Positions 1 through 64,000 of a DNA stretch of 64,000 nucleotides are shown here, one piece after another (within the stretch, counting starts at the first letter, position 1; the number at the start of each line of letters is the position of its first letter). Below the pieces are notes generated by a model. That model ran no database searches and had not been told where the DNA came from. It saw nothing but the letters and a program-made list of their open reading frames with translations. The DNA is from an uncultured Candidatus Cloacimonadota bacterium (GTDB taxonomy: Bacteria > Cloacimonadota > Cloacimonadia > Cloacimonadales > TCS61): contig CAZRXY010000105.1 in the NCBI GenBank assembly GCA_964604155.1, forward strand, positions 3,123 through 67,122. The letters run 5' to 3'. Position numbers and translations under genes: made by a program.

Positions 1-1501
1 CTACGCCCCAGATGAAGGCATTATATTCATAATCCGGCGGGTTCACAAACCAGTCCGGGTCTCTAGTGCCATTACTCATAGTACTCAGATTTTCGGCACT
101 TAAGGATTCTTCCTGCCTGAATGTGAATTCCCCTCTTGGCTCGGGATAATTAAATTGCTCGGGAGCTGTCATCTGCAGCATATAACCACCCAAAGGATAC
201 ATCGTGCCCAAGCTGCCAAACCAACCCATTCCTGTATAATGAATAGCACTCTGAGTCTGATTCTTGATATTACTGCCATTCTCAATTGAGCCCAAAGCAT
301 CGTTGATTGGCTCCGACGCCTGCGGTGCAAATGATATCCAGTTCCAGCCACTGGTCAAATTATAGGTAGTCTCTGCCAAATCTACCGGCACTCCGGTATA
401 TTCCCAGACTACCTGATTCTCTGCTTCCAGCTTGTAGAATGTGAGGTTATTCATTGCGCTCAAACTGCCAAACCAGCCCATTCCCTGATAATAGATGGCG
501 CTCTGAGTCTGACTCTTGATATTGGCTGCATTATTACCTAATGAGCTCAATACACTATTTATGCCCATATCATCTCCGAGCACGTTAAAAGAGAACCAGT
601 TCCAGCCTGCCACCATATTCTTGTTTACTTCTACTTCCTGAGGTCCACCCACAAATGTTACCACTCCGGGCTCAAGATTCAGCAGATTCGTGGAATTGTA
701 CCTAAAATAACCTAAATCCACGTCACTAAAGCCTTCCTCGCCGGCAGGCTCAAATCCCAAAGTACACAGAACCCCCTCTCCGGTTATGGGCATCACATTG
801 GCATAAGCTACCACTACTACCCCGGGGGAGGTTTCATTGGCAATCAGATTTCCCGGATTGGGTACGCTGCCTAAGGCATAACTGCCGCTATACGTCATCA
901 TGCTGCTGTCATATAATAATTCAAATTGAAAAGAGATTGCTCCCATCTCAGTAGTTAATTCGCTAGTTAATACCCCAAGTGCAAAAGGCTCCTCAATGCC
1001 CACTACAGGAGAATCTACCGTGATTACTACATCTGAAAATGGATTTGGTGCTACTACTATTACATTGCCATCTATCAGATTTTCCTCCTCAAGAAAGGTG
1101 GAATTGTATTTAAAATCGTAGATGTCTAATAGTGTCTCTCCAGCGGTTAAAGCACTGAATTCGATGATTACCAGATTGCCTGAACCTGAAATACTTTGAT
1201 AATTGGCATAAGCCGCCCTTAGTGTCCCCGGCTCAAATTCATTTGCAATAAGATTAGCTGGCGATGGCATATCCCCCAGCGTTATTCCTTCATACTGAAT
1301 TAATGAATTATCAAAACCTAAATCAAACTGGAATGCGATTACATCCCATTCTAATAATACCTCGGTAGTACTCACTGTTATCTGAAATGTATCGCCTTCT
1401 TCTACCATTGCCTCTGATACTGTGATCACAGTATTCTCAAACTGACCATAAATAAACATCATAGAAAACACCAGAAAACAAAAAACTAATATGCGTTTCA
1501 T
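1..1501 (-). CDS. Secreted protein, N-terminal 500 aa only (runs off the window edge): signal peptide, two cohesin-like modules, then two ~84-aa GWNW...QTQSAI.Y.GMGWFGSL repeats
   Basis: ATG at 1499-1501 is preceded by AGGAGG. In my own translation the frame stays open down to position 2; it is absent from the ORF track because it is edge-truncated. The N-terminus MKRILVFCFLVFSMMFIYG looks like a signal peptide. The pattern FQF(D/E)L.(F/Y)D....(Q/T)Y.G......P.NLIANE..PG....AYAN occurs twice. DNA repeat 212-271 matches 464-523. Confidence 0.75.
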   Translation of the reverse strand, partial: MKRILVFCFLVFSMMFIYGQFENTVITVSEAMVEEGDTFQITVSTTEVLLEWDVIAFQFDLGFDNSLIQYEGITLGDMPSPANLIANEFEPGTLRAAYANYQSISGSGNLVIIEFSALTAGETLLDIYDFKYNSTFLEEENLIDGNVIVVAPNPFSDVVITVDSPVVGIEEPFALGVLTSELTTEMGAISFQFELLYDSSMMTYSGSYALGSVPNPGNLIANETSPGVVVVAYANVMPITGEGVLCTLGFEPAGEEGFSDVDLGYFRYNSTNLLNLEPGVVTFVGGPQEVEVNKNMVAGWNWFSFNVLGDDMGINSVLSSLGNNAANIKSQTQSAIYYQGMGWFGSLSAMNNLTFYKLEAENQVVWEYTGVPVDLAETTYNLTSGWNWISFAPQASEPINDALGSIENGSNIKNQTQSAIHYTGMGWFGSLGTMYPLGGYMLQMTAPEQFNYPEPRGEFTFRQEESLSAENLSTMSNGTRDPDWFVNPPDYEYNAFIWGV

Positions 1502-1579
1502 GTGTCCCTCCTGTTAATTATTTTTTTTATTCTTTTTCATCTTTCCTTTTCCTTTTTGCGAGGCACCGTAATGCCTCCC

Positions 1580-1617
1580 AAAAAGAAAAATACCAGGGCG
1601 GATTGCTCCGCCCCGGT
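1580..1617 (-). terminator. Intrinsic terminator after the giant surface-protein gene
   Basis: The minus-strand RNA is ACCGGGGCGGA-GCAA-UCCGCCCUGGU: an 11-bp stem with one G.U pair and a GNRA loop. It is followed by AUUUUUCUUUUU, 13 nt downstream of the stop at 1630. Confidence 0.8.
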
Positions 1618-1629
1618 ATCCTTTTGCTC

Positions 1630-4600
1630 CTATTTGAGCATTATCATCTTGCGGGTCTCGTTCAAGTCACCTATCTTCACTTTGTAGAAATATACTCCGC
1701 TTGATACTGAGCGATTACTGTTGTCAGTTCCGCTCCATTCAAATGAATAATTTCCACTTGCTACTGTCTCATTAACCAGGCTCTTGACCAATTGTCCCTT
1801 AACGTTATAAATATTGATGCTTACTGGTGTGTTATTATCTTTTACTGCCAGCTTGATCATTGTTGTGGGATTGAAAGGATTCGGATAATTGCCAAATACT
1901 GCATTAGCTGCTATCACTCCACTTTCCAGATCCTCGACGTTGTAAGTAGTCTCTGTGCTGATGCCGTTGCAGGTCGTGATCAGGACAAATTCGCCACTGT
2001 CTTCCACAAGTTCATAAGGAATACGAAGGAATTCGCCACTGATTGCTTCTGCATTTGCCAATGCTACTGCATTGCCATTTACGGCATGAAGATAATCTAT
2101 CTCGGTTTCTTTGAAATTGAGCAATTCACTATCCGTGCTCACACTGAAACCATAAAGCTCTCCAGTTGCACTAAAGACAAGTTCTCCATTCTCTGAAGTC
2201 ATAACAACTTCTGCTGATGGTATGGCAGTTCTGGCTTCCACTGGGAATACATCTATCATACCCACAGCATACTGCAGAATAAGAGCTGCATCATAAGCTT
2301 CCGGCGTGCCATTGCCATCCACATCTCCGGCAATTAGTTCCCAGGTCCAAGGCAGGGGTGCCCCCACTGGATTCATTCCAACCGTGTATTGAAGTACATT
2401 AGCTGCATCAAAAGCATCTATCACTTCATCTCCAGTTACATCACCATAAAGATATGCCTGACCCACCGTCAAAGTTACCGGCACTACTACATCCGGGTTG
2501 TAAAGATCGTTACTCTCGATCACTATCTCACCCATCATCACATCTCCATCTATCAGCCCAGCGGCATCAAAATGAAGGTTATGAGCATCTGCTCCACCAC
2601 CTACGGGGATCAAACCACTCACAGCCATACTGCCGTCAAAGGTTACCCAGGGATTGATTGGAATGCTGTAATCCACTACAAGATATGGAGGATTAGCCTG
2701 ATTCCAGCCGTCTATCAAGGTGTAATATGAAGTTCCCATATCACGCGGAGAAGCTCCTACGGCAAACCAACCCTGAGAAAGTGCTGCTGCCAGATCCGCA
2801 TTAGCCGTGCCCACCAGATTATAAGCATGCCATCCCGGAGCAAAAGTACCTGTTTCATTATTAAATGAATAGGCTGATGCCTGGGGATTACCGGCTATTA
2901 TATGTGCCTGAAGTGCTGCTGCACCAGTAGTTAATGGATCAAGTAAACATGGAGTAAGCGACCAGTATGGCCAGTTTGTGTCATTCACATATACATTGCA
3001 TTCAATGCTGTTGATTATTGCTCCAGCAGGAATACCGGATACGTCAAACATCATCCAGCCGTTCTCTACATCAATTGCTCTCACATTGCTGTTGTCGGTG
3101 AAGTCGGTTGCATCCACTGATCCAGTCCAGTAAGCCTCATCTTGAGGATAAACTTCTACAATTGCTCTACCCTCATAATAGAATATCTCTGCAGAATAAT
3201 CCAGCTCCAGATCACCATCATTTCCAATAGTTAATGGGAAATCTGCTGTGCCGTCTGCTGCTACTATCACGTCAAACGCTTCTGGATTTACAGTTATATC
3301 CGGTGTAGGAATACTTCCGGTGATCTCCAGATCTGCTGCTACCACTGCACTCACCTCGCCATCGCCAAATACGATATTGGCATAATATGTCAGTCCAGGA
3401 AGCTCGATAGCGTTAAAGGTTGCTGTGATATCTACACTGGCACCCGGTGCCAGTGTACCATTATGTGGTGCTATGCTTAACCAGGTCTCTGTCGGGCATA
3501 ATTCATACATCGTTACTATATAGCTCGATTGATTCATCACACCGATCACAAATAAACCATCAGCATAGTCTGCTGAAGTAAAGGCTCCACCGGCTATATC
3601 TTCTCCGGGTACTCCATGATCCTCAAGTACATCATGGATAACGCCCGTCTCTGCACCAGTCTCTATATTATACTGAGCTATTACGCAGCCACTGCCACCC
3701 TGGCTGTAACCATACAGGTATGGTCCGCCTTCTGTGATATTGTCATAAGCCAATCCGTAGAAATCACCCCAGGTTCCGCAAGGGAAGCTGTCAAGTATAT
3801 TGCCCGTACGACTTACCAAGGTCACATCTGTGCTCCAGTCATTTACCCAGAAAGCATCATTATCGTCATCATAGGCAATTGCACGTACTGCTACCGGACT
3901 GATGATTGTCTCTACCAAAGTCTGGCTGCTAAAATCCATCTTCCAAAGATTCGTTCCGGCAGCTCCACCATAGAAATACTGACCGTCGTATGCCAGATCC
4001 CTGAGACCCGTTACACCCGGTATAGTAAAGGTTTCTATGAAGTTGCCATCTATGTCAAACTTGTTGATATCGGCTGAATTCCATGCTGCTGTATAGAAGT
4101 ATGTGCCGTCAAATTCGATGCCTGCCTGGCTGACTTGTGTTGTGGTAAAGGTTCCCACTATGTCCCAGATATCACGGGTCTGAGGTACTTCAAAGATTTG
4201 AGCTTCCGGGCTCAATTCTGCCCCAGCTCCCACCTTCTCTGCAGGCCTCGGAGTCATCTCACCCACATTAAAGCTGCCACGCGTCTGGATTGAACCATTC
4301 CAATAGAAATTACCATCTCCATTATTGGTCAAAGTAATATTGTGATCTGAGGTTAAACCATAATCCAATACCTCACTCAAAGAAGTAGGATTAACCGTAA
4401 CATCGGCTGTCCCCAGTTCTACTACTACGTGATTAGTCTCTGGAGATTCACCTTCATCATATACTGCTGTCACATAGTATTCATAAATCCCTGCTGCCAG
4501 ACCCAGATCGTCATACATCGTCTCGCCTACAGTTGCTATCACTTCATCATCGCGATATACGTTATACGTGCCTGTAAATTCACGTACTGTCTCACCAACA

Positions 4601-7600
4601 CCGGCTGAACCTAATTCCAGTCTCATATCCGTCTGAATCGGCTCCGGATTCCACGGCTGTGGACGAGCTAATACTACGTTCTCACCACGCTCTCCGGCTA
4701 TGCCACCCCAGATATTCCAGTTGTAATCCAAACCAAATCCACTCAGCGGATCCCAGGTAAGTCCATTATCCATAGTGATCATATCACCAAATCCGGCTAC
4801 GGCAGGTCCTGCATCACATCCGGCTGGATATTCTAAAGCTGCATGAGTTACTTCATAACCAATCCATAACTCTGTGCTGCCGTCAATCAGTACCGGAGTG
4901 TTAAATACGAAATTGTTCCAGTCAAGAGCAACAGGCGTAACTGTCTGCTGCAATAATACGTTAGCTGCATTAGGCCCACTCCATACATACAGAGTCATGG
5001 CACTTGGCAGATCATTTATATAAACCGTTACATTAGACAGCAATTCACCGGCAAATGGTGCCAGTTCGGCAGGAGTAAATCTCGCTGCCACGCTGAATGT
5101 GCCACCGTCTGTCAAGCCAATAGCATCAAAATTGATCATGTCATCCCAGTGCAGAATATCTGTCGGCGGGAAAAATGGTTCTGTCCATTCCAATCCCACA
5201 TTGTAGCCATCCACTGTTGCCGTCAGGTCCGTGGCAGGATTCATTATTATATCAAGACCAAAATCCTGTACTGTTACTACGTCTTCCAGAATTCCTACTC
5301 CGATAGCTAACTGACCTGTATATCCGGGAGCATTACACAATACATCATAAGTGCCCACTAATACTTCAGGAATAGAGTAATATCCGGCCGCATCTGTCGT
5401 GCCCTGATAATTTCCACAGATTACCGAGGCTCCAAATATCGGATCACCTGTAAAGTTATCGGTTACTGTCCCTTCCAGTCCACCAAATGCTATCGGACCC
5501 ACGATAAAGGGAAATTCACCATAGGTAGTATAATCATTGGATGCCCATTCTGCCAGAATCACGCCTTGCTTGCTTACTACACCGGCTATTCCACCATCTC
5601 CAAATGTATCCCAGCAATCCACTGAATAGTTGCCATCAGGCAGATCCTCAGATACTATCACCGTCTCACCACCTGTAGTAAATGTCCAGTCTGTACCCCA
5701 AACATAGCTGTTTGTCTGATAATCCCAAACATTCCAGGTTGCTTCAGTTGGCCAGGAATCTACCGTCATCTCAAAGACTACACCTGTCAAAGGAACAAGT
5801 GCCACATCCAATTGCACGTTCACATCTGCCAGCACTTCCACTCCCGTTTCTGTCCACGGATTGTAGCCTGTTGCAGAAAAACTTACATCATAAAATCCTG
5901 TCTGTAATCCTGTTATCGCATACCAGCCCGTGGCATCTGTTACTACCTGAACGCCACCTGCTGCCACATTAACTCCATTAATGCCGTTGCCTGTCTCACT
6001 ATCGGTCACGAAGCCTTCGATCCCACCAAATTCCGGCGGATCCATTACGTCAAAATGAACTTCAAAATAACCTGCTACGTTGTAACTGCTATAAGCTTCC
6101 ATTGCCACATAGTAGGTTCCAGGAGATAATATTACCACATAGCTTCCGTCATCCTGACCAATCCAGGGAGCCATCGAGCTGCCAGAAGGCCAGGTGCTGC
6201 AGCCATCATCATCATAAGCTACACGCGTGTAAGCATCATTATAAAGATTCATATATGTGTCAAACTCACTGCCACAACCATGAAGTTCTGCAGTTGCACC
6301 ATTAGGTAAATCTAATTGATAATAAACATCCTTACCTGAGGTTCCGCCTTCAAGTCCTGCTATTGTACTGTAATCCGTATAAGGCTCAATATCGCCACTC
6401 ATGAAGTACGGGAAAGCATCCACTATTATAGGATCCTCTATCGTGTCTCCAGTAGTATTAAAAACTTCCAGATCAAAATCTACCGTGGTGTTTACTCCCT
6501 CTTGCACTATCACGCCCGATACCAAGCCATTAAAGAATCCCGGTGCCGTTGCAAGTACATCGTAGGTGCCAGTCTCCACTACCATTTCGTAAGAACCATT
6601 CATATCGGTCGTGGTCGTGTATTCTCCGGCAGTTACTACCGCTCCTCCAATCGGAGCTCCATCGCCGTAAACTAATCCTTCGATCCCGCCAAATTCCGGT
6701 GGCTCATTAGCTTCTATAGCAATATCAAATGGTGTGAAATATGGTGTCGGCCATGTGGAAATAACTATATAATAGGTATTACCCATAGTCAATATCACTT
6801 CTTGCAGCATTGGATTACCAGCCCAACCGGTCGCCATAGCTACACATACAGCGTTAGGATCATCTACAAATCCCTGAACTACAAAAAGACCTGTATAGTT
6901 TAGTGTATTGGTCAAAGTAATATCTAAAGACATGTTTTCTGTTGGTGTAAATGAAAATACAAAATCATCGCCATTCATGTAATAGCTGCCACAAGCCATT
7001 GTGCCGTCATAATCATTGCCAAAACCCTCTGTAGTCATTCCTGTCCGATAAAAAGGTATGCTGTCAATGTAATAAGGATCAGCACAACTTGTTCCTGCTG
7101 TATCAAATACATCCAAATAAAAATCCACTGTCGCTGTCTGATCAAATACTACGGTTACTTCATCAGTCCCATTAAAATAACCATAATGTGATGCCGTAAC
7201 GGTAAATGTGCCTTCAAGCAGTACTTCTATTTCATAAAAGCCGGAAGCATCAGTTGTTCCAATAAAGTTTCCAACTGAAACCGTTGCACCTTCTAATGGA
7301 TCCAGAGTTACACTGTCATATACATGTCCATTCACGAACCCGCTCGGCATCACACCGTCATGATTCAAGATGATATTGGCAATTATCGCCTGCACTCCGG
7401 CTGCTCTCGATAAGGTCTTGCCTGTCTTGGCTGCTTCCATCTCGTTGTATTCTTCGCGATAGGTTCCCGTGGGAGGATCTGCAGGATCGGGATTAGTACT
7501 ATCACTATAGAAATAAATTGAGCGGTTCAAGTCCGTCGCCGTTCCGTAAAATTCATCCATACTACTGGTATAACCCGGAGTATTGGCATCAAAGGCGATC

Positions 7601-8001
7601 ACCAGATTATCCACTCCGTTATAAGCAAACTGTGTCTGAAGGTCTACTGTCACCCAGTGATCAAAATCCATCACCGTGAAACCACCAGCCCATACCTGCG
7701 TAAGCTCTTCGATCGGTATCCAGCTCGGATAATCCCCAAATTCGTCCTGTGTTGTGTGTCCCATATAAACCACACAATCCTCTACCCAGGCACTGTTTCC
7801 ATTATAGTGCCAGGCTACGTTCTCAATGTTCACTGCCCCACCTATCTCTTCCGCAGTATAGATCACCTGCGAATAGGTGTAGCCATAAAATGGTTCCATC
7901 GGTAAATGGGTGTCCACTAATGACCCATTACCAATCGGAATCGGGTCTGCTATCAATAATCCGATGCAGACCAGCATTAATGCAATAAGCAACTTTTTCA
8001 T
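1630..8001 (-). CDS. Giant (2123 aa) secreted adhesin-like protein with four CarboxypepD_reg-like modules alternating with PPC-like modules, a beta-propeller-like region, a dockerin-like module and a T9SS-type C-terminal sorting domain
   Basis: Track ORF 1630-8166. The likely true start is the internal ATG at 7999-8001 (MKKLLIALMLVCIGLLIADP signal peptide, AGGAGA RBS). Repeated (PPEF)GG(I/L)EG.V.D...G.P..GA.V......TTD..G.Y motifs. Dockerin-like GDVTGDEVIDAFDAANVLQY...GDVDGNGTPEAYDAALILQYAVG. The C-terminus FGNYPNPFNPTT...GVYFYKV...KMIMLK matches the T9SS type A / FlgD-Ig-like tail pattern. Confidence 0.9.
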   Translation of the reverse strand: MKKLLIALMLVCIGLLIADPIPIGNGSLVDTHLPMEPFYGYTYSQVIYTAEEIGGAVNIENVAWHYNGNSAWVEDCVVYMGHTTQDEFGDYPSWIPIEELTQVWAGGFTVMDFDHWVTVDLQTQFAYNGVDNLVIAFDANTPGYTSSMDEFYGTATDLNRSIYFYSDSTNPDPADPPTGTYREEYNEMEAAKTGKTLSRAAGVQAIIANIILNHDGVMPSGFVNGHVYDSVTLDPLEGATVSVGNFIGTTDASGFYEIEVLLEGTFTVTASHYGYFNGTDEVTVVFDQTATVDFYLDVFDTAGTSCADPYYIDSIPFYRTGMTTEGFGNDYDGTMACGSYYMNGDDFVFSFTPTENMSLDITLTNTLNYTGLFVVQGFVDDPNAVCVAMATGWAGNPMLQEVILTMGNTYYIVISTWPTPYFTPFDIAIEANEPPEFGGIEGLVYGDGAPIGGAVVTAGEYTTTTDMNGSYEMVVETGTYDVLATAPGFFNGLVSGVIVQEGVNTTVDFDLEVFNTTGDTIEDPIIVDAFPYFMSGDIEPYTDYSTIAGLEGGTSGKDVYYQLDLPNGATAELHGCGSEFDTYMNLYNDAYTRVAYDDDGCSTWPSGSSMAPWIGQDDGSYVVILSPGTYYVAMEAYSSYNVAGYFEVHFDVMDPPEFGGIEGFVTDSETGNGINGVNVAAGGVQVVTDATGWYAITGLQTGFYDVSFSATGYNPWTETGVEVLADVNVQLDVALVPLTGVVFEMTVDSWPTEATWNVWDYQTNSYVWGTDWTFTTGGETVIVSEDLPDGNYSVDCWDTFGDGGIAGVVSKQGVILAEWASNDYTTYGEFPFIVGPIAFGGLEGTVTDNFTGDPIFGASVICGNYQGTTDAAGYYSIPEVLVGTYDVLCNAPGYTGQLAIGVGILEDVVTVQDFGLDIIMNPATDLTATVDGYNVGLEWTEPFFPPTDILHWDDMINFDAIGLTDGGTFSVAARFTPAELAPFAGELLSNVTVYINDLPSAMTLYVWSGPNAANVLLQQTVTPVALDWNNFVFNTPVLIDGSTELWIGYEVTHAALEYPAGCDAGPAVAGFGDMITMDNGLTWDPLSGFGLDYNWNIWGGIAGERGENVVLARPQPWNPEPIQTDMRLELGSAGVGETVREFTGTYNVYRDDEVIATVGETMYDDLGLAAGIYEYYVTAVYDEGESPETNHVVVELGTADVTVNPTSLSEVLDYGLTSDHNITLTNNGDGNFYWNGSIQTRGSFNVGEMTPRPAEKVGAGAELSPEAQIFEVPQTRDIWDIVGTFTTTQVSQAGIEFDGTYFYTAAWNSADINKFDIDGNFIETFTIPGVTGLRDLAYDGQYFYGGAAGTNLWKMDFSSQTLVETIISPVAVRAIAYDDDNDAFWVNDWSTDVTLVSRTGNILDSFPCGTWGDFYGLAYDNITEGGPYLYGYSQGGSGCVIAQYNIETGAETGVIHDVLEDHGVPGEDIAGGAFTSADYADGLFVIGVMNQSSYIVTMYELCPTETWLSIAPHNGTLAPGASVDITATFNAIELPGLTYYANIVFGDGEVSAVVAADLEITGSIPTPDITVNPEAFDVIVAADGTADFPLTIGNDGDLELDYSAEIFYYEGRAIVEVYPQDEAYWTGSVDATDFTDNSNVRAIDVENGWMMFDVSGIPAGAIINSIECNVYVNDTNWPYWSLTPCLLDPLTTGAAALQAHIIAGNPQASAYSFNNETGTFAPGWHAYNLVGTANADLAAALSQGWFAVGASPRDMGTSYYTLIDGWNQANPPYLVVDYSIPINPWVTFDGSMAVSGLIPVGGGADAHNLHFDAAGLIDGDVMMGEIVIESNDLYNPDVVVPVTLTVGQAYLYGDVTGDEVIDAFDAANVLQYTVGMNPVGAPLPWTWELIAGDVDGNGTPEAYDAALILQYAVGMIDVFPVEARTAIPSAEVVMTSENGELVFSATGELYGFSVSTDSELLNFKETEIDYLHAVNGNAVALANAEAISGEFLRIPYELVEDSGEFVLITTCNGISTETTYNVEDLESGVIAANAVFGNYPNPFNPTTMIKLAVKDNNTPVSINIYNVKGQLVKSLVNETVASGNYSFEWSGTDNSNRSVSSGVYFYKVKIGDLNETRKMIMLK

Positions 8002-8201
8002 AAAGTCTCTCCTTTGAATTTTAAAAATTAACTTCTTAATCAAATCGTTTTCCTTTTCCGAGGATGCGAAACGGCTGCCCACATCCATCCTCCCTGCGAT
8101 AGTGGCGGTTTGCTCTTGTCTTTCTCTTCGACTCTTCTTAATTTGGATATTCTCTTTCATTATCAATCTTCTTCTTGCTTACTCCTCATGGCTTTTTCCC
8201 A

Positions 8202-8405
8202 TTAATCCCTAAATCCAAACGGCTCCTCGCCGTCATCAATCCATATGACACTTTTTCCCTCTTGAAAAAAATCTGTCAAATAATTATTCTCTCTCTCTCC
8301 AATATTTTTATGCAACGATGCTAAACTGAATTGTTCGGTAAATGCTAAGGAAAAAAACACTTCCCTGCTAAACACTGCTTCTCTGATCTTCCTAGTTAAC
8401 ATCAT
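8202..8405 (-). CDS. Possible small hypothetical protein (67 aa)
   Basis: An ORF on the same strand as its neighbours, with a balanced amino-acid composition. It has no clear RBS and no recognisable motif. Confidence 0.25.
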   Translation of the reverse strand: MMLTRKIREAVFSREVFFSLAFTEQFSLASLHKNIGERENNYLTDFFQEGKSVIWIDDGEEPFGFRD

Positions 8406-8589
8406 AATTACCCTGTCCCTAATACTTTATGACTTTTTTCCAGTCTCATCCCGCCGGCAACCAATCCACCTGTTATCTCTCATGCCGCCGCGCCAGCTCT
8501 TTCTCAGATTAATTCACTGTGTTTTCTCTTCTCCCAATAGAACTTCTTACCCTCACAATAACTCTGACCCAAATGTGAACTTTACCTTT

Positions 8590-9660
8590 TTATCTGTCAA
8601 TAACTTTTCCTTGTAAAGTTAATCTATTTTTTACCCGCGTCGGACAATTAGTTGTCACTGTGATATAACGTATAAAATCTCCCGTTGACCTGGAAAGATT
8701 GATCTTCAATACTATCTCACCTTCATTTCCAGGACTCACTTTCGCATCATAATCCAATATCGTCACAAAACTTGCCATCCTGATATCTCTTATATGAAGA
8801 TCGCTGCCACCTGTATTCTCAAATCGGAACCGGCTGATTACTTCCTCATCCCCAGAACTCTCACCAAAATCTGCGACTGTAGAAAAAAACCTGATCTGGG
8901 GTGCTCGTGACTTCTCCTCATTAGTCCACGCTCCAAAATCCTCCTCCTGATTGTAGGTGATTATTAATCCACCCATCGTGACCGTGGGATTATTATTGTC
9001 ATAAAATTTCACCCGCTCCCGGTTAAAACCATACTTCCCCCCTTTATCTCCCTTCACTTTCGCATAGATAACTGCCGTCTCACCCGGCAATAAAGGATTA
9101 TCGCTGATACTCAATTCCACATTCTCTATCTCCATAAAATCCTCTATTACAAGATCCATCTCCCTCTCACCCGAGTTTAATATCAGTATCGAATCAATTC
9201 TTGTCTCCGTATCCAAGATGTACTCAAAATTAAATTCCGCCCTGTTCAACCGCAATTCACCCACTTTCTTACGCAATTTCTGCGGATCAGGAAGGATGAA
9301 ACCACGCACCCGCAACGTTACTTCCGAAGGTTTGCCACTCGTCTGAACCCTCACCGACTTGCGGAATACCTTGCTCCTGTTTGACGGATCAAAAACCAGT
9401 ACTACATAACCCCGCTCTCCAGGCATGATCTCTCCAGTTGACCAACTGGATGTCGTGCAGCCTCACGAAGCATGGACATCGATCAATTTCAGCGGCTCAT
9501 CTCCCGTATTACTGAACTCAAAACGATATTCCACTTCCCCATCCTTCTCGTATATCTCCCCAAAATCATACTCCAGCAAGTCCGGCGTAAATTCCGCTAC
9601 ACCACATAAAATCAGACAGTAAAACAGAATACTTAATACTAACAGTATCTTCAATTTCAT
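8590..9660 (-). CDS. Secreted DUF1573-type protein (356 codons) read through one in-frame TGA at 9463-9465; candidate selenoprotein, alternatively a nonsense-disrupted pseudogene
   Basis: Track ORFs 9463-9660 and 8590-9426 share one frame. Joined, the sequence reads ...YDFGEIYEKDGEVEYRFEFSNTGDEPLKLIDVHAS-TGA-GCTTSSWSTGEIMPGERGYVVLVFDP, matching the DUF1573 F.F..NtG..PL.I..v..SCGCT box with TGA at the first Cys. Signal peptide MKLKILLVLSILFYCLILCG. GAGGTG RBS upstream of 9660. Confidence 0.6.
9434..9449 (-). promoter_or_regulatory. SECIS-like hairpin CCAGUU-GGUC-AACUGG downstream of the in-frame UGA
   Basis: A perfect 6-bp stem with a 4-nt GGUC loop. The loop occupies mRNA positions 23-26, counting the U of UGA as 1. 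The E. coli fdhF SECIS has a GGUC loop at positions 22-25. Confidence 0.5.
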
Positions 9661-9694
9661 CTCGCAATCACCTCGCTATTTTTTTGCCGCAATC

Positions 9695-10477
9695 CTAAGA
9701 TCCGGCTAATCTTAACATCCTCGCAAAAGCACTCATAGACGTTCCTCGGTAATGCAATCGATGACGCGGATCAAAGGATGTGCCGTCCAGATAACGCAAT
9801 TCCAGATGCAAATGCGAATCCTTGCCCGAACGCGTCAAATTGCCCGTCACTCCAGTTAATCCCACTACCGTGTCCATAAATACCTCGTCTCCCGCTTCCA
9901 CATAAACCTCATTCAAATGCACATATATGGATATCAAACCCTCTGGATATAATATCTCCACTATCTTGCCATACTCTACCTGCGTGCTGTCACGCCCCCC
10001 ATCCGCACGAGTATATTCCACCCATTCCATATGATTCGGATTGTGGCTCACCCGCGTGACCACTCCATAATAACCCAATGGATAAACCTCGCTGTTCTCA
10101 GGAACAAATAAATCTATCCCCTCGTGAATCCGAGGAATACTGGAACTACCCCTCTTGCTGCCATAATGATCCTGAAAACGATTCCTCACATACTCATTTA
10201 TCAAATCCTGAAACGCCCGGCTTCCTTCTCCATCACGACCATCCCAAAATGGTGACTTGTATTCCGTAAACCTGTCCGCAAATTCCGGACTTATCAGCAG
10301 CTTCTGTTCCGATATCTTCATCGGATGATATACTACCAGCGAATCTCCACTGAAACCCAAAATCAGCAAATTACCCAACACACCCTCAAGCCGACGTATC
10401 CGCAATTGATCAGATACGATGATTCCCAGCAATATTATTATCACTATAAGCACCAGTAACACAGTTCGTGAACCCAT
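9695..10477 (-). CDS. M23 family metallopeptidase, membrane-anchored
   Basis: N-terminal TM helix, plus the HEGIDLF and SHLHLELR motifs (HxxxD and HxH of M23/LytM). Confidence 0.85.
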   Translation of the reverse strand: MGSRTVLLVLIVIIILLGIIVSDQLRIRRLEGVLGNLLILGFSGDSLVVYHPMKISEQKLLISPEFADRFTEYKSPFWDGRDGEGSRAFQDLINEYVRNRFQDHYGSKRGSSSIPRIHEGIDLFVPENSEVYPLGYYGVVTRVSHNPNHMEWVEYTRADGGRDSTQVEYGKIVEILYPEGLISIYVHLNEVYVEAGDEVFMDTVVGLTGVTGNLTRSGKDSHLHLELRYLDGTSFDPRHRLHYRGTSMSAFARMLRLAGS

Positions 10478-10570
10478 TTCACCTCCTGATTACAAATATT
10501 CTACTGCCATTTTTTTCTGCAATCTATTTCCACCGCTTGCTTACTATTTTTTCCCACCCGCAATAAACCC

Positions 10571-10576
10571 TTGACA
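10571..10576 (+). promoter_or_regulatory. TTGACA -35-like box upstream of rplM
   Basis: An exact TTGACA lies 55 nt upstream of the rplM ATG. There is no canonical TATAAT at 17 bp, so the -10 is uncertain. Confidence 0.35.
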
Positions 10577-10631
10577 GCAATACACCTTAATAAAAATTTT
10601 GCTGTCTCGAAAGTTATATGAAGGAGTCGAA

Positions 10632-11063
10632 ATGAAAACTTTGATACCAAAAGCTGATCAAATCCAGCAAAATTGGTACGTAGTTGATGCGACAGACCAG
10701 GTTCTGGGACGCCTCGCTACCCGCGTGGCAACCATTATCAGGGGAAAAAATAAACCATATTTCTCCCCTCACCTGGATACTGGCGATTTTGTTATCGTGA
10801 TTAATGCCGAAAAAGTCAGGCTCACTGGAAACAAGGAATTGCAAAAAACCTACCAACGCTACAGTGGATACCCCGATGGCTTAAAAACGATATCCTACAA
10901 GAGAATGATGGCAGAAAAACCTGACGAAATTATCAGACACGCCGTGAAAGGTATGCTGCCAAAAAACATCCTCGGCAGGCAATTGTTGCAAAAACTCAAA
11001 ATTTATGCTGGCGGAAATCACCCGCATCAGGCCCAAAAACCTGAAACTCTCGCTTTGGATTAG
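10632..11063 (+). CDS. rplM: 50S ribosomal protein L13
   Basis: [30 protein letters not shown]... is typical of L13. The ATG at 10632 has an AAGGAG RBS; the track start at 10599 is probably an over-extension. Confidence 0.95.
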
Positions 11064-11073
11064 GAGGAAATGA

Positions 11074-11460
11074 ATGCAGTATTTTGATGCTACTGGCCGT
11101 AGAAAAAATGCCGTCGCTCGAGTGAGACTCTCACCCGGTACCGGTAAAAGAACCGCTAATGGCCGCACTATGAAAACTTATCTCGCCCGCGAAACACTCG
11201 AAATGCTCGTGGAACAACCCCTCGATATCGCCGGACTCGCCGATAAAGTCGATATCAAGGTAAATGTCCACGGCGGAGGACTCTCAGGACAAGCCGGCGC
11301 TATCAGGCACGGAATTTCCAGAGCCATTATTAAATATGATGAAGAACTCCGCTCTCTACTGAAAAAGAACGGATTCCTCACCCGCGACCCCCGTAAAGTG
11401 GAAAGAAAGAAAGCTGGACAGCCAAAAGCTCGTAAAAGATTCCAGTTCTCTAAACGTTAA
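11074..11460 (+). CDS. rpsI: 30S ribosomal protein S9
   Basis: [12 protein letters not shown]...[19 protein letters not shown]...[11 protein letters not shown]. Confidence 0.95.
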
Positions 11461-11580
11461 TTGCTCCATAATTATCGCAGACCTGCTCATGGCAAAGCGG
11501 TGTCCGTTCTCATTCATTAACGGATTGTATTGCCTGCTGTCTGCTGATCCATAACCGTATTAAGGAATTAAGGAGATTGT

Positions 11581-12360
11581 ATGTCAGTTGTAACTATGAA
11601 GCAACTTCTCGAAAGTGGTGTCCATTTTGGTCATCAAACCTATAAATGGAACCCTAAAATGGATAAATATATCTTTATCAAAAGAAATGGTATCCATATT
11701 CTCGACCTCAAACAAACCCTCGATGCCGTTAATGAAGCATATATGTTCATCCGTGAAACCGTCTCGAAAGGTAAAGATGTTCTGCTTATCGGCACTAAAA
11801 AACAGGCTAAAGATGCCATCATTAAAGCTGCTGTCAAATCTTCCGCCTTCTACGTCTCAAACAGATGGTATGGCGGGATGCTCACTAATATGAAAACCAT
11901 CAGAAGAAGAATCGAAAAACTCAGCTACTACGAACAGATTAATGAAGACGGCACTATTAAACAGTTCACTAAGCTTGAATTCACGAAACTTAAAAAAGAA
12001 TATGACAAAATCGATAACGCCCTTGGCGGCATCAGAAATATGGATGTCCTACCGGGTGCCGTTTTTATTGTCGATATTATCAAAGAAAGCATCGCCGTGA
12101 ACGAAGCCCGAAAACTCGGTATACCCATCGTCGCTATGGTGGACACTAATTGCGACCCCGATCTCGTAGATTATGTGATCCCCGCAAATGACGATGCTAT
12201 CCGAGCTATCGATCTGATCTCAGACCTGATGGCTACTGCCATCCTCGAAGGAAGAAATATCCTCACAGAAGGTGCTCATAACCCCGATGCGGCAAAAGAA
12301 GACACCTCACAAATGGATAACACCGATCTTGAAATAAATGAATCCGAGGATTCTGATTAA
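11581..12360 (+). CDS. rpsB: 30S ribosomal protein S2
   Basis: [22 protein letters not shown]..., in the conserved rpsB-tsf-pyrH-frr order. Confidence 0.95.
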
Positions 12361-12366
12361 TAACCC

Positions 12367-12409
12367 GGCGGGTGTATAAATTGCTTGTCCACCCGCCTCG
12401 TATTTTTTT
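12367..12409 (+). terminator. Hairpin plus T-tract between rpsB and tsf (terminator or attenuator)
   Basis: GGCGGGTG (12367-12374) pairs with CACCCGCC (12390-12397), followed by TCGTATTTTTTT. Confidence 0.6.
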
Positions 12410-12440
12410 GCTGAATTTTTAATTTGAAAGGAGACATAAA

Positions 12441-13034
12441 ATGGAAATTTCTGCTAAAGAAGTTATGGAATTAAGAAAAATTACCGGCGCCGGAATGATG
12501 GATTGCAAAAAAGCTCTCTCCGAATGCCAGGGAAATAAAGAAGATGCCATCAAATATCTTCGCGAAAAAGGCATCTCTAAAGCCGCTAAAAAAGCAGACC
12601 GCTCTACTAAAGAAGGTCTCGTCTATGCCTATATTCACTCAAATAATAAGCTCGGTGTTCTCCTCGAAATGAATTGCGAAACCGATTTCGTCGCCAAAAA
12701 TGAAGTCTTTGTAGAACTCTGCAAAAATGTCGCTATGCACATCGCAGCCACTAACCCTATGGCTGTTGACGAATCTGGGCTCGACCCAGATAAAATCGCC
12801 GAAGAAACCGAAATCTACAAAAATAAAGCTATCAATGACGGAAAACCCGAAAATATTATCCCTCGCATCGTCGAAGGGCAAATCGTTAAATATAAAAAAG
12901 ATAGCTGCCTGCTTAGCCAGGAATTCGTTAAAGACCCCGAGAAAACCGTCCAGGATATCATCACCGAAGCTATTGTTACTCTCGGTGAAAATATCCAGGT
13001 CGGAAGATTCGTTAGATTCTCACTCGGTAACTAA
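12441..13034 (+). CDS. tsf: Elongation factor Ts (short form)
   Basis: VMELRKITGAGMMDCKKAL...LEMNCETDFVAKN. Confidence 0.95.
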   Translation: MEISAKEVMELRKITGAGMMDCKKALSECQGNKEDAIKYLREKGISKAAKKADRSTKEGLVYAYIHSNNKLGVLLEMNCETDFVAKNEVFVELCKNVAMHIAATNPMAVDESGLDPDKIAEETEIYKNKAINDGKPENIIPRIVEGQIVKYKKDSCLLSQEFVKDPEKTVQDIITEAIVTLGENIQVGRFVRFSLGN

Positions 13035-13036
13035 GT

Positions 13037-13753
13037 ATGGCTGTCTTTAAACCCGGGAGCGTTATCCTTAAAATCTCCGGTGAAATCCTCGCCGGCTCTT
13101 CTGGCTTCGGCTTTGATTACAATGTTATCAGTGACATCGCCGACGGCATTATCGACGTGAGAAACCAGGGTTTTAGAATCGGTATCGTTATCGGCGGTGG
13201 CAATATTTTCCGCGGCGCTCAGAATAATGATTATCTGAACCGCTTCACCGCCGATAATATCGGTATGCTCGCTACTATCCAAAATGCGCTCTGTATGGCT
13301 GATATGCTTAGAAAAAAAAACTACCCCGCTGAAATTTTCTCCGCCGTCCAATGCGATAAAATCGTCCGCTTCTTCTCCGCAGAAACTGCCATTCACTCAT
13401 TCAACAAAGGAAATATCTGCCTCTTCACCGCCGGCACCGCTAATCCATTCTTCACCACCGATACCGCCGCTGTTCTTCGCGCTATCGAAATGAACGCAGA
13501 CCTCGTGCTCAAAGGCACAAAAGTCGATGGCGTCTATTCCGCAGACCCTAATACCAATAAAAATGCCGTGCTCTATAAAAAACTTACCTACGATAAGGCT
13601 CTCGCTGATAAACTTAATATCATGGATATGACCGCCTTCTCACTCGCACGTGATAACCACATGCCCCTGAAAATCTTTAATATCTCTCACCCCGCTATGA
13701 TTCTTAAGGCTATCATCGATCCAGATATCGGGACGCTCGTCCATGACGCATAA
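13037..13753 (+). CDS. pyrH: UMP kinase
   Basis: ILKISGE...VIGGGNIFRG...GTANPFFTTDTAAVLRAIE...KVDGVYSADP. Confidence 0.95.
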   Translation: MAVFKPGSVILKISGEILAGSSGFGFDYNVISDIADGIIDVRNQGFRIGIVIGGGNIFRGAQNNDYLNRFTADNIGMLATIQNALCMADMLRKKNYPAEIFSAVQCDKIVRFFSAETAIHSFNKGNICLFTAGTANPFFTTDTAAVLRAIEMNADLVLKGTKVDGVYSADPNTNKNAVLYKKLTYDKALADKLNIMDMTAFSLARDNHMPLKIFNISHPAMILKAIIDPDIGTLVHDA

Positions 13754-13792
13754 CAAATTATCCTATATCTCTATAAAAGGAGTTAGTTTATT

Positions 13793-14347
13793 ATGGAAAA
13801 CCTGATCTTTGAATTCGACCTTAAAATGGAAGCCACTTTTGATGCACTGATCAAAAAATTCGCCAGCACCAGAACCGGCAGAGCAAATACCGCCGTCCTC
13901 GAAAATATCTCTATCGATTACTACGGACAGCAAACCCCTATTAAACAGCTCTGCAACATCTCTATCCCGGAACCAAGACTAATCGTCGTGCAACCCTGGG
14001 ATAAAACATCACTTCCTCTCATCGAAAAAGCTCTCCTCGCCTCAAATATCGGCGTCACTCCCGAAAACGACGGAAATGTTATCAGATTACCGTTCCAGCC
14101 TCTCACTCAGGAAACCAGACGGGATATCGTTAAAAATATTAAAAAAATGGCGGAAGATGCCAAAATCTCTATACGAAACATCAGACGTGATGCTAATGAA
14201 GAACTCAAAAAAATGGAAAAAGATAGCTCTATCACAGAAGATGATCTCAAAACCGGCCTCAAAAGTATCCAGGATAATACCGATAAATGGATCGATAAAA
14301 TCTCCGATACCGCTAAATCTAAAGAAACCGAAATTATGGAAGTATAA
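13793..14347 (+). CDS. frr: Ribosome recycling factor
   Basis: FASTRTGRANTAVLENISIDYYG...IRLPFQPLTQETRRDIVK. Confidence 0.95.
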   Translation: MENLIFEFDLKMEATFDALIKKFASTRTGRANTAVLENISIDYYGQQTPIKQLCNISIPEPRLIVVQPWDKTSLPLIEKALLASNIGVTPENDGNVIRLPFQPLTQETRRDIVKNIKKMAEDAKISIRNIRRDANEELKKMEKDSSITEDDLKTGLKSIQDNTDKWIDKISDTAKSKETEIMEV

Positions 14348-14355
14348 AAAACAAA

Positions 14356-14547
14356 ATGACAGAAACTAAAAAAAATAAAATCCTCTACTTTATCACAAGT
14401 GAGTGCATCTCCTGTGGTATTTGCCTCGATGTCTGCCCCATTGATGCCATCGAAGAAGGCGAAAACCAATACGTGATTAATTCCACCTGCATCAATTGCG
14501 GAAAATGCAAAGACGCCTGCCCCATAGAAGCCATCAAAGACAGATAA
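14356..14547 (+). CDS. Small 2x[4Fe-4S] ferredoxin
   Basis: Two CxxCxxCxxxCP motifs: CISCGICLDVCP and CINCGKCKDACP. Confidence 0.85.
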   Translation: MTETKKNKILYFITSECISCGICLDVCPIDAIEEGENQYVINSTCINCGKCKDACPIEAIKDR

Positions 14548-14627
14548 CCACTAAAAACATATATATCCCCTATACCTATTAAAATATCAAATTACAACAA
14601 CTCTCCATACTCTATACAAATAAATTG

Positions 14628-14680
14628 CCGCGAGTTTTAACTCGTGGGTCTATCTACGAAAATAATGGGGTTTTAACCCC
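14628..14680. repeat. Hairpin pair: CCGCGAGTT-TTA-ACTCGTGGG and GGGGTTTTAACCCC
   Basis: Palindromes at 14628-14647 and 14667-14680. The same two hairpin types recur at 20937-20991 and 31372-31425. Confidence 0.7.
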
Positions 14681-14723
14681 TCATCTTCATATATTACGTA
14701 CCTGATACAATTCCCTTTTTTAG

Positions 14724-15463
14724 AAAAATGCTCTCAATTCTGCTGCCAATAGCGTCTCTAATCCCCAGTATAAGGGGCATGGCGAGATTCTGAGGAAGCT
14801 GTATGATTATACACCATATTTTTTAACGCCGGGGAATTATCAATTTCCGGGTAAGACGGTATTTTTTATCCGCGAAAGGGCTGTTTATCAATTGCAAATA
14901 GCGGGTATGGCAGGATTTAGCTGGCAACAGAGAATCTGCCGGCGTACTCGGATAAATCTCAGTTTTGCAGAGACTGGGGTCTATGAAGTTATAGTTCCTA
15001 AAGATGAAGGAGATGAATAATGCCGCAGGAGGTTCATCGTTCTCGAATATGGGGCTGATTTGCAGGCAGCCTATCTGGAATACCTGAGCGAGTATCTGGA
15101 AGAAATACTTTCTCAGGAAGTACCTGATTTTGAGCAGATTCGCAGTTATAAAACGGGCTGGTACCCAAAGGCAGCATAGTGCTGGGCATAAGCGGCACAT
15201 ATCAGGGACAGATTTACTATATGCGACGCGGCAGCAGCATCACTTTTCTTCGCCAGAATTATGATCACACTGCCAATGATCAATCCCAGCGGTTAAAGCT
15301 GCTGAAGGCAGGAGCGATAACAGCCTGGAACAATGAGAGTATAGAATTCAAAGAAGAATGGTCAAGACGATTTAATGGATGGTATCAGCGGAATTTCTAT
15401 AAGCTGCAAAGGATGATCACGCCCTATTTGTGGTATGTGGGCTCTTACGTAAACCGTGAGTAG
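14724..15463 (+). pseudogene. Possible frameshifted gene remnant of unknown function
   Basis: Three consecutive protein-like open segments lie in three different + frames. Segment 1 is 14724-15020 (...YKGHGEILRKLYDYTPYF...VYEVIVPKDEGDE*) and has no usable start codon. Segment 2 ends at TAG 15177-15179 (FIVLEYGADLQAAYLEYLSEYLEEILSQEVPDFEQIRSYKTGWYPKAA*). Segment 3 is track ORF 15179-15463. The antisense track ORF 14823-15200 has junk-like composition. Confidence 0.35.
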
Positions 15464-15573
15464 CTCTATATAGAAACAAGGGGATTATTACAGAAACAGC
15501 TTTATACAAAAGTTTTATCATGAAATAGTTATTACTTCAGGTATAACAATTATAAAAACATCCGCTGTGATTT

Positions 15574-16596
15574 TTATTTGTAGTATTTTTTGGTGAAGCC
15601 GGTTATCCAGGTGCCTGGGGGTAAAAATGGTTTTTGGATGAGAGCGGTGAGGAATCCGCAGCCATAGGCGATAACCTGGGTAAAAAGTGTGATCACAGAG
15701 AGCAATCCCACGCGAGCGGAGCGGTTACGGACGGCGGACTGGCAGCCGGCGAATATTGCGATTGTGAGGGCTAATACGGCTTCGATAGAGAGGATTTGAC
15801 GGGCGGTTTGCCAGAAGACGGCACCTGAGAGGGTCAATATTAGAATCACCAGCAGAATGGCGGGAAGAGCGTGAACCGGTTTTAGCATCTGTGGATCTAT
15901 ATTACCCAGATTTATGCGGGTGACGCCCCAGTTAAAAATCTGTTTGAAAAATCGTTTCAGGTTAGTTCTACGTTTATGATAAACAATGATATCAGGGAAG
16001 AAAACGATTTTGAAACCGGCTTTATATATGCGGTTAGAATATTCCATATCTTGTCCGTGTCTCAGGTCGTTCATACCGCCGATCTGGTTATATATACGTT
16101 TTTTTATACCCATATTAAAGCTGCGTGGGTAATATTTTGCGATGCTTTTTTTTGCGCCTCTTGTGCCGCCAGTGCCGATAAAAGACGTCATAGAGTAATT
16201 AACTGCTTTCAGGAATGGTGGGAAATCGTCTTTTTGTGTATCGGGACCTCCGAAGGCATCGAAGTCACAATTATCGAGTTTATCTTTCAGTTTTTCTATA
16301 TAATCGGATGGAACGGTGCAATCTGAATCAATGAACACAAAGAGGTCGCCTTTTGCGTGAGCCATTCCCAGATTTCGGGCGGCGCCTGGTCCTTGATTTT
16401 TTTGTTTGAGTAATTGGAGGCTGAGTTTATTTTTAAAATTTTCATAAACGGAGGGCAGATGGTCGGAAGAGCCGTCATCCACAATAACGATCTCGAAGCC
16501 GGATATTTTTCTTTGATCATTAAAAGAGGACAAGAACTCAGCCATCTCATCCGCCCTGTTAAATACGGGTACAATTATAGAAATCAGGTTATTCAT
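15574..16596 (-). CDS. Family 2 glycosyltransferase with C-terminal transmembrane segments
   Basis: IIVPVFNR...IVIVDDGSSD...FIDSDC...GQDMEYSNR, followed by three or four hydrophobic helices. Confidence 0.85.
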   Translation of the reverse strand: MNNLISIIVPVFNRADEMAEFLSSFNDQRKISGFEIVIVDDGSSDHLPSVYENFKNKLSLQLLKQKNQGPGAARNLGMAHAKGDLFVFIDSDCTVPSDYIEKLKDKLDNCDFDAFGGPDTQKDDFPPFLKAVNYSMTSFIGTGGTRGAKKSIAKYYPRSFNMGIKKRIYNQIGGMNDLRHGQDMEYSNRIYKAGFKIVFFPDIIVYHKRRTNLKRFFKQIFNWGVTRINLGNIDPQMLKPVHALPAILLVILILTLSGAVFWQTARQILSIEAVLALTIAIFAGCQSAVRNRSARVGLLSVITLFTQVIAYGCGFLTALIQKPFLPPGTWITGFTKKYYK

Positions 16597-16597
16597 T

Positions 16598-19054
16598 TCA
16601 AGTAATTTTTTGTTTTTTATGCTTTCTTATGTAATCAGCGGCGAGGGCAAGCAGGAGCAGCCAGGCGATACCATGAGCAATATAGGAGATTTTAAGAAAT
16701 CTGAGATAGGTATCCGGCTGGAATTCGAAGCGTACGGTATGTTCTCCGGGAGTATCGATATAGATAGAGCGGAGGACGTGGTTGGTTTTATAGATATTTT
16801 TTTCACTGCCATCCACGAAGCATTTCCAGCCGGCGGGATAGAAGATTTCTGAAGCGATCATAAGGGCTGGTTTATCATTAGTGACCTTATATTCAATAAA
16901 GTTATATGAAGCTTCCACCACATCGATACTGCCTGTTATTATATCGGGTTTGATATCAAAATCCGGTTGTTCTTCGAGAATAGCGGTGCTATAGGCATCG
17001 AATTCTGGATCATTAATGGCATTTAAGCGTGCGATGCGCTCAGGGATCACCAGATAATCGTAGGCGAACCAGGCAGGTCTGGCATTGAATTTTGTTCTAT
17101 AGGTGAAGAGGTTTTTTGCACTATCGTGGTAGTAGAGCGAGAGTTTATCTTCGGGCAGAGCTTGAGAGCTGACGAGATATTTTGTATTCAGCATTTTAAG
17201 TACGTTCCAGTTAATGGGGAATTGAGGATTATCGCCTTCATAGAGGCAGGATTCTATAATGTCCTGGTAAATGCGCAATTTTGCGGCATTATAGCCGCCA
17301 ATTGAATTATGATAATAAGAATAATCATTGGAGTTAAAGGGATTTTCGGTGATTGGGAAAACGCGAAAATAGCTTTCATCCTGGAGTAGGATTTTATTTG
17401 TATTGGTGATCCTGAAGTGGTTGTTTTCGAGGAGTTGTGGATTGCTGAGTTCACCTTCTGCTTTTTTAACATAAGGTATCTGGTCTGAGAGCATCAGTCC
17501 CAGCAATAGGGCAATAAAGATGAGAGGTTTGATTTTTTTTGCGAGACAGGCAAAAATGATGAGGCAGGTGGCGAGTGCATACAGGATGAGCCTGATGCCG
17601 TCTGACTGCATCATATCGAGTCTGGCGGCTGCGATGATCTTAGCGGAATCGCTGCCGTAGCGAGAGACATCGTCACTTTTTATCATGTTAAATGAAGAAC
17701 CAAAGAGGTATGGAATAAGCCCTGCGATGATCAGAATTGCGGCGACAGTGAAAATGGTTTTTTTTAGCTTGGTATCAGATTTGAGGATAGTATCTAAACC
17801 GAATCCTGCCAGGATTGCTGAGAGCATGAAAATCACGAGCTGCATCATTGCGGGTGCACGGAATTTATTGAAGGCGGGAACGTAATGAAAGAATAAATTA
17901 TAGAAAGCGGTGAAATGCCTGCCGAATGCCAGCAGAAGCGAAAGCAGAAAGAGAGCTGAAAGCAGTTTTATAATGGGCTTCTTCCAATTAGCGATCAATC
18001 CCACCAGGGCAAGAAATGCCATAATAATCCCAATATAATCATAAGTCTGGGTAAAAGGCATATGCCCCCAATAGCCCGGGATCATTTTATCTTTTAATTG
18101 CGGGACTTTAGAGCCGGTGTATAATTCCTGCGAGGTGCCGCCAAAGAACCGAGGCATAGTCCAATTAAAAACTGCCAGCGGGTGCATAGACCAGCTTGTG
18201 GCATAGCTGCTATCCAGACCTGTAGAGCCTGTTTCTCCGGTACCGCCTCGGATAGAATATGGAGTATATTCGCCAGCCACAAAGACCGGCTGGGCGACCA
18301 TACCGATAATGAGCAGGCAGGCGGGGATAAGTAGGAGGAATTTTTTCAGGGCAATATCTGCCTTTCCGGTACGGAGGAGATTAATGAGATAAAAGAGCCC
18401 GAGGAATATGAGTATGAGAATCTGATAAAAGATCACCTGGTAATGATGGGTCCGAATCTGGACGGCAAAACTGAAAATGAATCCGATGAGCCAGAGGAGA
18501 TTTTTTTTATTGATAAAATTTAGGAAGAAAAAGGTGACCAGAGGCATATACATCACGGGTCTGAATTTCTGGAAATGCCCGATAGACAGGATAGACATAT
18601 AATGCGGGATGAGAATAAAGCCCAGGGCACAGAAGGCAGAGGCATACCAGCTAAGCTTAAAGAATCTGAGCAGATAAAACATACCGATGAAGCCAAGGAG
18701 ATAGAGCCAGATATTCAGATACAAAATCTCAGCGAGATGGAAATGGATGATCGTATCAAAATTAAAAGCCTTAGCACCATTACGGTGATAGGTAGGCATA
18801 CCGGAAAACACTTTGGAATTCCAGAGGACAATTTCTCCAGTTTCCTGCTCATATTCCTTTAACTGATGAGAGGCACCTTTTGAGCCAATAACATCGACAC
18901 CCCCGGGTCGCAAGCCTTTGAATGCCATAGGATACAGCACCGTAAGCAGCATGATAAAAACGGCAGCAAAAAGAACAAGCTGCCACCACCAGGCTTGCGG
19001 GTCTTTGAGCTCGCTGCTTCGCTTTAACTCGGGAATATGTTTTTTCTTAGTCAT
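16598..19054 (-). CDS. YfhO-like large polytopic membrane protein (GT-C-type extracytoplasmic glycosyltransferase candidate)
   Basis: 818 aa with about 12 N-terminal TM helices, a soluble C-terminal domain and a terminal TM helix. This architecture and size are typical of the YfhO family. It starts 1 nt after the GT2 gene. Confidence 0.65.
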   Translation of the reverse strand: MTKKKHIPELKRSSELKDPQAWWWQLVLFAAVFIMLLTVLYPMAFKGLRPGGVDVIGSKGASHQLKEYEQETGEIVLWNSKVFSGMPTYHRNGAKAFNFDTIIHFHLAEILYLNIWLYLLGFIGMFYLLRFFKLSWYASAFCALGFILIPHYMSILSIGHFQKFRPVMYMPLVTFFFLNFINKKNLLWLIGFIFSFAVQIRTHHYQVIFYQILILIFLGLFYLINLLRTGKADIALKKFLLLIPACLLIIGMVAQPVFVAGEYTPYSIRGGTGETGSTGLDSSYATSWSMHPLAVFNWTMPRFFGGTSQELYTGSKVPQLKDKMIPGYWGHMPFTQTYDYIGIIMAFLALVGLIANWKKPIIKLLSALFLLSLLLAFGRHFTAFYNLFFHYVPAFNKFRAPAMMQLVIFMLSAILAGFGLDTILKSDTKLKKTIFTVAAILIIAGLIPYLFGSSFNMIKSDDVSRYGSDSAKIIAAARLDMMQSDGIRLILYALATCLIIFACLAKKIKPLIFIALLLGLMLSDQIPYVKKAEGELSNPQLLENNHFRITNTNKILLQDESYFRVFPITENPFNSNDYSYYHNSIGGYNAAKLRIYQDIIESCLYEGDNPQFPINWNVLKMLNTKYLVSSQALPEDKLSLYYHDSAKNLFTYRTKFNARPAWFAYDYLVIPERIARLNAINDPEFDAYSTAILEEQPDFDIKPDIITGSIDVVEASYNFIEYKVTNDKPALMIASEIFYPAGWKCFVDGSEKNIYKTNHVLRSIYIDTPGEHTVRFEFQPDTYLRFLKISYIAHGIAWLLLLALAADYIRKHKKQKIT

Positions 19055-20557
19055 CTATTCACCTCCGATTTCTTTTTTAAACAGCCTGATAATATTTTCA
19101 GGCTTTGACCACTTGGCAAGAGACTGTCTGGCTCTTTTGATCTCGTGCTTTTCAAAAAATCCCAGTAAATAGAGGAGCACCGGGTAGAGAATGAGGATAA
19201 TCACATCAGTGATCATCCTGAGAATCACCTGCCACTCCGGGATAACAAGCCAGATATAAATCAATCCGATGCCAACTAAAAACGCTTTCAAATATTTGAC
19301 AACCTCATAATTTGAATAACCATATTTTTTATTTATGGCAAGGCAGACGAGTACGGCGACAGCCTGCGAGGCGGCAGTAGTGAGAGCAGCGCCCAGAGAA
19401 CCCAGCCGGGGAATCACCAGAAAATTTAAAATTAGATTCATCACGCCAGCACCTATCGCTATCAAAGATATAAGATAAGATTTTTTCATCTTTGCCATTG
19501 GCATAAAGAGCATGGAACGCATCCCGAAAAGGATAGCACTTGCCACCAGATATGGCACGATGTGCAGAGAATCATAATAATCCGCATTGGCAGTGAGAAA
19601 TTTTATCACCGTCTTACTGATAATACTGAGTAATATCCCGCTGTAGATAGCAATAAAGGTAAAATAAGTGATAGATTTATCAAAAAAATGGTCATGTTTT
19701 TCATTATTGATCTCATTGTAGTATTTGATATTATAGGTTCTCATAAAGGAGCGGACTATCAGCAGCTTTATAAGGCTGGCAACTTTATAGGCAAGAGAAT
19801 ATTGCCCTACATCGGAAAGTGAATAGTAATGCTTGAGAATAAAGCGATCACTAAGCGTCATCACTAGAGCAAAAAGTGCCGAAATTGCCAGAGGCAGAGA
19901 ATATCTGATCATTTTTTTGAGAAGTTGTAATTCTATAACGAGCTTTATTTCTCGGGAAAGATAGGGGATCAGCAGCAAAAATACAAGCATATTACCACAA
20001 ATCTGTCCCAGAAACACGCCCTCAATGCTCATATTTAGCTGCATGATAAAGAATACCGTGGTGATTAAGACGGTGCCAAGATTTATCAGCACATATCTGG
20101 TTTGCCTCATCACCTGCTGCTTGATCTGCATGAGATAAATGACCCTGAGCACTATCACCCGCAGCAGAATATTAATGAGGAATATACCAATGACGGAGGT
20201 GGAGACAGCTATATCAAAAATCTGGAGTGAATACATGTCTATCAGGAAAAAACCGATAAGAAGACAGATAAACGTGGAGATTATAGAAAATAAAAGCGTA
20301 GTGAAAAACAAGGATTTTTGACGGTCTTTGCCTTCATTATCCCAGTACCAGCGATTGAAACCGTTCTCTATGCCCAGTGAGGAAGTGGCTATTATCACGT
20401 CTGCCAATATCTCAAAAAGAGCCAGTAAGCCATAAACTTCTATAGAAAAATTACGCGCATAGACCGGTAAAAGAATAAAGCCGATCAATTTAACGGCAAT
20501 ATTTCCGATGCCGTAATAAAAAGTCTGCTTTGCTGCACTTCTGATCCTCTCTATCAC
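19055..20557 (-). CDS. Wzx/MOP-superfamily oligosaccharide flippase
   Basis: 500 aa with about 14 TM helices. N-terminus FYYGIGNIAVKLIGFILLPVYARNFSIEVYG. GTG start with an AGGAGG about 14 nt upstream. Confidence 0.75.
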   Translation of the reverse strand: MIERIRSAAKQTFYYGIGNIAVKLIGFILLPVYARNFSIEVYGLLALFEILADVIIATSSLGIENGFNRWYWDNEGKDRQKSLFFTTLLFSIISTFICLLIGFFLIDMYSLQIFDIAVSTSVIGIFLINILLRVIVLRVIYLMQIKQQVMRQTRYVLINLGTVLITTVFFIMQLNMSIEGVFLGQICGNMLVFLLLIPYLSREIKLVIELQLLKKMIRYSLPLAISALFALVMTLSDRFILKHYYSLSDVGQYSLAYKVASLIKLLIVRSFMRTYNIKYYNEINNEKHDHFFDKSITYFTFIAIYSGILLSIISKTVIKFLTANADYYDSLHIVPYLVASAILFGMRSMLFMPMAKMKKSYLISLIAIGAGVMNLILNFLVIPRLGSLGAALTTAASQAVAVLVCLAINKKYGYSNYEVVKYLKAFLVGIGLIYIWLVIPEWQVILRMITDVIILILYPVLLYLLGFFEKHEIKRARQSLAKWSKPENIIRLFKKEIGGE

Positions 20558-20626
20558 CAGGGCTTTATAACCTCCTGTAATCTTTCAGTCCGACAATCTT
20601 TCTTATTTTGGTAGATCATGGAATTC

Positions 20627-20666
20627 TGTCAATTTATATAACAAGCTGGCATACTCCCGGAATTTA
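20627..20666 (-). promoter_or_regulatory. TTGACA box (20627-20632) plus conserved upstream motif TAAATTCCGGGAGTATGCCAG (20646-20666) in front of the flippase operon
   Basis: One of four copies of the motif; see also 30926-30966, 47161-47201 and 39159-39201. Confidence 0.45.
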
Positions 20667-20680
20667 TTTGTTTGTTTGGG

Positions 20681-20740
20681 ATATTGAACTTATGAAGTTA
20701 TTGGTCGTCACCATTGCGAAGGTCGGGCGACCATTCGCAA
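20681..20740. repeat. 42-bp repeat (20681-20722, 41/42 identical to 30982-31023) running into the palindrome TTGCGAAGGTC-GGGC-GACCATTCGCAA (20714-20740)
   Basis: Direct comparison of the two regions by eye. Confidence 0.8.
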
Positions 20741-20884
20741 GTGTGGCAGATTCAGGTTTAAGCTATATATATTAATAATATACGGCGTCACTTTTGTGCC
20801 ACTCTATGTTTGATTAGTGTAACATGATAATTTTGTGTGTTTTATGTGTAGCAATTAGGTGGGAGAGGGAACGAATTTATTTTT

Positions 20885-20916
20885 GCCACGGATTTCACGG
20901 TTTTTACACGGATTCA
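20885..20916 (+). repeat. Three direct CACGG(A/T)TT units: GCCACGGATTTCACGGTTTTTACACGGATTCA
   Basis: CACGG at 20887, 20896 and 20907. An inverted copy, AATCCGTGGC, lies at 21014-21023. Confidence 0.6.
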
Positions 20917-20936
20917 ATTAAAAAATATTCATCGTC

Positions 20937-20991
20937 GGGGGTTAAAACCCCATTTTTTCTAGTTTTGGTATCCACGAGTTGAAACTCGTGG
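20937..20991. repeat. Hairpin pair: GGGGGTTAAAACCCC and CCACGAGTT-GA-AACTCGTGG
   Basis: Perfect palindromes at 20937-20951 and 20972-20991. Confidence 0.75.
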
Positions 20992-21060
20992 CTATGCATA
21001 TATAACAGGTTGTAATCCGTGGCTTTCATAATATAATAGAACTCTTGGCTATGCATTATG
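20983..21060 (+). repeat. Three degenerate tandem ~26-31-bp units ending in (C/T)(G/T)TGGCT(A/T)T(G/C)CAT
   Basis: AACTCGTGGCTATGCATATATAACAGGTTGT / AATCCGTGGCTTTCATAATATAATAG / AACTCTTGGCTATGCATTATG. Two similar units occur at 31414-31450. Confidence 0.55.
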
Positions 21061-21121
21061 GACTGTCTCCTATCACTGAAAAGTGTACCAGATAGATGTA
21101 GTTTCTTGTTTTGCAGTGAAT

Positions 21122-21191
21122 AGCCCTGAGCTTTAGCTCGGGGTTTTTATGCACTCTCTCAGTCGGGATTTATCCCAGGGTTATTTTTGAT
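21122..21191 (+). repeat. ~70-bp interspersed element, copy 1. It starts with the terminator-like hairpin AGCCCTGAGCT-TT-AGCTCGGGGTTTTT and ends with GGGATTTATCCCAGGG
   Basis: Aligns by eye with 31292-31362 and 34064-34127. All three copies are in the same orientation. Confidence 0.7.
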
Positions 21192-21297
21192 TAATGGAAG
21201 TCAGGTCGGTGGTTGAGGGGATAATTTGTTGGGATGTGATGCGGATCGAAGGGTTTTCAATTTTATTTCTTCTGCTTCAGGGGCAGGGGGTAATAAG

Positions 21298-23052
21298 TTA
21301 TTCTATGGCATAGATGAAGAAGCGGTAGTAATTGAAGGGGTTTTTTTCTCGGTAAACTTCTTTTAGTCCTTTTTCTGAGGCGTTAACAATTTTTGCGGTA
21401 GAGAAGAGATAATCAATTTTGAGCTCTTTGAGCAAAGTTGTATTCAGGTCACAGGTAATGGACTTGAATTTTCTTTTCAAGTATTCCTGGTCAAGCATTT
21501 CAATGAATATTTCGTCATCGAAGAGGTATAATTGGGAGCCCCATTTATTCATATAGATTTTCAGTCTGGGGTTTTTATTCATTTCATTTTCGAGAATATT
21601 CAGGAAGGTTTGCTTGAGATGGAGAGGGTAGATGGGGCAATAGGCGCCCAGGGTTTTGTATCCGTTAAAATTTGCTACAGCGGGTTGGAATCCCACGCAG
21701 CCTATGCGAGTATCTTCTTTGGAAAATCCTGGTTCGTTTTCACTGAGGAAATTAGTGATATCATCGAACTGTTTTTTTGATACTACCTGATAGTATGTGG
21801 GTTTTTCTGTCCAGGTTTTATAGCTTGAATTGCAGTAGTTGATAGTGATTTGAGCGAATAAAACAATTAAGGCAATGCTTAGAATAGTTTTTTTGCCGTG
21901 GTATTTACTGTAAAAGAATGTGATAGCAATGGCGGTGAGTAAATACCAGACTGGAGGGTTCAAGAAGAATAAGCGGGAGTAATCAAAGCCGAATTTCAGA
22001 TTCGTGTAGAATTCGTTAACCGGTTCGAAGCGGTAAATAGAGAACATCAGAGCACTGAGAATGATGAAAGCAATCAATTGGATCGACAATTTGCGCAAGA
22101 AGAAAGAGCGGTTACGAAAGATAAGGGCAGCGGATATGACACTTACAGGCAGCAAAAGGTATTGATGATAAGATGGAGCATGCCTGTGAGAAGTGACAAA
22201 ATAGTTAAGGAACAGATCATTCCAGGCATCCGCCAGATTTTTTGACAATAACTGAATTTCTGATCTATTTGTGGGTATTTTGTAAACGAAGTTGATCAGA
22301 AAGAAAGAATAATTAGTGAGGACATAAATCACTGTCATCAGGATAATAGGTGGAATTAATCTTTTATATTTTAATTTGCTGATCATCCTGACCAGGATCA
22401 GAAGACCGAGAATAGCCATCACAAAAATTCCGGTAAGGAAGAACCCTGAATAAGTGATATAAATCAGCAGGAAGAGATATGAGAGAAAGACCTGCTTTTT
22501 ATGGAAAATATTTAGAAGAATCACAGTTAGCAGAGGCAAACCTGAGACAGATAAACCGCCCTGCTGCCAGAATGGGAGGTAGATATATGCAATTGAGATC
22601 AGAGCTGGAAACAAGCGTGGTAACCCTTTCATAATATAGAGTTTTAGCAGCAGGTAGAAACCGATAAAAGCCAGCAACCTATAGAAGAATTCATTTAGCA
22701 CATATCCCCTGAAAAACCCCAGTAGCCAGAAAATTTTGGGCAGAGAAGGGACAGCGAGTCTGAAAACCGGCTCCATCCCGGGCAGATAGAATTCCTCCAT
22801 ATTATCATTAAGGAAAAAATGCCCTTGGAACTTGCCATCGAAATGACCCAGATAGCTCATTTGATCGAGGTTATCGAATTGAGGAATAGAAACATTTTCA
22901 CCCTTGATGAAATAGGGCAGGAAATAGAAAATGAATAATGATATTATCAGCGTGAGGACAATTTTTGGATTATCGAGTAGTTTCCAGAATGCAGTTCCAG
23001 AAAACTCTTCACAGCTATTTTCGGCAATAATTTTGTTCTTTTTTTTGCTCAT
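21298..23052 (-). CDS. Large polytopic membrane protein of the glycan operon, possibly DUF6044-like; candidate periplasmic glycosyl/acyl-sugar transferase or polymerase
   Basis: 584 aa with more than 10 TM helices plus a soluble C-terminal domain. The N-terminal GENVSIPQFDNLDQ motif is reminiscent of DUF6044. Its start overlaps the stop codon of the upstream aminotransferase gene by 1 nt at 23052. Confidence 0.5.
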   Translation of the reverse strand: MSKKKNKIIAENSCEEFSGTAFWKLLDNPKIVLTLIISLFIFYFLPYFIKGENVSIPQFDNLDQMSYLGHFDGKFQGHFFLNDNMEEFYLPGMEPVFRLAVPSLPKIFWLLGFFRGYVLNEFFYRLLAFIGFYLLLKLYIMKGLPRLFPALISIAYIYLPFWQQGGLSVSGLPLLTVILLNIFHKKQVFLSYLFLLIYITYSGFFLTGIFVMAILGLLILVRMISKLKYKRLIPPIILMTVIYVLTNYSFFLINFVYKIPTNRSEIQLLSKNLADAWNDLFLNYFVTSHRHAPSYHQYLLLPVSVISAALIFRNRSFFLRKLSIQLIAFIILSALMFSIYRFEPVNEFYTNLKFGFDYSRLFFLNPPVWYLLTAIAITFFYSKYHGKKTILSIALIVLFAQITINYCNSSYKTWTEKPTYYQVVSKKQFDDITNFLSENEPGFSKEDTRIGCVGFQPAVANFNGYKTLGAYCPIYPLHLKQTFLNILENEMNKNPRLKIYMNKWGSQLYLFDDEIFIEMLDQEYLKRKFKSITCDLNTTLLKELKIDYLFSTAKIVNASEKGLKEVYREKNPFNYYRFFIYAIE

Positions 23053-24182
23053 TACTTTTTTTCTGATATAAAGGCTTTAGTCAGTTCGGCACAGCATTTT
23101 TCGACATCATCGGAACTTAAGTTATAATGCATTGGTAATCTTAAGATAGTATCAGCCACCATTTCTGCAACCGGGAGCTTCAGGTTCTCATATAGTCTAT
23201 TCCAATAGGGAGCTTTATGCAGTGGCAGGTAATGGAAAGCAGATTGAATATCCATCTGGTGCAATTTATTGATAATATTTTTGCGGTGCGTTTCGCTTTC
23301 CGTTAATATGGAAAAGCAGTGACCGTTTGGTTGGCAGCTTTTTTCAACAACAGGGAGAGACCGTTTTGGCAGGTTCTCTTTAAGTTTTTTGATATAGCAA
23401 TAAAAAAGTTTTTGCCGTTTAAGATTAACATTTTTCAATTCCAGAAGCTGGGCATAAAGAAATGCAGCCTGTAATTCACTTAGATAATAATTTGAACCAT
23501 TTTTCCACCACGACCAGTAATCAATTTTCCCATCGTTAAAATCTTTTCTATCTGTGCCACGGTCTCTAATCTTTTGTGCTCTTTCCATGAAATGCGGTGA
23601 ATTAATGATAAGAGCACCACCTTCGCCACAATGGATATTTTTTGTTTGATGAAAACTGGTGATTGCCAGGTCTCCAAAAGAGCCTAATGGCAGATCACGA
23701 TAATAAGCTGCAATACCATGGGCATTATCTTCGATCAGGATTAATGAGTGTTTTCTGCATATTTCTTTGATCACGGCGATATTATCTGAGATTCCGGCAT
23801 AATTGACAGTAACAACCGCTTTTGATTTTGGGGAGATGAGTTTTTCCAGTTTATGTTCATCCAAATTCCTGGTTGATGCTTTGATATCGCACCAGATTAG
23901 CCTTGCTTTTTGTCGTGCAAATGCGGAGGCAGTTCCTACGTGGGCAAAAGGTGGGAGTATTATTTCATCGCCCGGATTGATATCCAGCAATTCTGAAGCA
24001 ATACAAAGAGCTGAGCTGCCCGAAGAAGTTAACAGGACTTTTTTTGCCTGGAATAAATCAGCAAGGGTCTTTTCGCACTTTTGGGAAAATACTCCATCTC
24101 CACAGAAATAACCATTTTTGAATACCTGATCAAGGAATATTTTTTCTGTGCCGAGTAAAAGAGGTTCATTGAAAATAATCAT
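23052..24182 (-). CDS. DegT/DnrJ/EryC1 (WecE-like) PLP-dependent sugar aminotransferase
   Basis: TSSGSSAL...DNAHG...SFHQTKNIHCGEGGALI, including the PLP lysine motif. Confidence 0.9.
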   Translation of the reverse strand: MIIFNEPLLLGTEKIFLDQVFKNGYFCGDGVFSQKCEKTLADLFQAKKVLLTSSGSSALCIASELLDINPGDEIILPPFAHVGTASAFARQKARLIWCDIKASTRNLDEHKLEKLISPKSKAVVTVNYAGISDNIAVIKEICRKHSLILIEDNAHGIAAYYRDLPLGSFGDLAITSFHQTKNIHCGEGGALIINSPHFMERAQKIRDRGTDRKDFNDGKIDYWSWWKNGSNYYLSELQAAFLYAQLLELKNVNLKRQKLFYCYIKKLKENLPKRSLPVVEKSCQPNGHCFSILTESETHRKNIINKLHQMDIQSAFHYLPLHKAPYWNRLYENLKLPVAEMVADTILRLPMHYNLSSDDVEKCCAELTKAFISEKK

Positions 24183-24865
24183 GACAGGTTTCCCCAGATA
24201 AAATTACCGCTCTTATTTCCGTGGTGAAACAGCAGATCGAGTGCAGAAAGTCGGGGTAAGAATTTTCCCCAGACCTGATCATATCCCGGGTAGCGGGGGT
24301 AGCGGAAAAATTCGACTTTTATGCCTGCCTGCCGGTAAATCTTCTCTTGCAGATAGGCTTTGGCAGAAGGTCCTGTGATATAGGTATCTGCGCCCAGGGT
24401 TTTTACAATGTTCAGTAGGCGGTGGCTTTTTTCTGTGGATGTGGAAAACTCTCTATCGTCATAGAACAGCGTCTTTATACCCAGCAATTTGGAGATTTCC
24501 TTGATCAGAGACTGGTTAAGATCGGATAAATAGGTCCATTGATTTGAATATATCTTCTCGATTAGCGGGAAGTATTCCTCGAAACAGGGGCATTTGCTAT
24601 AGAATTGTTTCAGAGTTTTCGGATGATTATTTTTCCATCTATGATCAGCAATTACCGCTTTATTGATGGGCGTATATCTTGTGGCGTGAACAGGCACGGA
24701 GAGCCAGATTGGTCCAGTGGGGGTCTTAACAAGATTACGGTTACGCCAATCTCTTCTTGTATAATTTACAGAGTCCAGAAACACAAAGTAATCCGCTGAG
24801 CGGATAATGTGAAAATATCCTATCCAGGGCAGATAATTAGATTGGATGATTGCCACACTGCTCAT
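24179..24865 (-). CDS. WbqC family protein
   Basis: AIIQSNYLPWIGYFHIIRSADYFVFLDSVNYTRRDWRNRN is the characteristic WbqC-like N-terminus. Confidence 0.8.
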   Translation of the reverse strand: MSSVAIIQSNYLPWIGYFHIIRSADYFVFLDSVNYTRRDWRNRNLVKTPTGPIWLSVPVHATRYTPINKAVIADHRWKNNHPKTLKQFYSKCPCFEEYFPLIEKIYSNQWTYLSDLNQSLIKEISKLLGIKTLFYDDREFSTSTEKSHRLLNIVKTLGADTYITGPSAKAYLQEKIYRQAGIKVEFFRYPRYPGYDQVWGKFLPRLSALDLLFHHGNKSGNFIWGNLS

Positions 24866-25548
24866 ATAGATATTCTTAAAAATCTGGCAGGATTACCTGC
24901 CCAGATCTCTTTTTCGCCAATATTATTCAGAAGCACCGACCCCATGCCTAAAGTGGAGTATTTTTTTATTACCAGATCTTCACGTACCGTGGCATTGAGA
25001 GCAATATGAACCCCTTCTTCGAGCAGGACATGAGAACTAAGACAACTTTGAGCAGCGAGATGGCAATGAGCATTAAGCACAGTATTATGCCCTACCGAAG
25101 AATTTACCATCAGAAGGCAGCCATCGCCAATAACGGCTTCAGAAGAAACAGAGACCTGAGGCATGATAACAGTTCCGAGCCCGACTTTAGCAGAAGGAGC
25201 TACATACGCCATAGGGTGAATGAAAGTGAAGAGTGCTTCCTGAGGGATATTCAGGCTTTTAAAGATATCTATACGTTCTTTTTGTCCATCTATGCGGTAT
25301 ATGGTAAAAATAAACCTGAATCCCTGCTTCAGGAATAGCTGAACGTCTGTCAGAGAACCCAGTACCGGATATCCGGCTATCTGATCACCTTTGGCAAGTC
25401 TATCGTTCAGAAAACCGCAGACACGGGCATTAGAGCTATGCTGCAGCCGGGCATCCGTGATTGCATCGGCTATCACGCTGCCATTGCCACTGCCTCCGAT
25501 AATTATAATATTTTCATTCATACTATTATCCCTTGTATATCTCATCAA
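24862..25548 (-). CDS. NeuD/PglD-like sugar N-acyltransferase (left-handed beta-helix)
   Basis: Rossmann-like N-terminus IIIIGGSGNGSVIADAI followed by hexapeptide repeats. Confidence 0.8.
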   Translation of the reverse strand: MMRYTRDNSMNENIIIIGGSGNGSVIADAITDARLQHSSNARVCGFLNDRLAKGDQIAGYPVLGSLTDVQLFLKQGFRFIFTIYRIDGQKERIDIFKSLNIPQEALFTFIHPMAYVAPSAKVGLGTVIMPQVSVSSEAVIGDGCLLMVNSSVGHNTVLNAHCHLAAQSCLSSHVLLEEGVHIALNATVREDLVIKKYSTLGMGSVLLNNIGEKEIWAGNPARFLRISI

Positions 25549-26284
25549 TAATAAATACGGGACGAAATTGCAAGAGAAATTTTTTTCCCAGCAATTTCTG
25601 AGCCGGGATATTGTAAGGAAGAATCCGGCACAGGGCGAGACGCATCATTTTTCCGAAAGTATAACTGCTTTTTAGTTTGTTTTTTTCGCGAGGTAAGGCA
25701 ATAGATTCCCAGGAATATTCTGAAGCGTGAATATAGCTAAGCACCGTTCCGGGAGATTGCAAAGCCTCATTAAGATGATCCAGGCATTTTTTTTTCATAA
25801 TTCTGAAAACACCTGAACGGCGGGGAAATCTCAATCTCGTCAATAGGGTTGTGAGAAAATAAAAAGTATCAGAAAGAAAATTACGCCATACTGATCTATT
25901 TATCTGCCGTCTGGTGGCAATAATCATATCCGTATTTACCCGCCTGATCTTCTCGTAGAGCAGGATAATATCTTCCGGTTTATCCTGCAGGTCAGAATCC
26001 ATTACAGCGATGTAATCACCTTCTGCCTTTGTGAAACCTGCTGCTATGGCATTTGACTGTCCGAAATTTTTCTTAAGCTTGATAATCGTCACTGCGGGAT
26101 ATATTTTTTGCAGCTCTCTCATCAATGGGAGTGAATCATCTGTGGAACCATCATCTATCAGAATAATCTGATACCGCTTATTAAGTGATTCCAGAGCTTT
26201 ATTTAGCCGCAGAATAAAATCTTCAAGAGAATCTGCCCCGTTGAATAGAGGAGCTACAATTGATAATTCAATATTCGATGTCAT
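25526..26284 (-). CDS. Polyprenyl-phosphate glycosyltransferase (GT2; DPM1/ArnC/GtrB type)
   Basis: LSIVAPLFNG...ILIDDGSTDDS...VMDSDLQDKPEDI, the DxDLQxxPE signature of this GT2 subgroup. Confidence 0.8.
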   Translation of the reverse strand: MTSNIELSIVAPLFNGADSLEDFILRLNKALESLNKRYQIILIDDGSTDDSLPLMRELQKIYPAVTIIKLKKNFGQSNAIAAGFTKAEGDYIAVMDSDLQDKPEDIILLYEKIRRVNTDMIIATRRQINRSVWRNFLSDTFYFLTTLLTRLRFPRRSGVFRIMKKKCLDHLNEALQSPGTVLSYIHASEYSWESIALPREKNKLKSSYTFGKMMRLALCRILPYNIPAQKLLGKKFLLQFRPVFIIDEIYKG

Positions 26285-27252
26285 TCTCGTTTTCCGGGAG
26301 GTGAGGTGTGAATAGCCAGACTGAGAATTCCTCCGATCAGAGCCGGTATCCCGGCTTGGATCAAGAAATTAAGCAGTGAAAGCGTAATCAGTGATTGAGC
26401 CGGAATACCGAACTGCTGATAGAAATAAATGAAGGCGCCTTCGCGTATGCCAAATCCGGCGACCGTAAAAGGTAAGAGCGAGATAACCTGGATAATGGGG
26501 ATCAGGCAGAAATGATTGATCATCGGCAGATTATAGCCCATAAACCTGAAAAGGCAATAGATCACAAAATAACTCATTATCTGTACGGAAAGGATAAGCA
26601 GTGCTGCGGCTGCAAGTTTTTTTTTATCTGCTTTTTTCCAGGAAAGCAGAAGCAGCCTGATAAAGCGGAGAACTCGCCGGAGAATACTATTTCCGGTCAC
26701 GGTGTCCTTTAGTTCCGGCATCAGGGCAACCAAAGATACCAGCCCCAGCATTGTTGCAAGCAATACGATCAATATCGATTGCAATTTACCCGTCTGCGGA
26801 TGACCAGGAAAGAATCCCGCTATCAAGGCAGTAGTTAGAAGGATAAGAATTCCAAAAAACTTTTCCAGCACAATAGAGCCAATAGTTTTTTCTTTGATCT
26901 CAGGATAACTATGAGCCACCAGAACCATTCTAATAAAAGCAAAGCCATCTGACGAGGGCAGCATTACTCCCCAGAAAATGGATAGGAAATTGAACTTTAT
27001 CAATTTAGATAAGCGTATTTTAACATTTACCGCTCTCAGCACAATTTGCCAGCGCCAGCCGGCAAGAAACGGAGTAAGCAGGACAGCATTGATAATACAG
27101 GGCAGCAGCCAGAGGGGCGCTTGAATATCTGATTTGAGAGTTTTTAGCGAATAGCCCCAGCGAATGATCAGATAAGATAGCAGCAATATCGTAGCTGCCA
27201 GTTGCAGTAATTTCAGGATTTTTTTTCTATCGGTCAACCGAGTATCTCCCAC
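26281..27252 (-). CDS. Flippase-like membrane protein (UPF0104 / LPG-synthase-TM domain)
   Basis: 323 aa with about 8 TM helices. It is translationally coupled to the GT2 gene by a 4-nt overlap. Confidence 0.6.
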   Translation of the reverse strand: MGDTRLTDRKKILKLLQLAATILLLSYLIIRWGYSLKTLKSDIQAPLWLLPCIINAVLLTPFLAGWRWQIVLRAVNVKIRLSKLIKFNFLSIFWGVMLPSSDGFAFIRMVLVAHSYPEIKEKTIGSIVLEKFFGILILLTTALIAGFFPGHPQTGKLQSILIVLLATMLGLVSLVALMPELKDTVTGNSILRRVLRFIRLLLLSWKKADKKKLAAAALLILSVQIMSYFVIYCLFRFMGYNLPMINHFCLIPIIQVISLLPFTVAGFGIREGAFIYFYQQFGIPAQSLITLSLLNFLIQAGIPALIGGILSLAIHTSPPGKRE

Positions 27253-28160
27253 ATCCGTTTCAAAGAGCTCAAAGATTTTTCTGCAACAGCCGGATCTAGA
27301 TTAACTTCATATCGCTCATCAAGCAGAGCTTCTTTAACCAGCTTCAGGTTTATCAGTTTCATATCTTCGCAAATCATCCGTGGGCTGAGAGGGGTCAGTT
27401 TTTTATGGGGAAAACGCTTTTTTAATTGATCATATAGACCCGTTTCTGTGCCCAGTATCAGCTTGTTATGATCTTGAGCGTATTCTATCATCTGACTGGT
27501 TGAACATACCATGTCTGCCATTTTGCAAACTTCCAGTTCGCATTCCGGATGAACCAGCAATGAATAATCGGGGAATCTGTCTTTTTGCTCTTTCGCTTCC
27601 CGATAACTTATCTGGTGGTGTACGTAGCAATAGCTGTTGAACATGATCAGTTTTCTACCGGTGCGGTATTCCACCCATTTTCCGATGTTGCTATCCGGGA
27701 TGAAAATGATCTGTTTATGATCAGGTAATGCCTGCACAATCTTCACGCAATTAGCAGAGGTGCACGTAATTGTGCTTTCAGCCCGTAATTCTGCTGCGGA
27801 ATTAACATAACAGACCACTTCTGCTGCCGGGTAGTTCCTTTTGAGTGCCCGAAGCTCCTGAACTTTATTCATATTAGCCAAGCGGCAATCTGCTGAAGGA
27901 TGTGCCATGAACACCTTTTTATCAGGATTGAGCAGTTTGGCAGATTCTCCCATGATCCTGATACTGCTCACCAGAATCCTGCCAGACTCCGAATTCGCAG
28001 CATTTAATGCCATTTGCAGGGAATCACCCACATAATCGGATATATCCTGCACATCAGTATCCACATAGTTGTGGGCAATAATATAATAGTCTTTCTCACG
28101 CTTCAAAGAGAGAATTTCTTCCTTTAGCCTGTCAACATCAATTTTATCTATTGGGTTCAT
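27234..28160 (-). CDS. Divergent quinolinate-synthase (NadA) family [4Fe-4S] protein, paralog of 52189-53094
   Basis: AHNY, GDSLQ, CYVNS, TCTS, HPEC and GTETG motifs are present, as are all three cluster Cys contexts (SADC, SYCYVHH, MICEDMK). The canonical FMAETAK reads IMGESAK. Confidence 0.8.
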   Translation of the reverse strand: MNPIDKIDVDRLKEEILSLKREKDYYIIAHNYVDTDVQDISDYVGDSLQMALNAANSESGRILVSSIRIMGESAKLLNPDKKVFMAHPSADCRLANMNKVQELRALKRNYPAAEVVCYVNSAAELRAESTITCTSANCVKIVQALPDHKQIIFIPDSNIGKWVEYRTGRKLIMFNSYCYVHHQISYREAKEQKDRFPDYSLLVHPECELEVCKMADMVCSTSQMIEYAQDHNKLILGTETGLYDQLKKRFPHKKLTPLSPRMICEDMKLINLKLVKEALLDERYEVNLDPAVAEKSLSSLKRMWEILG

Positions 28161-28169
28161 TTATTCTCC

Positions 28170-29468
28170 TTACAGATTTCTGCCGGCAATTTTTGAAATA
28201 ATAAAGGGTGTTTTGCCTCCGGCTGTTTTCTCTAAATGTGTTACTATATTAAAATCAAGCTTCATCTCGTTACCAATCCGTTTGCGTAATCCTGCTTCCA
28301 ACGCTTCCTGTGATGCTTCATTATAGTTATTATCTACAACCACGCGAATCAGAAGATGGTCATACTCATCCTGCACACATTGAGAGATAATCACGCCTTT
28401 TGCCTGATCCACAGAGTGAGACATCACTGCTCCAAGAATTCTGCCATCGGGTGTATATATTGCATCACAATCCTTGCCGAATATTTCTTCCACAACCCTG
28501 AAAGCTCTGCCACAGGCACATTCTGAATTTGACGGCTGCACTCTGTCACGCGTGTCATACCGTATCAAGGGCATCATGTAATTATAAAAATTTGTCCCCA
28601 CCAGCCTCCCTTCTTCAGTTGCAGGCTTCTCGTTATCCTCTACAATTTCCATATAGGCAAAATCTTCGATTAGATGCAGGCTGCCTTTTTCGCATTGGGA
28701 GATCATTGCGCTGCCCTCGTGCATAGAATGAAAATCAAAAACCGGGCAATCATAGAGATCGATCAGCATCTTGCGTTTCTCGCCTGAGAGTTTCTCGCCG
28801 TAAGTAATTATCGAATGAGGAGAAGGTATCTTTATGCCGCTTTCAGCAGCGAAACGGGCAATCATTAGAATATCAAAAGGAAAACCGATAATATTTTTCA
28901 CAGGCTTTTTGATTATCTCTTCGACTAGCCGGAGGGCAGAAGACCTGCTTAACCTGTTTGAATCATAGCGAATTATGTTATAAAGCGGATTTAATTGAAA
29001 ATCTGACTCTTTTAGATAATAGCTTTGAACCATCAGCGTTCTTCTTCGAAGGCGGTATCCCGCCCAATAGAAGCTGCGCAATAAAGCAGCAATTTTATTT
29101 GCCTGCACGGCATCATTCAAAGCAAAATGCAGTGGTGTCCCGGTGGAACCGCTGGTGGAATCCCAGATGATGTTCCTGCTATTTGCCTGATCAGATAAAA
29201 ATTCTTCTGGTCTGGTTCGCACAATTTCCTTATTCAAAAGAGGGATTTTGCACATGTCTTCTCTGCCTCTGAATTTATCAGCTTCAAATCCCATTTTTCT
29301 AAACAGCTTGCGATAATACGGCACATGCTTATCTGCATATTTAATCAATTGCTTCAGGCGTTCATCCTGATATCTTTTTAGGTTCTGCCGATCCCAGTAC
29401 TGTGACCTGTTGTAAAAACTGTGTCTGAATAATACTTGTAGCGGAAGCTGGAAGATTGATTTTTCCAT
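28170..29468 (-). CDS. CapK / phenylacetate-CoA ligase / F390-synthetase family adenylate-forming enzyme
   Basis: DSTSGSTGTPLHF AMP-binding motif; 432 aa. Confidence 0.8.
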   Translation of the reverse strand: MEKSIFQLPLQVLFRHSFYNRSQYWDRQNLKRYQDERLKQLIKYADKHVPYYRKLFRKMGFEADKFRGREDMCKIPLLNKEIVRTRPEEFLSDQANSRNIIWDSTSGSTGTPLHFALNDAVQANKIAALLRSFYWAGYRLRRRTLMVQSYYLKESDFQLNPLYNIIRYDSNRLSRSSALRLVEEIIKKPVKNIIGFPFDILMIARFAAESGIKIPSPHSIITYGEKLSGEKRKMLIDLYDCPVFDFHSMHEGSAMISQCEKGSLHLIEDFAYMEIVEDNEKPATEEGRLVGTNFYNYMMPLIRYDTRDRVQPSNSECACGRAFRVVEEIFGKDCDAIYTPDGRILGAVMSHSVDQAKGVIISQCVQDEYDHLLIRVVVDNNYNEASQEALEAGLRKRIGNEMKLDFNIVTHLEKTAGGKTPFIISKIAGRNL

Positions 29469-29475
29469 ATTTTTT

Positions 29476-30372
29476 TTACGCTCTTGAATTTTCCCACTTT
29501 TCTATCAGCCGGCTTCGTCTGATTATTAATTCTGCTCTTTTCAGCATTGGCGGACCAATAAAGCGATCATCCAGCACTGCTACCCCTCTTTCTTCAGTTT
29601 CGGCAATTTTTGTTAATCTGATGATCTCTATTGCTTCTGAAACCTCTGAATTTGAGGGCGTGAAATATCTGTGCACAAGCTCAATCTCTTTGGGGTGCAA
29701 AACCAGCATCCCTTCAAATCCCAGATTTTTTGCTAATTGCAGATTTGCTTCCAAATCATCAAGATCATGAACATTCACATGAACAGTATCTATGGGAATA
29801 ATGGAATTTGATCTTGCCGTTATCGCTATTTTTGCCCGGGGATACAAAAGACTTTCACCTCTTACGTCATGGATACCCTGCAAATCTGTAATAAAATCTT
29901 CACACCCGAAGGCTATTGCTATTATCCGCCGGGAAGTACTACATATTTCATCTAAATGTACTAAAGCCGAACAGGTCTCTATTATTGGTATCAGCTTGAG
30001 TTCATTTGGTTTTTTCTTGTTTTTCTGCTCTGCTACCTGCAGCAATCTATCAATAAACCTAATATCATCGCAATTAAAGGCTTTGGGAAATAAAAATCCT
30101 GTAACAGGCAACTGGCTGAAAACCCTGACTTCGTCCTGTAATAATTTGCTATTCCGGTCATTTAAACGGATAAACAGCAAATGGCGGTGAAATATTCCTT
30201 CTTTGATCAATTGGCTGCAAAGCTGTCTTGCTTTTATCTTGTTCTCTGCCGGTACTACGGAATCCTCCAGATCAAGTATGAGTGCGTCTGATCTTGTGAT
30301 TGCCGCTTTTCGCAGAAGCTTTTCCCTGTGCCCTGGCACAAAGAGTAGTGACCGTAACACAAAATCAATCAC
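29476..30372 (-). CDS. HpcH/HpaI aldolase - citrate lyase beta (CitE)-like acyl-CoA lyase
   Basis: RSLLFVPGHREKLLRKA...DALILDLEDSV...AIAFGCEDF. Confidence 0.8.
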   Translation of the reverse strand: MIDFVLRSLLFVPGHREKLLRKAAITRSDALILDLEDSVVPAENKIKARQLCSQLIKEGIFHRHLLFIRLNDRNSKLLQDEVRVFSQLPVTGFLFPKAFNCDDIRFIDRLLQVAEQKNKKKPNELKLIPIIETCSALVHLDEICSTSRRIIAIAFGCEDFITDLQGIHDVRGESLLYPRAKIAITARSNSIIPIDTVHVNVHDLDDLEANLQLAKNLGFEGMLVLHPKEIELVHRYFTPSNSEVSEAIEIIRLTKIAETEERGVAVLDDRFIGPPMLKRAELIIRRSRLIEKWENSRA

Positions 30373-30829
30373 TGCTCATTCTCGCTGGTATCAGAACATT
30401 TCTGATTAAGGTTAATACAAGCTGATTTCTTTGATTATAGGCAGAAGTTCTGACCCTGATTATTCCCCGATCCGGTTTTGAGCGTGACTTTTTTATATTC
30501 AGTATTTCTGATTCCACGCGGATAGTATCACCAATATAAACCGGAGCTGCATGATGCACTTTTTCATAATCAAGATTTGCTATTGCCTTACCACTGATAT
30601 CTCTCACCGTGAGCCCCACAGACAGCGAAAATACAAGAGTCCCCACCACAACACGCCTGCCGAATTCTGTTTTCTCTGCATAATTGCTATTTAGATGCAG
30701 CGGGTGATGATTCATCGTTAACAGGCAGAACAGGTTGTTATCACTTTCTGTGATAGTTTTTGCCGGTTCATGAATTATCACTTCTCCTGCTTGAAATTCT
30801 TCCAGGTATCTGCCAAATGATGATCCCAT
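30365..30829 (-). CDS. MaoC-like (hot-dog fold) enoyl-CoA hydratase/dehydratase
   Basis: ITESDNNLFCLLTMNHHPLHLNSNYA...FGRRVVVG. First gene of the operon. Confidence 0.8.
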   Translation of the reverse strand: MGSSFGRYLEEFQAGEVIIHEPAKTITESDNNLFCLLTMNHHPLHLNSNYAEKTEFGRRVVVGTLVFSLSVGLTVRDISGKAIANLDYEKVHHAAPVYIGDTIRVESEILNIKKSRSKPDRGIIRVRTSAYNQRNQLVLTLIRNVLIPARMSSD

Positions 30830-30925
30830 TTTCCTTACTCCTTTTTTTAATTTTCGCGCAATCTCACTGCCGTTACACGTAATTCCTTACTGCAGGCAAC
30901 TGGATTGATTGTATATTAATTTATC

Positions 30926-30966
30926 TGTCAAGCAAAATTATTCTCCTGGCATACCCCCGAAATTTA
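30926..30966 (-). promoter_or_regulatory. TTGACA box (30926-30931) plus conserved motif TAAATTTCGGGGGTATGCCAG (30946-30966) in front of the MaoC...glycan operon
   Basis: Second copy of the motif, in the same arrangement as at 20627-20666. Confidence 0.45.
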
Positions 30967-30981
30967 ATTGTAAGGTTGTAA

Positions 30982-31114
30982 TATTGAACTTATGAAATTA
31001 TTGGTCGTCACCATTGCGAAGGACTAAAGACCATTAGCACGGTAACTTAGATTAAAGAAGTGTCCTCATCCAAAACCTTGCGAATGGTCGCCAGACCTTC
31101 ACAATGGTTGACCT
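30982..31114. repeat. 42-bp repeat (30982-31023) plus an inverted copy of the TTGCGAA/TTCGCAA palindrome unit (31077-31114); together a ~110-bp imperfect palindrome
   Basis: 31077-31114 (CCTTGCGAATGGTCGCCAGACCTTCACAATGGTTGACC) is the reverse complement of 20703-20742, apart from a few changes. Confidence 0.75.
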
Positions 31115-31291
31115 TGAGAACAATCTTTATCTCACATAATATAAATCATTTAACAATACCAAAAATTATAAAATCGGGGGGATGCCTGTATTTATTCTCA
31201 CTCTGGCAACTTCCCGATTTTTTTTATTTGGCTAAAAAAATTATCCTGCAGGGGTGATGGGATAATTGTGAATTTTGGATTTTGAATGATT

Positions 31292-31362
31292 AGCCCCGGG
31301 ATTTTAGCTCGGAGATTGGGATGTCTCTCTGAAAAGGGATTTATCACAGGATAAAGTTTGAT
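31292..31362 (+). repeat. ~70-bp interspersed element, copy 2 (degenerate hairpin)
   Basis: AGCCCCGGGATTTTAGCTCGGAGATTGGGATGTCTCTCTGAAAAGGGATTTATCACAGGATAAAGTTTGAT aligns with 21122-21191. Confidence 0.7.
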
Positions 31363-31371
31363 TTCTGATTT

Positions 31372-31425
31372 GGGGTTAAAACCCCCACTATTTGGGTTAT
31401 TAGATCCACGAGTTAATACTCATGG
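31372..31425. repeat. Hairpin pair: GGGGTTAAAACCCCC and CCACGAGTTAATACTCATGG
   Basis: Same order as at 20937-20991. The second hairpin is decayed. Confidence 0.7.
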
Positions 31426-31602
31426 CTATTCATTTATATAGCAGGCTGAAAATTATGGCTATTTCTCAGTTTCAGCCCAGCAGCCGCTTATATGTATTCT
31501 GCGAAGTATTAGAGTTATCTTACGGTTATACAATGGAGAGGTATATATGAATGAATAAAGGAAAAGAAAGAGATGGTATTTAAAAAATATTACAAATATT
31601 TC

Positions 31603-31608
31603 TTGACA
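31603..31608 (+). promoter_or_regulatory. TTGACA -35-like box upstream of the beta-helix protein gene
   Basis: An exact TTGACA lies 108 nt upstream of the ATG at 31716. The -10 is unclear. Confidence 0.3.
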
Positions 31609-31715
31609 GGAAAATGGCAAGTGTCCCTTGTTAGAGTCGGACGTGGGACGAGTGATATTCAGTGGTTTGTAATGAGGTATCTTCTGTTAGTGAATGTCCC
31701 TGTATTGGAGGAATA

Positions 31716-34010
31716 ATGAAAAAAGGACGACTTATTTTAGCAGTTTTATTATTATTCAGTCTTTGTCTGTTTTCAAACGTCACCAGGCAAAGCGTAATTG
31801 TACCCGAAGAAGTAGAAACCATCCAGGGGGCAATAGATCTTGCGGTGAGTGGAGATGTTATAATTGTTTTACCTGGGACCTATACTGAAAATATCGATTT
31901 TATGGGTAAAGAGCTTGTTGTTGGTTCATTGTATTATACCACACAGGACACAAGTTACATATCGCAGACGGTAATCGATGGTGGTCAAAACGGAAGCGTA
32001 GTGACATTTAACAGTGGAGAGGGCGGCAATTCCGTATTATCGGGATTTACAATAACAAACGGGGTAACTTCAGCGGATGGTGGCGGAATATACTGTGGCG
32101 ATAATACAAGTCCTTTGCTTGATAATCTGAGAGTTATCAATAATCAGGCGAGTAATGGTGGTGGTTTATTTTTTGGCACGAATTCTTCGATAAGTATTAT
32201 TTCGACATTGATCAGTGATAATAATGCTACATATCAGGGTGGTGGGGCATATTTGTATTATTGCGATCTCATTATGAATGATGTTGTGCTGGAAAATAAT
32301 GAATGTGTTTATACGGGAGGAGGTATGTCAATCACATCCTCCGAAATAGTCATGGAAAATGTATCAGTGATAAATAATACTGCTTCCGGGTCATACGGTT
32401 CAGGGGGAGGATTATTTAATTACTGGGAATCAGTGATCGACTTGGATTCCTGCCTATTCGAAGGTAATTTTGCCGTCACAGGAGGCGGAATTTGTTGTGA
32501 TGAAATGACAGCATTATATCTAGAGAATACTTTAATCAAAGAGAATGAAGCATCATACTCTGGAGGTGGAATTTTCTTTGGCTGGGGCTTGGAATTATCC
32601 ATAGTTAATTCAGAAATAGATAATAATACGGCAGGAACAAATGGGGGGGGGCTTTTTTTAAGTGGATTTGATCAGGATTTGAATAAGGTGCTGATAACTA
32701 ATAATACTGCGGGATCAAAAGGTGGAGGGATTTTTATTAATGGCTGGTCTAATGTTGATCTTTTAAATACTACTATCGTGGATAATACAGCCGAAGAAAA
32801 TGGAGGAGGAATCTACGCTGATTACAATTATAATTATGCAAGACTAATCAACTCCGTCTTATGGGACAACTTACCACAAGCTTTGTATCTGAATTATTCA
32901 GGGAATACGTTTCCAACTGAAGTAACAGTAGCTTATAGCAATTTTGAAGGTGGCTATGATGCAATAGGCGTTTCCAGTTATGATAATGTGATCATCAACT
33001 GGCTGGAGGGTAACATAGATGAAGAACCGGGATTTATTGATCAGGTTGGTGGAAATTATCAGTTATTGAGCAATTCGCCGTGCATTGATAGTGGAACAGC
33101 TTACTTTGAATATAACGAAGAAGTTTTACTAAATCTTGAGGCAGAAGAATATGAGGGAGAGGCGCCGGATATGGGTGCCTATGAATTCTCAGGTGTCAAA
33201 TATGGAGATATAAATAATGATGGGGCGATTGATAGTTACGATGCCTCACTCCTTTTGATGTACGTAATTGGCATGGATCCTTTGGAGGATGATCCAGTCC
33301 CATGGGAAGAATGGAGGGTCGAACGTGCTGATGTCAATCTGGATGGTGAAATAGAAGCTTTGGATGCAGCACTCGTACTTCAAAATGCTGTAGGGCTTAT
33401 AGAATTACCTGTGCGGGGCGGTATCAGAGGAAGCAGCGAAATCACAATATCCAGTGACGAACAGTATATTTATCTGAACAGCGATTATGAATTGATCAGC
33501 TTTGAATATACTATCAGCGAATATAGTAATCTGGAATTCAGAGCTGGAGAGGTTAATTACGATAATTGTTTATATTTACAGAAAGGTGATAGAATGGCGA
33601 TAATATCTGCAGAAGGGTTATCCGGAAATTTAGTGCAGATTCCTTATACAAGAACAGGCGCTTATATAGATAGTTACGTTACTTTTAATGTCATCAGTAA
33701 TGGCTGGCATGAGCAAATTACATATCTGCTCAATGGTGAAACTCCTTCTATCAGCAGGATTAGCGCAGTCTATCCAAATCCTTTCAATCCGGAGACGACG
33801 ATCGAGTATCAATTAGCCCAGCCTGGTAAAACCAGTATTGAGGTCTATAATATCAAGGGACAAAAAATAGAGACGCTATTCAACGAAGAGCAGGATGCAG
33901 GAAATTACAATTTCAGATGGAATGCAGATGGACAGAGCAGTGGAGTCTATTTTGTCCGTGTGAAAAATGGCTCCTTTGAAGGCAGAGAAAAAATTATTCT
34001 TCTGAAATAG
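31716..34010 (+). CDS. Secreted parallel beta-helix protein (Pmp-like GGG(I/L/A) repeats) with a canonical dockerin module and a T9SS-type C-terminal domain
   Basis: Start at ATG 31716 (GGAGGA RBS; MKKGRLILAVLLLFSLCLFS signal peptide). About 10 repeats of N..A..GGG(I/L) type. Dockerin GDINNDGAIDSYDASLLLMYVIG...ADVNLDGEIEALDAALVLQNAVG. Tail VYPNPFNPETTIEYQL...GVYFVRV...KIILLK. Confidence 0.9.
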   Translation: MKKGRLILAVLLLFSLCLFSNVTRQSVIVPEEVETIQGAIDLAVSGDVIIVLPGTYTENIDFMGKELVVGSLYYTTQDTSYISQTVIDGGQNGSVVTFNSGEGGNSVLSGFTITNGVTSADGGGIYCGDNTSPLLDNLRVINNQASNGGGLFFGTNSSISIISTLISDNNATYQGGGAYLYYCDLIMNDVVLENNECVYTGGGMSITSSEIVMENVSVINNTASGSYGSGGGLFNYWESVIDLDSCLFEGNFAVTGGGICCDEMTALYLENTLIKENEASYSGGGIFFGWGLELSIVNSEIDNNTAGTNGGGLFLSGFDQDLNKVLITNNTAGSKGGGIFINGWSNVDLLNTTIVDNTAEENGGGIYADYNYNYARLINSVLWDNLPQALYLNYSGNTFPTEVTVAYSNFEGGYDAIGVSSYDNVIINWLEGNIDEEPGFIDQVGGNYQLLSNSPCIDSGTAYFEYNEEVLLNLEAEEYEGEAPDMGAYEFSGVKYGDINNDGAIDSYDASLLLMYVIGMDPLEDDPVPWEEWRVERADVNLDGEIEALDAALVLQNAVGLIELPVRGGIRGSSEITISSDEQYIYLNSDYELISFEYTISEYSNLEFRAGEVNYDNCLYLQKGDRMAIISAEGLSGNLVQIPYTRTGAYIDSYVTFNVISNGWHEQITYLLNGETPSISRISAVYPNPFNPETTIEYQLAQPGKTSIEVYNIKGQKIETLFNEEQDAGNYNFRWNADGQSSGVYFVRVKNGSFEGREKIILLK

Positions 34011-34063
34011 AAAAAATATTCGAACTGGCAGGAGGAAGGCAGGTTTTTAACTTTGGATGAATT

Positions 34064-34127
34064 ACCCGGGGCTTTTAGCTTGGTGATTGGGGTGTGTTTC
34101 TCTGAGAAGGGATTTATACCAGGGTAA
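34064..34127 (+). repeat. ~65-bp interspersed element, copy 3
   Basis: ACCCGGGGCTTTTAGCTTGGTGATTGGGGTGTGTTTCTCTGAGAAGGGATTTATACCAGGGTAA aligns with copies 1 and 2. Confidence 0.65.
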
Positions 34128-34136
34128 CGCTAGAGA

Positions 34137-35351
34137 TCAGGTTATAGATTCAGGGCATATTTTGTGGTAAAAATCTATGAGTTTTTTTCCGGCGGTGGTG
34201 GTGTTGTAGTATTTTTTCACAGCGGTTCTGGCATTTGCAGCCATTGAGGAAAACAGCTTTTTTTGGTTGAAAGCAATCTGTATTACGTCGGCAAAGTGAC
34301 TGGCGTTTCCGGCTTCAAACACATATCCGCACTGGTGATTATTAATAATTTCTTCCTGAGGTCGGCAATTGCTTACAATCACAGGTTTCTGGAAGTACAT
34401 GTACTGGAAAATTTTATTAGCGACGCCGGATTCGTGCTGTTCATTTTTTTTTATGGGAGAGACAGCGATATCGATATTTTTTATAAGTGAGGCAAAATCT
34501 TTGAATTCCAGCCAGGGGATGTGAGTAACATTCTCGGAGTAGCTATTGATACAATTTTGGAACTTTTTTTTATCGGCATTATCAACGGGTCCCACGAACA
34601 GAAAGTGCAGGTTCGGGATATTTTTTCGTGCAATATCCAGAGCCATAAAGCAATCAAAAATACCTCGGCGTTCGGCGATAACGCCAAAATACAGGAGAGT
34701 GAATTTGCCTTTGGGATCAAAAATGGTTTTATCATCAAATAGAGCATCGAGCTGTTTAAGATCGGGAACATTGGGATATATGCAGAATTTTTCTATATTC
34801 ATCAAATTCTGGTATTCCTCAGCGAGTGATTGGGCAAAATGATCACTGAGAGTGATAATCCCTTTTGCCTGGCGTAAAATTTTGCGTTCCTTATTTTTCC
34901 AGCGAGCTTTACTGAGAAGACAATTAAGCGGGAAGAACCGAGACCAGTTATATGAAACTACAGTGGCGGGATAATTTTCGTGCAAATCGACAACATAATC
35001 CACATCCTGGTGTCTGGCTGGCAAACCCATATAGAGATCATGGACATGGAGAATATCTATATCCATAGAGCGGACAAATTTTTTGATGATAAAATGCCAG
35101 ATAACAGAATAGAGATCAAGAGCAGTACCCGAGAATGGTCTTAATTTTTTAACAACCCATTTTTTGCAGGGAATCTGATAGACAGAAAAATATTCAAAAT
35201 TTTTTATCTTGGTTTTTCTCGAGTGATAATCCAGAGCCAGGACGAACACCTGATTGCCTGCTGCTCCGAGAATTCTGGCTTCATTTTCTACTCTTTGATC
35301 CGGCAGTTCCTTATCCAGCACCATACCGATACGAAGTTTATTATTTATCAT
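34137..35351 (-). CDS. Family 4 (GT-B) glycosyltransferase
   Basis: 404 aa with C-terminal E..G....E-type motifs (HESGVANKIFQYM). Typical group-1 GT layout. Confidence 0.75.
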   Translation of the reverse strand: MINNKLRIGMVLDKELPDQRVENEARILGAAGNQVFVLALDYHSRKTKIKNFEYFSVYQIPCKKWVVKKLRPFSGTALDLYSVIWHFIIKKFVRSMDIDILHVHDLYMGLPARHQDVDYVVDLHENYPATVVSYNWSRFFPLNCLLSKARWKNKERKILRQAKGIITLSDHFAQSLAEEYQNLMNIEKFCIYPNVPDLKQLDALFDDKTIFDPKGKFTLLYFGVIAERRGIFDCFMALDIARKNIPNLHFLFVGPVDNADKKKFQNCINSYSENVTHIPWLEFKDFASLIKNIDIAVSPIKKNEQHESGVANKIFQYMYFQKPVIVSNCRPQEEIINNHQCGYVFEAGNASHFADVIQIAFNQKKLFSSMAANARTAVKKYYNTTTAGKKLIDFYHKICPESIT

Positions 35352-35366
35352 CTAATCATCCGGTTA

Positions 35367-36362
35367 TCAGAGTCTATTGATTTTTTTCAGAGCTTTATAT
35401 TTATGAATGTACATTTTCACGGCATTAGAGAGGTTATCCTGAGAATGGAATTTATGAGCATAATACTGAAAAATGTTATCGTCGGTAATTCTGTGAAGTA
35501 ATTTCATTTGGGCAATATGCAATCTGTGGTAGAGGATAGTGGCGGGGTCTATCCGGGGATACCATTCAGCCTGGCAGAGATTGTATCTGCTCCAAAAGCC
35601 CAAGTCATAGGAAGGTAGAATATTTTTGAGAGTCCGGATACCCCGGGAGAAGATATCGTGAGCAGATTTATGCTGCGGGAAGACACGGATATAATCATAA
35701 ACACCCAGAAGTGAAAAAATCATACCGTTAAGCACGAGAGTCGGGATACTTGCCGTGTATTCTTCATAGAAGGCACCAAAATCTGTAAAACTGGTAACAC
35801 CGCCTTCAGATACAGGCAAGGAGAAAGGGATGAGGGCAAGTTCTGCCAGGTCTGCCCAGTCTTTATTATTCGTGATCTGATAGCCGCGCAGCAGGATATT
35901 GACAGCTCTTGCCTGGGAGAAGGCAGATTGCCAGGGGTCTTGATTTCTATATTGTGGAAGCGGCACTTTTGTCAGCCAGCGGGCGCCGTATTTATGGCTT
36001 TCTTCAGCATTAGTTTCAAACCAGCGGGGGAAATTAAGAAAGCGGTTTTTATCAAAATCGCTATTTGAATCCAGCCAGGTATGAAAAACAGCCAAGCCCA
36101 TCTGCCCTATTGTGATGGGGAAATATACATAATCCTGGTCTTCCACATCAATATAGGTGGCATTGAGGGGAATACCCTCATCATCAAATTTCTTCAATAG
36201 CTTCTGGTCTTTGCCGCCGGCGATTCGATCTTCGCGGAACAAAAAATAGTAATTATCAAGTTTGGTTGAACTCAGGTTTTGGGCGATTTGATAATTTGTG
36301 GGAGGTGTTCGGAGGTCATGAGCAAATTTTTTTAGCATAAACAGAGATTTTTTTGTATTCAT
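35367..36362 (-). CDS. D-glucuronyl C5-epimerase C-terminal-domain-like protein
   Basis: PITIGQMGLAVFHTWL...WQSAFSQARAVNILLRGYQITNNKDWADLAELALIPFSLPVSEGGV resembles the W.SAM.QG.A.S.L.RAY...GG core of the C5-epimerase family. Confidence 0.6.
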   Translation of the reverse strand: MNTKKSLFMLKKFAHDLRTPPTNYQIAQNLSSTKLDNYYFLFREDRIAGGKDQKLLKKFDDEGIPLNATYIDVEDQDYVYFPITIGQMGLAVFHTWLDSNSDFDKNRFLNFPRWFETNAEESHKYGARWLTKVPLPQYRNQDPWQSAFSQARAVNILLRGYQITNNKDWADLAELALIPFSLPVSEGGVTSFTDFGAFYEEYTASIPTLVLNGMIFSLLGVYDYIRVFPQHKSAHDIFSRGIRTLKNILPSYDLGFWSRYNLCQAEWYPRIDPATILYHRLHIAQMKLLHRITDDNIFQYYAHKFHSQDNLSNAVKMYIHKYKALKKINRL

Positions 36363-37642
36363 ATCTTACTCTCAAAAATTTGAACAAGCTGTCCGGTTTG
36401 ATTTTTGCGGGAATAATAATCAACCTTGCTATTTCCATAACTCGGCAGGCTGTCAGTTTGCCAAAGTCGAAAAATATCTTCAATCAGTTTTTGACATGGT
36501 TCATCGAAGGTAAAGAAAGAGCCAGTCTCTGTTTGGGTAAGGATTTCAGCAATTTCGTTTCCGGGTGCTGCATAAGCGATGATGTGATTTCCGGTTTTTA
36601 TATACTCAAACAGCTTCGCGGTGAGGACGCCTTTACTATTGGGTGTATTTGTGGAAAAAACCAGCAGCAGATCGGCATTGATTATTTTCTTTATTACCAG
36701 ACTGTGATCGATATAGCCTGGCATATAATAACAATGGGCTGCTTTGCTTCGGGCGATATATTCTTTAATTTCGCTGTGAACATTTCCATACAAATGAATT
36801 TCCAAAGAGCATAGTATTGAATCGGGCAAGTTGTCAATAGAATCGAAAAAAGCAGTAGCAAATTGAGCAGTTCTGATATTGCCAGTATGGCAAATAGTAA
36901 ATTTTTTATTTTTTACTTTTGTGATATTACAAAAATCATCTGCATCGAAGCCATTATAAATCACCTGAACAGGAGAATTTGTAATCTGGGAAAATATATC
37001 TTTTAGACCTTTACTTACCGTGGTAATGCAGCGAGCCTGGTTCAGAGTTAATTTTTCAATTTTTTTATCAATCAGCCAGCTCAGGGTATTCCGAGGTAGA
37101 TTTTTGAGCCAGAACGCTTCCGTCCAGGGGTCTCTGAGATCGGAAATTAGCGGGATATTGCCTTTTTTACTGATTAGGGCGGCTCCAATCTGAAGTGAGT
37201 GAGGTGGAGAGCTGCTAAAGATGAGATCAGGCTTTTGGGTTTTGATAATTTTATTACCTTTATAAATAAGAAAAGGCAGCCAGCCCAGCCGCGCATCAGG
37301 GATAAAAAGATTCGCCCGGCACCACTTGAAAAATTTATGTGAGAATTTATCTCTCTTGCCCTTGCTAAGTTCAAGAGTATTTATTCCGCTTTTTAGTTTT
37401 TTGCCTTTGAGGATATTATAAAAAGCAAAAGGGTGTAAACTATATGACTTATAGATTTTTATAGCCGTGGGCACTTCTGCAAGCAGAGTTTGATCAAGAG
37501 CAGGAAAATTTCCGTTATTGACCGTTAAGATGATGGGTTGCCAGCCAAATTGCAGTAAGAATTTGCAGAATTTTAGTGTTCTTTGCACGCCGGGACCGCC
37601 GGCGGGGGGCCAATAGTATGTGATAATAAGAACTTTAGGCAT
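36359..37642 (-). CDS. Family 4 glycosyltransferase
   Basis: Probable start at ATG 37640-37642 (MPKVLIITYYWPPAGGPGVQR), which overlaps the upstream stop by 8 nt. The track start at 37690 is probably an over-extension. Confidence 0.75.
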   Translation of the reverse strand: MPKVLIITYYWPPAGGPGVQRTLKFCKFLLQFGWQPIILTVNNGNFPALDQTLLAEVPTAIKIYKSYSLHPFAFYNILKGKKLKSGINTLELSKGKRDKFSHKFFKWCRANLFIPDARLGWLPFLIYKGNKIIKTQKPDLIFSSSPPHSLQIGAALISKKGNIPLISDLRDPWTEAFWLKNLPRNTLSWLIDKKIEKLTLNQARCITTVSKGLKDIFSQITNSPVQVIYNGFDADDFCNITKVKNKKFTICHTGNIRTAQFATAFFDSIDNLPDSILCSLEIHLYGNVHSEIKEYIARSKAAHCYYMPGYIDHSLVIKKIINADLLLVFSTNTPNSKGVLTAKLFEYIKTGNHIIAYAAPGNEIAEILTQTETGSFFTFDEPCQKLIEDIFRLWQTDSLPSYGNSKVDYYSRKNQTGQLVQIFESKI

Positions 37643-38198
37643 TCTCTTTATGGGGATTATTATTTTGTATCTCTTCTTTTTCCGGGGCAATAACGATACT
37701 ATTCATGAATTCATCCAAGGCAATTTGAGGTGTCATTTCAATGATGGCATTCAGGATTTCGAGCATTTTGGGAAATGCAAGAGTGAGTTCATGGGTTTTT
37801 GTATTTCCGTTATGGTCTTTGTATTTAATATCCAGGATGCGTTGTCTTGCGTTTCTGAGCTTGATAGAGATAAAATCTGTCCAATTAATGATCACAGTTT
37901 TTTTCATAAGATAATGAAATTCCAGATAGTTTTCTTTGAAACGCAGCCTGTTAAGAGTGAAGAGATTTCTCAAAAGTGAGTTAAGTGCGAAAAAGATAAT
38001 CAGGAATGGGACTAGTTTTGTGAAAGTGGAAGAATCGGCATTAATTTTTGTGAAAATAAGTCTAAGGGCATAAGCGATGGCAAACACAGAGAAGAAAACG
38101 GTGAACCAGCGGATAATGGGGCTGAACCAGTAGGAACGGGGAAATCCTTTTTTGGCATTGATATTTTGATATTCTTCATAATTATTCTGGTGAGGCAT
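37635..38198 (-). CDS. Small membrane protein (two TM helices plus a PH-like soluble domain), function unknown
   Basis: Hydrophobic segments WFTVFFSVFAIAYALRLIF and LVPFLIIFFALNSLL. Embedded in the operon. Confidence 0.6.
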   Translation of the reverse strand: MPHQNNYEEYQNINAKKGFPRSYWFSPIIRWFTVFFSVFAIAYALRLIFTKINADSSTFTKLVPFLIIFFALNSLLRNLFTLNRLRFKENYLEFHYLMKKTVIINWTDFISIKLRNARQRILDIKYKDHNGNTKTHELTLAFPKMLEILNAIIEMTPQIALDEFMNSIVIAPEKEEIQNNNPHKENA

Positions 38199-38201
38199 AA
38201 T

Positions 38202-39017
38202 TTAGAGATACTCCTTAAGCTCCTGTCGGACAGATTCGGGGGCACTATAGAAACCAAAGAAATTGAGATCGGAGTCATATCCATGAAAATCACTGCCGCC
38301 GGTTTTGATAAGTCCATTATCATCCGCCATTTTTTTGTAACGCTCGGTCTCATCATCAGTATGCCTGCTGTAAAAGACTTCCAGCCCCTGCACACCGTTT
38401 TTGATAATCTGCCTAACCAGGTCATCATCACGATAGACATAAGGGTGGGCAAGCACGGATACACCTCCGGCACGTTTTATGGCTTCTATCACTGTTTCGG
38501 AATCGGGGGCAGGTTTGGCAATATAACAGCTTTTACCCTCGCCGATATACTTATCGAAAACTTCTTTGGTATCGCGGCAGTGCCCGGCATCTATAAGAGC
38601 ACGAGCAATATGAGGTCTGCCTACAAGGTTCAATTTCCCAGTGAGATTGATAACACCATGGAAATCTATCTTTAGCCCTTGTTTTGCCAGCAATTTCACA
38701 ATTTTTTTTGCCCGGATAAGCCGGCCCTTTTCAATGTTATGTAAAAAAGCTCGAAATGCTTTATCATGAATATCAAAACCGTAAGCAAGAATATGGACAT
38801 CCCGATCCCAGCACAAAGAGCTGATCTCTACTCCGGGTAGAACCTGAATATCATAGTGAGGGGCAATTTTGATAGCTTCCAAACTTCCCTCAATAGTATC
38901 GTGGTCTGTAATGGAGATAAGCTGGTAATTGTACTGCTGCAGGATTTCCAGTAATTCCCGAGGTGAAAATACTCCGTCAGAGTAGCTGGTATGTAGATGC
39001 AGATCAAGCTTATCCAT
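38202..39017 (-). CDS. PHP-domain phosphoesterase (TrpH/YciV-like)
   Basis: DLHLHTSYSDG...ITDHDT...LAHP...GGSDFHG. Confidence 0.85.
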   Translation of the reverse strand: MDKLDLHLHTSYSDGVFSPRELLEILQQYNYQLISITDHDTIEGSLEAIKIAPHYDIQVLPGVEISSLCWDRDVHILAYGFDIHDKAFRAFLHNIEKGRLIRAKKIVKLLAKQGLKIDFHGVINLTGKLNLVGRPHIARALIDAGHCRDTKEVFDKYIGEGKSCYIAKPAPDSETVIEAIKRAGGVSVLAHPYVYRDDDLVRQIIKNGVQGLEVFYSRHTDDETERYKKMADDNGLIKTGGSDFHGYDSDLNFFGFYSAPESVRQELKEYL

Positions 39018-39158
39018 TTATCTTACCTCTGTTATTATTCTTTATATAAAACTAAAGAACCTTTTTAAAAAACATTCCGCTGGTGTAAAGTAAAAGCTTT
39101 TAAGAGCGGACTTTTTGCTGACAGCAGGGAGGCTTTTGCAGCTATGAGCAAGGTTTTT

Positions 39159-39201
39159 TATCCATGGGGTATGCCAGGGTGAGTTAACAAACTTATTGAC
39201 A
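39159..39201 (+). promoter_or_regulatory. Conserved motif ...ATGGGGTATGCCAGG (39164-39178) followed 17 nt later by TTGACA (39196-39201)
   Basis: Fourth copy of the GGGG(T/A)ATGCCAG motif, here in + orientation upstream of a + strand operon. Confidence 0.4.
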
Positions 39202-39299
39202 TAATAATGGGATAGATTAAGTATCTGTTCTGAGGGTTAGTATTGATAATATGTAAGCCAGGCGGAATTGGTTGGGGTCAAGCTTAGTGGAGGTGATAA

Positions 39300-39722
39300 T
39301 TGGGAACTCATCAGATAATGCTGGTGATATTAAGCGTAGTATTAATGGGGATTGCAATAGCTTTTGGGTTATTTATGTTCCGGATGCATGCAGTTAATAC
39401 AAATCGTCAGCTTATGATCAATGACATGAATTTTCTGGGAGCAGAAGCTTTGAGATTTTGGCGGACTCCTCGGAGCATGGGTGGCGGGGCACCTGATATA
39501 ACCAGTAACGATCAGGAGAGGCTGGAATTTTTTTTACATTGGAGCGGCTCAACCAACCGAACTGCTTCGGGCACATATTCAATACTGGCAAACGATGACG
39601 GGACTCTGGATATTATTGGCATAGGCACAGAATTAGGGCGTGACAGCACGAATCCTGTACGGGCAATAATGACCGTAAATCCTGGTGCAGATCCCTCAAT
39701 GGTCACAACAATTGAAAACTGA
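39300..39722 (+). CDS. Membrane-anchored hypothetical protein (N-terminal TM helix)
   Basis: TTG start 5 nt after GGAGGTG. IMLVILSVVLMGIAIAFGLFMF helix. No recognisable catalytic motif, and no prepilin G/FTLIE cleavage box. Confidence 0.55.
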   Translation: MGTHQIMLVILSVVLMGIAIAFGLFMFRMHAVNTNRQLMINDMNFLGAEALRFWRTPRSMGGGAPDITSNDQERLEFFLHWSGSTNRTASGTYSILANDDGTLDIIGIGTELGRDSTNPVRAIMTVNPGADPSMVTTIEN

Positions 39723-39789
39723 CCGAATAACTAATTAAAAATTGTTTTTTTGAGAATCAGCCTTATTTTTGTTCTATAAAGAAGGTTAA

Positions 39790-42321
39790 GTGATGAATAA
39801 GGGTCAAATTTTTTTAGTGTTATTTTTGATGACATGTAGGATAATTTTTTCAGCCGGTGACAGACTTCACCTGAAAGTTGGTGTTTACCAGAACGCCCCC
39901 AAGATATATGCAGGAGAAGACGGAAAGGTGTCCGGATTTTGGGCGGAACTTGTGGAATATATAGCAAAAGAAGAAAATTGGGATATACAATGGGTAGAGG
40001 GTAATTGGGAGCAATGCCTGCAAAATCTGGAAAAGAGCAAGATAGATATCATGGTGGATGTAGCATATACTCCGGAAAGAGAAAAGAAATATACTTTCCA
40101 GAGTGAGACTACTCTGCTGAGTTGGTCAAGATTATATGCCAGACGAGGGACAAAGCTGCAGACAATATTTGATTTAGAAGGCAAAAAGGTAGCGGGTTTA
40201 AGGGGCAGTTACAATTTAGAGGGGACTGAAGGATTTACAGAGATGCTCCGCAAATTCTACATAGATTGCGAGATCATCCTGCTATCGGACTATAAATCGG
40301 TGTTTGAAGCTTTGGATTCTGGTGAGGTGTATGCCGGCATTACTAATAAGGATTTTGGCTCAAGATATGAAGATTCATACGAGATAGAAAGGACTCCCAT
40401 AGTGTTCCAGCCTGCCAGACTGCTTTTTGCCTTCAATAAAGAATCTGATCTTACTCCATACTTGATCAAAGTTATAGATAAACATATTTCGAATTTAAAG
40501 GATGATAAGAACTCGATGTATTACAGTTCTCTTGATAAACTTCCGGGAAATGTGAAAAAAGTAACAGCTTTTCCTCTTTGGATTAAGCTATTAATACTGA
40601 TAATTCTTTTTATAGCGGCAATATTTTTGGTCTTTATCAGGATACTAAAATATGAAGTAAATCAGAAGACAAGTGAATTGCGTTTATCCATAAGCAAATT
40701 AAAAATTGCTGAAGATAATTTAACGAAATACCGGGATCAATTGGAGATGCTGGTAGCAGAACGAACAGAAGAGCTGCAAAAAGTGAATTCGGAATTAGAG
40801 AAGGCAAATTCATCATTAGAAGAAGCCAGCCGGCTAAAAAGCCAGTTTCTGGCAAATATGAGCCATGAATTACGATCACCACTAAATTCAATTATCGGTT
40901 TCACCGGAATAATGATCCAGGGATTATCAGGAGAATTGAACTCAGAGCAGACGAAACAAATGAAAATGGTTTACGAGAGTGCGCATCATCTTCTGGGATT
41001 GATCAATGATATTCTCGATTTATCCAAAATTGAAGCAGGCAGGATCAAGATTTTCTATGAAGAATTAGAACTTATCCCCCTGATAGATATGGTTCATAAA
41101 ATGATCTATCCCATGGCAGAAGAAAAGGGACTGCCGATAAATAAAACAGTAGCCGAAAACGTCCCAAAGACCATTTTCAGTGACCGAAACAGGATAAAGC
41201 AGGTATTGATTAATCTGTTATCAAACTCCATCAAATTTACTGAGAATGGGGCAATTACAATCTCCTGTAAGCTATGTGAGACAGGTGAGACTGTGGAATT
41301 TTCCGTGATAGACAGCGGCATAGGGATCAAGGAAGAGGAGCAGAAAACAATCTTTGAAGAATTCACTCAGATAGAGACAATCAAGCGGACAAAGCCCGAA
41401 GGTACCGGATTAGGGCTGGCAATTTCACAAAAACTTGTACAAATGATGGGTGGCAGAATGTGGGTGGAAAGCAGATACGGTGAAGGCAGCACTTTTTCTT
41501 TTACAATCCCGCTGTCTCCCGATACAAAGGAGAGCAATTTCCGGCAGGAAAGCGAGTTCTGCAGAGACACCGGTAAAAAATTGATCTTAACAATAGACGA
41601 TGAAGAGACGGCTCAGGAGATATTGAAGAAATATCTCACCAGTGCCGGTTATCAGGTAATACAAGCATATAACTATGGTGATGCCTTAAAAAAAGCATCT
41701 GAGCACCAACCTTTTGCCATCACATTAGATATGGTGATGCCGGGCAAAGACGGCTGGGAAATACTGGAACAGCTCAAAAATGATGAATTAACAAAAGAAA
41801 TACCTGTAATCTGCATATCCACACTGGATAATCGTGAGCTGGGAATCTCGCTTGGAGCAGTGGAATATCTGGTTAAACCAATAGATTCGAGAGTGCTAAT
41901 GACCGAACTGGAAAGGCTCGAGAAAGAATTCCAAATCAATAAAATTCTTATTATAGATGATAATCCAAATGATATCGATCTTTTAATAAAATATCTAAGC
42001 AGCCACAGGACATATAAAATACTTGTAGCAACCTGCGGCAAGGAGGGTTTGGAAAAAATTAAAAAAGAGAAGCCAGATCTGATAATACTTGACTTGTTAA
42101 TGCCGGAAATTGATGGTTTTCAGGTAATTAGGATATTTAAAAAGGATCCCGAGGTAAAAGATATCCCGACAATAATAATTTCAGCAAAGAAACTGGATGC
42201 AAAAGAGAAGCTTTTTCTGGAAAGCAATATAGAAGGTTATATCCATAAGGGTAAATTTGAGAAAGAAGTGCTACTTAGTGACATTACGCACCTGATCGAA
42301 AAAATAGAAAGCAGTAAATGA
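39790..42321 (+). CDS. Hybrid sensor histidine kinase: periplasmic solute-binding (SBP_bac_3-like) domain, TM, coiled coil, HisKA, HATPase, two receiver domains
   Basis: SHELRSPLNSIIGF H-box, NLLSNSIKFT N-box, DSGIGI and GTGLGLAI boxes, then two receiver domains with DxxMPxxDG. GTG at 39790, or ATG at 39793. Confidence 0.9.
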   Translation: MMNKGQIFLVLFLMTCRIIFSAGDRLHLKVGVYQNAPKIYAGEDGKVSGFWAELVEYIAKEENWDIQWVEGNWEQCLQNLEKSKIDIMVDVAYTPEREKKYTFQSETTLLSWSRLYARRGTKLQTIFDLEGKKVAGLRGSYNLEGTEGFTEMLRKFYIDCEIILLSDYKSVFEALDSGEVYAGITNKDFGSRYEDSYEIERTPIVFQPARLLFAFNKESDLTPYLIKVIDKHISNLKDDKNSMYYSSLDKLPGNVKKVTAFPLWIKLLILIILFIAAIFLVFIRILKYEVNQKTSELRLSISKLKIAEDNLTKYRDQLEMLVAERTEELQKVNSELEKANSSLEEASRLKSQFLANMSHELRSPLNSIIGFTGIMIQGLSGELNSEQTKQMKMVYESAHHLLGLINDILDLSKIEAGRIKIFYEELELIPLIDMVHKMIYPMAEEKGLPINKTVAENVPKTIFSDRNRIKQVLINLLSNSIKFTENGAITISCKLCETGETVEFSVIDSGIGIKEEEQKTIFEEFTQIETIKRTKPEGTGLGLAISQKLVQMMGGRMWVESRYGEGSTFSFTIPLSPDTKESNFRQESEFCRDTGKKLILTIDDEETAQEILKKYLTSAGYQVIQAYNYGDALKKASEHQPFAITLDMVMPGKDGWEILEQLKNDELTKEIPVICISTLDNRELGISLGAVEYLVKPIDSRVLMTELERLEKEFQINKILIIDDNPNDIDLLIKYLSSHRTYKILVATCGKEGLEKIKKEKPDLIILDLLMPEIDGFQVIRIFKKDPEVKDIPTIIISAKKLDAKEKLFLESNIEGYIHKGKFEKEVLLSDITHLIEKIESSK

Positions 42322-42328
42322 GAGAATT

Positions 42329-42733
42329 ATGAATCAGAAAATATTAATTGTAGAAGATAATGAAAAGAACCTCTATCTGGCAAAATTCATGCTGCAGAGG
42401 GCAGGATATGAGGTAATCGAGGCAACTAATGGAAAAGAAGGTTATGCCAGGGCAATAGCGGAATCACCGGATTTGATTCTGATGGATATGCAATTGCCTG
42501 TAATGAACGGCTTTGAGGCAACGGCATTAATAAAATCAGATGAAAAGTCCAAAATGATACCTGTGATCGCTCTCACTGCTTTTGCCATGAAAGGAGATCG
42601 TGAAAAAACCCTAGCAGCCGGTTGTGATGAATATCTGGAGAAGCCGATAGACCCAGAGAATTTTGTATTCAAGATTGGAGAATTCTTTAAAAAGTTTTAT
42701 CCGGAGGATAAAGATGAAAATCTTAGTAGTTGA
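42329..42733 (+). CDS. Single-domain (CheY-like) response regulator
   Basis: ILIVEDNEKN...DLILMDMQLPVMNG...ALTAFAMKGD. Confidence 0.9.
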   Translation: MNQKILIVEDNEKNLYLAKFMLQRAGYEVIEATNGKEGYARAIAESPDLILMDMQLPVMNGFEATALIKSDEKSKMIPVIALTAFAMKGDREKTLAAGCDEYLEKPIDPENFVFKIGEFFKKFYPEDKDENLSS

Positions 42734-44087
42734 TGACAAGCAAGATAATTTATATTATCTGGAAACTCTGCTGGAGGCACAAGGGCATCAGATATCTACC
42801 GCAGAAAATGGACTTGAGGCACTAAATCAGCTCAGGGCGGCAAAATTTGATCTTATTATCTCAGATATTCTAATGCCTGAGATGGATGGTTACCAGTTAT
42901 GCATGGAATGCAAAAAAGACAAGCTGCTAAAGGACGTCCCTTTTGTGTTTTACACAGCCACCTATACGGAAGCCAAAGACGAAGAATTTGCTTTGCACCT
43001 TGGGGCGGATAAATTTATCAGGAAACCCTTAGAACCAGATAAATTTATCGAATATATTACCGAAATCATTAACACCTCAAAAGCAGGGAAAAAGAGACTT
43101 AAGAGAGCTGTTTTAAAGCCTAAGACAGAGGTTTTTAAGATGTACAGCCAGCGGCTGGTAAAAAAGCTGGAACACAAGATGTTCGAAAAAGAAATGGCAG
43201 AGAAAAAATATCATGCTCTCTGCAATATTGTGCCGGATTTTATTTTTTCGCTTGATAGTGAGGGCCGATTTGATACCTTTAACCGAGGTATAGAATTATT
43301 TGGTTATGAGCAAAATGAAATAAAAGGTAATCATCTGGCAGATTTTCTCACTCCTCAGGGTAAGTCAATAATCCAAAACTATTTGAAGGAAACTAGAGAA
43401 TTTAAGAAAGTAAAACAAATTGAGCTTGAGCAAAAATTACTCAAGAAGGATAATTCATGGGCAGATATTGAATTGGGCTTAACTTCATTTATCGACGAGA
43501 ATGGAGAGTTTACCATTTTTGGTGCCATTAAGGATATAACAAAAACCAGATTACGGGAAAAAGAGTATAAGCAATTGCTGGATGGGATGAATGATACAGT
43601 TTTTGTGATAGGATTTGACGGCAAGTTTTTAGAAGTTAATAAATCTGCTGTCAATAAATTAGGCTATCGTCGGAGCGAACTATTAGATATGGGGCCTGCC
43701 GATATAGACACTCAACTGGAATCTAGTGATATTGATAAATTAATAAGCGGTATGAAATCTGACAAAATGCAGGTTTTTGAGACGAAACACCAAAAAAAAG
43801 ATGGCACAATCTTCCCGGTTGAAATAAGTTCCAGCCATGTTACCTATCAAGGCAAGGAAGCTGTTTTGAGCGTAGCACGAGATATCACACAGCGTTTTAA
43901 GGCGGAAGAAGAACTGCGGAAATATCGCCAGCATCTGGAAGAACTGGTGCAGGAACGCACCAAAGAACTGGAAAAAACGAATAAACAACTGCAGGAATTT
44001 AATCAGATTTTTGTGGGAAGGGAATTCAGAATAAAAGAGCTGCGGGACAGGGTAAAAGAGCTGGAAGAAGAGAAAAGAAATCTCTGA
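42714..44087 (+). CDS. Response-regulator receiver + two PAS domains + C-terminal coiled coil, with no recognisable output domain
   Basis: ATG at 42714 (GGAGGA RBS), MKILVVDDKQDN...DLIISDILMPEMDG. PAS-like segments follow. The protein ends in ...LEELVQERTKELEKTNKQLQEF...ELRDRVKELEEEKRNL. Confidence 0.85.
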   Translation: MKILVVDDKQDNLYYLETLLEAQGHQISTAENGLEALNQLRAAKFDLIISDILMPEMDGYQLCMECKKDKLLKDVPFVFYTATYTEAKDEEFALHLGADKFIRKPLEPDKFIEYITEIINTSKAGKKRLKRAVLKPKTEVFKMYSQRLVKKLEHKMFEKEMAEKKYHALCNIVPDFIFSLDSEGRFDTFNRGIELFGYEQNEIKGNHLADFLTPQGKSIIQNYLKETREFKKVKQIELEQKLLKKDNSWADIELGLTSFIDENGEFTIFGAIKDITKTRLREKEYKQLLDGMNDTVFVIGFDGKFLEVNKSAVNKLGYRRSELLDMGPADIDTQLESSDIDKLISGMKSDKMQVFETKHQKKDGTIFPVEISSSHVTYQGKEAVLSVARDITQRFKAEEELRKYRQHLEELVQERTKELEKTNKQLQEFNQIFVGREFRIKELRDRVKELEEEKRNL

Positions 44088-44164
44088 GCGATTTTATTCT
44101 AATCAGTATTCACTGCTATCCATAGCTGAAGATAAATCGCTCAGATCAATTTTTAAAAAACTGC

Positions 44165-44914
44165 TTATTGCAGGAGTTCAACGGGATATTTTCTTCGCAA
44201 CCGGTTTATTTGGGCAATATACTGTTCTCTCTGTTTAAGATTTTGTAGTTCTTTTTTTACGTCTTGCTCCACCTCTTTATAGGACGCTTTCAGGCTATCC
44301 GATTTGGAATTTAGTTTAATGAGGTGAAATCCGAATTGTGTTTTTACAGGCTGGCTGATTTCGTCTATCTCAAGCTGGAAGGCTGCATTATCATATTCGA
44401 GAACCATTTGACCTCTGGCGTAATTTCCCAGATTTCCCCCATTGTCTTTGGATGGGCAGCTTGAGTATCTTTTTGCAGCATTTTCAAATGATATTTCGTT
44501 TGCTGTGATCTTTTCACGCAGCTTTTGGCACAGCTCCAGGGAATCAACCAGAATGTGGCTTGTATCGGCAGATTCCGGTTTATCAAATTTTTCCTGATTA
44601 TCTTCAAAAAACTCCTCTACCTCTTTATCAGTAGGGATATCAGTGTGCATAGTGCGATTGATATTCAATTGTGTGAGGATAAATTCTCTGGCTTTTTGTA
44701 ATTCAGATTTATAGGCTTCGGTTTCATCAAGCTTATTATCGATAGCATCATAGAGAAATAATTTCTGATTAATCAATTCATTAACAATCTGCTTGCTGCC
44801 CTCTTGATTACGATATTGAGAGGCAATTTGTGGATCGAGTCTATTTAAAAAATTGTCCACATCCTCAAGTGTAATAGCGATTCCGTTCACTTTTGCTAAA
44901 ATCCTGCTTTCCAT
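44165..44914 (-). CDS. Parvulin-type peptidyl-prolyl isomerase (PrsA/SurA-like)
   Basis: TSHILV...CPSKDNGGNLG...GQMV..FD.A.F...ISQPVKTQFGFHLIKL. Confidence 0.85.
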   Translation of the reverse strand: MESRILAKVNGIAITLEDVDNFLNRLDPQIASQYRNQEGSKQIVNELINQKLFLYDAIDNKLDETEAYKSELQKAREFILTQLNINRTMHTDIPTDKEVEEFFEDNQEKFDKPESADTSHILVDSLELCQKLREKITANEISFENAAKRYSSCPSKDNGGNLGNYARGQMVLEYDNAAFQLEIDEISQPVKTQFGFHLIKLNSKSDSLKASYKEVEQDVKKELQNLKQREQYIAQINRLRRKYPVELLQ

Positions 44915-45083
44915 TCAAATCTCCTTTTTATATATTATGCCTCTTTTACAAAAAGGGGTATGAGTGTCAAATGCAATCCCCCTGAACCCCGCATAACCGG
45001 GGACAAAAGATTAATTTTACTTGCAATATTAGTGTAGTTGAAATACTTTGTCGGTAGTTACAACGGGTAAAAGGAGGAATAAA

Positions 45084-45887
45084 TTGAAAAAGTCTGCAAA
45101 ACAAAAGAGTCTTGAGAAAAAGTTACTCAATAAACTCACCGGTAAATCCAATAAATTAGCAACAATGATATTTGAGGATGTAGAGATACTCACTTTGCAG
45201 GATTATGCCAATACGGTATCTATCCACCGTTTGGGATTTAATGATCATGGACCGGTGCATATGCTTACTGCCACTCTGAACGCAATCACTATGCTTGATC
45301 TGCTGATTGATGCCGGGATAAAGCTCAATCTGGAGCAGGAAGGGCTGGGGACTATAGAAGACAGTCGTATTGCGGTGCTCTTTGCCACACTTTTGCATGA
45401 TATTGGGATGACAGTATCCCGAGACAGGCATGAATTTATGGGGGTAAGCCTGGCATTACCAATAATAGACCGGATATTGAAGCCGTTTTATCTTGAAAAT
45501 CCCTCCAGATTTGTTGTGCTGCGTTCGCTGATCATTGAGGGAATACTGGGGCACATGGCTACTCAGACTATACAATCACTGGAGGCGGGGCTGGTGCTTA
45601 TAGGAGATGGCTGCGATATGGAAAAGGGACGTGCCAGAATATCTTTGCAGCTTTCTGATGCTGCAAAACGCGGTGATATTCACAGATATTCATCGAGAGC
45701 AATAAAAAAAGTGACAATAAAAAAAGGCGAATTGAGGCCTGTCAAAATAGAGGTTGATATGACGGAATCGGTTGGGTTTTTTCAAATAGAAGAGGTCTTG
45801 TATCCCAAAATATTATCCAGTCCAGTAAAAAAATATATTGAACTAACTGCCGCCGTGATGGGCGAGGCAGTGAAGCAATACCTATGA
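45084..45887 (+). CDS. HD-domain metal-dependent phosphohydrolase
   Basis: HGPVHM...ATLLHDIGM. The likely start is TTG 45084, 7 nt after AGGAGG; the track start at 45048 is in the same frame. Confidence 0.7.
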   Translation: MKKSAKQKSLEKKLLNKLTGKSNKLATMIFEDVEILTLQDYANTVSIHRLGFNDHGPVHMLTATLNAITMLDLLIDAGIKLNLEQEGLGTIEDSRIAVLFATLLHDIGMTVSRDRHEFMGVSLALPIIDRILKPFYLENPSRFVVLRSLIIEGILGHMATQTIQSLEAGLVLIGDGCDMEKGRARISLQLSDAAKRGDIHRYSSRAIKKVTIKKGELRPVKIEVDMTESVGFFQIEEVLYPKILSSPVKKYIELTAAVMGEAVKQYL

Positions 45888-45971
45888 TTATTATTTATTT
45901 TTAGTAAATTGCCTCGCTTTTTTATTTTGGCTCAGAAACCGCATTGCTGCTTCCCACTCCCTTGATAATTT

Positions 45972-46013
45972 CACTCCAAACAACACATCAAAAAATGTTG
46001 TTTTGTTTGGAGT
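45972..46013. terminator. Hairpin between convergent genes (possible bidirectional terminator)
   Basis: CACTCCAAACAA...TTGTTTGGAGTG forms a 12-bp perfect stem with an A/T-rich centre. Confidence 0.55.
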
Positions 46014-46058
46014 GCAATATGGGTGTAGAATATTTGAGAGCTGGGCGAGTGATATAAA

Positions 46059-47111
46059 TCAATTAAAATAAAAACTGAATAAGCTGATGAGAATCACCGT
46101 GAGGGGTACGCAGATAATAGTTGACCAGGTGATAACGTGAGCGGTAGATTTTTTATCAATTCCATAGGGAATAAGGAACATATTAGTGCTTGTAATCGGC
46201 AAGACAGAATTAATCACGGCAACAGCAAACCAGGCAGCGGGAATGATCTTGATATAAAGCATAAAGCCTAAGATAAAGGCAAAGATAAGCGGTGTGATAA
46301 CTGCGGTAAGCAAAAATATCTGTCTTATCCAAATCCAGTGAATATTGTTTTTTACTTTTGTGATACCCAGCAGTTTTTTTAATTCGGACAATTTCAGGTC
46401 TTGCGGATGCATACCTGAGCCTACGTAGAACAGGGCAATAGGGATAGTGAGGGCGGTATAGAATCTGATAAGAGTACCCAAATTACCCAGGTCTCCAGTG
46501 GTAACACCCACACTTTTCTGCAGGATAATAGCGGCAATAACAAAAAGGATAAAATAAAAGGGGTACATTCTGAGGAACCAGGGCAGGCTATTGGTTTTTT
46601 CCATTTTTTTCTGCTCGTTTTTGTTCATGTGATTAAGAATGTATGGTACAATGGCAAACAGGATAATGCCCACAATTGCCATAATGATAGCCGCAGGCAC
46701 TTTCCAGCTTTCTATAGCCAGCATTGCTCCGCCGACAAATGCGGTGCTTCTGCCCTGATTAGTAAACACGGTTTTAAGATACAGCGTTTTTTGGGAATCC
46801 GTAAGTTTTTGTTTCTTCAATTGACTTTTGGCAAACACATAAGCGATAACATACATAGAAACTAATGCTATACTTATGAAAGTGACAAAGTGGATTTCTT
46901 CCAAGCCGATGCCTGTATCAAGAAATATCCGGAAAACGAGCACCGGAATAAAGAAGTAGAGTACAATGAGTCCTATTTTTTTCATATTGGCATCAAATTT
47001 TTCCTGCGAGAAGATTGATCTCATCAATGTTGCCACCAAAAAGCCCACTAGTATCCAGGGTAAAGTATAAAGCCCGGTGATATACGGCATAACAGATTGA
47101 ATTATGTTCAC
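46059..47111 (-). CDS. Polytopic membrane permease (about 10 TM helices; possibly AEC-like transporter)
   Basis: 350 aa and hydrophobic throughout. The family assignment is tentative. Confidence 0.6.
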   Translation of the reverse strand: MNIIQSVMPYITGLYTLPWILVGFLVATLMRSIFSQEKFDANMKKIGLIVLYFFIPVLVFRIFLDTGIGLEEIHFVTFISIALVSMYVIAYVFAKSQLKKQKLTDSQKTLYLKTVFTNQGRSTAFVGGAMLAIESWKVPAAIIMAIVGIILFAIVPYILNHMNKNEQKKMEKTNSLPWFLRMYPFYFILFVIAAIILQKSVGVTTGDLGNLGTLIRFYTALTIPIALFYVGSGMHPQDLKLSELKKLLGITKVKNNIHWIWIRQIFLLTAVITPLIFAFILGFMLYIKIIPAAWFAVAVINSVLPITSTNMFLIPYGIDKKSTAHVITWSTIICVPLTVILISLFSFYFN

Positions 47112-47160
47112 AAATTGCTCCTTTTCTTTTTGGACTTAGGATGGGTATTTCCAATTTTAT

Positions 47161-47201
47161 TGTCAAGCATAAAAAAACCCTCTGGCATTCCCCCGAATTT
47201 A
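47161..47201 (-). promoter_or_regulatory. TTGACA box (47161-47166) plus motif TAAATTCGGGGGAATGCCAG (47182-47201) in front of the permease gene
   Basis: Third copy of the motif. A hairpin, GGCTACCGTGTTCC...GGAACGGTGACC, lies just beyond it at 47215-47252. Confidence 0.4.
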
Positions 47202-47281
47202 TTTTTTCTCGGTTGGCTACCGTGTTCCATTCTTTGTTGCGGAACGGTGACCTATTTGGAATCAGGGCTTACGATTTTGGA

Positions 47282-49747
47282 CTATTTCAGGAGCAGGCAT
47301 TTGCCTGTTTTGGTAAAATCCGGTACTTGTAATTTATAGAAATATATACCAGTTGGGGCAATAGTGCCGGAATCCGTTGTTCCTTCCCAGGTTACCGTAT
47401 GAATACCTGCGTTAAGCTGATGATTGATCAGGGTTTTGATCAATTGTCCTTTCAAGTTATAAACAGTCAGTTTAACCGGTTTGTCATCAATCAGGTGGAA
47501 AGAGATTGTCGTAGCCGGGTTAAATGGATTGGGATAATTATGGAGATTTATTGAATTTGTGAGCACTTCTTCTTGGTTGTGCGTTTGTCCTGCAGGCAAA
47601 GCCAGGATTTCCACATCATCAATATTCCAGCCGCAGTATCGCCAGCCACTATCGGTTGAGCCCATAGTCCAGCGTAGATAAACGGATTGCTGGTCATCGG
47701 CAAATTCGGAGATATCCAGATTCATTTCCTGCCAATCATCATCGGTGATCTCCTGTTCATTAGTCCATATAGTCTGCCAGTTTTCATTATCATTACTTAT
47801 GCGGATATAGGCGTGGTCATAAGCGGGTTGCTCAACTCCCAGCCAGCGTCGGAATTGAAGCTGTACGCTAAACAAAGCCGTGCAATCAATGGCATTGGAG
47901 GTCAGGTGTTTTTCGCTTAGGTTATTAGGATAATCCCCCAGCAGATTGTAGCCATAAACGTTACTTCCGGTATATCCGGCAGTTGGGTCTGGCTCACCAT
48001 ACTGACCGCCACCGCCTTGAGGAATTCCCCATTCCCAGTCGGCTTCGCAGGTCCAGCCCGGGTCTTCGTCCATATTCCACAAATAATAGCCGATATGCTC
48101 TCCGACCAGCAGCAGAACCTGCCGCTGAGTATCGCCGATATGATCAGTGAGATTAATAAAATCTATCTGGGTCTGGTAGGCACCTGCAGGCAGTTCAGAA
48201 GCAGCAGGAGAAATTTCTGCAATCACAAGAGCGGCTTCGGCAGCAGCCAGAGTGCCAGAAGTATTATGGGTTAAAGAGAGCCAGTTCACCTCATCCGGTA
48301 TTATAATTTCAAATTCAATTTCATCCAGACTGCAATTCTCAAACTCCCAGGTAAAGGAATTCGGTTCAAAATCACCCCCTTCTGCCCCACTGGATTTAAA
48401 TCCTGTTTCGGGATAAACCTTAAGCCCCATATCAGAAGTTAAAGCTTTTATGCAGAAATTGGCAGTGCCATTCCAACCGGGTTGTGAAAAAGCATAATCA
48501 TAGAAATCAAGCCACAGGTTACCCACCTGATAAAAACTTTCATCAGGATTAGCAGAGGATTCTACAACAGTGCGGTATTGAGCCCCCAGGAGCACCGGGA
48601 CATCTGAAGAGCGGTCAAAGGGATAAGCCTGATCCGAAAGCTGGAGATATAGATAAAAATCATCACCTTCTGAGATAGCGAAGGGAGAATCAAGTTCTGC
48701 CGTGTGCAAGCCATAATGATCACAATACCCACTCACAGAACCTAACTGGTTTGTGAGATTGCCATCAATAAAATCATCATAGATAATTGCTTCATAAGCG
48801 ACTTCATCGTTGGCAGTAAAAAAATTGACTGCCTTGACAATTTCGCTGTTGTCTGCGATAAATTTATTGAATACTGCAAAGCCTTCTTGAAAGGTATCAC
48901 GCCAGCCATGATAGTCATGATAATAGACATTATCATACTGCATGGGTTCCACCTGCTGAAAAGAGATAGCACCCATTTCAGGATGCTGGCAGGAATATTT
49001 GTCATAATAAGAAATCCAAAAATAGCCGTCATAGCCCCAGTCTTCACCCCAACTGTTTTTGACCAGCCAGGCTCCGGGTTGTGGTGCCTGAGTATCACGA
49101 TTATCATCCCAGCCGATGATCGCTACAGCATGATTGGGCTCCATATTGCTGGTTGGCGGCTGGTAGTGATTATATTGGTAATTAATGAAGCTGTTATCAT
49201 AGCACATACAGGTACCCAGCACGCCGTGCTCCATAATGGCAGATTTGATTGAGTCTATAGCAGTGAGATTTTCACCGGCGATATACCAGATAATCTCACG
49301 GGCATAATACTTGTGATAGGAAGGATCATCACGCAAAGGAGGTGTGGCATAGGACTGACCGTCAATATCACGGACAGCTCCTTCACCGCGTGACAGATAG
49401 GCAGAAGTAACCAGATAGTCTCCGCCCATATGAACTTCCAGCCCACTACCTGAAGGGGGTTCTAGATCATCATTATTGTGCTGATTGAATCCATTCCACC
49501 AGTCCAGATGATATTCAGCGAGAGCAGGTTCGCCGGCTTCGCCGTTATTTGACCAGGAATTGTTTATCATCATGTTTCCTTCCATTGCAGCTACGGCGCT
49601 ATGCGTCCAGCAGGTACCGCCCTGCTGGTTTTTAACTGAAGTCACATAATTTATGCCATTTACATCTCTAAGATCAAAGGCAGCAGGTGGGTCGGCAATC
49701 ATAAACCCTATTGAAAACAAGAAAAAGACCAATATCATTTTTTTCAT
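47282..49747 (-). CDS. Secreted papain-family (C1) cysteine peptidase with a MAM-like domain and a T9SS-type C-terminal domain
   Basis: Signal peptide MKKMILVFFLFSIGFMIA. Catalytic NQQGGTCWTHSA (Cys), NHAVAIIGWDD (His) and VKNSWGEDWGYDGYFWISY (Asn/Trp). Tail LHNYPNPFNPATTISFHL...GIYFYKL...KCLLLK. Confidence 0.9.
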   Translation of the reverse strand: MKKMILVFFLFSIGFMIADPPAAFDLRDVNGINYVTSVKNQQGGTCWTHSAVAAMEGNMMINNSWSNNGEAGEPALAEYHLDWWNGFNQHNNDDLEPPSGSGLEVHMGGDYLVTSAYLSRGEGAVRDIDGQSYATPPLRDDPSYHKYYAREIIWYIAGENLTAIDSIKSAIMEHGVLGTCMCYDNSFINYQYNHYQPPTSNMEPNHAVAIIGWDDNRDTQAPQPGAWLVKNSWGEDWGYDGYFWISYYDKYSCQHPEMGAISFQQVEPMQYDNVYYHDYHGWRDTFQEGFAVFNKFIADNSEIVKAVNFFTANDEVAYEAIIYDDFIDGNLTNQLGSVSGYCDHYGLHTAELDSPFAISEGDDFYLYLQLSDQAYPFDRSSDVPVLLGAQYRTVVESSANPDESFYQVGNLWLDFYDYAFSQPGWNGTANFCIKALTSDMGLKVYPETGFKSSGAEGGDFEPNSFTWEFENCSLDEIEFEIIIPDEVNWLSLTHNTSGTLAAAEAALVIAEISPAASELPAGAYQTQIDFINLTDHIGDTQRQVLLLVGEHIGYYLWNMDEDPGWTCEADWEWGIPQGGGGQYGEPDPTAGYTGSNVYGYNLLGDYPNNLSEKHLTSNAIDCTALFSVQLQFRRWLGVEQPAYDHAYIRISNDNENWQTIWTNEQEITDDDWQEMNLDISEFADDQQSVYLRWTMGSTDSGWRYCGWNIDDVEILALPAGQTHNQEEVLTNSINLHNYPNPFNPATTISFHLIDDKPVKLTVYNLKGQLIKTLINHQLNAGIHTVTWEGTTDSGTIAPTGIYFYKLQVPDFTKTGKCLLLK

Positions 49748-49868
49748 ACTATCTCCAGTTCTTTATTTACCACATGGAAAGGGTCTATATCATTATGCGA
49801 TAATTTGTGTCAACCAGCTTTTTTTACTTTGTTATTTTTCCCCCTGATATGTGAGGGTAAATTATACC

Positions 49869-49874
49869 TTGACA
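49869..49874 (+). promoter_or_regulatory. TTGACA -35-like box upstream of the long + strand operon starting at 49918
   Basis: An exact TTGACA lies 44 nt upstream of the TTG at 49918. Confidence 0.3.
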
Positions 49875-49917
49875 ATGGAGATAGGATATTTTTTGTGAAC
49901 TTGTCTGGGTAAGTATA

Positions 49918-50847
49918 TTGATAAGGAAGTTTATGGGCATAAAATTTGAGAAAGGTAGAGGATATTCACTCGATGTGAGATTCGGCAGTAGTATGCTGCT
50001 AGTGGCGTTGTTGCTGGTATTGGCATTAGTAGCTGTATTCGCGGGGGGTGTGATATATATACAAAGGGGTTATAATGATCTGGCTATATCTCAGCAGGTG
50101 ATGCTTGAGAATAGTGAGCTTAGGGAGCGGATTACTGCATTAAACGGCGAATTAGATTCTATAATGATAAAATTGGATTTAATGGAGCGTTGGGAAGATG
50201 ACATGCGGTCTCGGGAAAATTTTAAAGAGATCAATAAAGAAGTGCGTGAGATGGGAATAGGCGGATTACCGCAGATAGACAGCGAACTCAGGTTGCGAGA
50301 TGAGGGAACTAATCTGGCATATAATGTATTGGTTAACAGGCTCAATCATTTGAGAGCCAAGGTGGAATATAACTATCAGACGCATGAGGAACTGCACACA
50401 AATTATCAATTGCGGAGTGATCTGTATCGCAGTACACCCTCGATATATCCCACTTTTGGCAGGATATCCTCGCCTTATGGGCGTCGCAGGCATCCATTAA
50501 CAGGCAAGCAGGATTTTCATTATGGCATAGATTTGGCAAACAAGGTTGGGACTCCTGTCTATGCGACTGCGGCTGGAGAAGTGATCAAGACAGGCAGAAC
50601 TTCCAAGATGGGCAGATATATCAGGATACGTCATGATTTTGGTTTTGAGACTGTGTATGGTCATTTGAGCCGCATTATGGTAGAGAAAGGACATGAAGTG
50701 GAAAAGGGTCAGATCATAGCGAAGATGGGTAATACGGGAGATTCTACTGGTCCTCATCTTCATTATGAGGTACACCGTTATAACCGTTATCGCAATCCTT
50801 CGAGTTATTTCAGCCAGGAGCGTGAAGATATAACGCTCACAAATTAG
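49918..50847 (+). CDS. M23 family peptidase with N-terminal TM helix and coiled coil (EnvC/NlpD-like)
   Basis: HYGIDLA...GPHLHYEV. TTG start at 49918; an alternative ATG is at 49933. Confidence 0.85.
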   Translation: MIRKFMGIKFEKGRGYSLDVRFGSSMLLVALLLVLALVAVFAGGVIYIQRGYNDLAISQQVMLENSELRERITALNGELDSIMIKLDLMERWEDDMRSRENFKEINKEVREMGIGGLPQIDSELRLRDEGTNLAYNVLVNRLNHLRAKVEYNYQTHEELHTNYQLRSDLYRSTPSIYPTFGRISSPYGRRRHPLTGKQDFHYGIDLANKVGTPVYATAAGEVIKTGRTSKMGRYIRIRHDFGFETVYGHLSRIMVEKGHEVEKGQIIAKMGNTGDSTGPHLHYEVHRYNRYRNPSSYFSQEREDITLTN

Positions 50848-50855
50848 AGGTATAA

Positions 50856-51749
50856 ATGGGAAAAAGCAGGATGCTCTTGAAACGAGATATCAAAGAGAAG
50901 AAAGAATTAGTGAATATCGAGATGGATCGCTATTTACCGCGAAAGGATGAGTATCCCAAGCAAATTCACAAAGCAATACGACACACTCTGTTTGCCGGTG
51001 GTAAAAGATTACGACCCTACTTGATGATTCACACATATTTGCTATTTTCCCGGACAGTAGAGAAGATACTTCCAATAGCCGGTGCTTTGGAGATGCTTCA
51101 CACTTATACGCTTATCCATGATGATCTGCCGGATATAGATAATGACGAATATCGCCGTGGTAAAAAGGCATGTCATGTGATATATGGCTCCGATATTGCA
51201 TTACTGGCGGGTGATTCTTTGCTGGTATATGCGATAGAATCAATAAATTCAGCAGAAATAGACGAGAAATTAAAATTGCAATTAGTAAGAGAATTTTGTG
51301 AAGAAACCGGGCACAGAGGTTTGATAGCCGGTCAAATAGTTGATATAGCATCAGAGGGCAAAAAAATTAGCGAGAAGGATTTAAAATATATTCACACAAA
51401 TAAGACCGGCAAATTGATCAATCTTGCAATCCGGTTTGGCTGTCTTTTGGGCAAGGCATCAGAAGCAGATATGGAAAATATGAAAGTTTTTGGAGACAAG
51501 CTTGGTCTTGCGTTTCAGATCATGGATGATATTCTGGATATAGAGGGAGATCTGGCGACTTTAGGAAAAAGCGTGGGTAAAGATGAAAATTCGCAGAAGG
51601 CTACCTATCCTGCGTTTGCCGGTTTGGAAGAATCAAGGGAGAAAGCGGAGAGGCTGATATCCGGTGCTCGTGAGAGATTAGAGAAATACGGAGAAAAGGC
51701 AATCTATCTTGATTTGCTGGCAGAATTTATCATAACGCGTAAGTATTAG
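50856..51749 (+). CDS. ispA: Polyprenyl (farnesyl/geranylgeranyl) diphosphate synthase
   Basis: LIHDDLPDIDNDEYRRG and FQIMDDILD aspartate-rich motifs. Confidence 0.9.
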   Translation: MGKSRMLLKRDIKEKKELVNIEMDRYLPRKDEYPKQIHKAIRHTLFAGGKRLRPYLMIHTYLLFSRTVEKILPIAGALEMLHTYTLIHDDLPDIDNDEYRRGKKACHVIYGSDIALLAGDSLLVYAIESINSAEIDEKLKLQLVREFCEETGHRGLIAGQIVDIASEGKKISEKDLKYIHTNKTGKLINLAIRFGCLLGKASEADMENMKVFGDKLGLAFQIMDDILDIEGDLATLGKSVGKDENSQKATYPAFAGLEESREKAERLISGARERLEKYGEKAIYLDLLAEFIITRKY

Positions 51750-51751
51750 TA

Positions 51752-52189
51752 ATGAATATCGGCATAAAACTATTATCTCCCTTAGCGAGAATACCGCAGA
51801 AAATGAGTGAAAATTCATCGGGCTATGATCTATTTGCGGCAGAACCAAAAGAGATCATTATGAAACCAGGCGATATCAAACTTGTATCTACGGGAATAGC
51901 GATAAGCCTGGAGCCGGGTTATGAGGCGCAGGTGAGACCCCGAAGCGGTTTGGCGATCAAGCACGGTATAGGTATATTAAATTCACCTGGCACGATAGAT
52001 TCTGATTACCGGGGAGAGATCAAAGTGATATTGTTCAATTTTGGTGAAGAGGAATTTGGAATTGAGCCAGGGATGCGGATAGCACAGCTTGTGGTAGCCA
52101 GATATGAGGCTGTAGAATTTTGTGAGCTTTTGGAATTAAATGCGACGGATCGAGGAGCCGGGGGATTTGGGCATACCGGAGTAAAATAA
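51752..52189 (+). CDS. dut: dUTP diphosphatase
   Basis: SSGYDL...PRSGLA.KHGI...GTIDSDYRGEI...RIAQLV...RGAGGFGHTG. Confidence 0.95.
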   Translation: MNIGIKLLSPLARIPQKMSENSSGYDLFAAEPKEIIMKPGDIKLVSTGIAISLEPGYEAQVRPRSGLAIKHGIGILNSPGTIDSDYRGEIKVILFNFGEEEFGIEPGMRIAQLVVARYEAVEFCELLELNATDRGAGGFGHTGVK

Positions 52190-53094
52190 TGGTGCAGGCA
52201 GACATATTTAAGCGGATAGAAGAGCTGAAACAAGCGAAGAATGCTGTGATACTGGCGCATAATTATCAGGAATTAGCGATTCAGAAGGTTGCCGATTTCA
52301 CGGGCGATTCGCTTCAGCTTTCGCAGATTGCATCAGGTCTGGAGCATGAGATCATCGTATTTTGCGGAGTATGTTTTATGGCAGAGACAGCCAAGCTTTT
52401 GAAACCCAAAGCAAAGGTTCTGCTTCCGGTGATAGATGCCGGCTGTCCTATGGCAGATATGATCACCGGCAGTCAGGTGCGAGAATTCAAAGCAGGTTAT
52501 GCTGACCCTGTAGTAGTTTGCTACGTGAATTCATCTGTGGAAGTGAAGGCAGAATCAGATATTTGCTGCACTTCCGGTAATGCCATAAAGGTAATAAATT
52601 CAATACCGGCAGATAAGCAGATACTCTTTGTGCCAGATAGAAATCTGGGCAGCTATGCCGCCAAGATCACAAAAAGGTCAATCAAGTTATGGCAGGGCTA
52701 TTGCAACGTGCATGAATTCATCACGGAATCTGAAGTGAAGCGGGCGAAACAGAGATATCCTGGTTATAAATTTATCGCTCATCCCGAATGTAATCCGCAA
52801 GTATTGGAGATGGCAGATTTGGTGGCTTCCACTAAGGGAATGATAGATTATGTACAGGAGCATGACGGAGTGATAATAGGGACAGAGACGGGATTATATT
52901 TCCAATTGCATGACGCCTATCCTGAGAAGAAGCTGGCACCGGTGAGTGAAAAAGCGGTATGCGTAAACATGAAAAAGACAAAGCTGCAGGATGTATTAAG
53001 GTCTCTGGAAGAGGAAGAATTTAGTATAGAAATACCTGCGGAAATAGCGGCAAGGGCTTTGCAATCCGTGGAAAAGATGCTGAGAATCAGATAA
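52189..53094 (+). CDS. nadA: Quinolinate synthase (canonical copy)
   Basis: AHNYQ...GDSLQL...CGVCFMAETAKLL...DAGCPMA...CYVNSS...CCTSGNA...GYCNVH...AHPEC...GTETG. Confidence 0.9.
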   Translation: MVQADIFKRIEELKQAKNAVILAHNYQELAIQKVADFTGDSLQLSQIASGLEHEIIVFCGVCFMAETAKLLKPKAKVLLPVIDAGCPMADMITGSQVREFKAGYADPVVVCYVNSSVEVKAESDICCTSGNAIKVINSIPADKQILFVPDRNLGSYAAKITKRSIKLWQGYCNVHEFITESEVKRAKQRYPGYKFIAHPECNPQVLEMADLVASTKGMIDYVQEHDGVIIGTETGLYFQLHDAYPEKKLAPVSEKAVCVNMKKTKLQDVLRSLEEEEFSIEIPAEIAARALQSVEKMLRIR

Positions 53095-53718
53095 TTGCCG
53101 GCAAGCAGAAATAATAGAGCGGTAGAATTACCATTTGGCAGGACTATATATCAAAGTGAGCGGGGACAAGGAATAAGCAGCGATAGTTCTTATTTGGTCC
53201 ACACTATTTTGGAGGAAGAAAAAAGCGAGACAAACAGACTTTTGGAATTGGGTAGTGGTAATGGGATTATATCTATAATGCTCAAGCATTATAGAAGCGG
53301 CTGGGACATATCCGGCATAGAAATACAATCAGAACTGACAGAACTGGCAAAAGCCAATGCTTTAATATGCGATTTTGAAATAGACTTCTCTAACAGCGAT
53401 ATCAAAGAATTTTGCTCAGAGCGAAAATACTCATTGATAGTGACAAATCCGCCTTATCTTTCTGCTCATTCAGGGAAGATAAGCCCTATATATGAACGGG
53501 CTATAGCGAGGCATGAGATTCTCTGTAATCTGGCAGATATTATTCGCAATATGGGCAGAAACCTGCATGATGGCGGCAGGGGCTACATGATAAATCTCAC
53601 AGCCCGCACTGCAGAAATCGAGAAACAGGCGGAAGAAGAAAATATGGTGCTTGACAAAATTTTTAGTAATAATTCCTGTTCAATGAGTAAAACGAGTATA
53701 TACAGGATAGGAAAATGA
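53095..53718 (+). CDS. Class I SAM-dependent methyltransferase with NPPY motif (N6-adenine / TrmN6-like)
   Basis: LELGSGNGIISIML...IVTNPPYL. TTG start directly after the nadA stop. Confidence 0.65.
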   Translation: MPASRNNRAVELPFGRTIYQSERGQGISSDSSYLVHTILEEEKSETNRLLELGSGNGIISIMLKHYRSGWDISGIEIQSELTELAKANALICDFEIDFSNSDIKEFCSERKYSLIVTNPPYLSAHSGKISPIYERAIARHEILCNLADIIRNMGRNLHDGGRGYMINLTARTAEIEKQAEEENMVLDKIFSNNSCSMSKTSIYRIGK

Positions 53719-54326
53719 TAGAGCTGAGAGGATTTGAAATAGCCGGCAGCCATAATTTCAGGTTGCGGGTGCAGGAGCTGAAATTAAACAGCGGTCAGTT
53801 CATCCAGATATATGGCAATAATAATTCTGGTAAGAGCATATTATTGAAAACATTAGCAGGTTATTATCCAAATTATAGCGGGGATTTGTTTTATAATGGG
53901 ATACCGGAAAAACCGGGAAATTACAGTGTAATATTGATAAATGATTATTTGGCAGGATTTACGCGGCAAAGTGTGAGATATAATTTATATCTGCCACTGG
54001 GGCGGATAAGCGGCAGAAAGAAGGAAAAGCTGCAGGAATTGCTTAATCAAGCCGGTTTAAACGAATTGTTAGATAAGAAATATGGCTCATTATCCCGTTC
54101 AGAAGGTAAGAGTATTGAATTAATTCGTGCTGTAATTCAGCAGCCTCATTTTTTACTTTTTGATGATTTTGAGACATATTTTGATAACACGAGTTTAAAT
54201 AATCTTACTGGAGCCTTTGATTATGCAGCCAAGGCAGGCACGGCGTTGGTAATAACGGGGCGTAAGAAATTTGAAGGCGTCACAAACAGCTATATAATTA
54301 ATGCCGGAGACGTGGTGAAGCTATGA
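53715..54326 (+). CDS. FtsE-like ABC ATPase with degenerate catalytic motifs
   Basis: Walker A GNNNSGKS and signature-like LSRSEGKS. Walker B FLLFDDFE has D where the catalytic E is expected. There is no H-loop histidine (ALVITGRK). Confidence 0.6.
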   Translation: MIELRGFEIAGSHNFRLRVQELKLNSGQFIQIYGNNNSGKSILLKTLAGYYPNYSGDLFYNGIPEKPGNYSVILINDYLAGFTRQSVRYNLYLPLGRISGRKKEKLQELLNQAGLNELLDKKYGSLSRSEGKSIELIRAVIQQPHFLLFDDFETYFDNTSLNNLTGAFDYAAKAGTALVITGRKKFEGVTNSYIINAGDVVKL

Positions 54327-55147
54327 AAATAAGATTTATTATTCAGATGCTGATAATTCTTGTATTGGTGCTGGTGAATGATGGTATCTATTATCTGCGG
54401 AATTTTAGTGAAGCAGAATTAGCTCAAAGAGAGGAGGCTGCCTATATTACAATAACTGAAAACCCGGCAATACTAATAGTTTCTGGTGAACATTCAGCCG
54501 CAATCAGCGAAAAAATTGGCAATCTCTATTTTGTGGAGGAGGTGAAGCTTCAGGATAAGCAGGCACTGGTGGATGCACTTTGTGATCAATATCAGCTTGA
54601 TGAAGCCAGGATGCTGCTGGATGATCTTAATTTACCTGCCGTATTGGAAATCTATTTTTCTGCGTACCGGTTTGGTACAATAGAATCCGACCTGTTTTTG
54701 CAAGCTGCCGAAGGTGAAACAGGGATTTATCAGATGATTTACACAGAAGAAAATTATGTGTCTGCCTGGCAGTCATTGACAAGGATACTACAAATCCAGG
54801 GAAAAATGGAGACTTATCTGCCGCGATTATATATAGCTTTGGGGATATTGGTATTGGTGATCACAGGATATTTCAGGATTAGCTATGAGACAAGGAATCT
54901 CAAATACTGGAAAGTGTATATCCGCTCCGGTGGTCATCTGAGGCAAAAAAGACTTGTCCAGATCATGAATTCATTGCTTCTGGTTCTATTGCCGCTGGTA
55001 GCAGTGCTGGGAATGGAATATTATCTATTTTACGGAGGTTATCTGGATTATAGCCCGGATTTCTGGTTTCACATTATCAGGGCGGCAGCATTGACAACCG
55101 TTAGCGTTACCTCGCTTTTAACGCTCAGGAGAATTAGCTATGCTTAA
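54323..55147 (+). CDS. FtsX-like membrane protein (TM1, large loop, three C-terminal TM helices)
   Basis: The topology matches FtsX, and the gene is translationally coupled to the ATPase-like gene by a 4-nt overlap. Confidence 0.5.
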   Translation: MKIRFIIQMLIILVLVLVNDGIYYLRNFSEAELAQREEAAYITITENPAILIVSGEHSAAISEKIGNLYFVEEVKLQDKQALVDALCDQYQLDEARMLLDDLNLPAVLEIYFSAYRFGTIESDLFLQAAEGETGIYQMIYTEENYVSAWQSLTRILQIQGKMETYLPRLYIALGILVLVITGYFRISYETRNLKYWKVYIRSGGHLRQKRLVQIMNSLLLVLLPLVAVLGMEYYLFYGGYLDYSPDFWFHIIRAAALTTVSVTSLLTLRRISYA

Positions 55148-55709
55148 ATATATACCTAATATTCTCACAACTCTAAGGATTGTTCTGGTGCCTGTATTTG
55201 TCTGGTTTTTCTTCTTTCCAGTTCTTAGCAATCATTTATTATGGGCAGCAGTGATCTTTATTATTGCCGAGATCACGGATTATCTGGATGGAATGATAGC
55301 GCGTAAGTATAATATTATCAGCAATTATGGCAAAGTGATGGATCCTTTGGCAGATAAGCTGCTAACAGGTGCAGCTTTAGTAGGCATCACGGTAACTCCT
55401 TATAATCTCGCCAGCGTTTATGCTGTAATCGTTATTCTTTTCCGTGAAATTGCTGTATCCCTGCTCCGGCAGGTATATGTTAAAAGAAAAATATATATGC
55501 CGGCAAATAACTGGGGTAAATTGAAAACAGTTACCCAGATGGTGGGATTGACTATTGCCTTGGTCTATCTGGCAATAACGCCTCAGGAAAGTGTACTGAT
55601 ATCTCTTATCTTCTATTACTATTTCTGGTTCGTTGCTTTGGTAACAGCTTTTTCGGGTGTTAGCTATTTTTTACCTTTATTTTTATCAGGCAGCCGGGAG
55701 GAACAATGA
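55140..55709 (+). CDS. pgsA: CDP-diacylglycerol--glycerol-3-phosphate 3-phosphatidyltransferase
   Basis: DYLDGMIARKYNIISNYGKVMDPLADK, the CDP-alcohol phosphatidyltransferase motif. Confidence 0.85.
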   Translation: MLKYIPNILTTLRIVLVPVFVWFFFFPVLSNHLLWAAVIFIIAEITDYLDGMIARKYNIISNYGKVMDPLADKLLTGAALVGITVTPYNLASVYAVIVILFREIAVSLLRQVYVKRKIYMPANNWGKLKTVTQMVGLTIALVYLAITPQESVLISLIFYYYFWFVALVTAFSGVSYFLPLFLSGSREEQ

Positions 55710-56752
55710 GAAAACTGATTTTCTTACTTCTGATATTTATGCTATTGGTCTCATGCGGCAAGCAGGAAAATGGCACATCAAGAGGAGAGAGCCGATCCCT
55801 TAAGGACAGAAAAAAGCCACTTGCCTGGGGACAAAGGCAAAAAATCTATGTGTTTGCCGATGACCAAGTGTGGCGCTATGCAGAAGATGAGCTCAGGAAA
55901 ACGCTTGAGAGGACTTTTTATACAACAGTAAATGAGAAGATGTTTGTGTTGGAACGGATTGATTTTAATAAGCTTGAAGATTATTTTCGTTTTAACAACA
56001 TAATATTTTATTGTGATGCTTCCTCAAAAGCAGATGTGTCCAGTTATGTGCGGGAGCGTTTGGGGCAGAAGCTGGATGATGAGGTAGGTAAAAGCGGTGG
56101 GGCGATATTTCCGGCTTATAATTTATGGGCAGATGACCAATTAGTCTTGTTTTTGGTAGGTGAAGATGAAGAGACACTATTGAGGCTCAATATCTATCAG
56201 TCAAACGAGGTGTGGGAGATATTCAGAAACAGGTTGCTTAAGCGTCTGGAATATCAGCTTTACCGAAATAATATTAAGCCTTATACGAATTATAAAGACC
56301 AGGCCTGGCAGATTGATCTACCTATGAATTTTTTGGTTTTCAGACAGGATGAGGCAAATAATTTTATCTCCTATATATCTCGTTCAAAATCTATGCCTGA
56401 CCGTTACATATTCATCTATCATGAGAAGATGGGCTCTGAAGAATTAAATCGGAAGTGGCTGATAGAAAAGAGAAATGAGCTGGCGGCAATGTATTATGAG
56501 GGCGATAAATTCACAGAGGAAGATGTGATGAGCAGCAAGTGCCAAATCGCCGGATATGACTGCATCAAGCTAATGGGTCGATGGCAGAACGATAAATATG
56601 CCATTGGCGGCAGTTTTTCCTGTTTTGCTTTTCAGATACCAGAATTGGATAAGATATTTATAATTGATAATTCCGTCTATTATCCTGAAGGAGACAAATT
56701 GCCTTCACTATTAGAGCTGGAGATTATCAGTAATTCCTTCAAACTAAAGTAA
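55706..56752 (+). CDS. Lipoprotein of unknown function
   Basis: Lipobox LLVSCGK after a signal peptide. No catalytic motif recognised. Confidence 0.65.
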   Translation: MRKLIFLLLIFMLLVSCGKQENGTSRGESRSLKDRKKPLAWGQRQKIYVFADDQVWRYAEDELRKTLERTFYTTVNEKMFVLERIDFNKLEDYFRFNNIIFYCDASSKADVSSYVRERLGQKLDDEVGKSGGAIFPAYNLWADDQLVLFLVGEDEETLLRLNIYQSNEVWEIFRNRLLKRLEYQLYRNNIKPYTNYKDQAWQIDLPMNFLVFRQDEANNFISYISRSKSMPDRYIFIYHEKMGSEELNRKWLIEKRNELAAMYYEGDKFTEEDVMSSKCQIAGYDCIKLMGRWQNDKYAIGGSFSCFAFQIPELDKIFIIDNSVYYPEGDKLPSLLELEIISNSFKLK

Positions 56753-58011
56753 TGCACAAGGTCACAGAAAAAATTGCCACAGCTATCAGGGGCACAGAAT
56801 TTGCCGGTAATACTTATGTAGCCGGGGGATACATCCGTGATCTGGTGATGGGAAACGAAAAGACCGATCTTGATATCGCTGTATCACTGCCTCAGGGTGG
56901 CATTAAACTGGCGGTATTTCTTTATGAGAAAAATATCGCCTCCAAACCCGTAATTTTTGAGCAGTTCGGTACTGCTTTAGTGGAGATCGCCGGGCATAAG
57001 ATAGAATTTGTGATGACCAGAAATGAGAGTTACCGCAAGGGTAATAGAAAACCAAAAACCAGCCCGGGGACACTGCAGGAAGATATTATTCGTCGAGATT
57101 TTACTATTAATTCTCTGGTAATGGATATAATGACCGGAGATATCTACGATTTAACCGGGAAGGGTCTTGATGATATCAGGGCTGGTGTGATAAGGGCAAC
57201 ATCTGAGCCAGATATGATCTTTCATGACGATCCTTTGAGAATCCTCAGGGCAATACGCTTTGCGAACCGGTTCAATTTTTCTCTGGAAGAAGAAACCGCA
57301 CTTGCTATGAAAAAAGATAATTACGAATTGCAGACTATTTCATGGGAGCGAAAACGAGACGAATTTGAAAAAATTTTGCTCTCAAATACACCAGCACGCG
57401 GAATCAGGCTGCTATATGAATATGGTTTGATAAAATATCTGGTGCCCGAAATTGAAGATAAAGCAGATTTATTGTACTATGAGGTAATTAATGCTCTACC
57501 GCAGGTTCTCATTTTGCGTCTGGCAGCAGTATTGCAGATACTTGCAGAAGAGCAGGAACCCGAACTAGCTATCAGCAAGATAGCAGAGAGATTGAGAATT
57601 TCTGAGAGAATTTCTAACAAAATCAGGTTTCTGGTAACTAACGCTCAGCAAATCCGGCAATCCCGAAAATCCGCATCCTGTGAGATAAAATTGCGCCGGC
57701 TTGTCTATTTTCATTCCGAGCAAATGGATGATCTATTAGAATACTATCGAGTATTCTGCAAATTCGGGGATTGCATTCATTCATATAACGAGCTAAAACA
57801 TCAAATCGACCTGATAGAAAGCGAGCTAAAAGGAAAGAATTACCCTTTGCAGGGAAATATTATCAAAGAAGTATTCAACCTGCCTGACTGCAAAACTATA
57901 GGAATCATAAAAAACAAAGGTCTGGATATCTGGCTAAAAAACCCACAACTGAGTATAGAAGAATTGATATCAGCACTTAAGCAGGATCAGGAATTTTTCC
58001 AGAGATCGTGA
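56752..58011 (+). CDS. tRNA nucleotidyltransferase / poly(A) polymerase family protein (CCA-adding-like)
   Basis: GGYIRDLVMG...DLDIAV...RRDFTINSL...DPLRILRAIRFA. Confidence 0.85.
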   Translation: MHKVTEKIATAIRGTEFAGNTYVAGGYIRDLVMGNEKTDLDIAVSLPQGGIKLAVFLYEKNIASKPVIFEQFGTALVEIAGHKIEFVMTRNESYRKGNRKPKTSPGTLQEDIIRRDFTINSLVMDIMTGDIYDLTGKGLDDIRAGVIRATSEPDMIFHDDPLRILRAIRFANRFNFSLEEETALAMKKDNYELQTISWERKRDEFEKILLSNTPARGIRLLYEYGLIKYLVPEIEDKADLLYYEVINALPQVLILRLAAVLQILAEEQEPELAISKIAERLRISERISNKIRFLVTNAQQIRQSRKSASCEIKLRRLVYFHSEQMDDLLEYYRVFCKFGDCIHSYNELKHQIDLIESELKGKNYPLQGNIIKEVFNLPDCKTIGIIKNKGLDIWLKNPQLSIEELISALKQDQEFFQRS

Positions 58012-58514
58012 CTGATTATGCGGTAGTGGGGACTATATAATTTTCGGTATTGCTCACTATGGTGCACGCCTCGGCATTTTCCGGCATAATCTATTAATTC
58101 ATTTTTCCCTTGAAGAGAAATATCTAATTCCAGCTCAGAAATAATCCGGCAAATCTGCATCCAGTGTTCATACCAGAAAACAGGCTGATAAAGCACGATT
58201 TTTGAGCTTTGGTAAAATAATTCCGCCAGCTTTTCTCTCGTGATAAATTCCATTTTTATGCTTCGTATATCTACCCTCAAAAAATCATTAAAGCAGCCTG
58301 TTTCCTGTAATGGATGATTATCTAACTCATTCTTGCAGTCTTCTAATTCGGCTTCAAGGTCTTGAACTACTTTTTCCCTGTGCGAGATGTAATGCCCGGG
58401 ACCAAAGTAGTCCTGGTAAAACAGCTTATAAATATCTATCAGACTGGATTGGGGATGAAGTGATAATTCGCGATTCAGGTTTGTAATAATCTCTGAGCGA
58501 AATTTGCTGATCAT
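57987..58514 (-). CDS. Hypothetical protein (175 aa)
   Basis: Clean ORF. Its 3' end overlaps the convergent gene by 25 nt. No motif recognised. Confidence 0.5.
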   Translation of the reverse strand: MISKFRSEIITNLNRELSLHPQSSLIDIYKLFYQDYFGPGHYISHREKVVQDLEAELEDCKNELDNHPLQETGCFNDFLRVDIRSIKMEFITREKLAELFYQSSKIVLYQPVFWYEHWMQICRIISELELDISLQGKNELIDYAGKCRGVHHSEQYRKLYSPHYRIISHDLWKNS

Positions 58515-58559
58515 AATTATTGCCCCCTGGTTTTGGCTGATCTACAGATATAAACAAGA

Positions 58560-58603
58560 GCGTTGCAAGCATGTAATGGGGAGGGAGGTAATGCCTGCAA
58601 CGC
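58560..58603 (-). terminator. Hairpin downstream of ftcD (possible terminator)
   Basis: GCGTTGCAAGCAT...ATGCCTGCAACGC pairs at 12 of 13 positions with an 18-nt loop. The following U-tract is weak. Confidence 0.35.
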
Positions 58604-58623
58604 CGAAATTATTAAAGATAATT

Positions 58624-60288
58624 CTACAATTTCAGCTTAATCTGATCCTCGACTAAGGTAGCTTCCACGATAATTTTGTCAAGCAGAATTGCTGATTTTT
58701 GATTGATAGATTGCTCAAATTCCTGATCCGTGATACCAGCCATATTGATTTTAATATTCAAGAAGGCTGCTTTAGCAGCAGCGGCAGCCGTAATGGCAGC
58801 TACCCCGGCATCAGAAAGAGCATTACTATTTCCAATCTTGGCGATCTCTTCTGCCAGTTGCACTGCCCCCTCAGCCAGTTCAAGGATCCTATACGGTACC
58901 ATGATAGCTTCTTTGGTAGCCTTTTGCAAAGCGTCTTCCCTGATACTTATCTCTTCGGGGCTTTTCTTTGGCAATTTTATTGCTGACATCATTTCGTTAA
59001 ATGCCTCTGTATCTTCATCTATGGCAGCAATGGCTTTCTCTTTGATAAATTGCCCCTTCTCAGCGATTGGTTTCACAAGTTCCCAGTTGTCTTCATAGCC
59101 CTTTTTACCAAAGGTGAGATTAGCCACCATACTGGAAAGTGCACCCGAAATTGCCAGACAAAGAGCCGCCACGCTGCCACCACCCGGAGCTGGTTCATCG
59201 GTTGAAAGCAGGTCTGTGAAATCCTCAAGAGTCATATCTGATAGCTTGTTTTCTGTCTTTATTGCATGCTCTATCACCTTTTTATGAAGTTCAAATTTAT
59301 AAAGATCATCCAAACCCATAGATTGAACTGCTGTATTGAGCAGCATAGTTTCAGGTAATCCGGCACATTCACCCAGCCTGTTCAGGTAAAATTTTCCAGC
59401 TTCAATCAGGGCTTCTTTTGGCAATAATCCCACAATTTCGCTGCCTGTGATCTGAATGCCTTTATCAATTGCCAGCTCTCGCACTTTCTCCAGCACCAGA
59501 TGTGGAGGAGTAACCTTATAATTTGTGAGGTTGATAGAAATCTGGGCACGCTGAAAATCTTCTACATACCAGCCGACAGCTTTGCAATTTGAAAATAATC
59601 CATCTTCATAGACCTTATTTCCATCTTTATCCTTAATAATTTTGCCTCTCTCATCACGGGCGAGCTTACCCTTTTCTCTGATAATCAAAGCAAGATCATG
59701 GGCTTTCTTTTTATCCCTGGAATTCAGGTTGATGTTATAGGCAATCAAAAATTCACGGGCTCCTATAGCCAACGCTCCACTCTTTTTATTAAAAATATGA
59801 GGCCCAAAATCCGGCTGCCATTCCGGCTTTCCTGCCCGTTCTGCTAAACCTTCATATTCACCCTTACGAACCTCAGCCAAATTCTGCCATTCCGGTTTAC
59901 TGGCAGCATATTCATATAAATAAACGGGTATCTGCAATTCTTCTCCCACTCTTTTACCAAGTTTTTTTGCCAGCTCTACGCATTCTTCCATAGTCATATC
60001 GGAAACAGGAACAAAGGGGCAGACGTCTGTGGCACCAAAACGCGGATGAGCACCTTTATGCTTGCTCATATCTATTATCTGAGAGGCTTTTTTTATTGCC
60101 AGAAAGGCAGCTTCCAACACCTGATCCGGCTGTCCCACCATAGTGAAAACGGCGCGGTTCGTGCTTTCTCCCGGATCCATATCCAGAAGAGTTACTCCTT
60201 TTACCGATGATATCTCAGCAGCTATCGCTTCAAGAATAGCCTTATCCTTTCCTTCCGAAAAATTCGGCACGCATTCAACTAATTTCAT
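58624..60288 (-). CDS. ftcD: Glutamate formimidoyltransferase / formimidoyltetrahydrofolate cyclodeaminase
   Basis: MKLVECVPNFSEGKD... N-terminus, plus a C-terminal cyclodeaminase helical domain. Start at ATG 60286-60288 with a GGAGGAAG RBS; the track start at 60348 is over-extended. Confidence 0.85.
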   Translation of the reverse strand: MKLVECVPNFSEGKDKAILEAIAAEISSVKGVTLLDMDPGESTNRAVFTMVGQPDQVLEAAFLAIKKASQIIDMSKHKGAHPRFGATDVCPFVPVSDMTMEECVELAKKLGKRVGEELQIPVYLYEYAASKPEWQNLAEVRKGEYEGLAERAGKPEWQPDFGPHIFNKKSGALAIGAREFLIAYNINLNSRDKKKAHDLALIIREKGKLARDERGKIIKDKDGNKVYEDGLFSNCKAVGWYVEDFQRAQISINLTNYKVTPPHLVLEKVRELAIDKGIQITGSEIVGLLPKEALIEAGKFYLNRLGECAGLPETMLLNTAVQSMGLDDLYKFELHKKVIEHAIKTENKLSDMTLEDFTDLLSTDEPAPGGGSVAALCLAISGALSSMVANLTFGKKGYEDNWELVKPIAEKGQFIKEKAIAAIDEDTEAFNEMMSAIKLPKKSPEEISIREDALQKATKEAIMVPYRILELAEGAVQLAEEIAKIGNSNALSDAGVAAITAAAAAKAAFLNIKINMAGITDQEFEQSINQKSAILLDKIIVEATLVEDQIKLKL

Positions 60289-61528
60289 TGCTTCCTCCTG
60301 ATTTATTCTTTTTATATAATTCCTTACCCTGTATCCAGGTGCTGTCAATCACCATTTCGTGATTCAGATATATAATCTTTGACAGGATTTCGTTTTTATC
60401 CATATCATTTTCCAGCACTTCCGGATAACTGATAAATACCAGGTCTGCTTCTTTACCGGCTTCCAATGAGCCTATCTTATTCTCCAGACCCAGTATCTCT
60501 GCATTTGCCAGTGTTGCCAGATAAAAAGCTTTCCCAGGCGATATCCCTGTCTTGTCCAGCACATAATCGGCAAATTTCATCATCTTAAGCATAGAAAGGT
60601 CTGTGCCCGCACCTACATCACTTGCCAATCCTACCTTGATACCACTTTCTGATATTGCCTGCCAGCTAAAATGCCCGCTTTTTAAAAATAAATTAGAATC
60701 CGGGCAAAATGCAATGCGGCTATCTGTCTCTCGTAAAATATTAATTTCAGCCGGACTCAAATGGATGGCATGCCCCATAATACTGCGTTCCCCCAGTATG
60801 CCGGATTTGTTGTAGATTTCCGTATAGCTTTGGCAATCGGGAAAAATTTCCAAGACTCGAGTGATTTCTTCTGAATTCTCAGATAAATGTGATTGCAGAC
60901 GAGCAGCCAGGTTTTTTACAAGTTTCCCCGTCTCCTTGAGCAGCTCTGCACTGCAGGTTACCGCAAAGCGGGGAGAAAATATATAATCAAGCAGATCATT
61001 ATCATGCCATTTTTCCCACAATTCATAACTGGATTGCAAAGCATTATGAGTAGTTTGCTTCAGATAATCAGGACAATTAGTATCCATCATCGTCATTCCT
61101 ATTATGCTCCGCACCCCCATCTCTTGTGCTACCCCAAAAGAAATATCACAGGCAGATTTATAAGGTGACGTGTAAACTACGCTGGTAGTGGTACCCTTAG
61201 AGAGGCATGTTTCATAGAATCGCTTAGCAATCTGGCGACTGTATTGCATGCTCTGGGATTTTTTCTCGGCAGGGAAGGTATATTTATCAAGCCAGTCTAA
61301 AAGGCTGGGTGCATATCTGCCTCGAATATCTAATTGCGAGAGATGAACGTGCGAATCAATCAAGCCCGGGATGCAGATACAATCACGTTTATCCAGCCAG
61401 TTTGAGCAATTTGGGCTGGGAGAGATTGCTGTAATTCTGCCGTCCTGAAATGATATATAACCGTCTGGAAGATAGAGTATCTCTCCATTAGATAGCGGAG
61501 AGAGTATATTGGTAGCTATGCAGATCAT
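60275..61528 (-). CDS. Amidohydrolase-superfamily deaminase (guanine-deaminase / chlorohydrolase-like)
   Basis: PGLIDSHVHL...QSHLSENSEEI...HAIHL...ASDVGAG. Confidence 0.7.
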   Translation of the reverse strand: MICIATNILSPLSNGEILYLPDGYISFQDGRITAISPSPNCSNWLDKRDCICIPGLIDSHVHLSQLDIRGRYAPSLLDWLDKYTFPAEKKSQSMQYSRQIAKRFYETCLSKGTTTSVVYTSPYKSACDISFGVAQEMGVRSIIGMTMMDTNCPDYLKQTTHNALQSSYELWEKWHDNDLLDYIFSPRFAVTCSAELLKETGKLVKNLAARLQSHLSENSEEITRVLEIFPDCQSYTEIYNKSGILGERSIMGHAIHLSPAEINILRETDSRIAFCPDSNLFLKSGHFSWQAISESGIKVGLASDVGAGTDLSMLKMMKFADYVLDKTGISPGKAFYLATLANAEILGLENKIGSLEAGKEADLVFISYPEVLENDMDKNEILSKIIYLNHEMVIDSTWIQGKELYKKNKSGGSNEIS

Positions 61529-62775
61529 TTATTTTTCTTTATTAGTATAACTTTCTCGATTTTTTTCTCAGTTACCTTGCTCACCTGCAGTATGTAGTAT
61601 TTAGTCTCTATCCGAGCGTCCACTTTAGGGATTTTTGCCAGTTTATCTATGATCAATCCGGCTATTGTTTCATAATCTCCTTCGGGTAATTGCAAGCCAT
61701 GCCTGTTATTGAGGATATCTATTTCGGTATCTCCATTAATAAGGTATGAGCCATCGGCGAGTTTTTCCAGTTCGCTTTCCTGCACGTCATATTCATCTTC
61801 AATCTCACCTACCAGCTCTTCCATTATATCTTCTATGGTGATCATGCCGGCAGTTCCACCATAAGAATCCACGATTATTGCCATACTGCGTTTTTTTGCC
61901 TGCATCTCTGCCAATAGAGTATCTACGTTCATGGTTTCCGGTGCAAATAAGAGTGGTCGAACAAAATCTCCAGCCTTCTCACTGCCATTATTCTCGATGC
62001 TCAAAAGATCATATATGATCAAAACTCCAATGATATTGTCAAGGTCTTCATTATACACAGGGAAGCGGGTAAAGCCCATATCTCGGGATAGCAAGATCAC
62101 TTCGCTCACAGCAGTATCCTTATCAAAAGCTACGATATCTGTGCGATGAGTCATCACGTTTTCTGCCCGTAATTCACTAAATTCTAACGCTTCTTCTAAC
62201 AGCTCTTTCTGATTAAGCTCCTGCTCACCCGAATTTGTATCACTCTCGGAAACCATAAAGCTAAGATCTTCACGAGTTACGGTCAACAAATTATCAGTAG
62301 CCTCAAAATGAAATATCTTTAGAACTGCCAAATTGATAAATGTTACAATTCTGGAAAACGGAGAAAGTAGAAGATTAAAGAATTTGAGTAAACTGAAATT
62401 CTTTGCCACTAAGGTATTTGGATGCTCCCGATAGAGAGCTTTGGGAATAATCTCTCCAAAAAGCAGTAAGACAGCAGATATAATAAGCGTCCCGCTATGA
62501 TCAGAAATATGAATTAGGTTTCCTTCACGAAGATGATTTAGCAAAAGGATCGTTAACGAAGATACTATCACCAGTGAGATATTATTACCAAAGAGAGTAG
62601 TGCCAAACAATTTATCCGGATTTTTCAAAAATTCCAGCATTTGCTGCTTCTTGTTGCTGTTCTTTGCGTCCCTCTCGAGTCTCAGGCGGTCAAGAGAAAT
62701 CAAACCGGTTTCCATCCCGGAAAAAAAAGCAGACAAAAATAAAAACAGGATAATTATTAATACTATTAAAATCAT
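61525..62775 (-). CDS. CNNM/CorC-type hemolysin-family protein (DUF21 + CBS pair + CorC_HlyC)
   Basis: N-terminal four-TM DUF21 domain, CBS region and C-terminal transporter-associated domain. FGEIIPK motif. Confidence 0.85.
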   Translation of the reverse strand: MILIVLIIILFLFLSAFFSGMETGLISLDRLRLERDAKNSNKKQQMLEFLKNPDKLFGTTLFGNNISLVIVSSLTILLLNHLREGNLIHISDHSGTLIISAVLLLFGEIIPKALYREHPNTLVAKNFSLLKFFNLLLSPFSRIVTFINLAVLKIFHFEATDNLLTVTREDLSFMVSESDTNSGEQELNQKELLEEALEFSELRAENVMTHRTDIVAFDKDTAVSEVILLSRDMGFTRFPVYNEDLDNIIGVLIIYDLLSIENNGSEKAGDFVRPLLFAPETMNVDTLLAEMQAKKRSMAIIVDSYGGTAGMITIEDIMEELVGEIEDEYDVQESELEKLADGSYLINGDTEIDILNNRHGLQLPEGDYETIAGLIIDKLAKIPKVDARIETKYYILQVSKVTEKKIEKVILIKKNK

Positions 62776-62872
62776 AAAGCACCCATCATCTGGCTGCTGC
62801 CCCGCAGCAAGCCCACATATTTCCCGAATTCTCAGGATCTTCGCTATCTTGTACTATGTTCTCCACTTTCCT

Positions 62873-63940
62873 TTATCCATTTATCTGTTCATTCCGATAA
62901 GCAAATTTTAATGCTTCAATAAACTCTTCTAACTCTCCGGTCAATATCGCATTCAGCTTATAGGATGTCAAATTTATTCTATGGTCTGTCACCCGGGATT
63001 GAGGAAAATTATAGGTCCTTATCTTCGCACTACGATCACCGGTGCCCACCAAAGTCTTGCGGTGCGCCGCCGTTTTTGCTTCGCTACGCGCAATTTCTAT
63101 ATCAAGTAAACGCGATCGCAAAACCTTCATCGCTTTATTCTTATTCTTGAGCTGAGATTTTTCGTCCTGGCAGGTTACCACTATCCCACTGGGTAAATGC
63201 GTAATCCGCACAGCGGAATCTGTGGTGTTCACGCTCTGTCCTCCATGTCCTGACGATCTATAGACATCTATTTTCAGATCCTTTTCATTAATCTCTAGAT
63301 CTACTTCATCTGCTTCCGGCAGAACCGCCACAGAAATTGCCGAAGTATGCACGCGTCCCTGAGATTCTGTCACAGGTATTCTCTGCACGCGATGAACGCC
63401 ACTTTCCCAGCGCATTGTGCCATACACTTTATTGCCGATCAATGAAAACACGATTTCCTTATATCCTCCCACCCCGGTGGGATTACTCGAGATTACAGCT
63501 AATTTCCAATTCTGCTTTTCAGCAAAATAGGAATACATCCTGAATAAATCTGCGCAAAATAAAGCAGCCTCTTCACCTCCAGTGCCTGCCCTTATCTCCA
63601 CGATCACATCCTTGTAGTCATTGGGATCCCCAGGGATGAGCAGCTCGTTCAGATTTTCTTCCGCTGCTTCCAGCATGTCTGTAAGCTCGTCATGCTCCTC
63701 TTTTGCCATTTCCTGAAGCTCTGCTTCGTGCTCTCCATGGATGAGTTCATGATTTTCTTCTATCGAACGCTTCAACCTGAAGTATTTGTCTATTGCTCTA
63801 TTGATTTCCTGCAGCTCTTTATAGCGTCTGGAAATTTCGCTGTACAATCTGCGGTCGGATATCTTTTCCGGATCATAGATATCCTTTTCCAATTCTTTTA
63901 ATTGGGCTCTTATTGCGTCTATTTTTTCCTGAGGTATCAT
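62873..63940 (-). CDS. prfA: Peptide chain release factor 1
   Basis: PVT (PxT) tripeptide [14 protein letters not shown] and GGQ motif [20 protein letters not shown]. Confidence 0.95.
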
Positions 63941-64000
63941 TATTTTTTCTTGCTATACTCCACAAAACTAATGTTTTCTTCCTGCAATTCCATGCCAAGT
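63940..64000 (-). CDS. 3' end of an upstream gene (last 19 codons only)
   Basis: The open frame ...[19 protein letters not shown] ends in a TAA that overlaps the prfA ATG (TAATG). Confidence 0.3.

Follow-up and report, generated by a model that had tools for sequence, protein, structure and literature searches.

The minus strand of the 64-kb window (the whole stretch of DNA analyzed here) carries a complete candidate selenoprotein gene at positions 9660 to 8590. It runs in one frame from the ATG at 9660-9658 to the TAA at 8592-8590, comprises 356 codons including that of a predicted selenocysteine (Sec66), and would encode a precursor of ~39 kDa. The sole in-frame TGA of the gene lies at 9465-9463. 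Gene callers cut the 356-codon gene into two same-frame ORFs, one of 65 aa (9660-9466) and one of 278 aa (9426-8590), with the ATG at 9426 taken as the start of the latter. Twelve sense codons (GGC TGC ACG ACA TCC AGT TGG TCA ACT GGA GAG ATC) separate the TGA from this ATG. Translation of the minus strand confirmed the statement of the preliminary description that 9463-9660 and 8590-9426 form a single frame broken by only one TGA and 12 sense codons. The translation across the junction reads ...FEFSNTGDEPLKLIDVHAS-[UGA]-GCTTSSWSTGEIMPGERGYVVLVFDP, in which LIDVHAS precedes the stop, and the peptide expected over the UGA if it is decoded as Sec is LIDVHAS-U-GCTTSSWSTGEIMPGER. The predicted Sec codon occupies the first position of a U-G-C motif (TGA GGC TGC, 9465-9457) and falls in the alignment column of the first, invariant Cys of SCGCT. 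The placement of the TGA at the first Cys of the DUF1573 SCGCT box, which had been proposed in the same description, therefore holds in the alignment, where this column is an invariant Cys in the Cys-containing homologs.

With Cys written for the UGA, the read-through protein matches Pfam DUF1573 (PF07610) with an E value of 2.3e-43 (146.6 bits) in two stretches, the better of which covers aa 30 to 121 and thus spans the UGA. The protein also matches the HYDIN/VesB-like Ig family of Pfam and, again with Sec entered as Cys, passes marginally as a member of the NCBIfam family NF041425, "OS_HP2 family (seleno)protein" (score, 100.3 bits; curated cutoff, 100). A predicted N-terminal signal peptide (9660-9595), MKLKILLVLSILFYCLILCGVA followed by EF, was read by eye from its basic n-region, hydrophobic core, and G-V-A motif, and the N termini of the orthologs and Cys homologs are equivalent. 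The first DUF1573 (HYDIN/VesB-like Ig) domain, delimited by the Pfam and NCBIfam matches (aa 30 to 121; 9573-9298), bears the U-G-C motif. The second Pfam stretch corresponds to a second DUF1573-like Ig domain at about aa 255 to 350 (8898-8611; limits approximate), from which the CGC box is gone, MASFVT standing in place of the SCGCT of Bacteroidota in the alignment consensus and in the sequences. By homology, the product would consist of three Ig-like beta-sandwich domains. In the AF2 model of a Cys homolog (P0016; pLDDT, 92.9), C64-G65-C66 lies in a four-residue turn between strands 57 to 62 and 67 to 71. A fold search returned generic HYDIN/ASH Ig-like domains and the uncharacterized Porphyromonas gingivalis protein 2qsv as structural neighbors, and none of the matches was a catalytic analog.

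The gene is flanked upstream by an M23 peptidase gene (10477-9695, minus strand; PF01551) and downstream by a gene whose 2,178-aa product combines CarboxypepD_reg repeats with a C-terminal T9SS sorting domain (8166-1630, minus strand; PF13620, PF13860, and PF18962). The M23 neighbor is shared with seven of the orthologous loci (L001, L003, L004, L008, L011, L012, and L014), and the same type of downstream gene is found in L001 to L003 and in L108. The gene order rpsB-rpsI-rplM, M23 peptidase, DUF1573, and giant T9SS protein is syntenic with contigs of Cloacimonetes metagenome-assembled genomes (MAGs), and the RF1 gene (prfA) of the window encodes a protein with 66% to 81% identity to proteins named Candidatus Cloacimonetes or Cloacimonadota. 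The 47 large ORFs in the window are terminated by TGA (19), TAA (19), or TAG (9), and the window has no second gene broken by a TGA. Both sites at which TGA had been cited as a genuine stop (42319-42321 and 24179-24181) were verified. With 19 of the 47 ORFs ending in TGA, the genome has not reassigned this codon, in agreement with the earlier claim that there is no genome-wide recoding. Within the 64-kb window, ARAGORN detected no tRNA or tRNA-Sec, and an NCBIfam scan of the 10 ORFs of suitable size detected no selA, selB, or selD. A "Cloacimonetes type tRNA-Sec" with an atypical 7+5 acceptor/T arm has been described (PMC5330540), and this phylum-level literature suggests that the source genome is competent for Sec insertion.

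The 11 closest database homologs (46% to 61% identity), of which one bears the name Candidatus Cloacimonetes, are without exception ORFs of 253 to 278 aa that cover only the part of the protein after the UGA, and farther homologs (~25% to 33% identity) are full length with SCGCT. A first scan of genome contigs with a single protein as the query gave no match. In total, 22 orthologous loci from independent samples were assembled, 17 around the close homologs and 6 from a metagenome scan with peptide patterns placed far from the hairpin described below, less 1 repeated contig. All 22 loci contain a single in-frame TGA at the identical codon, and all share the split into a fragment of 63 to 65 aa and a longer ORF. 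For the codon-by-codon analysis, 13 distinct full-length orthologs were used, and 4 more divergent Sec-type genes also have the TGA. Zhang and Gladyshev (2007) asked that the UGA be conserved in two or more different sequences; here it is conserved in 13 orthologs and 4 divergent genes. The peptide GCTTPSWSTGE, which sits in the "gap" between the called ORFs, is the best-conserved peptide of the protein. The ATG at 9426 of the window corresponds to Leu in the orthologs, which indicates that an independent start of the downstream ORF is not conserved.

A control set of Cys-type genes was obtained by an alignment-based contig scan with Cys in the pattern, so that it holds Cys forms only, by design; all 80 of these Bacteroidota loci have TGC or TGT at the Sec column. 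The palindrome found after the TGA occurs in none of the 80, not even in those with PSWS or PSWT as the peptide, and these homologs spell that peptide with varied codons, such as CCAAGCTGGTCG, CCGAGTTGGTCT, and CCTAGTTGGTCG. Across the family, the column alternates between TGA with the hairpin in Cloacimonadota-type orthologs and paralogs and TGY without the hairpin in the Bacteroidota homologs, and in no ortholog does TGY occur together with the palindrome. The same TGA is present in more than 20 independent assemblies, with contigs from ENA, JGI, NCBI, and Logan, which rules out a sequencing error.

A predicted SECIS hairpin, UCCAGUU-GGUC-AACUGGA, lies at 9450-9433 on the minus strand; it is part of the minimum free energy (MFE) fold and is conserved in Sec-type relatives. 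Its core, CCAGUU-GGUC-AACUGG (9449-9434), begins 13 nt past the UGA and has a 6-bp stem (9449-9444 paired with 9439-9434), which a U16-A33 pair lengthens to 7 bp in the window sequence. The GGUC apical loop (9443-9440) occupies nt 23 to 26 when the U of the UGA is counted as 1. Sequence, spacing, and loop position were all as given in the preliminary description. Its further statement that the Escherichia coli fdhF element has the same GGUC loop at nt 22 to 25 was also borne out, since the fdhF sequence (TGACACGGCCCATCGGTTGCAGGTCTGCACC...) was found at fdhF in 5,419 E. coli genomes with GGUC at these positions.

The folding energy of the isolated hairpin is -7.2 kcal/mol, and its 76-nt context folds no better than shuffled sequences (z = -0.42). 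Among the 2,650 TGA trinucleotides in the window, 34 (1.3%) precede a comparable hairpin, the definition being a perfect stem of 6 bp or more whose loop contains a G and which lies at an allowed distance from the TGA. The folding energy of the 45 nt after the codon was -9.2 ± 2.8 kcal/mol in the Cys homologs and -10.5 ± 1.5 kcal/mol in the TGA forms. Neither the z score nor these energies separate Sec from Cys forms, and hairpin stability was dropped as a line of evidence. Rfam searches with gathering thresholds and by E value returned no SECIS family, the lone match (mir-425; E = 5) being meaningless, and a promoter/terminator scan around the gene, otherwise uninformative, predicted no terminator after the UGA. 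Taken alone, the hairpin is weak evidence; what rises above chance is its match to the Cys column and its conservation in relatives. Because the hairpin alone does not exceed chance, the case rests on the comparison with relatives.

The 13 full-length orthologs, with pairwise nucleotide identities of 54% to 99.9%, share 44 columns in which an amino acid of four- or sixfold degeneracy is invariant. A single codon is used in all three such columns inside the hairpin and in none of the 41 elsewhere (Fisher P = 7.6e-5). The frozen codons are those of Ser72 (AGT), Ser74 (TCA), and Thr75 (ACT). At codon 71 the residue may be Ser, Pro, or Thr, yet the third-position C, which pairs in the stem, is constant. 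The codons just 5' of the hairpin drift (GGC/GGT/GGA/GGG, TGC/TGT, and ACA/ACG/ACT).

More divergent Sec-type genes were sought by searching the 65-aa N-terminal fragment against 1.8 billion representative proteins, which returned about 17 clusters (50% identity level) of fragments of 37 to 70 aa, each stopping exactly before the Sec column. DNA was obtained for four of these clusters (L105 to L108). One of them, L105, an N-terminal fragment ending at the Sec column, was discarded because its contig proved to be a chimera with a GroEL gene. L106 contains two tandem Sec-type genes, L106a with a rhodanese fusion and L106b, each with the TGA and CCAGTTGGTCAACTG, and the hairpin of L108 is identical to theirs. 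In L107 the sequence is CCGGTTGGTCAACCGG and the stem is CCGGUU/AACCGG. A Ser codon AGT has become Gly GGT, and its partner, Thr ACT, has changed synonymously to ACC, which is a compensatory replacement of an A-U pair by a G-C pair. Of the 15 distinct Sec-type sequences, 14 share CCAGTTGGTCAACTG without variation and the other one carries the compensatory change; the GGUC loop is invariant in all 15. On the alignment of the 15 sequences, the 6-bp helix is 96.7% paired, compared with 0% to 48% for slid registers. Of its six pairs, four are constant and one shows the compensatory change; three sequences have lost the outermost pair. The covariation amounts to one compensatory event, which 28 of 500 shuffled alignments also reach. 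With covariation this thin, the main weight of the case is carried by the synonymous sites that are frozen and by the lack of the hairpin in the Cys forms. Judged from these sequences, the hairpin is kept by selection as an RNA.

The best explanation of these observations, to which we assign a probability of roughly 0.88, is that 9660-8590 on the minus strand is one gene for an exported OS_HP2/DUF1573 selenoprotein with three Ig-like domains, in which the UGA would be read as Sec by means of the SECIS hairpin. What the analysis shows is the single frame, the family membership, the alternation of TGA and Cys, and that the TGA and the synonymous sites of the hairpin are conserved. The candidate selenoprotein proposed in the preliminary description is likewise supported by NF041425, by the alternation, and by the frozen hairpin codons. 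Those checks suggested in that description that were run all gave favorable results, and the idea itself had already been published for DUF1573/OS_HP2. The explanation nearest to it accepts recoding of the UGA through SECIS and SelB and places a residue other than Sec at position 66, either Cys delivered by a tRNA-Sec-like tRNA or Trp or Cys by near-cognate read-through, with a full-length, selenium-free product. Selection on read-through and on the hairpin is what the sequence data reveal; they do not speak for selenium as such. For some bacteria, tRNAs that resemble tRNA-Sec but have Cys identity have been proposed. The tRNA-Sec of Cloacimonadota is of the atypical 7+5 type (PMC5330540), which also leaves room for such an insertion. 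However, the column pairs specifically with Cys, the classical Sec/Cys pair; a plain TGY codon, as in the 80 homologs, would be simpler if Cys were wanted; and the family is curated as a selenoprotein family in NF041425. Insertion of another residue is very improbable.

A second alternative is that the TGA is a real stop, so that the locus is a split or decaying gene or two genes encoding 65 and 278 aa, and the hairpin either arises incidentally from the SWST codons or acts as a local regulatory structure. This requires that amino acid constraint act on the TGA and on both of its flanks in all 22 loci, down to 54% nucleotide identity, across a stop that would halve a beta-sandwich domain, although gene callers and the public annotation do treat the locus in this way and a GGAGAG lies 3 nt 5' of the ATG at 9426. 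That ATG gives way to Leu in the orthologs, and the best-conserved peptide falls between the called ORFs. The thermodynamically ordinary hairpin would suit a coding by-product, but its codons are frozen while others drift, and the Cys homologs spell PSWS in various ways. We regard a real stop as very improbable. Reassignment of TGA to sense throughout the genome (code 4 or 25), or an error of assembly or sequencing, has nothing in its favor beyond the presence of an in-frame TGA. The use of TGA as the stop of 19 large ORFs and the absence of any other TGA-broken gene in the window argue against the former, and the latter is hard to reconcile with the presence of the same TGA in more than 20 contigs assembled independently of one another, so that this explanation is effectively refuted.

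If the UGA is read as Sec, decoding at 9465-9463 would take place during translation, with the hairpin 13 nt downstream acting as a bacterial SECIS element whose GGUC loop recruits the complex of SelB, GTP, and Sec-tRNA(Sec). We infer that SelB binds this loop, which would bring the complex to the ribosomal A site, where it would compete with RF2, the UGA being ~20 nt upstream of the loop, and that selenium is incorporated as a result. The predicted signal peptide suggests that the protein is exported to the cell envelope. There, the U-G-C motif would occupy a tight turn that joins two beta-strands in the first Ig-like domain, and Sec and the Cys two residues on may form a reversible selenenylsulfide that cycles with the selenol/thiol form.

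In the cell envelope, the protein would most likely carry out sulfur transfer or thiol/selenol redox reactions. Rhodanese fusions occur in six Cys-type relatives (P0024, P0041, P0043, P0045, P0046, and P0049) as well as in the Sec-type L106a, and this recurrent association of DUF1573 with rhodanese suggests sulfur transfer or thiol redox chemistry in the envelope. On the view, in print since 2007 to 2008, that the DUF1573 CGC box can carry Sec, the box is probably redox active. A more specific and rather unlikely proposal is that the U-G-C turn serves as a dedicated extracytoplasmic selenenylsulfide relay with rhodanese-type sulfurtransferases, which in Cloacimonadota might be coupled to the syntenic M23 peptidase and giant T9SS protein, for example, in the maturation or redox control of surface cargo. 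If this proposal were true, the relay would be the first function for DUF1573 and the first catalytic chalcogen center on an ASH/HYDIN-type Ig fold. The literature on DUF1573 function yielded incidental mentions only and no experiment on any DUF1573 protein, and no experimental demonstration of selenium in any OS_HP2/DUF1573 member was found. A CGC shuttle disulfide is known in Erv2-type sulfhydryl oxidases, and a GCUG selenenylsulfide is known in mammalian thioredoxin reductase. Like these, the U-G-C motif places two chalcogens no more than one residue apart, so that a small, strained redox-shuttle ring is possible, although this is a resemblance only. Unlike them, it lies in a turn of an Ig-like beta-sandwich rather than in a flexible flavoenzyme tail, and the occasional rhodanese fusion is the sole hint of a partner.

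The hairpin resembles the E. coli fdhF SECIS in that both lie within the ORF just 3' of the UGA and have an identical GGUC loop. The loop is shifted by 1 nt (nt 23 to 26 here and 22 to 25 in fdhF), and the stem begins 13 nt past the UGA, compared with 11 nt in the minimal fdhF element. In contrast to the fdhF element, the stem is a perfect helix of 6 to 7 bp without a bulged U17 and without an evident conserved lower stem, and SelB binding is only predicted here. General bacterial SECIS models do not demand the bulged U17. The bulge, needed by E. coli SelB, is an E. coli-specific feature, and the numbering U17/G23/U24 of the E. coli element is consistent with GGUC at nt 22 to 25 (PMC8659212). 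The phylum also differs from the fdhF system in its cognate tRNA-Sec, which belongs to the atypical 7+5 type, and an fdhF-identical GGUC loop in such a phylum could serve studies of SelB-SECIS specificity. In addition, the ortholog set provides a clean natural case of a SECIS core frozen at synonymous sites.

The protein is not a new kind of selenoprotein, because a family with the U-G-C motif and Sec in the CGC box has been known since 2007 to 2008 (Zhang and Gladyshev 2007, 2008). OS_HP2 was named in the study of the Olavius symbionts (Table 2 in PMC1976440), the GOS study listed "OS_HP2, pfam07610, UxC" with 2 Sec and 354 Cys sequences (PMC2398784), and reviews give "DUF1573, UGC" as a selenoprotein (PMC9312934, 2022; PMC13188914, 2026). 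The present gene shares with OS_HP2/DUF1573 the domain, the U-G-C motif, the position of Sec at the first Cys of SCGCT, the predominance of Cys homologs, and a stem-loop directly 3' of the UGA. Ocean metagenomes and deltaproteobacterial symbionts of worms were the sources of the original OS_HP2 members, whereas the sequences described here form a Cloacimonadota ortholog group. This group also differs from the original members in its three-domain architecture, in a second DUF1573 domain without the CGC box, and in its synteny with the M23 peptidase and the giant T9SS cargo. The gene is still split in the public annotation of the Cloacimonadota clade, in whose MAGs it systematically appears either as two ORFs or as one truncated "DUF1573 domain-containing protein." Reading the candidate Sec codon would restore the protein of 356 aa and add a member to the selenoproteome of the phylum.

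The DUF1573 selenoprotein gene (window 8590-9660, minus strand) lies in a conserved neighborhood. The order M23 peptidase, DUF1573 selenoprotein, and giant protein (window 1630-10477, minus strand) is kept across the orthologous loci (L001-L004, L008, L011, L012, and L014) and the more divergent locus L108. The giant protein of this locus exceeds 2,000 aa and combines CarboxypepD_reg repeats with a T9SS C-terminal sorting domain, and the adjoining genes rplM-rpsI-rpsB-tsf-pyrH-frr are in divergent orientation. The DUF1573 selenoprotein may be functionally tied to the T9SS cargo. In L108 (GCA_016933655.1, contig JAFGAN010000023.1), the gene downstream of a DUF1573 gene with the in-frame TGA (Sec type) encodes a GEVED/CarboxypepD_reg giant protein, an arrangement resembling that of Cloacimonadota. 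The contig is 3.5 kb long and belongs to a metagenome-assembled genome labeled Dehalococcoidales; this label may reflect a binning error, or the locus may be more widely distributed.

In the predicted SECIS hairpin, the divergent Sec-type relative L107 (positions 433-492) has G19-C30 where the stem otherwise has A19-U30, the sole compensatory change observed in this structure; the underlying codons change from AGT (Ser) to GGT (Gly) and, synonymously, from ACT to ACC. A single metagenomic contig, L106, carries two tandem Sec-type DUF1573 genes (positions 10-1452 and 1501-2721), both having the TGA and an identical CCAGTTGGTCAACTG hairpin. At its C-terminus the first carries a fused rhodanese domain, and the second has a rhodanese-like stretch at its end. 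DUF1573-rhodanese fusions are also found among homologs with a Cys codon in place of the TGA (P0024, P0041, P0043, P0045, P0046, and P0049). On contig L105 (positions 554-860), a DUF1573 N-terminal fragment stops at the Sec column and runs straight into GroEL-like coding sequence in a different frame; the contig is a chimeric assembly artifact rather than a truncated gene.

Elsewhere in the window, a long cluster with all genes on the minus strand (15574-30829) includes, among the genes sampled, glycosyltransferases, one of them EpsD-like (15574-16596), as well as an acyl-CoA ligase-like protein (28170-29468). The sampled genes suggest an exopolysaccharide or surface-glycan locus. On the same strand, a gene for a fused glutamate formimidoyltransferase/cyclohydrolase (FtcD-FchA; 58624-60348) adjoins two ORFs of ~417 aa and prfA (62873-63940), and this cluster (58624-63940) probably serves the catabolism of histidine or formimino-glutamate.

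In the Cloacimonadota orthologs, the CGC box has been lost from the C-terminal DUF1573-like domain (window ~8611-8898, residues ~255-350 of the read-through protein), and the motif is retained only in the Sec-bearing N-terminal domain. Bacteroidota homologs, in contrast, have a second SCGCT where the Cloacimonadota orthologs have IRDIRMASFVTILDYD.

Follow-up and report, generated by a model that had tools for sequence, protein, structure and literature searches.

The locus described here raises the question of why a bacterium should carry a second quinolinate synthase (NadA) among genes for the decoration of a glycan. To our knowledge, NadA has a single job, namely to make quinolinate for the de novo synthesis of NAD. 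The window, i.e., the whole stretch of 64,000 nucleotides from an uncultured Candidatus Cloacimonadota bacterium that was analyzed, encodes two NadA homologs, as an initial sequence-only reading had recognized, with open reading frames exactly at the positions given there. The housekeeping-type homolog (NadA1; 52189–53094, plus strand; Pfam NadA, 382 bits), which serves as the reference copy, follows dut, also in agreement with that reading. The other homolog (NadA2; 27234–28160, minus strand) is wired into an operon of glycan genes, a position that hints at a job of this iron–sulfur enzyme not described so far.

The open reading frame list and profile matches delimit a tightly packed operon of ten genes on the minus strand (21298–30829), with the gene order and families that had been proposed. 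It begins with a MaoC-type (R)-specific enoyl-CoA hydratase similar to RipB/Ich and mesaconyl-CoA hydratase (30365–30829; PF01575, E = 4e-23; PF19315, E = 4e-20), an HpcH/CitE-type acyl-CoA C–C lyase related to citryl-, malyl-, and citramalyl-CoA lyases (29476–30372; PF03328, E = 3e-38), a PaaK/CapK-type adenylate-forming ligase of the ANL superfamily (28170–29468; NCBIfam matches to DVU1553, FlxY, F390 synthetase, and PaaK), and NadA2. These are followed by a flippase-like membrane protein of the LPG_synthase_TM family (26281–27252; PF03706, E = 6e-32; TIGR00374, 52 bits, cutoff 43), a GT2 glycosyltransferase of the ArnC/PgfS/PpgS type (25526–26284; PF00535, E = 9e-31), a left-handed beta-helix (LbH) N-acyltransferase of the NeuD/PglD/VioB family (24862–25548; TIGR03570; Pfam Hexapep and PglD_N), a WbqC-family protein (24179–24865; PF08889, E = 3e-74), a DegT/WecE-type sugar aminotransferase of the dTDP-4-amino-4,6-dideoxyhexose type (23052–24182; NF008687, 397 bits, cutoff 375; PF01041, E = 2e-80), and a polytopic membrane protein with DUF6044 (21298–23052; PF19510, E = 6e-89). 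Most junctions are spaced by -1 to +9 nt; two are predicted to overlap by about 20 nt, and the genes of the MaoC and CitE homologs overlap by 8 nt. The stop codon of the ligase gene is followed by GGAG and the ATG of NadA2, which has its own GGAG ribosome-binding site. An overlap of 19 nt between NadA2 and the LPG_synthase_TM gene had also been proposed; the two genes abut or overlap with either predicted start, but the exact length hinges on a GTG start, the alternative being a TTG start that overlaps the TGA stop.

NadA2 is a member of the NadA family by all profiles (Pfam, 324 bits, cutoff 27; NF006878, 336 bits, cutoff 294; TIGR00550, 287 bits, cutoff 263). It matches NadA proteins in the PDB over its full length (E = 2e-65, about 45% identity) and aligns with NadA1 over 291 residues without a single gap (41% identity). 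Residues 12–306 align with the solved NadA chains with few gaps, which, judged from the sequence, fits the three-domain pseudo-symmetric NadA fold. The AHNY, GDS, YVNS, HPEC, and GTE boxes are all present, with IMGESAK in place of FMAETAK, and the alignment bears out that all three cysteines are retained. C92, C178, and C264 of NadA2 correspond to C83, C170, and C256 of the enzyme from Pyrococcus horikoshii (PhNadA) and are invariant in 81 members of the NadA2 clade, so NadA2 has the three cysteine ligands of a predicted [4Fe-4S] cluster with one open iron site. Equally invariant in these sequences are H21, Y23, S38, Y109, N111, S126, H173, H196, E198, and T213 (PhNadA numbering), which we take to be the residues for substrate binding and catalysis. 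Because both the cluster-binding and the catalytic residues are invariant, NadA-type chemistry appears to be retained. NadA2 thus shares full-length homology, cysteine ligands, and catalytic pattern with the quinolinate synthases of P. horikoshii (1WZU/5KTM) and Thermotoga maritima (4P3X) but differs from known NadAs by its separate clade, ten fixed substitutions, its status as a second copy, and its operon context.

The same residues bear on the possibility that NadA2 is a non-catalytic iron–sulfur protein, such as a sensor of redox state or iron or a structural partner for the flippase-like protein. Its gene borders on or overlaps that of LPG_synthase_TM not only in the window but also in several other loci (L001, L002, and L006–L009), as expected of such a partner. 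However, the full catalytic set is invariant in 81 sequences, beyond the cysteine ligands, and a non-catalytic role is very improbable because Y23, N111, E198, and T213 would be dispensable for a sensor.

The NadA2 clade is monophyletic (bootstrap 100/100) and comprises about 80 sequence clusters, in which every named member belongs to Cloacimonadota. The phylogeny thus gives NadA2 a clade of its own, with conserved neighbors among glycan genes, an outcome that the initial reading had proposed to look for. Its distance to outgroup NadAs (1.05 substitutions per site) exceeds that of NadA1 (0.86). At sites conserved in 148 other NadAs, ten residues are changed and fixed in the NadA2 clade (L41M, V58I, F60I, G82D, M85L, V116L, D121T, C123T, L149I, and G215Q). 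The 150 best representatives of a library of 1.84 billion proteins include no sequence outside the clade that matches more than two of the ten signature positions, and the full pattern does not recur in any of the other 147 representatives examined. Most of the substitutions are conservative hydrophobic changes, but G82D, M85L, and G215Q lie within two residues of the cluster ligand C83 or of T213, and the aspartate replaced in D121T is conserved in 96–99% of the NadAs outside the clade. The alteration of near-invariant positions argues for a distinct subfamily rather than for an exclusion from the NadA family. The initial description of NadA2 as divergent is therefore appropriate with regard to its clade and fixed substitutions but not with regard to the equivalog cutoffs, which it passes, or the first shell of the active site, which is intact.

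The non-conservative changes near C83 (G82D) and T213 (G215Q), together with D121T, would also agree with an enzyme that has retained fold and cluster but acts on other substrates, so that its product is not free quinolinate. Such an enzyme might be an iron–sulfur hydro-lyase or condensing enzyme for C4–C5 dicarboxylates of the kind handled by MaoC and CitE homologs (malate, citramalate, itaconate, or mesaconate), or its substrate might be an aspartyl-type group that the sugar already carries. NadA crystal structures show malate, itaconate, citraconate, and maleate bound as analogs of iminoaspartate, which favors the former version, whereas the buried active site of NadA would exclude a nucleotide sugar, which speaks against the latter. 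Also in favor of other substrates, the unique iron site of NadA serves as a Lewis acid in dehydration (PMC7725820). By contrast, the first shell shows no variation at the residues for catalysis or for either substrate, which is not what altered substrates would lead one to expect, and a switch of substrates is clearly unlikely.

NadA2 may instead simply serve NAD biosynthesis as an additional quinolinate synthase, e.g., a differently regulated isozyme, that has been in the operon since the ancestor of Cloacimonadota and is kept by co-transcription, with no chemical link to the glycan. Both the scores above the equivalog thresholds and the integrity of all catalytic and cluster residues checked are in line with such an isozyme. 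Gene neighborhoods bear on it from both sides. A block consisting of polyprenyl synthase, dut, NadA, methyltransferase, and, further along, CDP-OH_P_transf and DUF4837 surrounds NadA1 and is also conserved in L010 and L068. Because it unites NadA1 with unrelated genes (dut, polyprenyl synthase), synteny is weak evidence in this phylum, and an isozyme could also keep a conserved position. NadB homologs are absent from the window and from all of the 68 loci, and a nadC-type family is likewise missing from the Pfam annotations, which covered the called genes of the annotated loci and the open reading frames scanned in the window. Such genes beside the cassettes had been named as a sign of ordinary NAD synthesis. 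Their absence counts in favor of a role outside NAD synthesis but says little because neither NadA copy adjoins nadB or nadC, which itself is compatible with an isozyme.

Several observations do not fit a redundant copy. NadA2 is accompanied by NadA1 in all cases where this could be checked (three of three sequences, i.e., the window and two Mb-scale contigs); on both contigs, NadA1 sits in its usual synteny block, and four further Mb-scale contigs carry only the NadA1-type gene. Frequent loss would be expected if one copy were redundant. Yet, in the window as well as in 24 more loci, NadA2 lies directly 3' of the ligase gene, retaining its slot between the ligase and the flippase-like gene despite a divergence to about 50% identity (range, 50–81%), and all ligases of the NadA2-linked clade with downstream sequence are followed by NadA2. 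The ten clade-fixed substitutions at otherwise conserved sites and a divergence faster than that of NadA1 point in the same direction, suggesting that an isozyme for NAD biosynthesis is somewhat unlikely.

The gene content varies among the cassettes. Homologs of MaoC and CitE are present in 16 of the 19 NadA2 loci with upstream sequence, which would favor dicarboxylates as substrates, but NadA2 is also kept in the three loci that lack them (L003, L007, and L014), which would not. In other lineages, the related cassettes all have the ligase, with or without MaoC and CitE, but no NadA in the operon; L012 (labeled Zixibacteria) and L034 combine MaoC, CitE, and ligase, and in L047 the LPG_synthase_TM gene comes directly after the ligase. 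The four leading genes, which had been regarded as a single pathway for a small acid, are therefore not an obligate unit. Across all lineages seen, the ligase forms the core of the cassette, whereas MaoC and CitE are optional and travel together. Also the DegT gene is variable (absent in L003, L007, and L009/L063), and the accessory genes that adjoin the ligase differ among related cassettes (ATP-grasp or MaoC/CitE), which fits the notion of interchangeable acid-supply modules beside the ligase. In the unrelated lineage of L055, a cassette without NadA in the operon ends 29 bp away from a long-type NadA; this convergent association is a single case and could be due to chance.

The ligase has the two-domain fold of the ANL superfamily, as predicted by its AlphaFold2 model (pLDDT 91), and the corresponding adenylation motifs (W-x-STSGSTGTP and GKTP), which are invariant or nearly so. 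The best Foldseek matches of the model are PaaK-family enzymes, including PaaK and BT_0428 (E = 6e-27), and sequence matches in the PDB comprise PaaK (4r1l), NatL2, and AjiA1. It shares its fold with the aryl-acid enzymes of this family (PaaK1/2, NatL2, AjiA1, ClxA, and HCL; Foldseek E-values 1e-20 to 6e-27, TM-score about 0.6) but has only about 20% identity to them and belongs to a subfamily that is tied to glycan cassettes with DegT and GT2 in several lineages. An orthology with phenylacetate-CoA ligase is refuted by the equivalog scores (TIGR02155, 64 vs. 646 bits; NF041878, 85 vs. 700 bits). All acids adenylated by the characterized structural neighbors are aryl or small hydroxy acids (phenylacetate, 3-hydroxyanthranilate, 3-amino-4-hydroxybenzoate, and 2-hydroxyisobutyrate). 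The ligases of NadA-linked and NadA-less cassettes differ in only one fixed position, and the difference is conservative (I/L126). Therefore, the substrate of the ligase is probably the same with or without NadA2, which lends weight to the isozyme interpretation.

Although the MaoC and CitE homologs represent the same two families that are encoded side by side in itaconate degradation (RipB/RipC, i.e., Ich/Ccl) and in Mch/Mcl pairs, their scores are far below the cutoffs of the RipB and RipC models (RipB_Ich, 130 bits, cutoff 340; RipC, 130 bits, cutoff 375), the operon lacks a CoA transferase, and the context is glycan synthesis rather than catabolism. The lyase also remains below the cutoff of the NCBIfam model for citE (177 bits). 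The best precedent for the combination of MaoC/CitE, LbH, and DegT is the anthrose operon (antABCD) of Bacillus anthracis, where an enoyl-CoA hydratase supplies the acyl-CoA that an LbH N-acyltransferase transfers to a DegT-made dTDP-4-amino-4,6-dideoxyhexose. By contrast, the hydratase of the cassette is of the MaoC type and has a CitE-type lyase as its partner, a pairing that implies acyl-CoAs of dicarboxylic acids, and the ant operon is not known to contain NadA, ligase, or WbqC.

The remaining genes follow the logic of the Arn pathway (ArnB/A/C/D/EF/T) and of three-component Gtr systems in that they encode an aminotransferase (DegT), an N-acylating enzyme, a GT2 similar to ArnC, a candidate flippase for a small lipid, and, as the last gene product, a large polytopic membrane protein. 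The LbH acyltransferase is slightly below the cutoff of TIGR03570 (156.6 vs. 160.8 bits). The best NCBIfam matches of GT2, presumably a polyprenyl-phosphate sugar transferase, are ArnC (89 bits), PgfS (84 bits), and PpgS, with scores of 34–89 bits against cutoffs of 370–529. The presumed flippase for the polyprenyl-phosphate sugar belongs to the MprF-TM family (LPG_synthase_TM) and not to ArnE/F. DUF6044, by its gene position presumed to be the terminal transferase from the lipid carrier to the acceptor, has no detectable similarity to the PMT_2/ArnT type, although PMT_2 (GT-C) proteins fill its slot in the NadA-less cassettes L012, L034, and L055 (hhalign against these proteins, probability 0.9%). 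Sequence searches of the PDB yielded no match for DUF6044 or WbqC, and the single-sequence AlphaFold2 model of WbqC is unusable (pLDDT 37). WbqC, the PaaK-type ligase, and NadA2 have no known counterpart in the Arn pathway.

Tentatively, we infer that a quinolinate-type synthase was recruited to supply a pyridine-dicarboxylate for the decoration of an amino sugar, a function that is plausible but falls short of probable. An unusual acyl or heterocyclic substituent had been suggested initially as a possible outcome of the cassette. NadA2 would be a catalytically competent NadA-type [4Fe-4S] enzyme that goes back to an ancient duplication within Cloacimonadota or a nearby lineage and was drawn into an operon of the Arn/Gtr kind for surface decoration via a sugar linked to a lipid carrier. 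It would condense iminoaspartate, provided by the aspartate oxidase or dehydrogenase of the cell or formed from oxaloacetate and ammonia, with dihydroxyacetone phosphate on its cluster, yielding quinolinate (pyridine-2,3-dicarboxylate) or a very close analog, which would enter the glycan pathway instead of NAD synthesis. The acid would most likely be adenylated by the PaaK-type ligase, which is encoded 9 nt upstream, and become the acyl substituent of the 4-amino-4,6-dideoxyhexose made by DegT. GT2 would load the tailored sugar onto polyprenyl phosphate, LPG_synthase_TM would flip it, and DUF6044 would transfer it to a surface acceptor. MaoC and CitE may constitute a separate, optional module that probably provides a C4–C5 dicarboxylyl-CoA donor for the LbH acyltransferase, comparable to the hydratase of the anthrose operon. 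The product of NadA2, its hand-over to the ligase, the identity of the sugar, and the roles of flippase and transferase are inferred. We know of no enzyme in the operon that uses quinolinate and of no glycan with a pyridine-carboxylate substituent. A surface amino sugar of Cloacimonadota whose quinolinate-derived (pyridine-dicarboxyl) substituent stems from a dedicated NadA paralog is fairly unlikely.

If NadA2 were a plain isozyme, the result would be ordinary. If a quinolinate-decorated glycan does exist, the NadA fold would have its first role beyond NAD biosynthesis, and the substituent would define a new class in glycans. The automatic label "quinolinate synthase NadA" may overstate the NAD-pathway content of these genomes. 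The retention of a clade of NadA paralogs in an amino-sugar operon across a candidate phylum would represent a rare recruitment of this iron–sulfur enzyme to envelope chemistry, pointing to an undescribed glycan substituent or a new NadA-type chemistry.

The NadA paralogue NadA2 (27234-28160, minus strand) has a stable place in a minus-strand operon of ten genes (21298-30829) that resembles Arn/Gtr systems for decoration with amino sugars. Profile searches assigned the products of these genes, from the upstream end, to a MaoC hydratase (30365-30829), an HpcH/CitE-type lyase (29476-30372), a PaaK/F390/CapK-type adenylating ligase (28170-29468), NadA2 itself, an LPG_synthase_TM "flippase-like" protein (26281-27252), an ArnC/PgfS-like GT2 (25526-26284), a NeuD/PglD-type LbH acyltransferase (24862-25548), WbqC (24179-24865), a WecE-like DegT aminotransferase (23052-24182), and a DUF6044 membrane protein (21298-23052). 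Each family assignment of the sequence-only reading was thereby upheld, and its ORF positions were exact. All junctions in the operon are overlaps or gaps of at most 9 nt; the stop codon of the ligase is directly followed by GGAG and the ATG of NadA2, whose gene abuts or overlaps the next gene of the operon.

The window is chromosomal, with rplM, rpsI, rpsB, tsf, pyrH, and frr at 10.6-14.3 kb, and the operon lies within a wider polysaccharide region (~15.5-38 kb). Long intergenic gaps flank the operon on either side (20557-21298, ~740 bp; 30829-31662, ~830 bp), and scans of positions 20300-31800 for promoter and terminator consensus sequences yielded no signals above shuffled expectation. At gathering thresholds, an Rfam scan of the entire window, these gaps included, had no hits; neither nadA gene therefore has a known RNA element, such as a NAD riboswitch, in its vicinity. 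Directly downstream of the operon, an ORF of 818 aa (16598-19054, minus strand) is located between the genes of a Wzx-type flippase (19055-20557) and a GT2 (15574-16596); its product may be a polymerase or have some other function in the envelope. The ORF matches no Pfam family even at an E value of 10, and a Pfam scan with permissive cutoffs likewise added no family for WbqC or DUF6044. For these two proteins, PDB sequence searches gave nothing usable, and a single-sequence AlphaFold model of WbqC was unusable (pLDDT 37). In other cassettes, PMT_2 proteins occupy the operon slot of DUF6044, but a profile-profile comparison revealed no similarity between the two, so that the label "GT-C transferase" for DUF6044 derives solely from its position. 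Elsewhere in the window (58624-61528, minus strand), the genes of a formiminotransferase-cyclodeaminase and an amidohydrolase probably serve histidine or formiminoglutamate catabolism; the 74-nt overlap of their ORF calls probably reflects a downstream TTG start that was called too early.

NadA2 represents a distinct lineage, as the sequence-only reading had anticipated. In a neighbor-joining tree of 229 NadAs, its clade was recovered as monophyletic in every one of 100 bootstraps and groups with the NadA1 set of Cloacimonadota (the housekeeping-type copies) to the exclusion of the remaining NadAs in 89 of 100. The larger distance of NadA2 to the outgroups (1.05, vs. 0.86 for NadA1), together with the tree, agrees with an old duplication after which NadA2 changed faster. 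The thirteen NadA residues known to contact the cluster or the substrates or to take part in catalysis are all invariant among 81 NadA2 sequences (H21, Y23, S38, C83, Y109, N111, S126, C170, H173, H196, E198, T213, and C256; Pyrococcus horikoshii numbering). At ten other positions that are conserved across 121 NadA1-type NadAs and 27 others, the NadA2 clade has a different, fixed residue (L41M, V58I, F60I, G82D, M85L, V116L, D121T, C123T, L149I, and G215Q); F60I corresponds to the change from FMAETAK to IMGESAK in the earlier reading, and P84 is relaxed in the NadA2 clade. Among 1.84 billion representative proteins scanned, the ten-switch signature was found only in this clade, and the others among the best 150 matched at most two of the ten positions. 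Judged from sequence, NadA2 is therefore a clade of NadA paralogues that combines an intact pattern of catalytic residues with fixed substitutions of its own. The substitutions near the active site (G82D and M85L on either side of a cluster ligand, G215Q two residues past T213) would agree with a shift to different substrates, for instance C4-C5 dicarboxylates, but the first shell is intact, which makes such a shift improbable; that NadA2 serves only in regulation or as a structural protein is very unlikely.

The housekeeping-type NadA1 of the window (52189-53094, plus strand; 41% identity to NadA2) follows dut. Its homologs are found in a block comprising polyprenyl synthase, dut, NadA, a methyltransferase, further genes, a CDP-alcohol phosphatidyltransferase, and DUF4837. 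In the window, the block spans 50856-56752 (plus strand) and includes an ABC ATPase; it is strongly conserved in two comparison loci (L010 and L068), although its genes are functionally unrelated. Conserved gene order alone thus does not show shared function in this phylum, which lends some credit to the view that NadA2 is an ordinary second isozyme of NAD synthesis that hitch-hikes in the operon. Wherever this could be checked, NadA2 is the second copy: both Mb-scale contigs that encode it (3.89 and 3.68 Mb) also encode a NadA1-type gene, with the two genes 1.6 Mb apart on the 3.89-Mb contig, and four further Mb-scale contigs are represented only among the NadA1 homologs. Given its co-occurrence with NadA1 on these contigs, we rejected the reading that NadA2 is the sole NadA of the cell. 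Profile searches of the window detected neither nadB nor nadC, and no NadB homolog lies beside the cassette (the operon of ligase and glycan genes, with or without NadA2) in the window or in the 68 comparison loci examined, in line with the earlier proposal of a role apart from NAD synthesis. We likewise rejected the reading that NadA2 belongs to a nadA-nadB cluster; by contrast, the Bacteroidota locus L005 has an ordinary nadA-nadB pair.

The association of NadA2 with the cassette is highly conserved. Homologs with at least 47% identity fall into 82 clusters and showed the same cassette in every case examined; the nearest loci and all named homologs belong to Candidatus Cloacimonadota, except for the cassette of L011, from a MAG labelled Armatimonadetes. 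In a census widened by scanning metagenomes from the ligase, NadA2 directly followed the ligase in 24 loci and the window, which are all the members of that ligase clade whose downstream sequence was available. A single split in the ligase tree separates all NadA2-linked loci from the others, which agrees with NadA2 having been acquired once. In the cloacimonadotal locus L016 (6573-7838, minus strand), an inserted, oppositely oriented gene of an AAA_14/DUF4143 ATPase separates ligase and NadA2, indicating that direct translational coupling of the two is not essential. The sequence-only reading had combined MaoC, CitE, ligase, and NadA2 into a single small-acid pathway, but these genes do not form an obligate unit: of the 19 NadA2 loci with upstream sequence, 16 have MaoC and CitE and three do not (L003, L007, and L014, the last despite 81% NadA2 identity), and the pair occurs without NadA in L012 and L034. 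DegT is absent from L003, L007, and L009/L063.

Ligase relatives with 45-57% identity belong to cassettes that lack NadA. L012 (labelled Zixibacteria) and L034 share a set of WbqC, GT2, LbH, MaoC, CitE, ligase, DegT, hexose 2,3-dehydratase, and PMT_2, which is contiguous and in this order in L034 and broken by unrelated genes in L012. In L013 (labelled Thermodesulfobacteriota), L043, and L047, an ATP-grasp gene is paired with ligase and DegT; a GT2 adjoins in L013 and L047, and an LPG_synthase_TM gene directly follows the ligase in L047. The cassettes across these lineages identify ligase and DegT, usually with a GT2 nearby, as a recurring core, and the family of ligase-DegT glycan-decoration cassettes appears to be uncharacterized. 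NadA2 and DUF6044 are the only genes of the window cassette for which no counterpart was found in these five loci. Accessory genes are interchangeable among the five and the window (ATP-grasp of the L-amino-acid-ligase type, MaoC/CitE, LbH plus WbqC, NDP-hexose 2,3-dehydratase, and LCM methyltransferase), and the terminal membrane protein is either PMT_2 or DUF6044.

A cassette of a different lineage, L055 (12438-17281 on the 3.5-Mb metagenome contig Ga0209692_10000001), has the order WbqC-GT2-LbH-ligase-DegT-PMT_2-like without NadA, yet a convergent gene for a long-type NadA (388 aa, 27% identical to NadA2) lies 29 bp from its end, preceded by an S8 peptidase gene; just beyond is an LCM methyltransferase gene, a flanking neighbor that the cassettes of L012 and L034 also have. 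NadA may have become associated with the cassette a second time and independently here, or the proximity may be chance. The complementary occurrence of NadA (L055 and NadA2 cassettes) and NDP-hexose 2,3-dehydratase (L012 and L034) would allow NadA to be read as a sugar dehydratase; we did not adopt this reading, given the few cases and the intact small-molecule active site.

Genes of Type IX secretion cargo (Por_Secre_tail or FlgD_ig C-terminal domains) border the cassette of the window (31662-34010, plus strand) and those of L006-L009, L012, and L014, with one located inside the cassette of L012. Their products could be acceptors for glycosylation or anchoring, but such genes are very common in these genomes, and the adjacency may mean nothing. 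The window also encodes two very large secreted proteins with T9SS sorting domains (1630-8166 and 47282-49747, both minus strand), one of 2178 aa with CarboxypepD_reg repeats and a dockerin, the other a papain-family protease with a lectin-like domain.

The AlphaFold model of the ligase (pLDDT 91) matches PaaK-family enzymes; all characterized enzymes among the structural matches adenylate aryl or small hydroxy acids, and the adenylation motifs are conserved. A changed pocket was expected in NadA-linked ligases, but only one fixed, conservative difference separates them from the NadA-less ones, so the substrate is probably the same in both, which weakens the idea that NadA2 alters it. An unchanged ligase would also suit the second NAD isozyme, the main rival, which we regard as only somewhat less likely than the reading that we prefer. 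Our tentative preference is that NadA2 has kept NadA-type chemistry and that quinolinate or a near analog is directed to the glycan pathway, where the most plausible candidate for its user would be the adjacent aryl-acid-type ligase. MaoC and CitE may form an optional, separate module that would provide the LbH acyltransferase with its acyl-CoA donor; the anthrose operon is a precedent for such a supply.

Nothing relevant emerged from literature searches that covered NadA paralogues, WbqC, DUF6044, glycan-cluster ligases of the F390/CapK type, and quinolinate in Cloacimonadota. Within a known enzyme family, NadA2 constitutes a new subfamily or variant, and we found no description of its context in the literature; with its function inferred, it is not a demonstrated new system but a good and cheaply testable lead.
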